Below the pieces are notes generated by a model. That model worked only from the letters and a program-made list of their open reading frames with translations, made no database searches and was not told the DNA's origin. From Carcharhinus longimanus (lineage: Eukaryota), in assembly GCA_030264375.1 (NCBI GenBank), contig JASCQW010000132.1:131801900-131865899 (forward strand): a DNA stretch of 64,000 bases, written 5' to 3'. Shown here one piece after another: positions 1 through 64,000 of this stretch (position 1 is the stretch's first letter; each line of letters begins with the position of its first letter). Position numbers and translations under genes: made by a program.

Positions 1-149
1 ACGACTCCCCCACGCCGGTAACGACGGCGGCGGCTCCCACCGAGGTGGGGGCGCCGGTAACGGCCCCTGCAGCGGCCAAGAAAGTGAAGAAGGACAAGGA
101 GCGGCTGGCCAAGAGCGAGTGTCAGGATCCCCAGCAGGAGCGAGTCAGG
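1..149 (+). CDS. CDV3: CDV3 first coding exon, 3' part (start lies upstream of window)
   Basis: GC/CpG-rich open frame from pos 3 (DSPTPVTTAAAPTEVGAPVTAPAAAKKVKKDKERLAKSECQDPQQERVR) ending at AGG|GTAAGA donor, phase 0, in frame with the exon at 10039. Confidence 0.8.
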
Positions 150-1789
150 GTAAGAGGATGAGGGGAGGGGGAGGGGGAGGGGGTGGTGTGTGTAGGCCGC
201 ACTGACCCGCACCAAGGGCACGGGGGAAGGGGAAGGGAGGCTCATCAGGAGTGAATGGGAGCCCGGCTTGGAGTTTGGGAGGGGAGTCCTCTCCTCCAGA
301 GATGGGGACTGGGGGGGCTAGGATGCCAGCCCAGGGATAGGGAGGGGCTGGTCTAGGTGAAGGGTGCGGTGGGTGTTGCTTCCCTGGCCTTTTGAATAGT
401 AGGCTGGGGAGCAATTAACCCCTTGGTTCAGGGTTGAAGTTCTTGCTTTAAGGTTTGATTCCCTGCTCTAGGGTGTGGAGATTTATTAGTGGGGCCTTAA
501 ACTGGGGTGGCATGAGTAAATCAGAAATCGGGGGACCTACTCTTAATTTTCATCCCAGGGAACCAATCCTTTGTCCCAAATTTTTCATTACTGTAACTGT
601 AAATCAGAAATCAGGGAACCTAGAGTTTTAGTGATGAAAAGTTTGGGGTGGAGGATTGGTTCCCTGGGATGGGTTGGTCCAGGTGTGGGAATTGCTTCCC
701 AGACGTTTTGTATAGCAGGGTGGGGAGTAATTAATCCCTTGGTTTAGGGAAGGGTGATTTGGTGGGTGGGTGGTGGTGGGGGGGGGGGGGTGAAAATTAG
801 AGTAGATTACCTGGTTTCTGAGCAGGAGATTTGGAGTTCCGATGATGAAATATTGGGGTGGGGGGGATGGAGATTGGTCCCATGTGCTGGGTTGATCCAG
901 GGGAAGAGTGGGGTGGGCGTGCTTCCCTAGCTCTGTGGAAAGTACGGTGGAGAGCAATCCTTTGTCTTAGGGAGTGAAGATTTGTGACACATTCCTTGTT
1001 GTAATTGCTAGAATTGCTGTTCTGCTGACAGGGGTAATAGAACTGATCCAGAGTAGAATTAGGAGATCCCTGATTTAAGACATAGGGAGTGATTTGAAAG
1101 ACTTCCGGTGTTGATGGGTATTGGGCGAGGACCCCTGATTTGTGAGGGTGGGGAAAAATTAAGGAAGGAGCCCCTTAGAGCAAAATGGATTGGGAATGGG
1201 GTTGCTTTTCTCTGATAGGGTTGGGGGGAAAGGCCTCTTGGTCTGGTAGTTTGGTTGGGTCAGCAGAGCAAGAGCCACCAGTCCTGAAAAGATGGGTGGG
1301 GTCACATGGCACTTAATGTAAAGGTTAAGAAGGAAAGAGGGAGATGCCCTGGGCTGAGGGTGTAGAAGTGGAAAGTTCACTTGGGATGATTACGCAGACT
1401 ACTCTTGGTCTACGTGGGTCGATGGGGGAACAGGCGAGACCTTGGCTGATGGGTTGAAGATGTGGGTCTTGCACCTACGTTTTTGTTCTAATTCTGGTCT
1501 CCTGGACATCTCCATGTTTATTCTCTCATCTTTAGCAGCCACGCTTTAACTGTCTTAGCCTAGAAATGATCTCTCTCTGGTCACCTGTCCTATCTTGGTA
1601 ACTTGCTGTCAATTTGAGCTGATGAAGCTTTTGTCAGCTTGGATCTTTGATCATGTTAAAAGTCTGATATAAATGTTAGAGTACAATTTGTTGCATTGAG
1701 CCACTGAGCTGCACTGTTAGGCCTATGATCTTGTTTATTTAGGTAAATTTTCCCTCCTCATTCTCACTTTTCTTTTTATTTTGAGTTGA

Positions 1790-2330
1790 TTTATTATTCT
1801 CATGTATTAACATATAGTGAAAAGCACTATACAGACAAAGCATACCGTTCATAGATAAGGAAATGAGAATGCAGAATGTAGTGTTACAGTCATAGCTGGA
1901 GTGTAGAGAAAGATCAACTTAATGTAAGTTAAGTCCATTCAAAAGTCTGACAGCAGCAGGGAAGAAGCTATTCTTAAGTTGGTTGGTACGTGACCTCAGA
2001 CTTTTGTATCTTTTTCCTGAAGGAAGAAGGTGCAAGAGAGAATGTTTGGGGCGCGTGGGGTTCTTAATTATACTGGTTGCTTTGCTGAGACAGCGGGAAG
2101 TGTAGGCAGAGTCGATGGATTGGGCTACGTTCCCAACTTTTTGTAGTTTTTTTGCGGTCTTGGGCAGAGCAGGAGCCATACCAAGCTGTGATACAACCAG
2201 AAAGAATGCGTTCTATGGTGCATTTGCAAAAGTTGGTGAGAGTCATAGCTGACATGCCAAATTTCCTTAGTCTTAGGAAGTAGAAGTGTTCTTAACTATA
2301 GTGTCAACATGGGGGAACTAGGACAGGTAG
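1790..2330 (-). mobile_element. Rex1/Babar-like LINE 3' fragment
   Basis: LTNFCKCTIERILSGCITAWYGSCSAQDRKK and LLPSGKRYKSLRSRTNQLKNSFFPAAVRLLN; short tail copy also at ~3195-3310. Confidence 0.75.
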
Positions 2331-2419
2331 TTGGAGTGTTTTTGGTAAAGAAAATTAGTTAGAATAAATGATGAATAGAAGGTGCAGAAACAAAGGAGGA
2401 TGTAGCACTGTGCACTGGG

Positions 2420-3450
2420 ATTGATTTCTATAGATGTGCTGATCAATGGCAAATGGAATTCAATCCTAATAAGTGAGGTGATGCACTTGGGTAGATCAAA
2501 CAAGGCATGGGAATGCATGATGAATAATGGGACCCTGAGAAGCACCTGCATGTACACTGGTCCCTTAAGCAAACAGGACGGGTGGATAAAATGATTAAGA
2601 CACGTGGTTTACTTGTGTTTATTAACCGAGGCATAGAGTTTAAGAACAGAGGTGTCATGCTGGAACTATATAAAACATTAGTTAGGCCACCGCTTTTATA
2701 TTTATTCTTTCATGGGACTTGGTTGTCGCTGGCTGGCCAGTATTAATTGCCCATTCTTAGTTGCCTTAGGTGGTGGTGAGCCGCTGTACATGTGCTGTGG
2801 GTTAACCCACAATGCCATTGAGGAAGGAATTGCAGAGTTTTGATCCAACTTAGTATTGTGTACAGTTCTGGAATCCACATTATAGAAAGGATGTGATAGC
2901 ACAGGAAAGGGTGCAGGGAGATTTACCCAGATGTTGCCTGGGCTGAAGAGTTAGTTATGAAGAGAGATTGGATAGGCTGGGGTTGGTTACCTTAGAACAG
3001 AGGGGTTGATCAAGGACATGATGGAGATGTATAAAATTAAGGGTCATAGTAGACAGAGAAACTTCCCCCTTGCTGGAGGTAGGGCACAGGAGGTTTCGAA
3101 GAGATGAGGAAAATCTTTTTCACGCAGTGTGTTGGGAATCTCGAACACTCTGCCTGAAAGGCTGGCAGAGGCAGAAACCATCATAATATTTAAGTATTTT
3201 ATTTGTTGTTGTCACACATTAGTATACAGTGAAAAGTATTGCTTCTTATGCACTATACAAACAAAGCATAGTGTACATAGAGAATGGAGAGAGTGCAGGA
3301 TGTGGTGTTATTTAGATGTGCACTTGCAATGTCAAGGCATATGGGGCTGTGGACCAAAATGAAATTTGAATAATTGGGTGGCTTGTCTTTGACAGGTGCA
3401 GACATGATTGGCCAAAGGACCTCTTTTTGTGATATATGTCTTCATGCTGT
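2420..3450 (+). mobile_element. CR1 (HER1-like) LINE 3' fragment with nested insertions
   Basis: gtacagttctggaatccacattatagaaaggatgtg (VQFW.PHY.KDV) and typical CR1 3' end; interrupted at ~2700-2850 and ~3195-3310. Confidence 0.75.
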
Positions 3451-3454
3451 ATGA

Positions 3455-4350
3455 TCACACCCCTGACTTGTGCCTTTTAGACAATGGACAGGCTTTGGGG
3501 AGCCAAAAAATGAATTACTTGCTGTTAGATTCTGAGCCTTTGACCTGCTCTTGAAGGCATGGTATTTATATGGCTAGCCCAGTTCGGTTTCTGGTCAGTG
3601 GTAACTCCAGAATGACAGTGGGAGATTCAGCAATGGCAGTTCCATCATAGAATCCCGACAGTACAGAAGGAGGCCATCGAGCCTGCACCAACAATATTCC
3701 CAGCCAGGCCTATTCCTGTAACCCCACATGTTTACCCTATTAATCCCCTAACGACACTAGGGTCAATCTAGTATGGCCAGTCAACCTAACCTGCACATCT
3801 TTGGACTATGNNNNNNNNNNNNNNNNNNNNNNNNNNNNNNNNNNNNNNNNNNNNNNNNNNNNNNNNNNNNNNNNNNNNNNNNNNNNNNNNNNNNNNNNNN
3901 NNNNNNNNNNAATCTAGTATGGCCAGTCAACCTAACCTGCACATCTTTGGACTATGGGAGTAAACAAATCCACCGAGAGGAAATCCACGCAGACAGAAGG
4001 GGAATGTGCAAACTCCACATAGACTTTTTGAATGTCAGGGGATGATCGTTTGATTTTTCTTGTTGGAGATGGCCAAGCCTGGATATTGCTTCAGTATCTG
4101 AGGAGTCACACGTGGTGCAGAACGTTGTGCTGTCATCGACCAATGTCCCCACTTCTGACCTTACGATGAAAAGAAGGTAATTGATGAAGCAGCTGAAAAT
4201 GTCTAGGACACTACCCTGCAGAACCCTTGTACTTATTCTTCCGACTGAGATGATTAACCTCAAAACCATGATGTTCTTCCTTTGCGTCTGGTGCGACTCT
4301 AATCTGAAAAGGGTTTTCCCCCTCCCCGACTTCCATAGGTTCCAGTTTTG
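3455..4350 (-). mobile_element. LINE RT fragment split by a V-SINE (3646-4024)
   Basis: VLQGSVLDIFSCFINYL..VRSEVGTLVDD = degenerate PQGSVLGP..FADD. Confidence 0.75.
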
Positions 4351-4569
4351 CTAAGGTGTAACTTAAAACAGAGGCTTGCATTTATCCTGTGCCTAGTATC
4401 ACAATGGACATGACATAGGAAAAACAAAAGAAACAGAAAATATTGCAGATGTTCTGCTGGCCAGGCGGTGTAGTGTTAGAGTTTGTTGGAATGATGGATT
4501 GCGACTGAGTTGAGCAATTTTTTTATTCAGTGTTCTAGATCTTTTAAATTCTGCACCCCAGGTGGGGTA

Positions 4570-4860
4570 CGGGGGTGGTGCAGTAATTAGCACTGTTGCC
4601 TCATAGAGCCAGGGACCTGGATTTTATTCTCGGCTTGGGTCACTGAATGTGCAGAGTCTGCATGTTCTTCCTGTGTCTGCGTGGGTTTCCTCCAGGTGTT
4701 CCCACAGATGAAAAGATGTGCTGGTTAGGTGCATTGGCCAAGCCAAATTCTCCCTCAGTGTACCTGAACAGGTGCCGGAGTGTGGCGACTGGGGGATTTT
4801 CACAGGAACTTCATTGCAGTGTTAATGTAAGCCTACTTGTGACACTAATTAAATAAACCT
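4570..4860 (+). mobile_element. tRNA-derived V-SINE, 'gtgacactaataaataaac' tail type; copies at 23322-23585(-), 35315-35612(-), 39324-39615(+)
   Basis: tRNA-like head, gtgtctgcgtgggtttcctcc core, distinct tail. Confidence 0.8.
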
Positions 4861-5189
4861 CACTCCTCTGTTTTTTGTACAAGACATCTCTGATTAATAA
4901 ACTTTTAAACCAGAGGTTTCTGAGGGATTCTTGAGATAATTAGATTTCGCAATTGAGAGGTAAAGTGGAATTGAGGTCTGACATCAGCCATGATCTCTCA
5001 GAATGGTGAGACAGCTTTGAGGGACCATATGGCTACTCCTATTTGTAAGTTCTGGCCATTATTGGAAAAGGCTGTGACAGAGCACGTACAGAGACGAGTA
5101 GAGGTGGATGAAGAGCGAAACGGAGGATCTGGGGTAGGGTGGAAGGTAGGAGTGATTAACTAATAAAAGCAAATGGTACCAGAAAAGAA

Positions 5190-5960
5190 CCAGAAGATGA
5201 GAAAAGAGAAAATTCTAGCGATACTCGGCTAGCCTGGCAGCATCTGTGGGGAGAGAAATGGTTAATGTTTCAGTTCACTGTTTCTTCCAAATGGAAGATG
5301 AGTCTTGAGAAACTGAAATGACAACAGCAGCTGCCGTTTGCTAAAATGGAAGCAGTTGTTATCTGAAATTGTTGAATAGAATGTTCTAGTCTGGAAGGAT
5401 GAGGTGCTGGTGCTTCTTGAGCTTATGTTAAGCTTATTAGAAAACGATAGGAGATTAATGGCAGAGATTAAAAGCAGAGATCAGAGTGAGTGGAGATTCA
5501 AAATGTGTGAACAAGAGGTTTTTTTGCAATTATATCTGATCCCTCCATTGTTGAGTAGACCACATTGTGAACCCTGATTTTAATATACTAAATTCAAACA
5601 AGTGTAAGTTGTCATCTGGATCGTATTTGGAACAGTAAGAAGGGAGGGGGAAGAGGGTTCTCGGCTCTTGTACAGGAACAGTATGGATTTGGCAGGGATG
5701 ATTATAGAATGGGCCAAGGTGTGCTGGAAGGAATTACCCTTTCACAATGCTCGGTATGTTTGGGGGAGTCGTTGAAATGTGGAGGCTGTTGGGGTAATTA
5801 ATGGATGAAGACAGATCTGGATTGTCCTTGAGGGTAGGGACAGGAGCAAGAATAGGGAAGTGAGACTGACACACAGTTGAGGGCCCTGCCTCACTGTGGA
5901 ATCCATTGTTGAGGAAAATGAAGACAGCAGAAACACAATGGAAGATGTCATCCAAACGTG
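5190..5960 (-). mobile_element. Old Penelope-like fragment
   Basis: Degenerate FLNNGFHS (cf. FLNRGFP) and a 3' end related to the repeats at 27300/55545. Confidence 0.5.
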
Positions 5961-6809
5961 CAACTGAGAAACTGCAGGAACGGATAGACTCCTTGCAAAG
6001 AAATCATGTTGATGTAGCATAGTGTGATAGTGGTATGTAAGTAAAATGGCAGCCACCTTACACAAACAACTGCAATGTGATAACTGAGTAGTTAATCTTG
6101 CGCTTATAAGGTGACATGAACAGGAATGGGATGGACCACAGACTGAGAGAATTTGCAGCCAATGGTGGTGAACAAATTTGCCCATGTGGACAGGAGGAAC
6201 CAAATCTTCAGCCAAGGTTAACTCAACACGTGGGATGAGTTGACAATCACAGTCAACAGTTTTCTATAGTTATCACTGCTGTGTATATCCTGCTAACCTG
6301 GGGTCCTTCATTTAGAGATTTTAAAAATGATTGGACACACTTGATGCAGCAAAATCCACGTGTTCTGGCAGTGGCATCGGTAGCATACTCTCCAGTAATC
6401 TGTTCACTAGTATTCTGCATTGAGCCCTATCAGAACTGTTGACTTTAGACCTTCGTGTTCCCTTCGTCCAGACTTGAATGTGATACTGAATGTCTGTGGA
6501 GAGATGACAAACTACCCTCGTACAGATAACACTTGATTGTATACCCAAGATGCTTTAGCAAAGCTACGGTCAATAGGAGCAGCATTGATGGCTGGTGTTT
6601 AGTAATCACGCCAGTGCTGCCTTCAGTGAAGGTATATCCTTCAATATGGAGACTGAAACTGACAGTATTGCAAATGTGGTCCCACAAAAGGCCTGTGCGA
6701 TTGGAGCTAGACTACTTTGTTCTTGTATTCAAATGCCATTGCAATAAATTACTTGCTGTGCCTGCATGATAACTTTGTGTTCCTTGAATGCATACACCTA
6801 CATAGATTC

Positions 6810-7430
6810 CTTCATAGATAATAGAAACAGGTAAAGGGCATTCAGTCCTTCAAGCCTGTTCTGGTATTCGTTATGATCATGACTGATCATCAGATTTAAT
6901 TCCCCGATTCCACCCTTTAGTACCAAGAGCTATTCTAATTCTTCCTTGAAATCTGAATGTTTTGATCTCAACTACTTTCTGTGGTAGTAAATTCCACAGA
7001 TCCCCACTCTGTGGCTGAAAAAAATTATCTTCACCTCTCCTAAAAGGTTTACCTCTTATCCTCGACTATGACCTTTAGTTCTGGATTCCCCCCACCATTG
7101 GGAACATTCTTTCTGAATATACCCTGTTCAATCTTGTTAGGATTTTTAAAGTTTCTATGGGATCTTCTCTCTCACTCTTCTAAACTCCAGTGAATGTAAT
7201 CTTAACTGACTTAATCTCTCCTTATCCCAGGAATGAGTCTGGTAATCCTTTGTTGCACTCCCTCTATAGCAAGTGCATCCTTCCTCAGATCAGGACACCA
7301 AAACTGCATGTGCAATATTCCAAGTGTAGCCTCACCAATGCCCCTGTACAATTGCTGTAAAACATCCCTATTCCTCTACTCAAATCCCCTTGCTATGCAG
7401 ACCAACATACTACTTGCTGCCTTAGCTCTG
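6810..7430 (-). mobile_element. CR1-like LINE 3' fragment
   Basis: Reverse complement of CR1 ORF2 end and tail (aaattccacaga, accaaaactgca). Confidence 0.7.
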
Positions 7431-7764
7431 GAATGTACAAAATGCTGTACATGGTGTAGATGTGAAAATGATTGGAAGTATTTCTGAGCATTCTGTTGAG
7501 AATGGGGACCATCAACCTTAATGTTACTGATCTCTCTCCTCTCCACCGCACCCCCGCCCCACCACCACCACCAAGTATTGTAGCATTTTCTGTTTTTATT
7601 AGCTCTTGAAAATAGTTAACACAAATTTCCATTTTCTTCGTCATCATGTTGTTAATTGTACGTAGCTGATGGGCATTCGCTACACGTTCACCTGAACCTC
7701 AAATAGAAGGCATTTGGTTTAGGAGGTATTGGCTTGTATTGTGTAATGGTAAATATAAATTTAA

Positions 7765-8092
7765 CATTTTTATTCATTCGTGGGACATTGTTGCTGGTTG
7801 GCATTTATTGCCCATCTCTAGTTGCCCTTGAGAAGGTGGTGGTGAGCTGCTGCCTTGAATCGCTGCAGTCCACATGCTGTGGGTTGGTGCATAATGCTGT
7901 TAGGGAGGAATTCCAGGATTTTGACCCAGTGACTGTGAAGGAACAGTGATATAATTCCAAATCAGGATGGTGAGTGGTTTGGAGGGGAACTTGTATATGG
8001 TGGTGTTCCCATGTATCTGCTGCCCTTGTCCTTCTAGATAGAAGTGGTCATGGATTTTGGAAGGTGTTCTCTAAGGATCTTTGGTGAATTGC
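7765..8092 (-). mobile_element. LINE 3' end sharing its tail with the second SINE family
   Basis: ttttattcattcgtgggac..gcatttattgcccatctctagttgcccttgagaaggtggtggtgag; related ends at ~2700, 50930, 63505. Confidence 0.7.
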
Positions 8093-9238
8093 CTTGGGTT
8101 ATATCATTCACAGATCATCATGGGTAGAATAAACAGCACATACTTTACCCAAAGTCACTCAAGTGTCATCATAGAATCATACTGCACAGGAGGAGATCAT
8201 TGTATCCAGTTAGTTTCACACTTCCCCATTCCTCTGAGTTTTTCCAATGTTTGTATGTATGAATCTGGGTGCATTCCAGATGATGCCAACTTGCTGATGG
8301 CAACAACTAGTTATGTTTATTAAAATGAATTCTCATCACCCCTCTGATTCTTTCAGTCACTATTTTAAATCTGTACTTCCCAGTTAAGTTTCTCCCTACT
8401 TATCAAACCCTTAATTTTCAGCAACTCTAAATCCAGTCACACTCATTTCCATACTAGAGAATATTCCTAACTTGTCTAGTCTCTCCATGTAACTCATCCC
8501 TCAATCCAAGTATCACTCTAGTATATCTCTGCACTTGCTCCAAAGTTTTGATGCACATTGTGAAGGATAATGTCTGGTGATTTATTAAGGTTAAACATAA
8601 CAGAATGTCTCTTTGTAAAACCTAGAATCCACAAGGTTTTCAGCAGCCCCATCAACTTGTCTACCATCTTCAAAAAATTGTGTATGCAAACCACCAGGTC
8701 TGTCTGCTGCACTCCTGTTTAAAATTTTATCCTTTCATACTGCTTTTGTATTTTTCATACTACAATGCATCACTTCACACATTGTGCGTTAAACTTAATT
8801 TGCCATCTATTTGCCAATTTCACCTTTGTGACCTGTTGGTATCTTCACTGCCTTTTCACTGTTCACTGCATGCGTGTTTTGAGTCATCTGCTAACTTTGA
8901 AATTATGCTCTTTATACCCAAGTCCAGGTCATTAAAACATGCATCAAAGAGATTCGTGGACCCATAGGTGCTTAGATCCAAGGGTAGGCGTGAATCTACA
9001 CTTTGAACCAAGCTTAGTCTGTCTGAGTAATAGAAACACATTAGTTAGCCTTCTGGGATTTAGGGTTCCAGGAGAATGAGCTTTGGTAGGTTTTATGACT
9101 TTTACTTTGCTGAATGTTATGTTTTCACACTTCAAAGCACAAGACAAAACAGGAGAGCATAGCCTTTATAACTCAAAAACATTTCTTTTGGCTTTCTTTT
9201 AGTTGTCTACACTGCTGGTTTTATTTTAATAAGCATCG

Positions 9239-9922
9239 GCCCAGATTTTACACTTGGCATCCAAATGATGGCGTATGCCACTCACCTCAAAGCTGCACGC
9301 ACGGATCTAGCAGTCTCTCTGGCATGGATTTCATCTTTCTCGACTATTTTAATTCTGATCCCAGCTATAGTGAATCGCTGCCAACCATTAAACAGGCTAA
9401 GGAGCCAGTTCTAAGGAAGACTTCTCATAGCCAACAAATGAGGAAGTAGTAATCAGATTTTAATCATTTGCCTTTTATAATGTTTCAGAAAGTGAAATAA
9501 AGATCAATGCAATTATGTGGTAAAATTGGAGATATCATAAATACATTTTGGTATTCAGTGGAATTTTTTAGCATGGAATGGAGAAATTTGACATTCCACG
9601 AATATAAAATTAGTTCTTCAGGGCCCAAGAGTGTTTAGTAGTAATTATGACTTGTATGCTGTAAACCTCATTCAACACGTAATTTTTCAAAGTTTTCTAC
9701 AGCAAAACCAATGACAGTGAAAGTCCAAATCAAATCAGCGATTTCTGCTTAAATTCCCGCTGCAACAATGTCAACAGCTGACTGCGGATGAGTGGGGAAA
9801 TCACTGGCTTCTGGTATTCTATATTTAATAGCTAGCATATGTGTGAATATCAGAAGTTGCTGCCATTACACACAATAATGGGGAACACTGGTTTTGCCAT
9901 CATCCAACTGTAAAATCTGGGC
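9239..9922. mobile_element. Non-autonomous TIR element (MITE-like)
   Basis: Perfect 14-bp TIR GCCCAGATTTTACA / TGTAAAATCTGGGC, extending with one mismatch. Confidence 0.55.
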
Positions 9923-10038
9923 TACTTTTATTTTTGGGGAGGCTTTTATATGTGTGTGCTTTATATGAAGGCTAGCCTATCAAAGTATTCAATTGCGTAA
10001 ACCTATCTTGAGCTTACTAATCTTGTATGTATTTATAG

Positions 10039-10115
10039 GAGGATGAAGAATGGAAGGAATTTGAGCAAAAGGAAGTTGATTACAGTGGCTTGAGAATCCA
10101 TGCCTTACAAATCAG
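10039..10115 (+). CDS. CDV3: CDV3 exon 2
   Basis: tttatag|...cag|gtgag; EDEEWKEFEQKEVDYSGLRIHALQIS matches the CDV3 motif DEDEWKELEQKEVDYSGLRVQAMQIS. Confidence 0.96.
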
Positions 10116-10276
10116 GTGAGCATAAGAATAGTTGAAGGAGTGCTTTTCACAAGGTATGAACCATGACTGCATAAAGTATAGCCAAAAATGATACTGTAAT
10201 TCGGATCAGAAACCCATGTTTTATGAAGTCCATCTGGATCATAAGTTTTGCACTTTGAATTTGGCTAGGGTAAGAC

Positions 10277-11043
10277 TGCTATGTCTCACTTTAATTTTGA
10301 TTCAAATCACCCACAAGGGAGCTTTTATCAAATGAAGTTTATTTAAGAATACAGTTAACATGTATAGAAGGAAATTAACAATAACTTTTACCAATTACAA
10401 ACAAAAAACACAATCATATTGTATAAAACTTAACGGCTCAAATCCGCTCCAACGAAACAAATCCCATTAACAAAAGCATTTGCCACAGGTTTAACACAGC
10501 AAAGACCAATGCTCAGATGATACTGGAACTGTCCTTTGGTTGGAGAATTGAAAGCCTGACTTCAGTCAGTAACTTCTAGTAGTCCTCCGGATACACCCAG
10601 AACAATTTGAAGTTAGAACAGCTTCCCAGAACACTAGGGAGAGAGATTCCAGGCAAGCCAACTGCCAACAACAGATTTTCCACTCCAGGAAGGCAAGAAG
10701 CCTTGCTTTTAGCTAACCAGCAGAATTTCCAAAACCAGGGAAGAGAGGAAAACACTGCTTTCAGTCTGATGTCCATCCCCTTCTAAAATTGAACATGGAT
10801 CCTTAGATTTTTTTTCCTGGGGAGGAACCACCTGACTTTGATTTGTCAATCAATCATCCCCCTCACAATGCAAGTTCATAAAAGATCCCAGAGTGAAAAT
10901 AAACAAAACCCCATTTAAGCCATTGAAGTAGCAATAAATGGACTTTGAGCAGCTGGCTGGTGGTATAATGGGGGGAAAAAAAACAAACTGATAGCTGCAG
11001 AGAATTATTTTTTAAAAATTCTTAAAGGTACATTAATGTCACA
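10277..11043 (-). mobile_element. Possible solo LTR
   Basis: TG...CA ends and AATAAA on - near the 3' end; no TSD found. Confidence 0.35.
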
Positions 11044-11732
11044 GTGGTTTCAGGGTTTTTTGATTACTAAGAAATATTGTATTATGTAAATTTTGATTCT
11101 TGAAGGGTAGTGTCAACTTGTGTTGAGTTCATTTTATATTGTAACCAAATCATAGAATAATGTACACTGAGGTATTGTTCGGCTTCATTGTGTCTGGAGT
11201 TTACTAGTTAATCCTATTTTTCTCTCTCTCCCTCCTCCCCCCCCCAATAACCCCTTTTCTAAACTTGAGTCTGGGGTACTTTGTCTAACCCCTTTTGAAA
11301 GTTCAGGTGCACTGCATCAAATGCACTGGACTCAACAGCTCCTGCCTGCCATTTACATAATTGTCCATGTTAGTCAAACACAATTTGCCTTGAATGAGTC
11401 TGTGCTGCTGCTTTTAATTTATTGGCTCTACTTCTCTGAATGCCACTTGATTTTTTCTCAGACCATTGTTCCTAAGACTTTCCCCACCATCAGCATTAGG
11501 CTGACTGCCCTCTCGTTTGTAGGCGTGACATTTATTCTGCTAACATGACACGCTATTTGTGTGAGACAAGTGTCAGCCGAAGACAGGAAATAATCTCTGT
11601 CTGGGGCCTGTCCCTGTTGTTGCCGGATGACATTACATGTGCCGCTAGACACATTAACCCACTATCGAGCTGCCTGCAGCTTCTGAACAGAATATTGAGT
11701 TTGTGTAATGCTAGCTGTTATTGACCTGACAG

Positions 11733-11985
11733 TGATGAGAGAGAGGAGGAAGATGATGANNNNNNNNNNNNNNNNNNNNNNNNNNNNNNNNNNNNNNNNN
11801 NNNNNNNNNNNNNNNNNNNNNNNNNNNNNNNNNNNNNNNNNNNNNNNNNNNNNNNNNNNAGGAGGAAGATGATGAGAAGAAAGACGACCAAGGTGAAGAT
11901 GGTGAGAATATCTTGTATAGAGAAGGCGACAAGACAGTTGGTCCCTGGAACAAGATAACGCCAGCACCAGCTCCTGTCGTTGTGG
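11733..11985 (+). CDS. CDV3: CDV3 exon 3 (interrupted by a probably false 100-N gap)
   Basis: gacag|...gtg g|gtaag; DEREEEDDEKKDDQGEDGENILYREGDKTVGPWNKITPAPAPVVV with conserved GPWNK; collapsed length 137 nt fits the flanking phases. Confidence 0.92.
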
Positions 11986-12581
11986 GTAAGTGTCAAGATT
12001 GCTTTGGGCAGAGAGAAAACAGATTCAGAAATGCAGAGATTTGCAAAGAACCCCACAATTATTGCAGAATAATATAGTATTAAATACTTTATGGCAGCAA
12101 TTAAGAATTATCTGAAAAGGTACTGTGACATTTGGCGTGCTATGTTAAAATTAGATCAATTTTAAAAAGGCAGTCATTACCCCTGCATGTTTTTGAATGT
12201 TGCATTTTTATACCACAACACTAGAGGGAGAACTTGCAGTTAGCGTCAAGCCTTTAACGTGAGAAGCAGCTCTGCTTTTGTCACTGAATTATCCATTCTT
12301 TTGCAAGCTGATGTCTGAACTTTCTCCTTAACAACAACTACACAGGGAGCAATCATTTTAACGTTTAATGGCAAACCAATGAGTTTGGATGAGATCTAGT
12401 CTTGGAAACCATGACTCTAGGCTCTGTGGAATTCAATGATTAAAATAAAGTATTTTTAATCACCTAATGTGCGATTTGAAACTGAGCCTAGGATTAATAG
12501 TCCCAAAACCTATCAACTGAGCTAGCTGGCCTGTGTTGGAACTCCCTGCACAAGCCTTTCCAACATGTTCCAATATTTTGT

Positions 12582-12936
12582 TTTTATTCATTCATGGGAC
12601 ATGGATATCACCAGCTGGGCTAGCATTAATTGCCCATCCCTAGTTGCCCTTGCAGGCAGTTAATAGTCAACCACATTGCTGTGGCTCTGGAGTCACATGT
12701 TGGCCAGACCAGGTAAGGACGACAGATTTCCTTCCCTAAAGGACGTTGGTGAACCAGATTGGTTTTTCCGACAATCAGCAATGCTTTCATGTTCATCAGT
12801 AGGTTCTTAATTCCAATTAGCTTTAATGAATTCAAATTCCACCATCTTCCGTGGCGGGATTCGAACCCAGGTTCCCAGAACATAAACTGAGTTTCTGGAT
12901 TAATAGCCTAGTAACATCATCAGGTCATCGCCTCCC
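12582..12936 (-). mobile_element. Second tRNA-derived SINE family; copies 13550-13906(-), 25855-26238(-), 47288-47646(+), partial 42330 and 50190
   Basis: B box (ggattcgaaccc on +), shared body, tail atgaatgaataaaa shared with LINE ends. Confidence 0.8.
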
Positions 12937-14097
12937 CATATAAATTGAAAGAAAAATATTGTTCAGGAGTCGAAGCTGCAATGGAGTTAAACTGGCCTGG
13001 AAGCAAAATGTCACGCAGCCACCACTTTGGCGGGAGAATCTATGCACGTGATGTGCAGTTGCAGTGCAGGCTGAATGCGCAAGTGATGTTTTGCTGGCTG
13101 GCAGCAAGAGTTAGTGTTTTAGGTTTGAAGGACTTTTACACTCTATCAGACTGTGAGCTAATTGCCAAAGCAGCACTGTTTAACTGAGACCATGTTTGTA
13201 ACTATGCTAATCCAGGCATGGCTAGCTCAAAGGTTGAAAAGTCATCATGTGGAACACATTAAACAGTGGAATGTGCTCAAAGCGGGCAATTCTAGCCCCA
13301 ACGATCTAAAGAACTGAAAGTTCCAAATTTTCAAACATCAGGAATAGTTTGTGGGCACGTGAAGCAGGAATGTACAAAAGGTATTGGATGTTTTGTCTGG
13401 AAAATACCCCCACCCATATTCTTAGATATTCCTTTTCCATCCTTGAATTTATTTCTCCCAATTTTAGTTGTGCTGCTAATCACTCCCTGAGCAAGAAGAT
13501 AAGAAAAATAATTTGAGGCTTAGTCTTGCTGTTGGGGTTGTCACCCTAATTTTTTTATTCATTTGTGGGACATGGGTGTTGCTGGCTGGCCAGCATTTAT
13601 TGCCCATTCTTTGCCCTTGTTCAGAGGGCAGTTCAGAGTCAACCATATTGCTGTGGCTCTGGAGTCACATTTAGGCCAGATCAGGTAAGGAGGGCAGATT
13701 CCTTTCCCTGAAGGACATCAGCGAATCACGTGGAATTTATTGACAATGGTTTCATGGTCATTATTAAATTCTTGGTTTCAGATTTTTTATAAAAGAATCA
13801 AATTCTGCCATCTGCTATGGAGTGGGATTCGAACACAAGTCCCCAGAACACTAGCTAAGTTTCTGGATTAAAACTCAAGTGATATACCACTATGCCATTA
13901 CCTCCCCAATTTTGCTCTGTCAGGGAAAAGTTCCTGGCTTTCTAATCACAGCCCCAAGACAAGATGATACGCTTGACCTATTGTCAAACCCTGCCTGGAT
14001 CAGTTTGCTGCCTTGGATGATTGATTTGTTTGTGTGGAAAGGTTTGCACTGTTGCAGAAGTTTGCCTACATTTGTCTAACATGAGTGTGACTCCCAG

Positions 14098-14257
14098 TTG
14101 CAGAAGTCCCTGAATCAAAGCCGTCTGGTGTCTATCGACCTCCTGCAGCCAGATCGGGTAATGTGAGAAGAACACAGTCACAAGGACCACCAGAAATTTA
14201 CAATGATGCACAGTTTCCATCCCTACAAGCTTCTGCAAAACATGTAGAAACCAGAAA
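14098..14257 (+). CDS. CDV3: CDV3 exon 4
   Basis: cccag|...aa|gtaag; SGVYRPPAAR...QGPPEIYNDAQFPSLQASAKHVETRK matches the CDV3 core. Confidence 0.96.
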
Positions 14258-17200
14258 GTAAGACTGGATGTGTTCACTTCCTAATAGTGAATTGCTACTT
14301 GTTTGATTTCCACCGATACTTGCCAGTTTTGGTGAGGTGGATGGGGGGACAAATTTTTAAAAAAAAAAGTCTGTTCCCCTTTGTGAAAAAAAAAATGCAA
14401 CATTTTTCCTTAAGTTCTTCATTTTCAGTTTCTGTAAACTCTGGTTCATCAGGCTTCTGTTCTTCCATTGTCTCTTGCAGGAGTTAGTACCATGTACCTT
14501 TCAATTTCATACTTAGGTGATGTCTGCTGTGATTTCTCTTGGGCTTTTTTCCAATACATCGGCAATCACATGCCAAATATTTGTATAGTTTAAATGAAAT
14601 TAAAAGTATTTTCAAAAATAAGTATATGTAAAGCAAACTTTAGTGAGAATTGAAAGCAAAATGTACTACTGACAGGTCGGTGGGTAACTATCCCACCTGG
14701 TGCAGGACAAGCCCACACAAAGTGGGAGCTTCCTGCTCTCATTCTTTAGCCTGTCCTGGTGAGGTAGGAGTCATGAAGCTGCCTCAATGACCTGGGATAG
14801 TGAGGGGTGGGAGGGTGAGGGAGAATCAATATGACATTTAATATCAATATAACATTACTGTTCAATATGTTAGTCTGCGTACAAGCATTGGGTGAAAAGG
14901 GGACAGAATGAAACTGCGATGCCCCTACCCAAATAGCTTGCTGCTACTTATTTAGGTACATCTTTGACGTGCCAACTTTGGAGAGGTACCAGAGGGCTGC
15001 AGCATCCACCCATGAAGATTGAGGTAAATCATTGAGATGAGGAGAGTGAAGAAGTGAAAATGAAGAACGATGTACATGTTCCTGTATAGTAAATCCAATT
15101 AAAATTGTATGTGTCAGACACCATATTTTGCAGTTTACTTCAATATTTATATTTTTCAGTTGATCTGACTTGTCTTCATTTGTACAACCTGTTTGTTCAA
15201 TCTCCACATACAAATTAGCTGCTATGGTAGATTGTGTCGTCTGTCAGGAATTCCTCGCATTTTGCGTGTTATCAGCTGTAAAGCTGCTGTATCCCTGGAT
15301 CTGAAAGTTTGGGTACTTTGGGAGAAGGAGCCCAACCTATTGCAAATAGTCTGGAGCTGATGGACCTAAGTATGGCCTGCAGCCCCACAGAATCTTAAAG
15401 CAAAGTTGTGCTAGGCTCAAGGTTTTTATTTTGATGAAAGATCTCTGTTGCAGCTTTGCGGGGATAAGGGAAGGGAGCTTCTACAAACACTGGCAGTTGC
15501 AGTTCTGAGCATGATTGGTCACAAGGTGGCCAACTATGAAAGAAGCACTGGGTTCCCTTTGAGCTGGAACTGGCCTTGCACCTGAATTCAAGAGCAGGGG
15601 GAGTTGCAGAGAATGCCTTCAGCTTGTATCCACACCCCTGCATTTACCCAGTGCTGGCAGGATTGCCAGTGGAGACTTCTTTGTGAAAAGATGAGGACCT
15701 GATCTTTGGTGTTTGGGTCAAGGAGAATGTCCGAGAAGGTTATAATTCCACCTGGGTTTCTTCATCTCGAGAGAGTAACCTTGCCAGTAGCCTTTAGCCC
15801 TAAAAGTACAGAAACTGCCTGGGTCAGGGAGGTGTGGGATTTTAATTCCTGATGTCTAAAGCCCAGAGCTCTTCACAACTAAAAGAAATGAGGCACCTGG
15901 GAAACTGGCTGTTAGAATTTGTTTGTACACTTCTGTGGAAAATCCATGGAGAAAATTTGTGTGCAGGAAGTAAATCGGGTTCTTCCTTTCAACCTAATAT
16001 TAGAACACAGAATCCCTGGTGTCTTTGATGTTTTGTTAAATCATACCTGAACAATTGGGTTTATGCGAGTGCCTATTCATGATAACATGCAGCTGATGAT
16101 CCCATAGTTTTTCAGAGAGGATTTGTTAACTGAGAAATCCATCTGAGCCAGGGTAGGGTCAATATGTTTTGGTTCCAGGCGGGTCTGGGGATCCATACAT
16201 TGACAGCAAGGTTCCTTCAGCATTGCAGCCTGAATCCATGACTGGGAGTTGGTGCTTTGCACTGATCCTTGGATGATAACTTTTGGTGTGTCTGTTTCAG
16301 CTGTTTTTGCTATGGTTCCACTATCAGGAGGCACGCTAAAACTTGCAATGACCTTGAGACAGAGTAAACTCTAGTTTATGGGCACTCTCCCCCCTCATCC
16401 TAGCAGCTACATCCTGTTCAGATTGAGCAAAACCATGAGGCAGGATTTAGTGCAGTTCGTTGTAACCTCTGTGCCTGATAGAGACGCAGTATTGGGCACG
16501 AAGGTAGGGCTGCAATAAGTCAACATTCCTGCCTTTGCTTCGGAATCCCACCTATACTGCCTTCACTTCAATGTGGCCTGGGAGTCCGTCTGTGATCCTG
16601 GGTGTTCAGGTGAATGCAGTACCTCCAGCAGCCACTGCTCCCTCTAGCACTAGCAGCATGTGGGACTTCTGTTGCCAGGGACCTCAGTTGCGGGAAGGCT
16701 GAGTAACAGCCAATTAAGTGCCTGGACAGCACTTGATTTCATTGAGCTTCCCCCACCCCAAGAAGTTGACTGGGGTGGGGGGGTGGCAGTTTGCTTGGTC
16801 TCCAATGGGCAAGATTCCTGTGGGCCTGACAGTGGTTTGGAGACCAGCTTGAGTGTTGGGGGACACTTCAGGAAATTGCTGCACCTCGCTCCTTTTTAAC
16901 TAAATTACAAGGATTGCAGCTGTTCAAGGAAGCCACCTTCTGGAGGGTAATTGGGTTTGGGCAGCAAATGCTGATGCAGCCAATGATGCCTACCTCCCAT
17001 GAATGAATGAATAAAAGTTTCTTTGGCAAAAAAAAACTTTCACTAGCCTTCTCCATGTTGCCACATGGGTGTCGATACCTCACAGTTAAAATGACTCATA
17101 TAACCAGACTTTTCATCAGATTCCTGGGATGGTGTTAGTTGGAGATATCTCCTGGCAGTGCTTCAGAATGTTAAGGCCATGAGAGATCTTCCTCCCTGAC

Positions 17201-18917
17201 CTGGATCAAGTTTAATTCCTAAAATGGAGAAAATCCTATTGGATTGTTTGTCCTTGTCTGAGTGAGTGTAATCCCATTGACTTCCTTTTGGCCAAACGAG
17301 ACATGGTTTCTTGGATCTATTAGAATTGAGTGCTGTTTGGCCCATACAGGAGCAAACTGATCTCGTGCAGACAGGGTGCATAAAACCAGTCTGGTCTCCA
17401 GTCATCCTCCGATCCTCCATTTGATGGGATGGAGTAAGTTTTCTGCCATCGCTTGCTTGAAGCTTGTAGCATGAAAAAGTTAGGACCATCAGGTGGAAAT
17501 AATTTTATTTCCTGATATCAGGGAATGGAAATAAACCCCTTGAGTTTGGGACAGCATAGTGGTTAGCACTGCTGTCTTACAAGCTCCAGGTTCAATTGCA
17601 GCCTCAGGTCACTGTCTGTGTGGACTTTGCATGTTCTCTGTGTGTCTGCATGGGTTTCCTCCAAGTGCTCCAGTTTTCACCCACAGTCCAGAGACGTGCT
17701 AGTGAGTTGATTGGCTGTGCTAAATTGATGAGCAGGGTAAATGAAGGTTACGGGAATAAGGCCTGGGTGGGATTGTGGTTGGTACAGACCTGATTGGTCG
17801 AATGGCTGCCTTCTGTTTTGTAGGGGTTCCGTGATTCTGAGTTGTGTAATTTGCATTCTTGAACTAATTCAGGCTGCATGTGGCAACAGTGATCATCCAT
17901 TCTTTCTTTTTAACTGGATAGAATCTGGTACATTCTAGAATTGTGCAAATTGCTGGGGAAATTATTACTGTTGCTGACCCAAATTTGCTTGCTATTCACA
18001 AACTAAAACACTGGAACTTGTGGATCTATGTGATCTTAAATTCCTAGTGTTTAAATCTGGATATTGTTTGGTTACAATTAACTGGAGAATAGTGGTTGAA
18101 TTTTTCTGCTAGCTTTTCCATTTTGAATTCTTTGGTGATAAAGTGGAGCAGAGGAGAAGGTTATGCCCGGAGTTGAATTTAATTTGTCTCAATTATGGTG
18201 CCTGGTTTAATTTTGCTGGTTGATTGTGGACTGTTGCCACTCTGTTTAGGCTGCTGTTCAGAAACATTGTTTGAATGAGATGTGGCCAGTTAGGTAGTGG
18301 AGTTTTTTATGGCATGTGACCACGTGAGTCAGACATATTGCTCACGTTCATGCCAGCACTGATGCAATCATCTTGACACTACATGAAATCAAAACAGTGG
18401 GACGTTCAGCTTCTGTTGATATTGGAGTGGGACAGAAACACATGAATTTGTTTGTGGAGGTTGAACGAAAGTGGAAATGCTAGATTACCTGCTACAGGGC
18501 ATGAGGTCTTTAGTTCCCTAAATGTAATTCAACCTCCATATACAAAGCTTCCACTTCATTCCCTTGGGGAGTTTGGATTCCCCCTCTCCCCCCATTTAGT
18601 GTCTTCACTGTTGCCTTCGGAACCTAAATACATTCCCAGAACATGAGCCTCCTTCATACTTGGATGGGAAAGCACCATATGATCTGGTGTGAATGATGTG
18701 CTAAATTTGTTAAGGGACAGTATCCAGATGCATTTCCCTCCGAGTCATGAGCCTGTTTATTTGTATGTGGCGGTTGAACTGCATTAGAGAGTGAAGAAGG
18801 CCATAATAATCCCTTCCAGCAGGTAACTTAACATTTCATTGGTCACGTTTTTTTCTCTAGTTTTGTGTCTTGAGCACTTTTTTTCTAGCTGAACTTAAAA
18901 AAATTATTTTTTCCCAG

Positions 18918-19044
18918 AGATAAAGAAATGGAAAAGACCTTTGAGATGGTGAAATACAAAAACAGAGCCAGGGAGGATGGTTCTAAAAGTCAGTCCGTTC
19001 AGCTAGAACTTGGCAACCAGTTTGCTGTTCTTGGGGAGCAGTAA
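18918..19044 (+). CDS. CDV3: CDV3 last coding exon
   Basis: ttcccag|; DKEMEKTFEMVKYKNRAREDGSKSQSVQLELGNQFAVLGEQ-TAA resembles the CDV3 C-terminus. Confidence 0.95.
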
Positions 19045-20549
19045 ATGTTTGTGCCTATTTTACAGACTGGTGCTCTGTATTCCATCCCAGGTAACTAATC
19101 TACATGGAACCCATCTGTCTTCACCCCACAATGCCAGAAAGATTTTCAATTGATCTGGTATAGAGACTTCTGCGGACAAATGAGGCATCTGCAAGGCATC
19201 ATGGGAATTTTAAGCTTGAAGCTCAATAGTTGCTGTCATCTACTGTGGACTGGAACTGATAAAGGGTTTGAATGAAGTGTCTGTCACTCTCGCAGCGACG
19301 TTTTTGGATAAAGATTTTAAAAATGCAGCCATTAAGTGGTCCATTTGTTTATAGTCCCGCTTCCTATGTGAATGTTGAGCCTCTCAAAGCTGACTACCTC
19401 AGTTTGACAGAGAACTGTGGACACCATTATGACTGTACCTCGTTTGCCATCTCATGTTTGCTACCGTTTATTTTTTAAAGAAAAGGAGTATTACAATACT
19501 GTAGTTGAACATTTCAGACTATTAAAAACCGCTAAATTCCTGGGAACAGAAATAGAAATTTGTCCATCAGTCTGCAAATTGAATTTAAGAGACTGCACAA
19601 CTTTTAAGTGACCTTACCTTTAAAATAAAAGGAAGTGTGGCATCCATTAAATCATCTGCTTTTCAGGCTGAGGCTAAAAAGGCTGTATGCGATGGCTTGG
19701 ACTGCAACGCTTTGCATAAAATCACTCTCCCTGCGTGTGCATTTTGATAGCAGTGAGCTGTAATCTGCTGCTCCGTTCTAGCTTCCTTCTCCAAATTTCC
19801 CTGATGCTAAGAGAACCTAATCTAAACCTGAATCTAGGATGCACCTCATTTCTTTTTAGCTTTCTGTGACTTTTTTTGTAAGTGACATCACCAATAAACC
19901 CCACAGCCCTCAAAATAAAAAATCTTCAACCTGTCAAGAACTGCAGAAAACAAGTGTTTAACCAGCAGATAATACTGACCTGGAATTGGGGAAATGAAAA
20001 GAGGGTGTTGTGACAGTGTTACTATTAAAATTATTTGGGTAATCTCATCTGAACAATCAAAAACTTGTTACATGCGACATTGATGATGACACTTGTCAGA
20101 GAACCTTTGAAGGTTGAATTTAATTCATCCAATTTTTGTGTATTTATGTAATTAACTATTATGAAACCTAAGCTTCAGGATGGGGGGGAAAATAAAGTTT
20201 AAGGTTACAGTTAAGAAAAATATAACAGCTGTACAACTATTTATGAAGACCTTTTAGTACAGTATTTTCTTAAGGTTCTGGTTTTAAAACCACTTATAAA
20301 ATTGGGCATAAATAAGTGCATCTCAGGCCCTGACTGGTTGCATTTTCAAATTCCCACCTTTTTGGCTTGCAATAATAATTTTCTGTTCAAGAACTAACAG
20401 CAACACTTAACTCAGAGTAGGCATTATTGGGTTGTTTTAAGATGCACATTTAGAATCTATTTTGTGCTTTACAAATAGAACAGCAGCTATTGTCTGAACA
20501 TGTTTGAATCCTGGGCATGTATTATGGCTGTACTGGAGAAAACACATGA

Positions 20550-20563
20550 AATAAATCAATAAA
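20550..20563 (+). terminator. Probable CDV3 polyadenylation signals
   Basis: AATAAA at 20550 and 20558 followed by a T/GT-rich tract (ttttttgtttcttg); ~1.5 kb repeat-free 3'UTR upstream. Confidence 0.6.
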
Positions 20564-21084
20564 GCTGCAACACGTGAATATTTTTTGTTTCTTGAGAACA
20601 GTTGGCTTGGTTATTACTTGCTCAGTGTCTGGGGGTCATGCTGTAATTTGCTAATTACTGCAAACATTGATTGCGATGGCAAGTTTTTTTGGTTCAAAAT
20701 GCATTTTGTTAGAATGGATGACACATTAATCTGATGCAGTATAAAATCAGACTTTTTGCTATGAGCTGCAATGGCTTACTATTAATACACCTAGTGGCAG
20801 CAGTTGGCAATTAGACCAAGGACCTGGCTTCAAATCCTCCTTTAACAAAGCAGAGGCAAATTTTAAACGTGCTTTTGTATTCCATTTTGGGTTGCTTGTG
20901 AATTAATCAGATAACAAGATCTTGTTCTAAAATTCTAATGCTTTGTTATACTTCACACGATAATGTGGGGATTGAAATAAGTGTCTAGCTGCAGAACTTG
21001 CATTATTGTCCCAAGACAGTCCCCATGCCATATTTTCTTTAGTCCTTCTGGGAATAATGGGAAGCCTTTGGGAAGTATTAAAAG

Positions 21085-21388
21085 AACTCTCTCAACACCA
21101 GGTTAAATTCCAACAGGTTTATTTGGTAGCAAAATCCACTAGCTTTTGGAGCGCTGCTCCCTCGTCAGGTAAGTGGGAGTTCTGTTCACAAATAGGGCAT
21201 ATAAAGACACAAACTCAATTTACAAAATAATGGTTGGAATGTGCATCTTTATAGATAATCTTGATTCGCCTTGATTACCTATAAAGATTCTCAAATTTGC
21301 TACCAAATAAATTTATTGGACGTTAAGCTGGTGTTGTGAGACAACTTACTGTGTTTACCCCAGTCCAATGCCAGCATCTCCACATCAC
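21085..21388. mobile_element. Penelope-derived inverted-repeat element (same family as 33411)
   Basis: caacaccaggttaaattccaacagg.. paired with ..gttaagctggtgttgtgag; degenerate hammerhead on - near 21140-21175. Confidence 0.75.
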
Positions 21389-24301
21389 AAGTATTGAAAG
21401 AGACAGAATTACTTAGTCACTGTTTAAAATTTATTTTGGGAATTTGTGCTAAGATTTTATTTATTATTGAGGATTTCCCTGATTTTATAAATGCTTGTTC
21501 AGCTCTGTTATATCTTGTACATTGTCCTAAAGCTGATGAGCCCTGCTGAATAGCAGTTAACTGATGTTTAGATGTTAAGACTATTCTACACACAAGTATC
21601 TGAATACTGGATTTGTATATACCTTCCACATCTAGGTGCCTGTTAAACTTTGCTGTTTAGTACCTGACTACTAGATTTTGAAAACCCCAATGCAGAATCA
21701 GCTTGATTGTGGAGTGAAATATGTATCAACCTATCGGGTTTTCTTTAAAAAAAATTGTATTTTAAATCATATTCCACCACTAAATTTATTTTTGATCCTA
21801 TTTGCATGATTTACCTTCTATTTAACACTCAGGGCTCATCTTTCAACAATTACTTAATAAGCCTTACTTCTCTCCGACCATAACCTTTTCACACCCTAGA
21901 GCTTTAACTTCTCAGAGCTTATTCTCTTTACACTCACCATCATTCTTTTTGCTAGCTGCTTCTCTGCAGCCCCTCTGCTGTGCGGACGCCCTCTACTGAA
22001 GCACAAACTATATGAACACACCCTAGCCGAGGTCAGACCATTACGTTCAAAAGGCTAGGGTGTTTGATATAGTTTGATTCCCTTAGTTTTCCGCCCTTAA
22101 CCCATTAAGAATTGTCCTGCAATGATTAATGTTCAAATGACTGCTATTGCTTTCAAAGTAGGTAGGAATGGTTCAGTTGTAGTTTTTTTTTTTGCTGCTG
22201 GATTTACTGCCATTTGCCCCCAGCGCTGTTCGAGCTGTGCATCTCCACTATTCAGAAACTTGTGTGTAGAATAGTCTTAGCATCTAAACAAGTAAACTGG
22301 AATTCCGCTTTATACAAGCTCAACTTAAATATGCCCATCTACTGAATAGGAAGTAAGAGCTTATCACTGCAAGGAGGAAGGTTATTTGTCTTTTACATTC
22401 TTTGGGCATTGCAAAGCACATCATGACTAACGAGTTACTTTTGAAGCACTAGTGTAGGCAAACCTGGCTCTGCCAGGTTCCACAAACTAGAGGTGGGTAG
22501 TCTTTATGTGGTGATGGTTGAGGGATAAATGTCGGCCAGGACAATGAAATGTGTTTTCCTTCAGAAAGAAAGTTGCAGCTCATCAGGCCGCAACCTCGAC
22601 TTTAAAACTTCACCCGGCCTTCCTTGGATACAGCCCTGAAAACAGCTTAGATGTACAGGAAACAATTCTTGTTGCACCCCCACAATTACTTTGAAGTTAC
22701 AATATCATTTCTGCTTTAACTGAAGAATAATGGTCCCTGACAACCTTTTCTTGTAGTGAAACATCCCAAATGCATTTGCAAAGCATTAAGTTTTTATTTA
22801 TTAAGTAATCTATTAAAATGGCCATCTATCTGAGAGTTGTAATACATTCCTTGTGGTTCTCTGATCTTGACAGGTCTGTGCTAACCTCCCTTCCCCAGAT
22901 TAAATCCAAGCAATTTTCCGTAACTTGGAGGTTAATTGCAAAACTCTCTACATATCAGTTTTGACACTCTGACTACCAAAGCAATAAAGATTCCAAAGAT
23001 TATTAGCTCCAGAATAAACCGTCTATTCAAAACCCTTTGCCTCACACATGTAAACTGCTGGATTAATCCTAATTTGATGTTTTAAAGTGCTCTCCTGTCT
23101 GCTCAAATGAACTTTGTTGCATTTTAAATGGTGCCCACTATTACATAATTCTATCTTCCTGTAAATGAGTGAGAGAGAAGGAAACCAGTGATTCTGCTCA
23201 GCGACCCTCTAAAGAAGAATGGAGTGTGGTAAATAATCCTTCAGCTCAGAACTTGTTAACTTTTCAATTTTAAAAAAAAAGCATTTCTTTAAGATTTGCA
23301 CATTTCCCACCAGGTTCAGAAAAGTTTATTTATTATTAGTCACAAGGCTTACATTAACACTGCACTGAAATTACTGTGAAATTCCCCTAGTCACCACACT
23401 CTAGTGCCTGTTCGGGTCAGTACACTGAACCAGCACACCTTTCAGACTGTGGGAGGAAACCAGAGCACCTTGAGGAAACACACACATACGGAGAATGTGC
23501 AGATGCCACACAGTGAACCAAGCTGGGAATTGAACCCAGGTGCCTGGTGCTGTGATGCAGCAGTGCTAAGCAGTATGCTGCCCCTCCTTTGACTCGAGAG
23601 AACCAGGCATCACAATCACATACAGGTAAAGCAAACTACCATATTTGTCACTATGAAGTTTAAACTGTCAAACATTTGCTCTGAAGAGCAGCCAGGACTA
23701 GAGTGCAAGAAGTAGCAATGGAGACAGGTATTCACAATACCTGCAATAAATGCCAGAATTTTGGCACATAGCCATTATTGGGGCTGATCTTTTTTTGTAT
23801 ACGGATACAACACTGCTTCCCATGTGGACAGTCTAGAAATAAAAGAGCATAATTTGCTGGAGGTTTAAGAACTAGAACAATATCATCTGTATCTTGCTCA
23901 GGAGTCAGCCTTTGAGGTTGGGTTTCTGCATTTCAATGGAACAGTAGAATCAAATAGGATGTTCTGATTCAGAATAAGTGATAACTATTCCTTCTTTACT
24001 GGTTCAGATGCCAATGTGTATTTTTTTTTGCAAACTTACTCTTGTCTTTAAAGTTTAGAGTTGAAATCTCCCCGCAGGCACATGCTGCCGGGGAACTGGC
24101 AATAGTTTTACCCAGTTGCTTTTTTGATTGACTTGCCTGTTACAGAAAAGGACTTTTTGTAGGTTCTACTTTTGGTTCATATGGAGAACGAAGGAGCAAA
24201 TCAATTTGTAAGTGGACATCAGGTAACTGGAATGCGTTCAAAATTATTCTATCATGGCCCATCCTTCACAATATTGCTAAACCTGTGGGATGTAAACATG
24301 C

Positions 24302-24322
24302 TGTGTGTGTGTGTGTGTGTGT
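24302..24322. repeat. (TG)n microsatellite
   Basis: Seen directly. Confidence 0.9.
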
Positions 24323-25638
24323 GGAGTTTGCACGTTTTCCCTGTGTCTGCGTGATTCCTCTGGGTGCTCTGGTTTTTTTCCCGTAACCCAAAAGCTGTGC
24401 AGGTCAGGTGGATTGCTCATGCTCAATTGATCCTTAGCATCAGGGGGAATTAGTGAGGGAGATACATGGGATTGCTGGGATAGGGCCTGGGTGGGATTGT
24501 TGTCAGTACAGGCTTAATGGGCCAAATGGCCTCTTTCTGCAGTCTAGGGATTCTGTGCTTGTCAAATCCTGAACTCTACAGCAAAGGAGACTTGCGCTCC
24601 TGTCACCAGAGTCTACTCACTGCTGACTCCACCAAGACCAATCTCAGTCTGAATTCAAACTAACCTCTTGAGTTTTATACGAATGCTACTGCTACTGTCT
24701 CAATGCACTTTTTGTTATGTGATTAATAAACAGGAGAGACCAATTTTGTGACCTGACAAGTAATCTGTGTATAAATTGGACTGATATTTGTCAGTCCTAT
24801 CGCTTATGTAGCACCTGTGTGAAACATGTTGGGTTTTGGGAGTGGGGGAAAAGTCAAAACTGTAGCTACCTAAATTTCAACTTATCTAAAGCTATCTTGT
24901 TGCAAAGCATTTGTGAACTGTATGACACAATAAAATAAATGTCTTTCAGTGTCCTGCTTGCTTATAAACATCAAACTCACCTGGAACATAATAGCTTAGA
25001 CAATATTATTCAGAACAGAATGAACAAGATGTATAAACAGAAGTGTCAGAGTCCGTTTGCCATGTAAGATTTAACAAAGCCTGGTCAGTNNNNNNNNNNN
25101 NNNNNNNNNNNNNNNNNNNNNNNNNNNNNNNNNNNNNNNNNNNNNNNNNNNNNNNNNNNNNNNNNNNNNNNNNNNNNNNNNNNNNNNNNNNNNNNNNNNN
25201 NNNNNNNNNNNNNNNNNNNNNNNNNNNNNNNNNNNNNNNNNNNNNNNNNNNNNNNNNNNNNNNNNNNNNNNNNNNNNNNNNNNNNNNNNNNNNNNNNNNN
25301 NNNNNNNNNNNNNNNNNNNNNNNNNNNNNNNNNNNNNNNNNNNNNNNNNNNNNNNNNNNNNNNNNNNNNNNNNNNNNNNNNNNNNNNNNNNNNNNNNNNN
25401 NNNNNNNNNNNNNNNNNNNNNNNNNNNNNNNNNNNNNNNNNNNNNNNNNNNNNNNNNNNNNNNNNNNNNNNNNNNNNNNNNNNNNNNNNNNNNNNNNNNN
25501 NNNNNNNNNNNNNNNNNNNNNNNNNNNNNNNNNNNNNNNNNNNNNNNNNNNNNNNNNNNNNNNNNNNNNNNNNNNNNNNNNNNNNNNNNNNNNNNNNNNN
25601 NNNNNNNNNNNNNNNNNNNNNNNNNNNNNNNNNNNNNN

Positions 25639-25694
25639 TTTCGCCTTTTATGCTTCAGCTTATGCATGTGCTTCTTCTGCCACTTCGTTCTCAT
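25639..25694 (-). pseudogene. RPL41: RPL41 (eL41) processed pseudogene/retrocopy, 3' end in gap
   Basis: Uninterrupted MRTKWQKKHMHKLKHKRR vs RPL41 MRAKWRKKRMRRLKRKRR. Confidence 0.8.
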
Positions 25695-26987
25695 GTTGAC
25701 AAGGATCTCAAAACCCCAGAACTATTTGCTGCTAACAACAGCAGCGCATTAAAGATCCAGTGAAGTATAAAGATAGCTGCCCTTAAAATGATGCAAGTGG
25801 CTTTTATTGTTCATTTCTTCTCAGAATAGAATATCGTCATATGCTTCAAGTGAATTTATTCATTCATTCGTGGGACATGGACGTCATTGGCTAGGCCAGC
25901 ATTTATTGCCCATTCCTGGTTGCCCTTGAACTGAGTGGCTTGCTTGGCCTTTTCAGAGGGCAAGTTGAGAGTCACCCACATTGCTGTGGCTCTGGAGTCA
26001 CATGTAGGCCAGACTGGGTAACAACAGCAGATTCCCTTCCCTAAAGGACATTAATGAACCAGATGGGTTTTTACAACAATGGTTTCACGGTCAGCAGTAG
26101 ATTCTTAATTCCAGATTTTTTTATTGAACACAGATTCCACCATCTGCTGTTGCAGGATTCAAACCCAAGTCACCAGAACGTGAGCTGATTTTCTGCATTA
26201 ATAATCCAGTGATAATACCATGAGGCCATCGCCTCTCCCTAGTTCGGTGTTGGAACTCCCAGGAAAATTTAGGCAATTTTTGAACAGTTTGCTCCACTCT
26301 GCAATGAGATGCCATGAAGCAATCAATTTGCAAAGGAGATACTTTTTGAGGCTTTTTAACTTCCTTTTAGAGTAATGAAAGAAAATATAAAATTATTATT
26401 TGTATCTTTAAACTCATCCATTTTAATTTACTGTTTCTTATTTAAGATTCTCTCCTGATTCCTCCTCCTCGCAGAATTTGATTGTATTTTTAGATTATGA
26501 GCGATCAGTCATCCGTTGTTTTTGATTTCCCCTATTGCACACACTTCATGTTACGCATTGTCCCTGTTCCAGCTTTTCGGGGTGATTTAATTTGCTTTGA
26601 TGACTCAATAAGTTGGTATTTGTCATGGTTTGTTTTCACTTACTTGCAGGCACTGTTAGACATTAGAAGGTGCATTCGGTTCCAGTCAGCTATTACATTC
26701 CACAGACGCTCAGTGTTGGAAATCTGATGCGAGCATATTCAAACTGCTACTATATGTAAGAGCAGTGAAAGCACTTAATGCATTCAGGCATTGAATTATT
26801 TTACATGCAGCATAAATCATTAATAAAATTCCATGATAATGAAACTTCCAGCATCTAGTCTGCAATGTGATTATTTTCTGGAATCTCAGTTTTTTGGGAA
26901 AGTGAAACGGAATTGGAAACTAACAAAAGAAGAATTAAAAAACTAAACCTTGACAGTGAAAAAAGTCAGGGTAGCTTAAACATTGAA

Positions 26988-27297
26988 CAGCACAGTGATT
27001 CGCACTGCTTTCTCACAGTACCAGGGATCAGAGTTCAATTCCAGCCTCGGGTCACTGTCTGTGTAGAGTTTGCACATTCTCCCTGTGTCTGCATGGGTTT
27101 CCTCTGGGTACTCCAGTTTCCTCCCTCACTCCAAATATGTGCAGGTTAGGTTGATTGGACATGTTAAATTGTCCCTCAGTGTCAGGGGGAGTGGCAGGAT
27201 AAATACATGGGATTATGGGAATAGGGCCTGAGAGGGATTGTTTTCAGTGCAGACTTAATGGGCCAAATAGCCTCCTTCTGCACTGTAGGATTCTATG
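26988..27297 (+). mobile_element. HE1-like V-SINE with CR1-type tail; copies at 3646(-), 17550, 24315, 36069, 37178, 37427, 41036(-), 44132(-), 45000(-), 53162, 56518, 56668(-), 57897, 58838(-), 59612
   Basis: A/B-box tRNA head (ggttcaattcc), V core, tail ..ctgcactgtagg(g)attctatg. Confidence 0.85.
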
Positions 27298-27860
27298 AAA
27301 CAAAAACAGAAAACGCCAGAGAAATTCAGCAGGTCTGAGAGCGTCTGTGGAGAGAGAATAGAGCCAACGTTGAGTCTGGATGATCATTTGTCAGAGCAGA
27401 GATGAATGGAAATGCTCAGTTTTCTGCTAACTGTCCATCTTCCTCAACAATTTGCTTTTGCATAGTCCTTTCCACATATTAAACATCCATGAACCTCCTC
27501 CTCCTACTTATTGTTTGTAGGTGCTGGTAAGGGCTGGTTCCTCATTATAACAAGCTTGTGAAATATGCGACAGAAGACTACAAATCGAGAAACCCACACA
27601 GCGGAGTCAAAAGGTCTCGGCTGTGGAAGCCGTGATTGAGGGTCCAGAGTGCTTGTTCAATGATGGTTCTGATCTTGCTGTATTCCCGCTGTGCAAGGAT
27701 TGTTAACGGGAGTCATGAGCCATGTGTGTTCCAGCTTTAACTGGTAACAGCTTTTAATACAATGAATGGAATCACAGGAATGGTCAGTGGAACAAAATCA
27801 GCAACTTTTTAACCAAAAGACAGCCTCTAACTGGGAAAGCTGATTGGGATATAGAGTAGC

Positions 27861-28090
27861 CATGATGTGGAGATGCCGGTGTTGGACTGGGGTAAACACA
27901 GTAAGAAATCTCACAACACCAGGTTAAAGTCCAACAGGTTTACTTGGTAGCAGAAGCCACTAGCTTTCAGAGCGCTGCCCCGATGAAGGGGCCCCTAATT
28001 ACCTGATGAAGTCATCGCTCCGAAAGCTAGTGGCTTGTGCTACCAAATAAACCTGTTGGACTTTAACCTGGTGTTGTGAAACTCCTTACT
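27861..28090. mobile_element. Penelope-derived fold-back element (same family)
   Basis: Long near-perfect inverted repeat tcacaacaccaggttaaagtccaacaggttta.. / ..taaacctgttggactttaacctggtgttgtga; damaged hammerhead near 28000-28032. Confidence 0.8.
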
Positions 28091-28667
28091 GGGATATAAG
28101 GGCCAGAAAGGATTCACGATTACTGCTAGATTGGTGAGCATTGGCCTACGTTACATGTTTCCTATTAATAAAGATTGTCGATTTCTCATGAGGACTGTGT
28201 AAAGGAGCCACTTTCAGGAACTTTAAACTCTGGATTTCAAGAAACAAGAATTCATGTGCAGCCCTTAACTCAGAAAAACAAATGGTGATCGCAAAACCTT
28301 CAAAAAATTCCTGGAAACCAATATAATAAAAACTCAGTCAATCCCCTTGTGTAAGAGTCACAAACGATGCACATTTATCAAGTGTTTCTCAAAGACATAT
28401 TCTTTCTTTTGATGTGTTGACTCTCTAGCATTGCATAAGCTCTTCATCAGCTTTGCGAGTTTTAATGTATCTGAACATCCAGGAGGGAATGGTCATACCA
28501 GAAAGTAAAGAGGGAAACAGCGGGAAAAAAAATCTTCCTTGGTGGTGGGATCGTGTTTTAGGACATGCGAGACACCGCTTGGAGAAAAAGACATTTACAA
28601 AAATTAAGGGGAAATAGATCTTGTAAAATGAGTTCAGTCTGAGACCGCGATTTTCTAGGCAAATATA

Positions 28668-28673
28668 TTTATT
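28668..28673 (-). terminator. Candidate TOPBP1 poly(A) signal
   Basis: TTTATT on + (AATAAA on -) ~300 nt past the stop. Confidence 0.45.
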
Positions 28674-28970
28674 TAAAATACAATTGAGAAAAGTAGATGA
28701 CTATTTACCTTCTGTTTCTTCGGCAAACCCAGGAGGCTTGACAAATATTCAAGTTGGACAACATGCACCTTACAGTGCTGGAAATAAAATGCCCGATTTT
28801 ATCAATCAGTTTTGACGCTATTTTAGTATTGGAATACCCTACTGACAAATGTATTGAATCTACCACAGCACTGAGATATGAGGGCACAAAACCCTATCCT
28901 TTGTCAGACAGTAATTTCTTGTGATTGAGTGGCATATATCAGAAAAGGGAAGTACAGGCTTCAAGAAACC

Positions 28971-29084
28971 TCAATTCTTTCTACACTTTCTTGGATCAGA
29001 ATTATCTTCAGATAATTTCCGTTTACGAGTTCCCATTCCAGACTCCTCAGAAAGATAGTAATTCTCAACCGGAGGGGGATTCTC
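28971..29084 (-). CDS. TOPBP1: TOPBP1 last coding exon with NLS-like tail
   Basis: attcag|ENPPPVENYYLSEESGMGTRKRKLSEDNSDPRKCRKN-TGA. Confidence 0.93.
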   Translation of the reverse strand, partial: ENPPPVENYYLSEESGMGTRKRKLSEDNSDPRKCRKN

Positions 29085-29214
29085 CTGAATAAGGGGAAAA
29101 AAGCACAATAATCGGACAGTTTAGACTCCATCCCAACAAGACATTAATAACCAGAATAACTCAACAACTGTGACCTCCTTCCAGCTGGCATGGAATTTGA
29201 CAGATCTTATTGAG

Positions 29215-29600
29215 ATTCTCTTATTGAGAATCTTATTGAGATGTACATGATTCTCAGGGGGCTTGCCAGGGTCGATGCTGAGAAGATGTTTCCCTTTGTG
29301 GGACAGTCTAGGACCAGAGGGTATAATCTCAGAGTAAGGGGATCGTCCCATACAAGATAGATGAGGAGGTATTTCTTCTCTCAGAGGGTAGTTATTCTGT
29401 GGAATTCTTTACCAGAGTGCTCTAGAGGGCTGGGTGGTTAGGCTGAGGTAGACAGATTTTAATCAGTAAGGGAGTCAAAGGCTATGGGGATAAGGCAGGA
29501 AAGTAAGAGTTGAGGATTATATCAGATCAACCATGATCTCATTGAATGGCAGTTCAGACTTGAAGTGCTGAATGGCTTACTTCTGTTCCTACATCTTCTG
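29215..29600 (+). mobile_element. CR1-like LINE 3' fragment
   Basis: gatgtttcc..tctaggaccagagggtataatctcagagtaagg..ttcttctctcagagggta. Confidence 0.75.
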
Positions 29601-30454
29601 ACCTTTTGGGGAAACAGATCAGACGTATGGACCCTTTTAAAGAACCAGCAATGGGCCAAGTGACTTCCTTCTGTGAGCTATGATTTTATTAAGTGCTACG
29701 CAGGCACTGTATATACCAGGTCTGCTGCACTCAGGGCGAACAGGAACATGTACATTCATTCGGGATTTACATACAGGTAGATCCAAACCACAGAAATTTT
29801 CATTGCTGGCCCAACTGACAAAATGTGACCAAAATATACTGAGTACTGCTCAAAGATTAAATTATATGCGCAAGTTTCCATGTTAAATTATTGGCAAAAA
29901 CTCGCAAGTAAACTCCCCCTGGAATCGACGTAGTGTATTTCTGACTGGAACAGCTGGGGTCATTAAAAAAGGGCATTGATCGAAATTAAAGAACACAATT
30001 TAAGACACTCTTTCTTCTTTGCAAATCAGTGTGAAGCCTCACATCCTGCCTTTATAGTTAGTAAAGCAGTGGGTAATCTTAAACAGTAAAGCAGTGGCAA
30101 CCTAAGCAGTCTGAACATTGACTTCAGTGAATTTTCCAGTGCAATTGTTGCAACAAGTAATCTTTGTGTGTGCAAGTAGATCTTACTTTCCGTAATGATC
30201 AATGAGAAATTCTAATTACTGAGCAATATGCAAAGTAGTCTGAAAGTATTTGTACATTTTCATCCCTGTTAATGACTGATAACAGAAGACAGAAAGGACA
30301 CCTGCAAGACATCATCGGACTTTGTGAAGGAAGTCCTTCAGGCCTTTCTCAGTGAGATGGAGAGGAAGATTGCTTGCCTCAGTTGAAGGTAAGTCTTCAC
30401 ACGCAGCGAGGGGATGAGGTGGTGGAACTGTTTGGTGCATGGCAATGTAATGGC

Positions 30455-30930
30455 ATTGGAGGCAGTTCAGAGGAGGTTCATTAGATTGATTACAGATATT
30501 TGTCGTATGAAGAGAGATCGAACAGTTTAGGCCTATACTCTCTGGAATTTAGAAGAACGAAGGGAGATCAAATTGAGGTATACAAGATGATAAAAGATGG
30601 ATAAAGTAGACATGGAGCGGATGCTTCCTCTTGTGGGGCATTCTAGGATGAGAGATCGTAATTTTAGGATAAGGAGTAGCAAATTTAAAACACAGTTGAG
30701 GAGAAACTATTTCTCCTAAAGGGTAGTGAATCTGTGGAATTTGCTATCCCATATTGCAGTGGATGCTGGGACAGTGAGTAAATTTAAAGAGGAGTTAGAC
30801 AGATTTTTAATTGAAGGGTTACAGGGAGAAGGCAGGAAAATAGGAATAAGGAGCTTATCAGCCATGATTGAATGGCGGAGCGGACTCGATGGGCCGAAAG
30901 GCCTAATTCTGCCACTATATCTTATGAACT
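30455..30930 (+). mobile_element. CR1-like LINE 3' fragment
   Basis: Typical CR1 ORF2 C-terminus (VVNLWN..) and tail. Confidence 0.75.
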
Positions 30931-32996
30931 ATTGACCAGAACATGATACGCAGAACAGCAGATTAGAGCAGCATGAGATTGAATGATTCGACAAGGTTGG
31001 GGAACGCGAGAAATTGATTTCCAATACTTACTGCCACATTCAATCTGTAAGACACAGGCAAAGCATCTGGACAAGCCAGCTATCCGAGGACAGAGAGATG
31101 GAAAACTTGTAACTTTTTTTTGATCTTCTCCTTTTATCTTTGTGGACCCAGAATGTACACAATGCCCAGAAGAGTGAAACATCAACTCCGAAACAGAAAT
31201 TAGAAGGAGTAGGCCGTTTGGCCTTTTGAGCCTACTCCGCCATTCATTTTGACCATGGCTAACCATCAAATTCAATATCTTGATCTCGCCTTCCCCCCAT
31301 ATCCCTTCCTCCCTGTAGCCCCAATAGAAACATATGCTTGTGATGTACTGCCTGAAAGTTATAGTTTCAGCTCAGTTTATCACTGCAATAGCTCATTTCA
31401 TTTGGGAGAGAAGCTAAAGCCCAAGGCATCTGCAGAGAATCACTGGATACGGGATGGAGAGTGAAGCTATCAGCATGAACTGAAAGCTTTTGAGTGGCTT
31501 TCAAAAGGGAATTAGATGCCTACTAGAAAGTGAAGATCTGCAGGGCCATGGTGAAAGTGCAAGGAATTGACTTTGTGGCTATCTTTTTCAAAGAGTCAAC
31601 TCAGGCATGATGGGCCAAATGGCCTCTTTCATTTGGTGTTTATGTTCCAAATGAGTTTCCTGCCACTCCTCCCCATCTCACTCTATCAGCAAATCCTTTC
31701 TTCCTCATGAATCTTTCTAGCTTCCTCTTAAATGCATCTAATCTATGTATTCACCCCAACTACTATTCTTTGGGTAGAGAATTTTTGCTGAATTCCTTAT
31801 TTGATTAAATGGGCAACTACCATATATTTATGCTCCTTACTTTCCTTTGGTATTGGCTAAAACCCAGTTTGCCGTTGGTTGCAACTTTTAAAATTGTACT
31901 TCCGATTCCAGAGTCCTAACTGAACATCTAAATTGCCCCCAACCCCAAAAGAACACTGCTTCTCACCTTCTCTAAGCCTAAGTAACTACCCTCGAGTCCC
32001 TACTCTGTAGCCAGTTTGCAATATATTCTGCTCATCACCGTGCCCCCCCCCCCACACCCCGATTTCACATTTCATATTAGTAATANNNNNNNNNNNNNNN
32101 NNNNNNNNNNNNNCTCCATGACCCATATCTAAACTTTTGTTAAGTCTTCAAATAATTCAGTAATGTTAACCAAAGCAGGAGCTTTCTTTTCAAATCTATG
32201 CTGGCTACTCTTCATTATGAAACTCTTGTGGCTCTTCTGCCTCTGAGCCAGAAGCCTGCATGTTCAACGTTCTGCTCCAGGGCTTGTCAGCTGTGGACAG
32301 AGTGGTCCAAACAGACTGTGACCAGTCTGCTTTCCCACTATTCCCGAAGGGGATAGACTGCATGCAAAGATAAGAAATGAACTATTGTGTAATTCTATGA
32401 TTGCACAGTATGGAATTTGGCTGGAACAGTTTTTGTGAATAAAGCTACTCCTGGATGACTCGAAGATGCATTTGAGTTATTTCCGAATGAACTGCCACGT
32501 GGGCATACAAACTTTTAAATTTTTGGAAAATAAGTCACAAAATAGTATGCTTGAAACAACTTGAAACCAAACTAAAATGGATTAGATGAAAAATCAAGTG
32601 AAACCTCCTTCTAGTAATTGAAGACAACAAACAGAACTAACTATGCGATTTTGCTATGACAGACATAAAAACGACAGAGCTAAAAAATATCACTGAAGTT
32701 GCTAAAAATTGTCCACTAAAATAGAAATTTTAGAAAATAAAGCAGCTGGTCTGTCAGGATTTGTAAAGAGCAAAGTTAGGTTAAAGCTTTGGCTGATAGG
32801 TCAAACTTTGACAAAGAGTCTACATCCAAAGCATTAGACAGTTCTGGATCTGAAGGTTGTCCTAATTGTTTATACATCCACTAATAGGTTAATAATATAA
32901 AATATTTTTGTTGCTGAACTCCCAAGTCCAGTACAGCTATTAGTCTAAGCATCTATATCACATAACTTCACAGAAGATTTAGAATGCAGGACAAAC

Positions 32997-33158
32997 CTGT
33001 ATGAGATAGTCTGCAATATATTCTGGTTTGAGACACAACACATTATGTTTAAGAGCCTCAGCCACATTCACTCTTGGGTCCTCTGGTTTTAGTTTGCTGA
33101 AATCGGCAAACAGATGAGTGGCTTCTTTGTATTCCATTAGCAAATGACTGGGAAGCAC
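32997..33158 (-). CDS. TOPBP1: TOPBP1 exon (~27), BRCT8
   Basis: ttccag|[54 protein letters not shown]|gtttgt. Confidence 0.97.
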
Positions 33159-33410
33159 CTGGAATATGAGAAGGTTACATCATCAGTTATGAATACAAGA
33201 TAATATTAAGCCCAAGTTGTCTCCATCAATTTTGGATTACTTATGGTATCCTTTAAATTAAGTTTATGGTTGTGTATTCATTCCATCATGGGGCAGGTAG
33301 GGAAGGGCGCAAATGGTTTTTGTAGGTGGGAATGAGCCTGAGATGACAGTCCCAAGAACTCCTGACCATACAAAAGTAGGTTTTACACTTACTATGATGA
33401 GGAGATGGGC

Positions 33411-34066
33411 ACAGTAAGAAGCATCACAACACCAGTTTAAAGTCTAACTGGGTGATTTGGTAGCACAAGCTTTTGGAGCGTTGCCCCTTCATCAGGTGAG
33501 TGAAGAGCTCGGTTCACAAACACAGCATTTATAGAAACATGGTACATTGGTGAGGCGACGCAGACGCTACGACAATGGGTGAATGGACACCGCTCGACAA
33601 TCACCAGGCAGGACTGTTCCCTTCCTGTCGGGGTACACTTCAGCAGTTGAGGACATTCAGCCTCTGATCTTCATGTAAGCGTTCTCCAAGGCAGCCTTCA
33701 AGACACATGACAACACAGAATTGCTGAGCAGAAACTGATAGCTAAGTTCTGCACACCGGGATCTTGGGTTCATGCCACACTACCTGTAACCCCCACGACT
33801 TGCCTGGGCTTGCAAAATCTCACTAACTGTCCTAGCTTGAGACAATTCACATCTCTTTAACTTGTGCTTAACCCTCTCCACTCGCATTGTCTGTACCTGT
33901 AAAGGCTCGCATTCCAACCATTATCTTGCAATTGAGTCTGTGTCTATATATGCTCTGTTTGTGAACCTAACCCTCCACTTACCTGATGAAGGAGCAGCGC
34001 TCCGAAAGCTCGTGCTACCAAATAAATCTGTTGGATTTTAACCTGGTGCTGTATTGTGCTTCTTAT
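33411..34066 (+). mobile_element. Penelope-like element: GIY-YIG fragment between inverted terminal repeats
   Basis: From ~33540: WYIGEATQTLRQWVNGHRSTITRQDCSLPVGVHFSS*GHSASDLHVSVLQG..EQKLIAKF; ends are inverted copies of one another. Confidence 0.85.
33980..34014 (+). ncRNA. Minimal type I hammerhead ribozyme motif (Penelope-associated)
   Basis: TAC-CTGATGA-A-GGAGC(agc)GCTCC-GAA-AGCT-C-GTG: core boxes, 5-bp stem II, palindromic stem III, CUC cleavage triplet. Confidence 0.7.
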
Positions 34067-34870
34067 TATACTTACCATACTAGGCAGTAAGTGTGTTAAA
34101 TGACAGGAACCCAATTTATGAGGGTCCCACTCAAGTCAGGCAGGCACTTTAGTCACGTAAGAAAGCAAGTGATAAAGTAGCCGGGGGTGAAAAATGGGTG
34201 GCAAGGCTACTCTCATTAATTTGACTTCTGTTGCATCCAGGTTTTGCCAGGTGGAGGAAGTTAAAATGTCCCCTAAGACCAAGATACAAAGTCCAAACTT
34301 TATTCTGAAAGTGGAGTATGAGATTTTGCTAAGACAGATAAAACAGCACAGCTGCAAAAAGTGGAAATTGTGCAGAATCAGGAAGGTATCAGCAGGAAAA
34401 CCCCATGCAAACACATTGCATAGAAATGTCAGGAATGTTTCAGCTTTCTAACATTCATGATTAAGTTGTGATTTATGTTGAGTTTTTTTGAACATATATG
34501 CTCAATGGTTCAAAGGCTGCCAGAACATTAGGTAACTTTTGATAGACTAGTTTCTTTCTTGTACTTGCTGGTTGTAAATGATAGCTTTTGATTACTTGGT
34601 TTTGTACTGATTATCAGTTCCTCAATCCACATGCTACCTGAGTAAATTTGCTCATGTTAATCGGAGTGGATATCTGAAGAATAACTGCAGAGTGAATATC
34701 TCATACAATCTAGAATACTGGCCCTACAGAGATGTTACTGAACGCAGGATTTATGAGATGTTCTTCACGGACATGTGCCAAACGGAAGCTGGTTAAATGG
34801 ATGAACAAATTATACATGCAAGCAATACAAGATATTCGGAAACTAACAGAGTCATGATAAAATAACTAAC

Positions 34871-34963
34871 CTTGGCTCCACCTGACATCAGAAGTCGCCG
34901 GAAGCCTGCCTCCTTGGCATGATCAAAGTTTAAAATAACTTTCCAACCAGTAAATGCACCAAC
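34871..34963 (-). CDS. TOPBP1: TOPBP1 exon (~26), BRCT8
   Basis: ctgtag|[31 protein letters not shown]|gttagt. Confidence 0.97.
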
Positions 34964-36708
34964 CTACAGAGGCAAAGCAGATGTTAATTTAGTCAAATAT
35001 TACGTATGTTCTGAATTAATTCCCTTAAAAAAGTGGAGCATTTCTCTTTCTGCAAGTTTATTTGAAGTCATTATTGCTTCAAAGGTTTATATTGAAAGCT
35101 TGGAAATGATTTTTAACAATAAATGCAGCAATATTTTACCTTTGCTGTACATTGTTTTGTGTCAACGGAACAAAATGCTGATCTTCTGGGCTAATTCTAT
35201 ATCCTTCCATCCTTTTTTCACTGCAGTAGCTAGGTTTCCCTTCCGCAACGCTTGGAAAAGCAACACTTTGCGATAATTCAATCTTGTGGACTCCGTCACT
35301 TTAGATATTAGTTTAGTTTATTTATTAGTGTCATAAGTAGGCTTACATTAACACTGCAGTGAAGTTAGTGAAAATTCCCTAGTTGCCATACTCCAGTGTC
35401 TGTTCGGGTACACTGAGGGAGAATTTAGCGTGGCCAATGTACCTAACCAGCATGTCTTTCAGACTATGGGAGGAAACGGAGCACCTGGACAAAACCCACG
35501 CAGACACAGGGGGAACATGCAAGCTCCATACAGACAGTCACCCAAGCCAGGAATCAAACCAGGGTCCCTGGTGCTGACAGGCAGCAGTGCTATCCACTGT
35601 ACTGTGCCACCATGTCTTTACCAGATGTCACTAAGATCAAAAGGTGCAAGGTGTTTCTTTTCAAGTTGCTACATTGGGAGAATAAAACCTCCTCATCTGG
35701 TAGACTAAGACATGTGTCTTCAGGGAAGAGTGAGAGTTTAAGAATCACTGTTTGCAAATTTAGTATGGAAATGTTAAAATCGTTTTGGCTGAATCTTCCC
35801 TAGTACACGGAATAACTTTACGTCCAGAAAAGTTATGCGTCCTTTCAATGAGACTCTTAATGTATACCTGTTAAGTACTACTAAGAGATGGAGAGGGAAT
35901 GTGACTATCCAGACTTGAAACGTTGGCTCTGTTCTCTCCATGGGTGCTGTCAGGCCTGCTGGAATTTTCCAGCATTTTTTGTTTTTGTTCTTGTTCCATT
36001 TAAGATAGATCCATCTTCACTTGAAGCCTGGTTTTCAACCTTATTTCAATTTCTGCTCATGGTAGCTTTAGATGTGTGGGTTAGTTTGATTGGCCGTAGT
36101 AAGTTAACCTTAGTGATTGGCAGGTGAATATGTGGGGTTACAGGAATAGGGCCTGGGTGGGATTGTGGTGCACAGATTTGATTGGCGGAATGGCCTCCTA
36201 TTGCACTGTAGGATTATATGTTATGTTACATGCAGCAGATTATCATTAGAACTCTGACTAACAAACACCTATCAGCTGAGTATCACGTGCCCCAATCAGG
36301 AGCCACACTCCACAATTTCAGCACGTTCTGAATCCAAACCAACAGTTCAGTGCCAGATCATGAGATTACAATGCTCGGTGTTGGCTCCCATGGCAGTATT
36401 GAAAAAGCAAGGACCTCTCCCAGTGTAAACAGCCAACATTTGTCCCTCAAACACTACAAAAACAGATTCAACAGCAACTTTACCTTCATTGTGGTTTCTT
36501 GCACTTTGCAGTGCATAAAGTTTTGCTGCGTTTGCTTAAAAATCATAACTGCACTTCAAAAAGTGATTCATTGCACGAGTGCTTTATATGGGTGCAAGTG
36601 TATTCTCTTTCAAAAGGCAAATTTCTTCTTGCATATGTTTTGATATTGTGCTTACACTCGTCCACATTCACTTCCCGCTTTGTTGGTACTTCTTATCTTC
36701 AAAGAGTT

Positions 36709-36999
36709 TTTTTTGTTTTTATTCCGATTCAATCAAATCAAGTCCAATTCAGAGTCTCAACAAGTTGAGACATTCCTGATCCAAGCTGACAAGACAGGGC
36801 TCTCACCTCCTGTCTTGGGTTTGATCAAGCTGACTGGAGATTAGGCATTGCTACCCTCCAAGGCTTGATTTCATTTGCATCGTAGTCAAAAGGCCGAGAT
36901 GCCGCTTTTAAACATTGCTTCAAATAAAGCCAAAATGTAACCTACTGGACTTCAACCAAGTACAGCATGTTGATACTACACTTGATCTTAGCCAAAAGG
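36709..36999 (-). mobile_element. U2 snRNA-headed retroposon with poly(A) tail and TSD
   Basis: 28/28 match to U2 nt 13-40 at 36972-36999; second U2-like segment 36879-36899; AATAAA plus A-tail; flanking direct repeat AAAGAGTT at 36701 and 37000. Confidence 0.85.
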
Positions 37000-37882
37000 A
37001 AAGAGTTGCTTTAATTAGTATTCACTGATAAGGAAAATTTCAACAGCTCCCTTGCCAAGATGTACAGAAACCCTGGAAATCCTAACCCCCACAAAGTGAC
37101 GCTCTATAATATCAACACAGCCCCATGTGTCTGGAACTGGTAATGCCAGCTGCTGTGGCTGTCCATCTACCAAGGTAATGTGTGGAGTTTGCACATTCTC
37201 TCCATGTCTGTACTGGTTTCCTCTGGGTGCACCGGTTTCCTTCCACAGTCCAAAGATGCGCAGGTTAGGTGCACTGGACATGCTAAATTGCCCCTTAGTG
37301 TCCCGGGATGCATAGATTAGAGGGATTAGCAGGGTAAATATATGGAGTCACAGGGATAAGTCCTGGGTAGGATTGTTGTCAGTGCAGACTCGATGGGCCA
37401 AATAGCCTTCCTCAGAAAAAGAAAAGGGCACATGGTGGTACAATGCTAGCGCTGCTGCCTCACAGCACCAGGGCCTGAGGTTCAATTCAGCCTCAAGTCA
37501 CTGTCCATATGGAGTTTGCACTTTCTCTCCATGTCTACATGGGTACTCCTGTTTCCTCCCACAGTCCAAAGATGTGCAGGTTAGGATGATTGGGCACTCT
37601 AAATTGACTCTTGTGTCAGGGGATTAGCAGGGTAAATGCATGGGGTTATGGGAATAGGGCCTGGGTGGGATTATGGTTGGTACAGGCTTGATGGGCCAAA
37701 TGGTGTCCTCCATACTATAGGGATTCTATGATTCTATAACATCCATGTTGGCCTCAACCATAGTGATAGTCCACCAGATTTTCTTGCACTCAGTGCACCA
37801 GTGATCCAGTAAGCCCAGGCAAAGGAACAGGCAAAGCTACCTAGATAACAGCATCAACGAACATAGTTCATCATGTCAGTAC

Positions 37883-38023
37883 CTCAGCATTAGCATCCTT
37901 TTGTCTCATCATCTCCAGATTCTTCCTCCATCTCATGGCTGCAACTGCAAGTTTCTTCTGTTGCACACTAATCCCAGGCAGCACATCCAAGATGGAACAG
38001 CTACCCCATTCATAGTTTTCCTC
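37883..38023 (-). CDS. TOPBP1: TOPBP1 exon (~25)
   Basis: tcacag|EENYEWGSCSILDVLPGISVQQKKLAVAAMRWRKNL...AE|gtactg. Confidence 0.97.
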
Positions 38024-39744
38024 CTGTGAAAGGAAGGGATTATAGCGTTCACAGTCAATATTCTTCTTTTGAAGACCTGCACCATTATATGGTGTGATGC
38101 TCTGAGTCCATCTTACAATCTGGCTATCACATGCATTAATCACAGTGAGGTATGAGTAACTATAAATCAAAGCAGGAAGCTATTTTAACTGCACACTCTC
38201 AGCATTACTTGTCTCTTTTCCAAGATTTTGTCTTGGTCCAAGTCTCAGTTTATCAAACTGCTTGGACTGGGGTTTCTGTTTCTGTGATTAATAAAAAAGC
38301 AATCATGTAAATTTTCAGAGTTGCATTGTAATCGAGTGAAATCTCGTATCTCACTGCAATTATAAAATAAATGTTGCTTACATAGAAAGCTTTCTCTGTG
38401 TGAATGCACCACGATAACTCCAAAGATAATGGTGTAACAGTATTATTGTACTATTATTAATTCTAACCATAATAATAATATGGTTATTACCACTAACCAT
38501 ATTAGTGCTAATATTTTAGCACTAATATTAACACCAAGCATAATAGTGTACCACTAACACTGTGACAGAAATACTGTATAATTAAATTGGCTGTAATTCT
38601 GTGTACATGTATACAATGGTGATTGATCCGTCAGAGATTAGCGGAAGACAATATGACCAATGTCAAGGCAGAATTGATATTGAGAAGGAGGAAAAGGGAC
38701 AACAAACTAGTTATACCCCATGATTCCCTCACCCAGAGAACATTCTGTGCCCTTTCTACCCACAGTGCTTCTTCTGATTAGTGTTCAACATGAGGAGTAC
38801 TGATTCATCAGCTGAGGGAGCACGGTGGTTGGTAAGCAGCAATAGCTTTCCTTGCCCATGTTTGAACTGATGCCAAGAGTCTCCATAGGGTCTGAAGTCA
38901 ACGTTGAGGACTCCCAGGGCAACACTCTCCCGACCCTATACTACTGTACCTCCACTTCTAGTGGCTATGTCCTGCCCTGAGACAGGACATATCCAGAGAT
39001 GGCATGGGAAAATGAGGAAGCTGAGGAGTGTTTTAGGCCAGTGTGTTTGAACAAGAGGTTAAATATTTAAAAGTAAAGAAAGGGCTAGCAGTGTAGCCTG
39101 AAAGGCCAAGGGACTTGGAGATGAAAACAATGCCATAACATCAGTAGCTTCAAGGGGTGAAAGGACAAGGAGGTGATAGGAAAAGATGGTTGGGAAGATG
39201 GGGAAGCTAGGCTCCTGTACAATAACAATTTCACAGAGGAGGGGAAATTGTACAGAAAGAGAGGGAACATAGTAGGAAAGAGGTCTCAACATCCTAATTT
39301 AATATACAACAATATATCTTACAGGGACATGCACGGTGGTTAGCACTGTTGCTTCACAGCGCCAGAGATACAGGTTCAATTCCTGGCATGAGTCACTGTC
39401 TGTGCGGGAGTCTGCACATTCTCCCTGTGTCTGTGTGGGTTTCCTCCAGATGCTCCAGTTTCCCCTCAGTCTGAAAGACGTGTTGGTTAGGTGGATTGGT
39501 CATGCTAAATTCTCCGTGTACCCAAAAAGGCACCGGAGTGTGGCGACTAGGGTATTTTCACAGTAAGTTCATTGCACTGTTAATGTAAGCCTAATTTGTT
39601 TCACTAATAAATAAAATTACTGAATTTAAATTGGGTTTATGCAGGAACACAAAACCGAATTCATTTTGTGTCCTACAAATGCAGTTTACATCTGCATGGG
39701 ACAAAAGCAACTTTCAGTTGAAATAATTTGCTGGAATACATAAC

Positions 39745-39908
39745 CTGGATAAATTTGGCAGCGGTTCTGCAGGCCTCTAGATAGGAGCGATGAAGAACCC
39801 ACTTTCCAGCTGCCATGGAAGCCAAATATTTCTCATTACGCAATGGCTGTCCGACAATGATGTGAGTACAGGAAGAGTCAAAACACTGTCTGTCTAGTAC
39901 TACTGCAC
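39745..39908 (-). CDS. TOPBP1: TOPBP1 exon (~24), BRCT7
   Basis: ttttag|[54 protein letters not shown]|gttatg. Confidence 0.98.
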
Positions 39909-42565
39909 CTAAAAAAAAAATCAAATTCCACATTTACTCAAAGAATGGTAAAATCACTAATTCTGAACATACATATATGGCAAACAATGATTAGATTGGT
40001 TCAGCTTTTTACATCACAGAATTTCAATTACAACACAAATATTTTGCCTTCATTGACGTTCCTGTTTCAAAGTTTAATCAAAGAACAAAGAAAATTGCAG
40101 CACAGGAACAGGCCCTTCACCCCTCCAAGCCTGTAGTGACCCAACTGAATTAAAGCCCCCTACCCTTCCAAAGAACACATCCCTCTGTCCCTATCCCATT
40201 CATGTTATTTGTCAAGATGGCTCTTAAAAGTCACCATCATATCTGCTTTTATTACCTTCCCCAGCAGTGAGTTCCAGGCACCCACCATCCTGTGTAAAAA
40301 AAAAACTTGCCTTGTACATCTCCTTCAAATCTTACCCTTCACACCTTAAACCTATACCCCCTAGTAACTGACTAAAACTGAGTGGAGGATTGACAGGTGT
40401 TCACTTCTCAACTCCAGTCCAACCATGCTATTGCTGATGGCCCAGACGTCCTCCTCTCCCAAAAGTTCCAGCACCCACTCCTCAAAAGGGGGTGACAACT
40501 CAGAAGTCAGTCTCACCACCCCGTCTTTACCTTCTCCTGAATCAGTCTGATCTTTTATAAAGCTGGTCAGTAAAATTTCTGTTATTGTAAAATATGTTTT
40601 AAATACCAATTTGGTTAGTCTATTCTCAACTCCACATCCATGTTGACAATTTGCATGGGCTTCCAACCCTTAACTCTGAGATAAATATTCCATCGGATTT
40701 ACACAACTGTTATTTCAGATTTTAATCTGAATAAACAGATGCTTTAAACTAATTTGGTGTTTATGAGTCCAAGAAATACTAACGGTTAACCCAAATTGCA
40801 AGGGCACATTTACTCCCAGTTTGTCTACGGTCACGTTAATCTTTCTATCTGAAAGATCTTTGAACTCCATTTGGTCGGAGATTGTAACATAGCCGTAATT
40901 TTAGTTGCCACTGATCGCCTTTTTCTAATTCTAATCAATCACCTCAAACAGGAGTTTATCAAGAATTGCTAACTCAAATTTATTCAACTTTCTTCCTTCA
41001 TAAATGAAGCTACGCTGGATATAAAAGAACTTTTCCATAGAACCCTACAGTGCAGAAAAAGGCTCTTCAGCCCATCAAGTCTGCACCAAACAATTCCACC
41101 CAGGCCCTACCCCCATATCCCTTCATAGTCTACCCACTAATCCCTCTACCCTACGCAGCCCTAAACACTAAGGGGCAATTTCTTGGCACGACCAATCAAC
41201 CCAACCCGCACATCTTTGGACTGTGGGAGAAAACCGGAGTACCCAGAGGAAACCCACACAGACACAAGGTGAATGTGCAAAATCCACACAGACAGTGACC
41301 CGAGCCGGGAATCGAACCCAGGACCCCAGAGCTGTGAAGCAGCAGTGCTAACCACTGTGCTACCGTGCTGCCCAATGCGCTCAAATTTCCTCTGGTGGTT
41401 CTCCTGGACTCTCTTTGTGCAAGGTTCCCATCGACCCTGACATTTCACAGGCAGCCTTATGAAGAGATGGAACATCTATTCATCCCTGTAAAGCCAATGG
41501 CATAAAGAGATGGCCCCTCCCTACATTGTGAACTTTGCTTTGTTGTATAAGCCAGGATTGTAAAGGAGAGGCAGCCAATATCAAGTGTTACATGAATCCT
41601 GGTGAGTGGAAAAGGGCCCCACTGAGGGAGTAGGGCAGGAAATAATGCAGATCTCCAAAATTATGCGCTTTTAAAAAAAATATTCATCGCACAGGTTATA
41701 GAGGGGGACCAGGACACTGGCTGGGCAGTCTATCCAACCCAACCCCTGATAGCCAGGCATTGGATTTTCTGTCTATTTACGAGCAGTGTAGGGATATATG
41801 TGCCCAATGATCCGATGTAAATGAATTGCACTTATGTTGACCCTACAAACTCAGGTAAGGTCATACCCAAAGATCTTTGAGTATGATTCCAAAGATTATA
41901 GCAGTTGGATCTTGGAGACTATTTAATTAAACAAACAGTATTTTGTTGCCTCTGTTATGATTTAATGCATAAATACTAGATCCATTATTTTACCACAGCA
42001 ACCAGAATGGTAGTAAATCATAACAGCAAGATCCCAGTTTGCATCCCTGGTTTGGGCTAATCTCAGACAAGAAACTACAATGGGTTACAGAAGTCCTGCC
42101 ACCTGTTCATGGCCAAAATTCAGCATCTCATATCAGAAAGTGCTCAAGTCTGTTAAGGATTTATCTCGGTTGTGATGTTTTCCAGTATCACTCATTGCCA
42201 CAATAGGAAGAATGACCATGCTGGAGCAGTATTCATGCACTAGTCTGTAACTTCATAGCACTCCTTGTAGTGGAGACAAATATCAATCAGAACAAAAAGA
42301 ACAAGATGCTTTTGATGGCAGAGAATTAGTTTGCCATCCAGAGACTCAGGGTTATGTTCTGGGATGCGGGTTCCAATCCCTCTATGCTAGATGGCAAAGT
42401 TTGAATTAAAAAAAAGTCTGGAACTAAAAGCCAAATGTTGACCGTGAAACCCTTATCTGTTCTGTCCTACATGTGATTCTAGATCTACAGCAATATTGTT
42501 GACTCTTAAATGCTCTCAAATGGACAAGCAAGCCATTCAGTTCAAGGGCAATTAGGAATAGGCAA

Positions 42566-42890
42566 TAAGAACATAAGAAATAGGAGCAGGAGTAGGCCAT
42601 CTAGCCCTTCGAGCCTGCCCCGCCATTCAATGAGATCATGGNNNNNNNNNNNNNNNNNNNNNNNNNNNNNNNNNNNNNNNNNNNNNNNNNNNNNNNNNNN
42701 NNNNNNNNNNNNNNNNNNNNNNNNNNNNNNNNNNNNNNNNNCATTTTTCCAACTACAGACGTTAAACTAACCGGCCTATAATTCCCTGCCTTTTGCCTGC
42801 TACCTTTTTTAAACAGCGACGTAACATTAGCCGTTTTCCAATCTTCTGGCACTTCCCCGGAATCCAGCGAAGTTTGGTAAATAATCACTA
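42566..42890 (-). mobile_element. Young CR1 LINE collapsed across a gap
   Basis: SLDSGEVPEDWKTANVTSLFKKGSRQKAGNYRPVSLTSVVGK on one side, intact CR1 tail on the other. Confidence 0.9.
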
Positions 42891-43329
42891 ACGTGCGTGT
42901 AAGAAATTAGAAAGTTATCATGTGGTGCCTAATTGGAATAAACTGGCAGGTAGACTAGAGGAATAGCCGTCAGTGTTGAAGGCAGTAGAGGAGCCAAAGA
43001 GAAGGAGAGAATGCAGCTTATAACAGGTCAGAATCTGGATGAAAAGGATTTCAACAGGACAAGTGTGAAAGCTGTGGCAGTGAATGTGTAACAATGATTC
43101 ATTCGAGAATCTAGGAATGAAAGGGTCAGTTGGTGTAAAATAGCCGAGAGGGGAAATCAAGTAGGATTTTAAGGAAGTTGATAATGGAAGTTTTGAAACA
43201 AGTCGGGACAGCACCAACAGGTAAAGAGGGAGGCGAGAAAGGAATATTCTCATAGAATTAGCGAAGAGGGAGAACTTGGCTAAGCAGGAGCTGGGACAAG
43301 AGGGCATTAAGAAGTCAGTTAATAGTGAC

Positions 43330-43855
43330 TCAGCGAGGTCTTGATTTCGAGAAGGAGGATATGAAGAAATGCTGGATAAGTATGGAAATATGATTAGGCA
43401 AGAACTGGAGATGAATACTTTGCAACTACCTTCACAAAGGAAGAGGATGCTGACAGTGCCAAAGTAAAGAAGTAGACAGTAGAGAAACTAGATAGGCTAA
43501 ATATGAATAAAGAGATGGTACTTAATATGAAGTTGTCCAGTCCAACTGATGTGCTGAGCAATATAGGGATAGAAACAGTGGAGGCTCAGGCCACAAACCT
43601 TTAGAACACCTTGGATATGGGAGTGGTGCCAGAAAACTAGAGGGTTGCAATTGCTAAAGCCCTATTTAAAAATGAGAGGAATAAACCTAGTCAGTCAGCT
43701 ATCACTGGTGTTGGGCAACTTCTAGAAAATATTATCCAGACAAAAATTAATTGCTATTTGGAAGAACATGGGTTAATAAATGATTTTATATATATATACA
43801 AATATAGATATGTATAGATCGTCAAAGGCAAATTATGTCCGATAAACTTAACAGA
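43330..43855 (+). mobile_element. Old CR1 ORF2 fragment
   Basis: Degenerate GVVPEN*RVAIAKALFK and aatactttgc..cttcacaaagga. Confidence 0.6.
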
Positions 43856-44479
43856 GTCACAGATTCTTAAAGCACAGGAGGCTGTTCGACTCATCATACC
43901 TGTGCCAGCTCCAGTTAGATCGCTGTAGTTCTGTAATCTTTTTCCTTTTCAAATTTATACCCCTTTCAGAAGTTACTGTTTAATCTGCCTCCACCATCAT
44001 AATAACTTATTGCGTTTCCAAAGAAAATCCTCACTATCCCAAGCTCTGCGCCACCAAAATACCAAACAAGGTTCTTTAGTTGCCGCTAATCTTAAATCTG
44101 TGCCATCTGGTTAACGACTTTACTGCCAATTTAGAATCATAGAATCCTTACAGTGCAGAAGGAGGTCATTCGGCCTATCGAGTCTGACCACAATCCCACC
44201 CTGGTCCTATTCCTATGCATTTATCCTAGCTCGTCCCCCTGACACTGAGAGGCAATTTAGCATGGCCAATCCATCCAATCCACACATTTTTGGACTGTGG
44301 GAGAAAACTGGAGCACCCAGAGGAAACCCACATAGACACAAACTGCAGTTATTCAGGTTTTTCCCTAGTTGCAATACGAAAACCTTTCATAATTTTGAAC
44401 ACCTCTTATTTCTCTCTTTAACCTTCTCTGCTGTTTTGAAAATAGATACAATACACAAATCACAAGAAAAATACCGCAC

Positions 44480-44591
44480 CTAACTCCTCAATAAGATGGC
44501 AGTAGTCAATCCGCTCCTGTGGGTTCAGTGAGGATAACTGGAACCTGCGTTGAATGTGTGTTTCTTTGACATTATTCTCGCCAACGGCAAC
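44480..44591 (-). CDS. TOPBP1: TOPBP1 exon (~23), BRCT7 start
   Basis: ttcag|..[22 protein letters not shown] g|gtgcgg. Confidence 0.97.
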
Positions 44592-45770
44592 CTGAAAGTT
44601 ATAAGCAAAACCATCCGGTTCAGTTATTTAGATAACATAAACAGAAATACAGCAAGACATACTTCAGTTCTTCATTGTTGGGGGATTTTCAAATCTTTTG
44701 AGATGTCGGATATCACGTGGCTTAGGCTCAACTTCTGATTTCAAGCTTGGGTAAACTTGCAGTTATTCAGTTTTGCACAGTATGCAGAATATACAGTCCA
44801 GACAATGAGCTGCTCAACCTTACTCTATGCCTCCTGCACCAGTCAAGGAATTTTAAAGGATATGCAAGGCAGGAAAGGAGAAGTACCATGCAGAACATTT
44901 TTTTTCCTTTTTGAGGGGAGATACTTCAGATATACCAGTCATCATCGTTCAAACATGGGAAAGTTTCGAGTGCCACTGTGACAAAGCGCACTCACTCAAG
45001 AATCACAGAACCCCTACAGTGCAGAAGGAGACCATTTGGCCCATCAAGCCTGCACTGATAACAGTCCATCCCAGGCCCTATCCCTGTAACCCCATCTATT
45101 TACCCTGCCAGTCCCCCTGACACTAGGGGGCAACTTAGCATGGTCAATCAAGCTAATCCGCAAATCTTTGGACTGTGGGAGGAAACCCACGCAGACACCG
45201 GGGGAGCGTGCAAACTCCACAAAGACAATCACCCGCAGTCATATTTGAACCTGGGTCCTTGGTGCTGTGAGGCAGCAGTGCTAACCACTGTGCTGCCCAC
45301 TATAAGTTATACCTTCTTTGGAGGAAGGAGAGGGGTGGATAATTAAATGTGAACTTGCAGATATCCTTTTGAAGACTAAAGGTTAAAAAGCAATGAAGAT
45401 GAACAGAAATGCAAAAAAACCATAACAAATCTTTCGCCACACCAAAGCAAAATAAAGACATGGTTTACAAAAACGTCCTGCGAAATGGTATAGCAGAGCA
45501 CTTATAATGATACTTTAAATCTATTGAACAAATGCAACATCAAGGATAAATGAAAGAGGAACTTCAACAAACTTTAAAACTAAAATTACTTAAAGTTGGG
45601 TTTAGATTAAAAAATATTGGGAAGCAGAAACATTTTTGCAGTCAGGTGAGTTACATGAATCTCAGCCCCTGAGTTTCCCCATTACTCACCCCAGAGCCCT
45701 ACCCACACCTCAACATAACACACTCATACAGTTTCCTATACTATTACAATAAATCCCATGTTTTCCAGAC

Positions 45771-45928
45771 CTGTTCTTTGGGCTGTGGTGCCACAGGAGG
45801 TTTTGCCAGTGGAAATGCTATACTGGGAGCCTGAGGTGTAGGGGTGAGCCGGTCATCCTTCATTGGAACGTCACCATTTGTTACAGCAAGATACTGTGGA
45901 ATTTCTGTTACAGAAGTAGAATTGATAT
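45771..45928 (-). CDS. TOPBP1: TOPBP1 exon (~22)
   Basis: ctcag|..[32 protein letters not shown]|gtctgg; acceptor chosen by phase. Confidence 0.9.
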
Positions 45929-46641
45929 CTGAGATTGTTGAGTGTAAACACTGCAAAATGCACGCTACACACAATTGCAATCTTTTTTGCATTAGTTCAC
46001 TTTTTGCACATACCACCTTGCTCAGTCTTTGAGCACATTTCAAGTTTTGCATAACCTTTCAATAAATGAACAATATTGAAGACAAGGGCCCATTTTGATC
46101 CTCCTTCAACCCTCACTGTAAAGACGGCCTTGTTTCCGAAACTGTTCATTAGTTCTCTTCAAAAGAGAGGAAATCCAAACAGCCAGGAAGTGGACACAGA
46201 ACATAGGGTGAGCTTAGGGTTAGATGGACATCTGCCCATCTCTGGAGACAGTGTACTGTACCCAGGGTAGGAATGGAGTAAGAGTGCCTCAGAAACAGAG
46301 TTAACATTTCAGGTCTGTGACCCTTCATCAGAATGGTCATAATTTTCCGTTCGTCTCGCTCCACGGGTGCCACCTGACCTGTTGCGTATTGCCAAAACTT
46401 TCAGATTTCCAGCATCTGCAGAAATTTGTTTTTGTCCACTTAAAGTAAAAACTGGTTGCAAATCCTTAAAGTCAAGTATAACTCCAAGGATCTTCTACTC
46501 ACTGTTTAAATAGTGGAATACTGAAGTCATTTACTGTCATGAGCATACCTAATAACAATTACAAAAAGCATTAAACTTCACATAAGAACCTCAGAAAATG
46601 TTGCAGCACAGAAAGAATCAATGGGGATTAATTCATCATAC

Positions 46642-46871
46642 CTATCACAGCAATTTCCGAATCGGTTAAAGAATCTGTGTGCTTTGCATTCCTTTCCTCC
46701 ACTTGCTCTGTGTTTTTCTGAAATTGCTCAGAGTACTGAGAGGGGCTGCCTGGCCACTGCATGTTGTTGGCCAGCTTGGCTCGCTCTTCCCTGGCTGTTG
46801 GATCATCCCAAATAATCTGCTCACTCTGTGATGGCTCTGTATTGATGTCCGTAACTGCTGCATGTGAGCGC
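46642..46871 (-). CDS. TOPBP1: TOPBP1 exon (~21), AAD core
   Basis: ttttag|..[41 protein letters not shown]..|gtatga; contains the catalytic-activation Trp and the SQ site. Confidence 0.97.
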
Positions 46872-48115
46872 CTAAAAACAGCATCTTTGTAAAATTAAGC
46901 TGGAAGTACAAATGCAAGGTAGAAGATTCATGCTTTTACAACTACATTTTTGGCTCTGTTTGAGTTATTGATACTCAATATGACCTTAGTGCTTAACTAC
47001 AGTACTCAGATGAAAAAATATTCTTTTTAGTTTTGTTAGTGGAATCCAAACAAAACTAAAAATATTTTTCATCCGCTTACTGTAGTTAAAAAAAAGTTGC
47101 TGAATTTTCTTAATTAATCTTTCAGGAATCTGTAGAAAAATTTCTACACAAAACATTTTATCTCTATTAATGCTTTATAATGATCTCTTTTAATGCAAGC
47201 ACCGAATCATCAGTTTTAATATTGCGCTGAATTCTCTCAGCCAAGGAATTAAAAACTAGAATCCAATCCTATCCAATCCAATCCTATTAGGGTAGGCAAT
47301 GGCTTAGCGGTGTTATCTCTAGACTATTAATCCAGAAACTCAGTTAATGTTCTGGGGACCAGGGTTCAAATCCCACCAAGGCAGGTGGTGAAATCTGAGT
47401 TTAATAATAAATATCTGGAATTAAGAATCTATTGATGACCATGAAACCATTATCGACTGTTGGAAAAACCCCATCCAGTTCACCAATGTCCTTTACAGAA
47501 GGAAATCTGCCATCCTTACTTGATCTGGCCTACATGTGACACAGCAATGTGGTTCACTCTCAGCTGCTCTCCAAGAACAACTAGGGATGGGCAATAAATG
47601 CTGGCCAGCCAGCGATGCCCATGTCCCATGAATGAATACAAAAAAAATCCATCCGAGTTACAAATACATGATTGATCAAACAGGGACTATTTATAAAGCT
47701 GGATTTAATGATGTTTAAAAATACAATGAAAGAGAACAAATGAAAATTAACTGACAGCATCCCAGACTTGAACATTAGCTCTATTCTCTCTCCACAGATG
47801 TTGTCACACCTGCTGAGATCTTTCAGCATTTTCTGATTTGATTTCAGATTCCAGCATCCGCAGTATCTTTCTTTTATGAAAATCAATTCTCAGTGGCCAG
47901 GCAAAAAGTACCAAATGAACAAGATGCAGATTGATCCCACCTCACATTACAGTTTGCAAAACGGTAGGTCTGAATTTCCCTGATAAGGTTATCAAAATTA
48001 TGTTAAAAATGTTCTAAATTTTAATTTTATCATTTAAAAAAGGTTAATGCTATACGACTTAAATAATTTCAATAAAATAGAAACAGCTATAAAGTCAACA
48101 AAACCCGTAGAGCAC

Positions 48116-48302
48116 CTGAGGGATTCCAGGGCTCTGCTGCGTCCTGAACGAAGAGTGCCCTCAGCTGAAGATGGGGAGTACTCCAGAACTCCTCGTGAAA
48201 TGGCTCCGCGGTGCCCTGCTGCCCTCTCCAATCTTGTAGCAGACATTATTTCCTGTAACTGACGCTGAAAATTCTCTCTCATTTCAGAGGTTTCTGTCAA
48301 AT
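48116..48302 (-). CDS. TOPBP1: TOPBP1 exon (~20), ATR-activation domain N-part
   Basis: ttgcag|DLTETSEMRENFQRQLQEIMSAT...RSGRSRALESLR|gtgctc. Confidence 0.96.
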
Positions 48303-49724
48303 CTGCAACAAGGATGGAATGTGTAAATTGATACAAATCGGAAGTATTCTCTGTAGAGGAAATAGTGCTCCCACATCGCCCTCCCTCATCCCCAAAGCAC
48401 TGTGACATATCAGATTACAAAGATAAGCCCATGTTACCAATTGAGGGAGAAGTGCTAACTCATTCTTCTATTAAGATGTTTTAGTTCTTGTGTTTTTCCC
48501 TCAGCTGCACCCTTTCTGGGATTCAAATGTCTGACCTTTATGATATTCATTTGTGCTGTGTATGTTGCTGGAAATGTTGGTTAATAACAGGGCACCTGAG
48601 ACCATAGTGAATGTGGGGACAAAAAGTATATCCCCTTAATGGTTAAGGATTGAGAAAGAGACAAAGGAACAATGGAGGAGCATGAATTAGAGAGGGTGAA
48701 TGAATGCCAAATCTAGTACGGAAAGGTGGGGAAGGGAAGAGAGAAAGAGACGGGGGACAAAAACTGGGTTAAGAAAGAGAAAAAAAGATACAAGGAACAT
48801 AAAGAAAAAGGATAAGAGAATTAAAATATTATAAATCTCCAATAGTTCCTGTGGAAAGGAAATTCCGTGGTTTAAATTGTTCCTTTTCTGGGATGGAAAG
48901 ATTGATTGGCATAATAGCAAAATAAAGCTTCTCATTAAAACAAATACCTCCAGGTAAAAGTCCTATGGTGGGTTTAATTGTGTAATGAACAAATACAAAA
49001 ACTTCACGAAACTTGGGGAACAGGTCGGTGTGAGCTGCCATTTCTGTGAGCCTGACGGAGGAATGCTGTAAGTCATCCAGGAACATGTGGTGATTTGCAA
49101 TTCACTGGCTATCTCTTCCACACCAAAAGCTACAGGATGCCAATAACGTGGAGTGCGATTAAGGTTGTCACTATTTTGGTAGCAAATTCCAGTCTTAAAT
49201 CTTTATTTGCATCTCCCAATATCTATAAAACATGTCTATGTGCTCCAGAGACCACATCAGTAAACATTTAAATGCTTGCAAAGAGACGTCAGGATTTCCA
49301 ACGCTCTCCATGCTGCAAGTCACACTGCAAGAATTTTAAAAATTCTTCCACGTGATGCGGGTGTCACTGGCAAGGCCAGCATTGTTGCGCATCCCTAAAC
49401 TGCTAAGGAAAAGATGGTGGTGGAGGAATATCACAACAATGCAGCCAAATCCTCAGATCACGAATGCTTTTGCTGCCAGAAGAAACCCCGACATTGTGAC
49501 TCCACAGAATCCTTGATATACCACCCCCTCTTCCCAGTTTTACCAAATATTATCTGGGTTGTATGTAATGGACTTCATAGTAAGGATAGATTTACTCTTT
49601 CTGTGGAAGATTGGACAGATGTGTGAGATTCAATAATCAATGCAGCAATAAAAATTCAGAATATTATTCTAAAAAGATATTTTAATGTGGTCACATCAGT
49701 GATTATAAAATGGTGCATTATGTG

Positions 49725-50182
49725 TGTAGCCAAACGGGCCATCTAAAATGGCATTTTGTAAAGCACTCTGGGACAAGTGGGCAAGAAACTAAATCAACAG
49801 GCTGCAGTTTAAAGACAGAGACAAACAGATGGCAACCCTGATGAGTGAATACACAGGATATGGGCCATCTCCAGGACGAAAGAGACTTTCTGGTCACACT
49901 GGGTTGTGTGCCAGACGTAAAGGCACCGTGAATCCTTATTTAGGAGGAAGGTATNNNNNNNNNNNNNNNNNNNNNNNNNNNNNNNNNNNNNNNNNNNNNN
50001 NNNNNNNNNNNNNNNNNNNNNNNNNNNNNNNNNNNNNNNNNNNNNNNNNNNNNNCTTATTGTTGGTCGGGTGGGTGATTATTGATTGTGTGGGTTTAAAT
50101 AAATATTGTTTGTACTAATAAGACGTCTACTTGTAGTTATTTGTCCACTGTATAAGGGTTAAAACAGACTGATTTTACAACA
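49725..50182 (+). mobile_element. Probable LTR element (solo or collapsed) spanning a gap
   Basis: TG...CA termini, AATAAA near the 3' end, imperfect TSD TGTG/CGTG. Confidence 0.5.
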
Positions 50183-52028
50183 CGTGACACTGGGAAGACA
50201 GTGGCGTGGTGATAAAGTAAGTCGGCTGGTAATCCAGAGAACCAGGCTAAAGCTCCGGGGACACAGGCTCAAATCCCTCTATGGCAGCTGGTTGAATTTA
50301 AAATTCATAAAACCTGGAATTGAAAGCTACTTGGGTATCGGTGACCATTAATTTATCACCGATTGCTACAACTCTGGTAAAACATTCTTAGTTGGGGCAA
50401 AAACCATTGCATTTTTTTCTTAAGGAAAGGAACAGCTGTGATATTTGAGGCTGAGGAAAATACAAGGCCACAGGAAGAGACAAGGACAGTAGGATTAGTT
50501 TTGAATTGTTCCAACAAGAACAGGTCAAATGGCCTTCAATGTTGTAAATTTCTGCAATGCCATTTCCAGCTGATCAATTTGGTATATCAGACAATATCTA
50601 AACAAATCAGGGTCAGATTTCTCAAAACATTGCTTACGATGTAAACTCTGTGGGTTGAATTTGCAGCCTCACCTCACCGAGCATGTTTTTGGCAGGGGTG
50701 AGTATGGATACACCAAGAATACGACAAGTGGCAAGCCCACCACCACCCTGCCCACCCAGGAACTGGCCACTACAACACGGTTTTAAATAAATTATAATGG
50801 TCAGTTGAACTTTTGAAAAAAATTTATTCATGGGACATGAGGTGTTGGAGAAGCCAACGGTGTTATCCATTGGCAGCACAGCTGCCCTATTCAAAATCTG
50901 AATATCTCACAATTATTTTAAAATATTAATTCAAGGGATGTGGCTTCGCTGGCTAGGCCAGCATTTATTGCCCATCTCTAATTGTTCTTGAGAAAGTGAT
51001 AGTGAGCTGCCTTCTTAAACTGCTGTAGTCCCAATTATTAGCAGTGTAACAGTGCAGCTTATTAAGAAGCCAATTAACCGAGATAATATGCTACCCACGC
51101 CATAATATGGTTGGGCACAGGAGGGCAGACAGGAGTAGGCAGGCTTGTTTGTTAAGTGATTCAACAGATAAGTGTGCGTGTGCCGATGGCATGTGAGCAT
51201 GTGCCGGTGGTGTGTGTCAGTGGTGTTTGTTTGCATGCGTGTGTGTATTAGGCAAACACTCCCCAAAATTTCACTTCCCTTCATTCCTTCTTGCCTGACC
51301 TACAAAACAAGTACTCCCCGACCTCATTTGCCCCTTCCCCAAAGCTGCCAAAACCACTCCCTCCCAAGTTACCTGGCTCCAGTGTCCATCTTTTCTTCAC
51401 CCTGGGTCTGCTTACAGTGCCAGCAGTGCCCATTACTGAGCTCTGGTCTGCTGGCCAATTAGATTAGCTGGCAACTCCTGGGGCGGGACTTCCTCCCACT
51501 ATCTCCTAGTTTAGCCTGCCAGCAGCACGGCATGACAGGTGCAGATGCATTGACTGCTGGATGACCTTCCATCCAGGGGTTGAACAACGGCCACCACTGC
51601 CCCACCTCCCACTTTGTAAAATCCAGTCCTGTGATTCGTTCAGCAAGTACACCTAGAAACTGGGAAATCCTGGAGCATAATGTCGTAAAAAATAACTGCC
51701 CAGAATTGCTTTAGCCACCTGCTCTGAAGTGTTATTTATAGTCATAGCACAAAGGTTTAATGCATTCATATGGCCTTTCTCTACCCTATTTTAGTTGGTC
51801 AATTTAAATTATATGGGTTAGCTCCTTTCTACAAATAGGAAAAATATTTTACAAAAATGTCAAGGTTACATCTTCAATGAATGGTACCACTAATTTCAAA
51901 ATTACAATGGCAAAGCCCTAAATGATGAAAAATATTGTTTCACCTCTGAATGACTGCAAGAAAGAAAGGAGGAACAAGTAGTCAGGTGAATGAATTTGCT
52001 GGATGATAACCAACTGAATGCTATTTAC

Positions 52029-52128
52029 CTCCACATTCTTCATTTTGCTCCTCTTGCAGTGTTTTTTCACCATTTGGTTGTTCATCATTTTCACTCTCCA
52101 GTTCTTCGGCCACTGGCACAGCAAAAGT
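52029..52128 (-). CDS. TOPBP1: TOPBP1 exon (~19), acidic linker
   Basis: gacag|TFAVPVAEELESENDEQPNGEKTLQEEQNEECG g|gtaaat; 100 nt, phases fit both neighbours. Confidence 0.85.
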
Positions 52129-52543
52129 CTGTCAGAAGCGACAGTAATCATTTGTTTGCAATGGAAAGCAGCTATAAATAAAATCACATTTCATTCATTG
52201 CTCAGCTTTTTTTAAAATAAAATGTCAAATGAATGCAAGTCCATTCGTTTTAAGTGATAGCTTTTCAAATCCTGGGCTGAAAAAAGTCACACTGAACTAC
52301 TCTTTTAAAACATGACCAATGAGCGATTAATCTGATATTTGTGATGAAGTTTTGAAAGTCAGGGCAAAAATTGTTTCTAATAAGAGCAATGAGGCCAGAA
52401 AGGTAGACAAAACAATAACATAAAAAAAAGGAGTGTTCACATCATTCTCCCAGGGAAAAAAAAGCTAAATCAAATTGCAGAAGACATGTCGACTCAAAGT
52501 CATTTTACTCACTAGTGCACAGAGCATGGTTGGCCTTTTTCTC

Positions 52544-52712
52544 TCAGTAAGAAGTGTCACAACACCAGGTTAAAGTCCAACAGCACAAGCTTTCGAAGCG
52601 TCACTGCTTCAGGTGAGTGAGGGGTTGTGAACATAACTGTTGGACTTTATCCTGATGTTGAGAGACTTTTTACTGTGCTTACCCGAGTCCAACGCCGGCA
52701 TCTCCACATCAT
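52544..52712. mobile_element. Short Penelope-derived inverted-repeat element
   Basis: Same terminal sequence in both orientations. Confidence 0.7.
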
Positions 52713-53606
52713 CATCTTCTCTAAGCCACAGGTTCTGATGGCAAATCAAATCAGATTAGCCATGATCTTATCAAATGACAGAAGAGCCTCGAGGGACCGA
52801 ACAGCCTCCCGCTCATAAGTGATATATTCATACGTTGGTTTTGAGGACCATACTTCCAAACTTATCAATTGGCGAGCTGATGTGCTTAACTTTGTAGGAA
52901 CAAGTCATGGTCATTCAGGCTCTAGAACCTATTCTGCCATTCAATTAGACCATAGCTTATCCGCATATTAATTCATCAAGGCTCCATTACCTGCAATGCC
53001 TTTAACTAATAAAAATCTAGCAATCTGAGCTTTAAATTTTTTAGTGGACTTTAACCTCAGCACTTTAATTTTTGGAAGGGGAAAGAGTTCCAGGTTTCCA
53101 CTATCTTTTGGATGCAGTGTTTCCTGACATCATCTCTGAACAGCCTAACTCAAATTCTAAAGGGCGGCATGGTGGCACAGTGGTTAGCACTACTACCTCA
53201 CAACTCCAACAGTCGGCTTCAATTCCAGCCTTGGGTGGTTGTCTGTGTGGAGTTTGCACGGGTTTCCTCCAGTTTCCCCCCTCAGTCCAAAAGGTGTGCC
53301 GATTAGGTGGATTGGCTATGAGAATTTATTTTACCTTGTCAATCAACACATTGCTTCAATGTGCCTAAAATATTACAATGATAGACAGATGACCTGTCAG
53401 TAAAACCATGATAAACATCAGAAACGTCACTCTTGGTCTCAAACATCTTTTGTGCAAAGACATGGGGGATCTACTAGTAAACTTACTTTGAAACTGAAAT
53501 AATCCCTGGATATTTACAGCTGAAATTATTGCTCTCATTGTGGAATGGAATAAATCAGTGCTCGTTTGTAGGAGTGACACGTAGAAATTCTACATCCCCA
53601 CAATAC

Positions 53607-53750
53607 CTGATCATCTCTCTGTTTTGCATCAGAAGGGCACATGCGAGTGGCCACTCGGGTTTCTTGAACTGCACTGATATCCAGACTCATATTCGGATTA
53701 TAGGTGTGAGGATAGAGAGATTCGGGCACCTTCTTTTGCTCGTCAGCACA
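53607..53750 (-). CDS. TOPBP1: TOPBP1 exon (~18)
   Basis: atacag|CADEQKKVPESLYPHTYNPNMSLDISAVQE...DDQ|gtattg. Confidence 0.95.
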
Positions 53751-54359
53751 CTGTATCAAAGAGTTCAAGATTTAGTGATCTAATTGACACATTATTCATA
53801 AAGTATAGATACTGAAATGGATGGAGGTGGGAGGGGGCAGTTGGATGAAGAAATTTGTGGAATCTAAAGACCAGTAGGGACCAGTTGGGACAAATGGCCT
53901 GTTTCTGGGTTATAGCTTTAGTTAAAATGACAATCAAACAATGCCTGATAGCTTCTGAGTAATAAATCAATGGCATAATTTCCTATAAGGAACAATACTA
54001 TTATGAGCAAATCGTTAATTAGCCAAAATTTAACCACTATCTCTAGATTTATAATTCCACCTTGATAATGTGCACCGTAACCTGTCCACCATTTTCTAGA
54101 TCTCAAAGTACAATTTACAACAGAGCTAAACCAAGCTAATATTATGGGTTTCACTCTTGTATAACAACATTTATAATCTAATTTTCATTTAGAAAAACAA
54201 ACAATTATATAAACAAATTACATTAGCAATGGTTTACAAACTGAGATTAAATAGGAGCATCAATTACCTTTGTAAAAGAAACCAATCTTCCAAAAAAACA
54301 TAATTCAAATGTAAAATATATCCACTATTTGGGAAGCTGGTAAATCAAGGACATAAATG

Positions 54360-55045
54360 CAAGACCATTGGTGAGGCAGATTAAAACCATCCTGCGGGAT
54401 AATGGATACCCTGATCCCATCACTGCTCACTATATATTGTACAAAATCATGAACAGGCCTAAAGCCACCACTTCCAGTCCTGAAAAATGCCCAGTCTGTA
54501 CCAGATTACCCTGGAAGGGTAAGGTCTCTCAAAAATTTAAGCATTACCAACAAGAATGTTCTTCTCTATGAAAAGGATGCAGCCGTCAAGCCAAATAAAT
54601 GTTCTGCCTATCACACAAAAGAGCCAGCGTATGTATTTCTTGTGGTGGTGTGATGCCAGTTATGTAAGCCGTATGTCCCAATGACTGGTAGATCGTATCA
54701 AACAGCCTTCCCTTCTGCAGTTCACAGGCAGCAAAGTACTGATTGTACCCAACCAGCCTGTGCTTGCAAAACTCAAAAGTGTCCAACATCAGATATGGTT
54801 CAGCGACTGGACATCACCTGCTAAATAATTCTGATTATGCTTAGACTTAAAATCAATTTGAGATTGTCAGTCAAACTCAAGTGTGACTTGTTTACTCATG
54901 CTCGAAACCACAAATATTCACACACAGGGCCCTTTGTGGACATAAGGGACATGTGCACATTTTGCATCCTTTTCACCTAAACATAGGCCTATGGGAACAA
55001 CAATTCCCTAGTTGATTCCCCAGGGCAGTGCCCTGACCAATCAGT
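54360..55045 (+). mobile_element. Degenerate Penelope-like fragment of another family
   Basis: IKTILRDNGYPD (post-RT NGYP motif) and DASYVSRMSQ*LVDRIKQ (degenerate GIY-YIG). Confidence 0.7.
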
Positions 55046-55544
55046 CAACCCACCCTATCTATCTTTATTCATATAAGATTGTTTGGGACTTGGAATTATT
55101 CCTCATCAGAAGAAGTGGTAGAAGCCAAATCCATATTAGCCTTAAGAGAAAAAGAAAAAATTAAAAGGGCTTGGGAAACAGACAGGGGAATGGGACTGAG
55201 AGCCAATATAGGCTGTATGATTCTAGAGATATCTTTCCAACAGCAAAGAAATAGTACTTAGATGAGAATGAGGCTTTCACCAATTGCACCGTATACATGC
55301 AGTGTCTGGTTTACCTAAAATTGCAGCATCACTGAAACAAAGAAAACATCTATAGAAGATTAATAATGTGTAATTAACAGTAAATGAATGAGAAATGGGA
55401 GGACTAGACCATTTGGCCCTCTGCACTTGTTATGTCCAGTCAATACAATTTGACTGATCTTCTATGACAATTCTCCCTTTCCATACTATCCCCATATTCC
55501 TAATTCCTTTAGCGTCCAATAACTACAGTGAATACAAGTTTGGA

Positions 55545-55680
55545 AGCCTTGACAAAGGGTCATCTGGACTCGAAACATCAGCTCTTTTCTCTCCTTACAG
55601 ATGCTGCCAGACCTGCTGACATTTTCCAGCATTTTCTCTTTTGGTTTCAGATTCCAGCCTCCGCAGTAATTTGCTTTTAT
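55545..55680 (+). mobile_element. 3' end of a second hammerhead-bearing (Penelope-type) repeat; related copies near 27300(-), 32700(-), 35900(+), 46290, 47760(+), 61240(-)
   Basis: (c/t)tgac(g/a)aagggtcatctggactcgaaac..gctct..acagatgctgccagacctgctga..ttttccagcatttt. Confidence 0.65.
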
Positions 55681-56145
55681 CCGTTTTCTTGGGAAGTGTC
55701 TTGGTCAGTGTAAGACGAAAAGTTTCAACATGCCATATTTCCAGAAATCCTCAAGTTCTGTAATATCAATTTGTTTTCTGTTGCTGAGATTAGTGACAGC
55801 GGAGATATTCAAAATATCTACTGCATACAAATTTTTGTTTTTGGTGTTACTTTGCAAAGCAGTTAAAGGAATTGAGAGGCTGGACCCTTAGTTGGAATAG
55901 AAGATTTATGTGGAAACTAGGATCTTAAAATATAACCCAGTTATAATAAGTGAATGCACTGTTAAAGCAGCAAGCATTTTTTTTGTGCTGGACATTTGTA
56001 TGTTTATATTTTACATTACAATTAAGCTTCATATTTTTCTCAAAGCTTTGACGAGTTTATTTCTTCTGCATATGTCAGTGAAAATAGTGCAACCTGATCC
56101 AAAGTCACAAACACTAAGGCACAGATAGACTCACAGAGTAAATTA

Positions 56146-56350
56146 GGCATTAACAGATGTCAAGCTAAAAATATACTAATGGAAAAGACTGGACATCCCA
56201 CTGATGCAACACACAGAACACACTGGGCATCCCACAGACGCCTAGCTAAATATATGTATTCAGAATAGACTGGGCATCCCACAGATGCAAGACATAGAAT
56301 ACACTGGGCATCCCACAGATACCCAGCTAAATATATGCCAATGGAATAGA
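56146..56350. repeat. Higher-order minisatellite (34+47 bp, ~2.5 units)
   Basis: Core ACTGGGCATCCCACAGA at 56188 (two mismatches), 56222, 56269, 56303. Confidence 0.85.
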
Positions 56351-57446
56351 GTAGTCAGAGATAAAGCTAAAAATGTTCCTATTTTTTTTCTCGGAAACAC
56401 AGCACAAGATTAAGGAGAATTGTTTATAATGAACCTTACTACACTTAATTCTGCAGTGCAGTTTACCAATTAAATCAAATTGTGTTCAATGTATGAACAT
56501 TTTTTCTCCCTCTCATTGGGTGACACGATGATTAGCACCACTACCCCACAGTGCCAGGGACCCAGGTTCGATTTCAGCCAAAGGTCACTGTCTTAGTGGA
56601 GTTTGCACCTTTTCCCTGTGTCCACATAGGATTCCTCCAATAGTCCAAAGATGTGCACGTTAGGTGGATTCATAGAATCCCTACAGTATAGAAACAGACC
56701 ATTTGGCCCATCACGTCAGCACCAACTGGGTAAGTGTCTTACCCAGGCCCTATCCCAGTAAACCCACATATTTATCCCACTAATCGCCTTAACCTACAGA
56801 CACTAAGGAGCAATTTAGCATGGCCAATCCACCTAACCTCCGCATCTTTGGACAGTGGGAGGAAACCAGAGCACCCAGAGGAAACTCAGAGAGACATGGA
56901 GAGAACATGCAAGCTCCATACAGACAGTGACCCAAGGTCAGAATTGAACCAAGGTCCTTGATACTGTGAAGCAGCAGCGCTAACTGTGCCAACATGCTAT
57001 CCTTTGGTAAATTGACCCTTAGTGTCAGGGGAATTAGCAGGGGAGATATGTGGTAATATGGAAATAGGGCCTGGGTGGGATTGTTGTAGGCACTGGCTCA
57101 ATGGGCCAAATGGCCTCTCTCTGCACTGTGGGATTGTATGATTTCTATGATTCTATTATTTCTCCCCAACCTCCTCACGAAAGCCAGCAACTCAACCTGG
57201 TATAGATCATGAACTCTGGCTGTCCTGTTCTTTGTTTAACCAAGCGACCTTGTTTCAAGTGGGAGCCTGGATGGTGGAGGTTGGCAAGATGCTCAGTCTT
57301 GATTATCAGAGCCAAAATCAAATATATCCTTCCATGGCACTCAGGCACATGAACCTATTCAGCAGAGAGTCAATATAATACTGTCGGGACTGGGAACCAT
57401 GACTGTTTTTAATGCCCCTGATTCTGGGAAGGGGCATTAAATTGAT

Positions 57447-57842
57447 TTTTTCTTATCGCCATTCTCCTGCCTTTTCCCCATAACCCCTGATCCCCTTATT
57501 AATCCAGAACCTATTTATCTCTGTCCTAAAGACACTCAGTGACCTGGCCTCCACAGCCTTCTGCGGCAAAGAGTTCCACAGATTCACCACTCTCTGGCTG
57601 AAGAAATTCCTCCTCATCTCTGTTTGAAAGGAGCATCCCTTTTAGCCTGAGGTTGTGACCTCTGGTTCGACTTTTTTCTACTAGTGGAAACATCCTCTCC
57701 ACGTCCACTATATCCGAGCCTCGCTGTATTCAGTAAGTTACAATAAGATCCCCCCTTCATCCTTTCAATCTCCAACGAGTACAGACCCAGAGTCCTCAAC
57801 CGTTTCTTATACGACAAGCTCTCCAGTCCAGGGATCATTCTT
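57447..57842 (-). mobile_element. CR1-like LINE 3' fragment
   Basis: MIPGLESLSYKKRLRTLGLYSLE; DVERMFPLVEKSRTRGHNLRLKG. Confidence 0.85.
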
Positions 57843-58111
57843 ACCCAACTAGGAAGGGGGATGCAGGGGTCGTGGAGAAGCCAGTGATGTGGGAGGAGGG
57901 CTGCACGGTGGTTAGCACTGCTGCCTCACAGCGCCAGGGAACCGGGTTCAATTCCCGGCTCGGGTCACGGCCTGTGTGGGGGGGTTGCACATTCTCCCCG
58001 TGTCTGCGTGGGTTTCCTCCGGTTTCCCCCCACAGTCCGAAAGACGTGCTGGTTAGGTGGATTGGACATGGTAAATGTGTGGGGTTATGGGGATGGGTTG
58101 AAAGGGAGAGC

Positions 58112-58304
58112 TGTTGGGACTGGGTTAACTGCAACCTTCCAATTTAGACCTAATTTGCATGTTAATTGTTTAGTAGTACTCTCCGGGATATATAAAGGGG
58201 TTACAGGCGGCTCTGGCTATTGGGGGGGGGCTGTGCATGTGGACTTGTAAAAGAGAATTAAGTGAGTTTGTGAAGAAACTGGACTGCAACTGAAAGGCTC
58301 AACA
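58112..58304 (+). mobile_element. Short solo LTR inserted in a V-SINE
   Basis: TGTTG...CAACA termini, TATATAAA inside, 4-bp TSD GAGC/AAGC, SINE resumes after it. Confidence 0.7.
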
Positions 58305-59172
58305 AAGCTTTGGATGGGAGGCCCTTTTGGAGAGTCAGTGCAGACTCGATGGGCCGAATGGCCTCTTTGCACTGTAGGGATTCTATGCAGGTTCCAGATT
58401 GAAATGATGCCAGACTGGGAGTAAACGCAGCTCAGTGAGGTCAGGAATGTCATCTGCTTCCATTTCCCAGCTCCAGCTGCTCCCGGTTCCCCCAGGGCCC
58501 CCACTTCCCACGTTGACCTAGAACTTGCCTCCTTCCGGATCTTTCGTAATCTTCCCCTGACGGGGCTGGAGCTCCGGATGGTCCAGCACTGCTTCAGATA
58601 AAGGGTTAGGACTCTAACCTGCAATGTGGCTGTACAGAGGGCAGAGAGTACATCGCCTACCCCACCCCTCAAAGCTTTGGGATAAATAGCCATCATTAAC
58701 ATGTTGGTGTGAGGTAGGTGGTAATGCGTAATGTCTGGAGGAGGTGGAGGGGAGTGAGTCCCTGGTAAAATGAGGGCACGGTGAATGCACAATGACCGTC
58801 CGTTTTACAGAGATGACCTTACCTGCAATTCCATATCCATAGAATCCCTACAGTGCAGAGTGAGGCCATTCGGTCCATTGAGTCTGCACTGGCCACAATC
58901 CCACCCAGGCCCTATTCCCATAACCCCACATATTTACCCTGCTAACCCCGCCTGTCACTAAGGGGCAATTTAGCATGGCCAATCCACCTAACCTGCACAT
59001 CTTTGGACACTAAGGGACCATTTAGCATGGCCAATCCACCTAACCTGCACATCTTTGGACGCTAAGGGACAANNNNNNNNNNNNNNNNNNNNNNNNNNNN
59101 NNNNNNNNNNNNNNNNNNNNNNNNNNNNNNNNNNNNNNNNNNNNNNNNNNNNNNNNNNNNNNNNNNNNNNNN

Positions 59173-59231
59173 TTCTTACCAAGCTTCCTACTCACACAAA
59201 TTACAACATCAGCCAGGACTCTGGTTTCCTC
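59173..59231 (-). CDS. TOPBP1: TOPBP1 exon (~16), start of BRCT6, truncated by gap
   Basis: gacag|EETRVLADVVICVSRKLGK.. runs into the N gap; resembles human KPLHKVVVCVSKKLSKK. Confidence 0.88.
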
Positions 59232-60341
59232 CTGTCAAAGGTTGGAAAAAGAAACAATACAAAAATGCAACAAATGTATTACAGGACAGAGTTAGAAAAC
59301 ACAAAAAGTCCTCCAATTCGTGGAAAATTCACTTCTTTAAAATAAACTCATTCAAATCCATATGTCAACGCACTGCACTGATATGGATTTGTAATATTTC
59401 AGCATCAATAAACAAAGGTATGAAACAAATTACTCTCATTTCAAATCTTCTCGCTTGCTACTACTCCAAAAGGTTTAATGTATTTGACAAATCAGTTAAT
59501 GTGCTTGTAACCCCAAAAATAAATGAATATACTCAGGCTTTGCAAATACAATATTGAAGACTGAAGTCATTATGCAAAACAATGACCAACAGGTGTAATT
59601 GTTTGAAGAGGAGGGCTGTAGGTTAGCACTGCTGCCTTACAACACCAGGGACCCAGGTTCAATTCCAGTCTTGGGTGACTGTGTGGAGTTGCAAGTTCTC
59701 CCCCTATGTGTGTGGGTTTCCTCCAGTTTCCTCCCACAATCCAAAGATGTTCAGACTAGGTACACTGGCAACGCTAAATTGCCTCTTAGTGTCCAAAGAT
59801 GTGTAGATTAGATGAATTAGCCATGGTAAATGTGTGTGGTTACAGGATAGGGTGGGGAAAAGGGTCTGAGTAAGGTGCTTGTCAGAGACAGTTGGTGCAG
59901 ATTCAATGGACCGAACGGCCTCATCTGCACTGTAGGGATTCTATGATTAAACAATATGGAACGCAAGCAGTGAGTGGGATGTTATTAGATGGCTCAAAAG
60001 GAGTATAGCACCAGCAAATATTGGATTGGTCAAATTTTTGTTCTGTTAACGCTCTATAATTTGAAGATTCTTTGTCAGAGTTAGCACCTATTTAATCAAC
60101 AGAGGAAACAGTAGCATTGTCTGAGCCAGCATGGTATAGCCAGCATAGCGACAAGCCTATACACTAAATAACTATTTCTTGGGTTTACAGCAGTAGGTGA
60201 AGGACACAAACAGAGAGAACAGGGAAAATAACACTATCAAAATACAATGATTAAAGATTATGCTGATACAATTAGGAATACAAAAGTGACTTTGTTCAAA
60301 TATCAGTTTTGTTCAAAAATTAAATATCACTGCTATTTTAC

Positions 60342-60518
60342 CGGTGCTGGTTTAGGTACATGAAGTTGTGGGCTGGCTGTTGATGCCATCGCCATATTCC
60401 GTGTGCTATTAGCCAGAGCTACTTTCAGATTCCTTCCAATGACTTCTGATAACGGAGTACTCATCTTTCTGTTACGTTGATCTGTATTCTTTGGAGTTTC
60501 CAGAACTGCCAGCGCATC
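60342..60518 (-). CDS. TOPBP1: TOPBP1 exon (~15)
   Basis: ctacag|[41 protein letters not shown]...ASPQL..|gtaaaa. Confidence 0.95.
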
Positions 60519-61409
60519 CTGTAGGGAAAAGAATATGATTGAAAAATATCAGCTTAGGAGAGATATCTGGGAATGGTTACAATAGAATGCAACATCAAAG
60601 TTTTTAGGTAACATTAACCGCAATGGCAAAACTATTTTATAAACATTCAGGGATCAGTAAGCCTTTGAGTTACCCAATTTTAATATTAAAGTCAAGTTTT
60701 GTTACCATCTCATTTTTCTGCCAGTGGTCAGCGCCCACTATAACATTACATAATTACTTATTCAGGTTTAGAGACAAAAGATTAATGATTTAGAAAGAAT
60801 CCTACATCCTATGTATTATTAAAAATATTTAATTAGAGAATATAGCTTGGTGACTGCCATTTTCACTGACTGAAACCAATCGTTGTTATTAATCTTTTCA
60901 GTAATAACCTGATTGCAGCATGTTATTCTATCAATGTGGAGTTGAGAGTTCTCCAGGTGCCCTGGCAAACATTCCTCTCTTAAGCAACACTACTAAAACA
61001 GATTATCTGGCCATTTCTGTGCGTTGTTTGTGGAAATTTATCTATCAACATGATCTTAAACAGTGGAATAGGTAGGACTAGGAGGAAAAGGGCAAAGAAT
61101 ATAAGTGGTGGATCAGGGACAGAATTAAAAAGGAGAGGAGCTCAGTGGAAGCTGTTTATCAGGGGCTCAAAGTGCATTCAAAAATAGTTCAATTATGTAC
61201 ATGTTGTAAAACGTTAACAGTAAGTCAACATATAAGAAGCAAAACATTACAGATGCTGGAAACCTGAAATGGAAAATGTTAGAAATAATGAACAGAATAG
61301 GTAATAACATCAGAGGGGTAGAATTTAGTAATTAAGCTCTCAGATATGGAATCTTTCTCAGAAGTGAAGCATTTGGAAAGATCTAGGGCCAGATCACCCA
61401 TGCAATTTC

Positions 61410-62290
61410 AGTAGTGATGTGTCAGTTTACCAGTTTTTCATGCCTCCCTACGTACTATACACGTGCTTCATTGACTTTGAGAAGGCATTTGATTCGGTCT
61501 CACACAAGAAACTCTGGTTGACCAAGTTTGACACGCGATACCCAGCGTATTTAATCAACTTCCTTACCAAGTTTTATTGTAAGCAGCCAACTAGGTTCAG
61601 CGTTGCCGACATCCTCTCCAAACGGTTCAGAGTCAAAGTGTGTGTTAAGATAGGGGTGTGTCCTTTCACCATATTTATTCAACATCCTAGAGGAACAGTT
61701 CTGAGAAAGACACTTGATGGATGCCAACGTGGGATACCAATTAGCGGTGGCGAGTTTCGAACCTTTAATATGCTAATGACATTATTCTGCTCCCTAACTC
61801 AATGGAGAAGTTACAGGAGTTGATGGATTAGCTTGATCAAGTTAACCGGAAATAATCTCCTGGTCAGTGTCAATAAGACAAAGATGATGGGGATGGGCAG
61901 AAAGATTGGCAAAATCCTGATGAACTTATTACAGCTTGAAGAGGTTGATACCTTCTGCTATCTTGGGTCATCCTTGACAGGAGTCTACCAAAGAAACTCA
62001 GGCTTGACTTAACAAGGGTCATGGCGTGATCTCAAAGAAGAATATGGAAAAGCTGCAACGTCTTAATTCCAACAAAAATTACTCTTCTAATTACTCTTCT
62101 CTTATATACAGACGGTGACAATGTATGGCTGTGAAAATTCAACCATCAAGAAAAGTGATGAGGTGCAAATAAGAGCATTTGTAATGGGAGGATTCAGATG
62201 GAAATTGCAGGCACCATAGATGGTCAAAGGGACAAACAAAAGTCATGCAGGACAAAACACCTGAAAGAATTGCATATGGAAGACTCAACA
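61410..62290 (+). mobile_element. RTE-clade LINE RT fragment, degenerate
   Basis: LYTCFIDFEKAFDSVSHKKLW; downstream YADD-like (tatgctaatgac), FCYLGS and MYGCE motifs. Confidence 0.8.
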
Positions 62291-62776
62291 TGACATGGCT
62301 GGATAATATCAGAATGTGAACTCGTCTCTCAATGGGACAGACAGGGATGGCAGCAGAGAATAGAAGTCATCAGGAAAAGATTGTTCATAGTGCAACTAAT
62401 CTTCGGAACCAGAATGGATGAAAAACAGACAGGCCTACTGACGTGCCTAACTCCTCCCTCTAAACAATTCAACTACTCTGTAGTTCTGCCATTTAGTTAA
62501 GTCCAGTTCTCTACTTAAGCATTTTGCTTTTCTTTCACCTGTGCACGTGTTCTCCTCCTTCCTTGTTCTGTCCTTTAAATATTACAGCTGAGTTAGGATT
62601 CATTTGATGAAGGATGTAAATTTGAAATGTTTATACCCATGTTTTCCTGAAATGCATTACCTGTTATCCATACCTAAGTGTGTGCATTACTAAGCCAACA
62701 ACTGCATTAGTCGTATTCAAGCTTATTTATATGCAAACATTATTAATCTATCCCGTATCAAAGAATATGCTGGTAC

Positions 62777-63072
62777 CTGAACATCAAATGATGGCTTGAA
62801 GAGCTTGTCCTTGCACAAGAATTTTGAAGGTGTGTCAAGTAGCAATTTGGTTTCTTTCTGTTGAATGGGTGGTCTCAATCCTGATTCTGTTGTTTCAGTT
62901 TTACTTTGCTGAGTTAAGACCAACTGGAAGGCTTTACTTTGAAACCTCTTTATATCCAATGGAGTCACAGCAGCAGTCTGCATGGTTTTCAATCTGGATG
63001 AGGGATGCTCAAGTTTCTGTTCTGGCACTTTGCATATTTCTGTGACCTTGGCAGTCTGGTTCACTTCAGCAA
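62777..63072 (-). CDS. TOPBP1: TOPBP1 exon (approx. human exon 14)
   Basis: aaag|..cag|gtac; AVTPLDIKRFQSKAF...LDTPSKFLCKDKLFKPSFDVQ. Confidence 0.93.
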
Positions 63073-64000
63073 CTTTAATCATGAGAAAAATGTATATGAA
63101 GGAATTTAGTAAGTTTGATTGCAGCTGTATATGATTAGGTGCCAATACACATTAGATGAAGTTGCAAGCAACACAGCAAAATCTCAAAAACACAACATAA
63201 AGCCAATGAAACTGGGAGCAAGATCACTCCCACCCTTAGCTTTGCTCACTGCAAACTTGTTACTCTAAATGCTGCAATTTATTCTCAACATTACTGATTT
63301 TAAATATAAACATGGTGCGTTAAGGCTACAGGCATGTTGAGCTCCTCTGGGCTAATTATTAGCAACAAATTGTTCTTAAACAGATCCCAGGTCAATCACA
63401 TTTTTTTTAAGTGATACTCTAAGTCAGTTAGAAGCTATTTTCTTTAAACACGGGGAAGTTCTGAAGTACATTGGAGTTATCAGCTGTGGCTCAGTTAGTT
63501 TCATTTTTTCCATTCTTTGTTGGCATGTAGGCATCGCTGGCCAGGCCACCCATCCCTCGAGGTGGTGGTGGTGAGTCGGCTTCTTGAAACCAATGCAGTC
63601 CATGTGGTGTAGGTGCGCGCATAGTGCTGTCAGGAAGGGAGTTCCCAGATATTGAGGCACTGACAGTGAAGGACAGTGACAGTGAGTCAAATGTTCAAGT
63701 TCCATCCAGGACCTTGGCACATCAATCATTTTCATTCAGTTTTTTGAAGTTCCTGATTGGCAGTTTTCATTCTCTTTATTACCTACTGATTTCAAGTCCT
63801 CATTCATTTGCACCTGGAATCCAAATTATGACAGTCATAGCCAATACATAACATTACAGACTGAGTAAATATGCTGCATTTCTATTGGATGATGATAAAA
63901 GGGAAAGGCCTTTCTTTCAACCCCCTAAGAACTGTCTGTTCAAAAGGCATAGGATGCAACTCTTATTACCATAGATTATAATGTATAAGTCAACCTTTCT

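Follow-up and report, generated by a model that had tools for sequence, protein, structure and literature searches.

A U2-headed, A-tailed retroposed insert in a shark TOPBP1 intron, best read as SINEU-like, with a predicted self-masking anti-U2 arm

A retroposed, U2-headed, A-tailed insert lies within a shark gene, in an intron of TOPBP1 of Carcharhinus longimanus. It runs from 36999 to 36709 on the minus strand (291 nt) of the window, by which we mean the whole 64,000-nucleotide stretch of DNA that was analysed. Our preferred reading of the insert is a SINEU-like retroposon with a U2 head, in a vertebrate group new to such elements, and it carries a predicted self-masking anti-U2 arm of a kind not found described in the literature searched. 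The host intron and the parts of the insert, in the order in which they are met on the minus strand, are the following.

34964..37879, minus strand: host TOPBP1 intron, phase 0, limits approximate (from shark protein mapping)
37000..37007, minus strand: 5' copy of the TSD, an identical 8-mer
36972..36999, minus strand: head 1, an exact copy of U2 nt 13-40 (compared by eye with human U2 from the PMC4640811 supplement and with the Rfam consensus)
36941..36971, minus strand: anti-U2 arm (from predicted pairing with head 1, shuffles and controls)
36903..36940, minus strand: AT-rich spacer with a weak hairpin (z -1.46 in the fold) and an 8-nt match, TTTTGGCT, to U2 nt 15-22
36867..36902, minus strand: head 2, a diverged U2 5' segment, 21/24 to nt 4-27 and gapped to nt 40 (by alignment and by eye against human U2)
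36823..36869, minus strand: hairpin unit 1, with an ATCAAG...CTTGAT outer stem and a GCAA tetraloop (z -2.98; 3 of 200 shuffles as stable)
36778..36825, minus strand: hairpin unit 2, which resembles unit 1 and has a perfect 9-bp stem at 36790-36817 (z -1.16)
36723..36780, minus strand: 3' region with a perfect 8-bp stem at 36754-36771 and short TTGAT-like repeats (z -1.75)
36709..36723, minus strand: AATAAA and a short A-rich tail (from the sequence)
36701..36708, minus strand: 3' copy of the TSD, an identical 8-mer

The 291-bp length, the 8-bp TSD and the A-rich end had been proposed in a first-pass annotation of this DNA, and all are present where it placed them. The TSD, AAAGAGTT, consists of identical 8-mers at 36701-36708 and 37000-37007. 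Of 125,088 positions in the window, 86 have an identical 8-mer at a spacing of 289-309; when an A-rich run ahead of the second copy is also required, 3 of the 125,088 remain, of which the insert itself should be one. The flanks of the insert agree at 18 of 24 nt, indicating that the TSD is possibly longer than 8 bp; it may reach 13 bp (37000-37012), placed after an L1-like TT/AAAG nick site, in which case the second copy would differ from it at two positions. The element had also been called polyadenylated, and AATAAA followed by a run of A is indeed found at its end, but the A tail is short. A tail held in common with a ~360-bp repeat family of the window was considered and rejected, the similarity being limited to the last ~20 nt. 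Coding capacity is confined to short stop-free frames, with the longest stretch, of about 44 codons, on the antisense strand. No tRNA gene was found in the element, and the search for Pol III signals gave no A-box match and one loose B-box-like match. The element contains three T4 runs.

The insert has the sense orientation within TOPBP1 that the first reading gave it, and the intron lies between exons 38026-37880 and 34963-34868. Shark TOPBP1 was the top match in a translated exon search, and when three shark TOPBP1 proteins were mapped, each aligned to the minus strand in 14 stretches. That of Mustelus asterias showed 80-98% identity and was the best of the three sharks tested in most stretches, which points to a carcharhiniform host. 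The flanks of the element have one 19-nt match to window repeats and otherwise none. No likeness of the insertion site or its flanks to the U2 target was found; the 3' flank is the TSD followed by unique intron sequence, not U2 nt 39 onward. The insertion is 21 nt after a TACTAAY motif, one of five on the minus strand of the window.

The perfect 28-nt U2 head that had been claimed is confirmed, with 28 of 28 positions identical to U2 nt 13-40, and it spans both the region that pairs with U6 and the GUAGUA that recognises the branch point. The Rfam U2 model matches the element with E=2.6e-4 and 31.9 bits (gathering score 46), with sequence identity confined to approximately the first 40 model positions; no Rfam match at gathering level was obtained in the whole window and no U1 segment was found in the element by Rfam. 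The second U2 segment, previously described as 19/21 to nt 7-27, is likewise present. Compared by eye, 36902-36879 agrees with U2 nt 4-27 at 21 of 24 positions, and a gapped continuation to U2 nt 40 agrees with head 1 in 22 of 29 columns; head 2 outscores all 8,318 control 45-mers. Both U2 segments end at nt 38-40. These last three nucleotides (ATC) may belong to the body, the units of which also begin with ATCAA. The 8-nt TTTTGGCT match in the spacer is a possible third, decayed U2 head, which is not established. Head 2 is judged from its divergence to be older than head 1 (22 of 29 columns versus 28 of 28), and two U2 heads of very different age would imply at least two rounds of capture, and hence a lineage.

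The octamer ATGCAAAT at 36880-36873 had been noted as the sequence into which the second U2 segment runs. It lies inside head 2, and hence inside the transcribed part, shares positions with the stretch that aligns, with gaps, to U2 nt 26-33, and occurs six times on the minus strand of the window. The octamer is most simply explained, as judged by alignment, as diverged U2. A role as a promoter element was rejected on account of the six copies on the strand and the position inside the transcript.

The stretch that follows head 1 had been taken for unrelated, non-U2 sequence; it is instead complementary to head 1. In the predicted fold, 36968-36941 pairs after a 4-nt loop with 36999-36973 through 24 bp, six of them G-U, with probabilities of at least 0.77 for 23 of the 24 listed pairs and above 0.9 for most, and the GUAGUA sequence is predicted to be paired at a probability of at least 0.93. 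The RNA of the whole element has a predicted folding energy of -89.9 kcal/mol (z -3.98; no shuffle among 200 reached this stability), and most of this folding signal comes from the 5' end. The head-arm hairpin, which was found post hoc, has a z of -4.5 on the element strand (0 of 300 shuffles; -4.3 in a repeat) and of only -0.5 on the opposite strand (81 of 300 shuffles; -0.4 in a repeat), and this strand-specific stability points to an RNA-level feature rather than a DNA palindrome. Control 37-mers paired with head 1 as well as the arm does in 0 of 12,504 cases in trans and in 6 of 9,612 in cis. In a cruder test restricted to the inner 15 nt of the arm, 37 of 6,262 controls did as well or better. 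At the DNA level the similarity of the arm to the reverse complement of the head is modest, with 202 of 12,504 controls aligning as well. Pairing of the arm with head 2 was also considered and was dropped, as 6,396 of 12,527 controls pair as well.

Relative to the exact complement of the head, the arm has nine substitutions and one insertion, while the head has no change in 28 nt, which indicates that the two arms of the stem have different histories. The six transitions (four A>G and two C>T) all keep the pair as G-U, a count that is partly circular since pairing defines the alignment (p about 0.03), and the three transversions and the one inserted base give small loops. Two further bases, 36940-36939, could pair as G-U with U2 G12/G11, which are missing from this copy (by eye against human U2). 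The arm is thus predicted, by the folding model, to mask the branch-point-binding GUAGUA of head 1.

Downstream of head 2 the folding of the body is not clearly above chance, apart from unit 1. The body alone is weakly structured in sense (z -1.8), compared with z -2.9 for the antisense strand. Two perfect hairpins had been reported here and both are present, but taken by themselves they do not exceed shuffled sequence in stability (units containing them: z -1.2 and -1.75). The similarity between units 1 and 2 is matched by 3 of 1,000 shuffles; the 3' region as a third unit homologous to these was rejected as not significant (612 and 182 of 1,000 shuffles). A search for known RNA families in the body or arm gave only chance-level matches with E values of 2.6 to 9.7, including mir-728, and these were discarded.

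In its overall layout an older U2-headed core, comprising head 2, the hairpin units and the AATAAA/A tail, carries a newer 5' module made up of the intact head, the arm and the spacer, and the whole is bounded by the TSD. This order of new heads before old ones is that of SINEU-1, which grew by the addition of U1/U2 heads in front of older ones, sequential head addition being documented for both SINEU-1 and SINEU-2 (PMC4494074). The existence of snRNA-headed SINEU elements in crocodilians, mentioned in the first-pass annotation, is supported by the same paper, and their head architecture matches that found here. The shark element further resembles SINEU-1 in being shorter than 500 bp and non-coding, in having a U2-derived 5' head and a non-U2 3' body, and in its poly(A) tail, TSD (about 10 bp in SINEU-1), internal oligo-T and lack of a recognisable promoter. 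It differs in its host, SINEU having been detected only in crocodilians, in having no U1 segment by Rfam, and in its U2-complementary arm, of which the main text examined of PMC4494074 makes no mention; a similar arm may be shown in the figures or supplement of that paper.

The insertion site of both Keno (Tx1 clade) and Utopia (RLE) lies before U2 nt 39 (PMC4640811, PMC6136364), so the earlier statement that they target U2 near the end of the head agrees with both U2 segments ending at nt 38-40. The U2/non-U2 junction of the shark element falls close to this site, at nt 38-40. In contrast to these elements it has no ORF and no RT/APE/RLE coding sequence, and the shark copy has its own TSD in unique intron sequence in place of U2 nt 39 onward as a 3' flank; the Utopia 3' ends in the accessible part of the PMC4640811 supplement are, by eye, unlike the shark element beyond an AATAAA-like motif. 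Tx1-11_Crp likewise has a U2-derived 5' end on a Keno-related retroelement, but it is autonomous and crocodilian and prefers Mariner-N4 targets, a preference also described for SINEU; apart from one 19-nt hit, the shark flanks match no repeat of the window. Chimeras of snRNA and LINE sequence and tailless U2 retropseudogenes (PMC4476161, PMC5322556) are similar in that a 3'-truncated snRNA piece is joined to other sequence between TSDs; the U2/L1 chimera (PMC4476161) is inverted by twin priming, in contrast to the shark element, which is same-sense and has two heads and a complementary arm. A further family named in the first-pass annotation, a U2-inserted UCON3 or "Uno" of chimaera, did not survive comparison with the literature. 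UCON3 is classed as SINE2/tRNA (PMC5753468) and UCON3_CM is a chimaera SINE carrying the conserved UCON3 body domain (PMC7245038), with no U2 association of UCON3 in the accessible text of these papers, while the name "Uno" turned up in two other papers and in neither of those on U2 retroelements. Beyond the presence of such a SINE in chimaera, no likeness to UCON3 and UCON3_CM was seen; the shark element is without a tRNA gene or an A box.

We give about an even chance to the reading that the insert represents a single dispersed copy, truncated at its 5' end, from a lineage of non-autonomous retroposons operating in the manner of SINEU-1, with a master in a U2 gene, a masking arm and mobilisation by a LINE. 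On this view a U2 gene would hold the master copy at its Keno/Utopia site (U2 nt 38-40), and the external U2 promoter would drive Pol II transcription of that master, an arrangement that would keep head 1 identical to U2. In the transcript the arm would fold over the U2 leader and hide its U6-pairing and branch-point-binding sequences, so that the masked chimeric RNA would neither be treated as U2 snRNA nor compete with it. A poly(A)-priming, TSD-making LINE of the Tx1/L1 type, possibly related to Keno, would then reverse-transcribe this RNA, and an off-target insertion in the TOPBP1 intron would have occurred with loss of U2 nt 1-12. The copy described here is without a promoter of its own and probably inert. 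Keno-related crocodilian Tx1-Mar LINEs, some of which carry U1/U2 heads, are the proposed mobilisers of SINEU, the transcription of which is stated as an open question (PMC4494074). The rarity by chance of a TSD with an A tail at this spacing, and the stop of both heads at nt 38-40, are in favor of a SINEU-like lineage; the end of the head at nt 40, two bases beyond the reported cut before nt 39, counts against this reading. No master copy, U2 promoter or partner LINE was seen in the window. The element may accordingly be likened to SINEU-1 in its way of working and is not filed as a SINEU member, since what there is on the criterion of many copies is the finding of no second copy in 64 kb.

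Head 1 could also have been acquired by a guided template jump, an origin we consider somewhat unlikely, in which the RNA would begin at the arm, the arm would base-pair in trans with a mature U2 molecule, and the reverse transcriptase of the LINE would jump onto this bound U2 at about nt 40 and copy toward its 5' end, giving each insertion a fresh U2 head with no master inside a U2 gene. The geometry fits, as the arm starts where the head ends, and so does the combination of a mutation-free head with a diverged arm; the TACTAAY motif 21 nt before the insertion is a place where U2 snRNP could sit on nascent RNA. 2'-O-methyl residues stall reverse transcriptases. In human U2 the tandem residues Gm11/Gm12 immediately precede the first position of the head and Cm40 is its last, a fit that assumes conservation of these modifications in sharks, but eight 2'-O-methyl sites are listed in U2 nt 1-40 (PMC7960923), so that a head end beside one of them is not rare. 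SINEU-2 gained heads again and again, and the end-points of these differ by as much as 22 nt (PMC4494074); variable junctions, however, cannot be shown by one copy. In the mammalian survey the same-orientation template-switch chimeras are mostly of U6/U6atac, the U2/L1 case is inverted and the text examined shows no same-sense U2 switch (PMC4476161), and the jump leaves the promoter of an arm-first RNA unexplained.

Alternatively, the element could belong to a catalogued family, either a SINEU-type family of Repbase/Dfam or the joined ends of a U2-headed Tx1/Keno LINE, a reading with a limited chance of being correct that overlaps with both the SINEU-like and the template-jump readings. U2-headed Tx1 LINEs do exist (Tx1-11_Crp; PMC4494074), Keno is widespread in animals (PMC4494074, PMC4640811) and shark genomes have already been repeat-annotated. 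Against this, SINEU was detected in crocodilians alone (Kojima 2015, PMC4494074), and the accessible text of later papers (PMC4758252, PMC5786205, PMC5381603) cites only Kojima 2015 for SINEU, while PMC5499810, on chimaera and shark SINEs, does not mention snRNA. The literature search, the scope of which leaves most subscription journals and Repbase Reports outside, returned no shark snRNA-headed SINE and no retroposon with a U2-complementary arm.

No second copy of the element was found in the 64-kb window by BLAST or motif search; other repeat families of the window have at least four copies. We infer the family status of the element from its anatomy alone. A pattern scan of bacterial and archaeal genome contigs gave 0 matches and blastn against plasmid and phage collections gave no match, both being prokaryotic and uninformative on sharks. 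The 44-codon antisense frame, one of 15 frames, was used in a low-power search for spurious ORFs from other copies, and nothing credible was obtained: two matches among 1.84 billion representatives, both longer than 1,100 aa, one with 29% identity and one without a scored stretch, were judged unrelated, and at near or longer lengths the frame had no match.

The single copy in the window would suit a one-off chimera, in which one LINE-mediated event linked a piece of U2 to some unrelated polyadenylated transcript that happened to contain an old U2 fragment, the hairpin being due to chance or to a decayed snap-back. Truncated retrocopies and chimeras are known to arise from U2 (PMC4494074, PMC5322556, PMC4476161), and the modest DNA-level similarity of the arm (202/12,504) is also in keeping with such an event. 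We nevertheless regard it as improbable, as it requires two independent U2 captures that end at one position, a snap-back would have aged both arms equally (0 of 28 changes in the head against nine substitutions and one insertion in the arm), and the hairpin is strand-specific. A decayed U2 gene or U2 variant snRNA in place of a mobile element is very improbable: Rfam does align 36819-37010 to all 192 U2 model positions, placing hairpin unit 1 at stem-loop IV and a run rich in U where the Sm site would be, but the score is 31.9 against a gathering score of 46 bits, sequence identity is limited to the head, the element without head 1 gives no U2 match at E values up to 10, and the TSD and A tail mark retroposition. 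A twin-priming snRNA/LINE chimera was rejected, as the U2 head and the A tail share one orientation, with no inversion between them.

A more far-reaching proposal, which we hold to be rather unlikely, is that of an independently evolved shark family of snRNA-headed retroposons encoding an antisense arm against U2 nt 11/13-39, in which RNA-level selection, tolerating G-U changes, would keep the arm, which would serve either to neutralise the U2 leader in transcripts of a parasitised U2 gene or to capture mature U2 and guide the reverse transcriptase to it. For the arm, the readings make predictions across copies, namely covariation with U2, a fixed or a variable nt 38-40 junction, and either a master in a U2 gene or 5' ends at U2 modification sites. 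Should the element prove to be single-copy, it would be a curious retro-chimera of little general weight. If true, the scheme would provide a concrete mechanism for SINEU transcription and for the repeated addition of U2 heads, and the RNA of the element would act as a naturally occurring antisense partner for the part of U2 that binds the branch point. An snRNA-headed element in a shark would mean either that this design evolved a second time or that it is much more ancient.

The 291-nt retroposon in the TOPBP1 intron lies more than 4 kb from all seven assembly gaps in the window (3811-3910, 11760-11859, 25090-25638, 32086-32113, 42642-42741, 49955-50054 and 59073-59172; 1,077 N in total). 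The first of these gaps is bordered by a repeated segment, with 3765-3810 recurring at 3911-3956. The sequences flanking the element (37000-37023 and 36701-36724) are identical at 18 of 24 positions, and at five of the six differing positions the 3' copy has an A. Some of the AATAAA tail could accordingly derive from the target or be a sign of A-rich priming.

In a by-eye comparison with human U2, the head, the U2-derived 5' end of the element, is followed by four bases (36971-36968) that match U2 nt 41-44 in reverse complement. The two bases (36940-36939) following the arm, the head's predicted pairing partner, have the potential for G-U pairs with U2 G12 and G11. The arm may therefore, on this weak indication from sequence, extend its coverage of U2 to nt 11-44, with a 2-nt gap.

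The window contains further repeats and coding-like stretches:

12575-12937, 13548-13907, 25853-26241, 47290-47648: ~360-bp dispersed repeat family; fragments at about 2694, 7767 and 50925
26988-27298, 37431-37735, 41033-41369, 45003-45295, 56667-56998: ~300-bp SINE-like family; many fragments, one at 37179-37408
4588-4858, 23322-23572, 35316-35600, 39333-39615: set with a head related to the ~300-bp family
61368-61823, plus, and 42601-42906, minus: stop-free frames, LINE reverse-transcriptase-like and decayed in appearance (by eye)
about 11860-12077, plus: acidic ORF piece

Copies of the ~360-bp family share 72-79% identity and end in TGAA repeats and AATAAA-like A-rich tails. The ~300-bp family, the most frequent repeat in the window (about 70-84% identity), is possibly the shark HE1-type tRNA SINE. 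We take the acidic ORF piece to resemble CDV3, which adjoins TOPBP1 in other vertebrates.

The element also carries the outline of a possible exon:

36986-36807, minus: candidate cryptic exon, 180 nt, phase 0, with branch point, acceptor and donor motifs

A consensus branch point, TACTAAT, is positioned 21 nt upstream of the head (37020-37014, minus strand), one of five TACTAAY motifs on that strand. The acceptor side comes from the TSD and head together, which contribute a tract of 12 pyrimidines as well as an acceptor AAG whose last base is 36987. The host intron has a single match to the donor motif AGGT[AG]AG, and it falls within the element. The predicted pairing of head and arm would mask part of this acceptor. 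With a stop at codon 15, the candidate exon is a possible poison exon in TOPBP1, as judged from its motifs.
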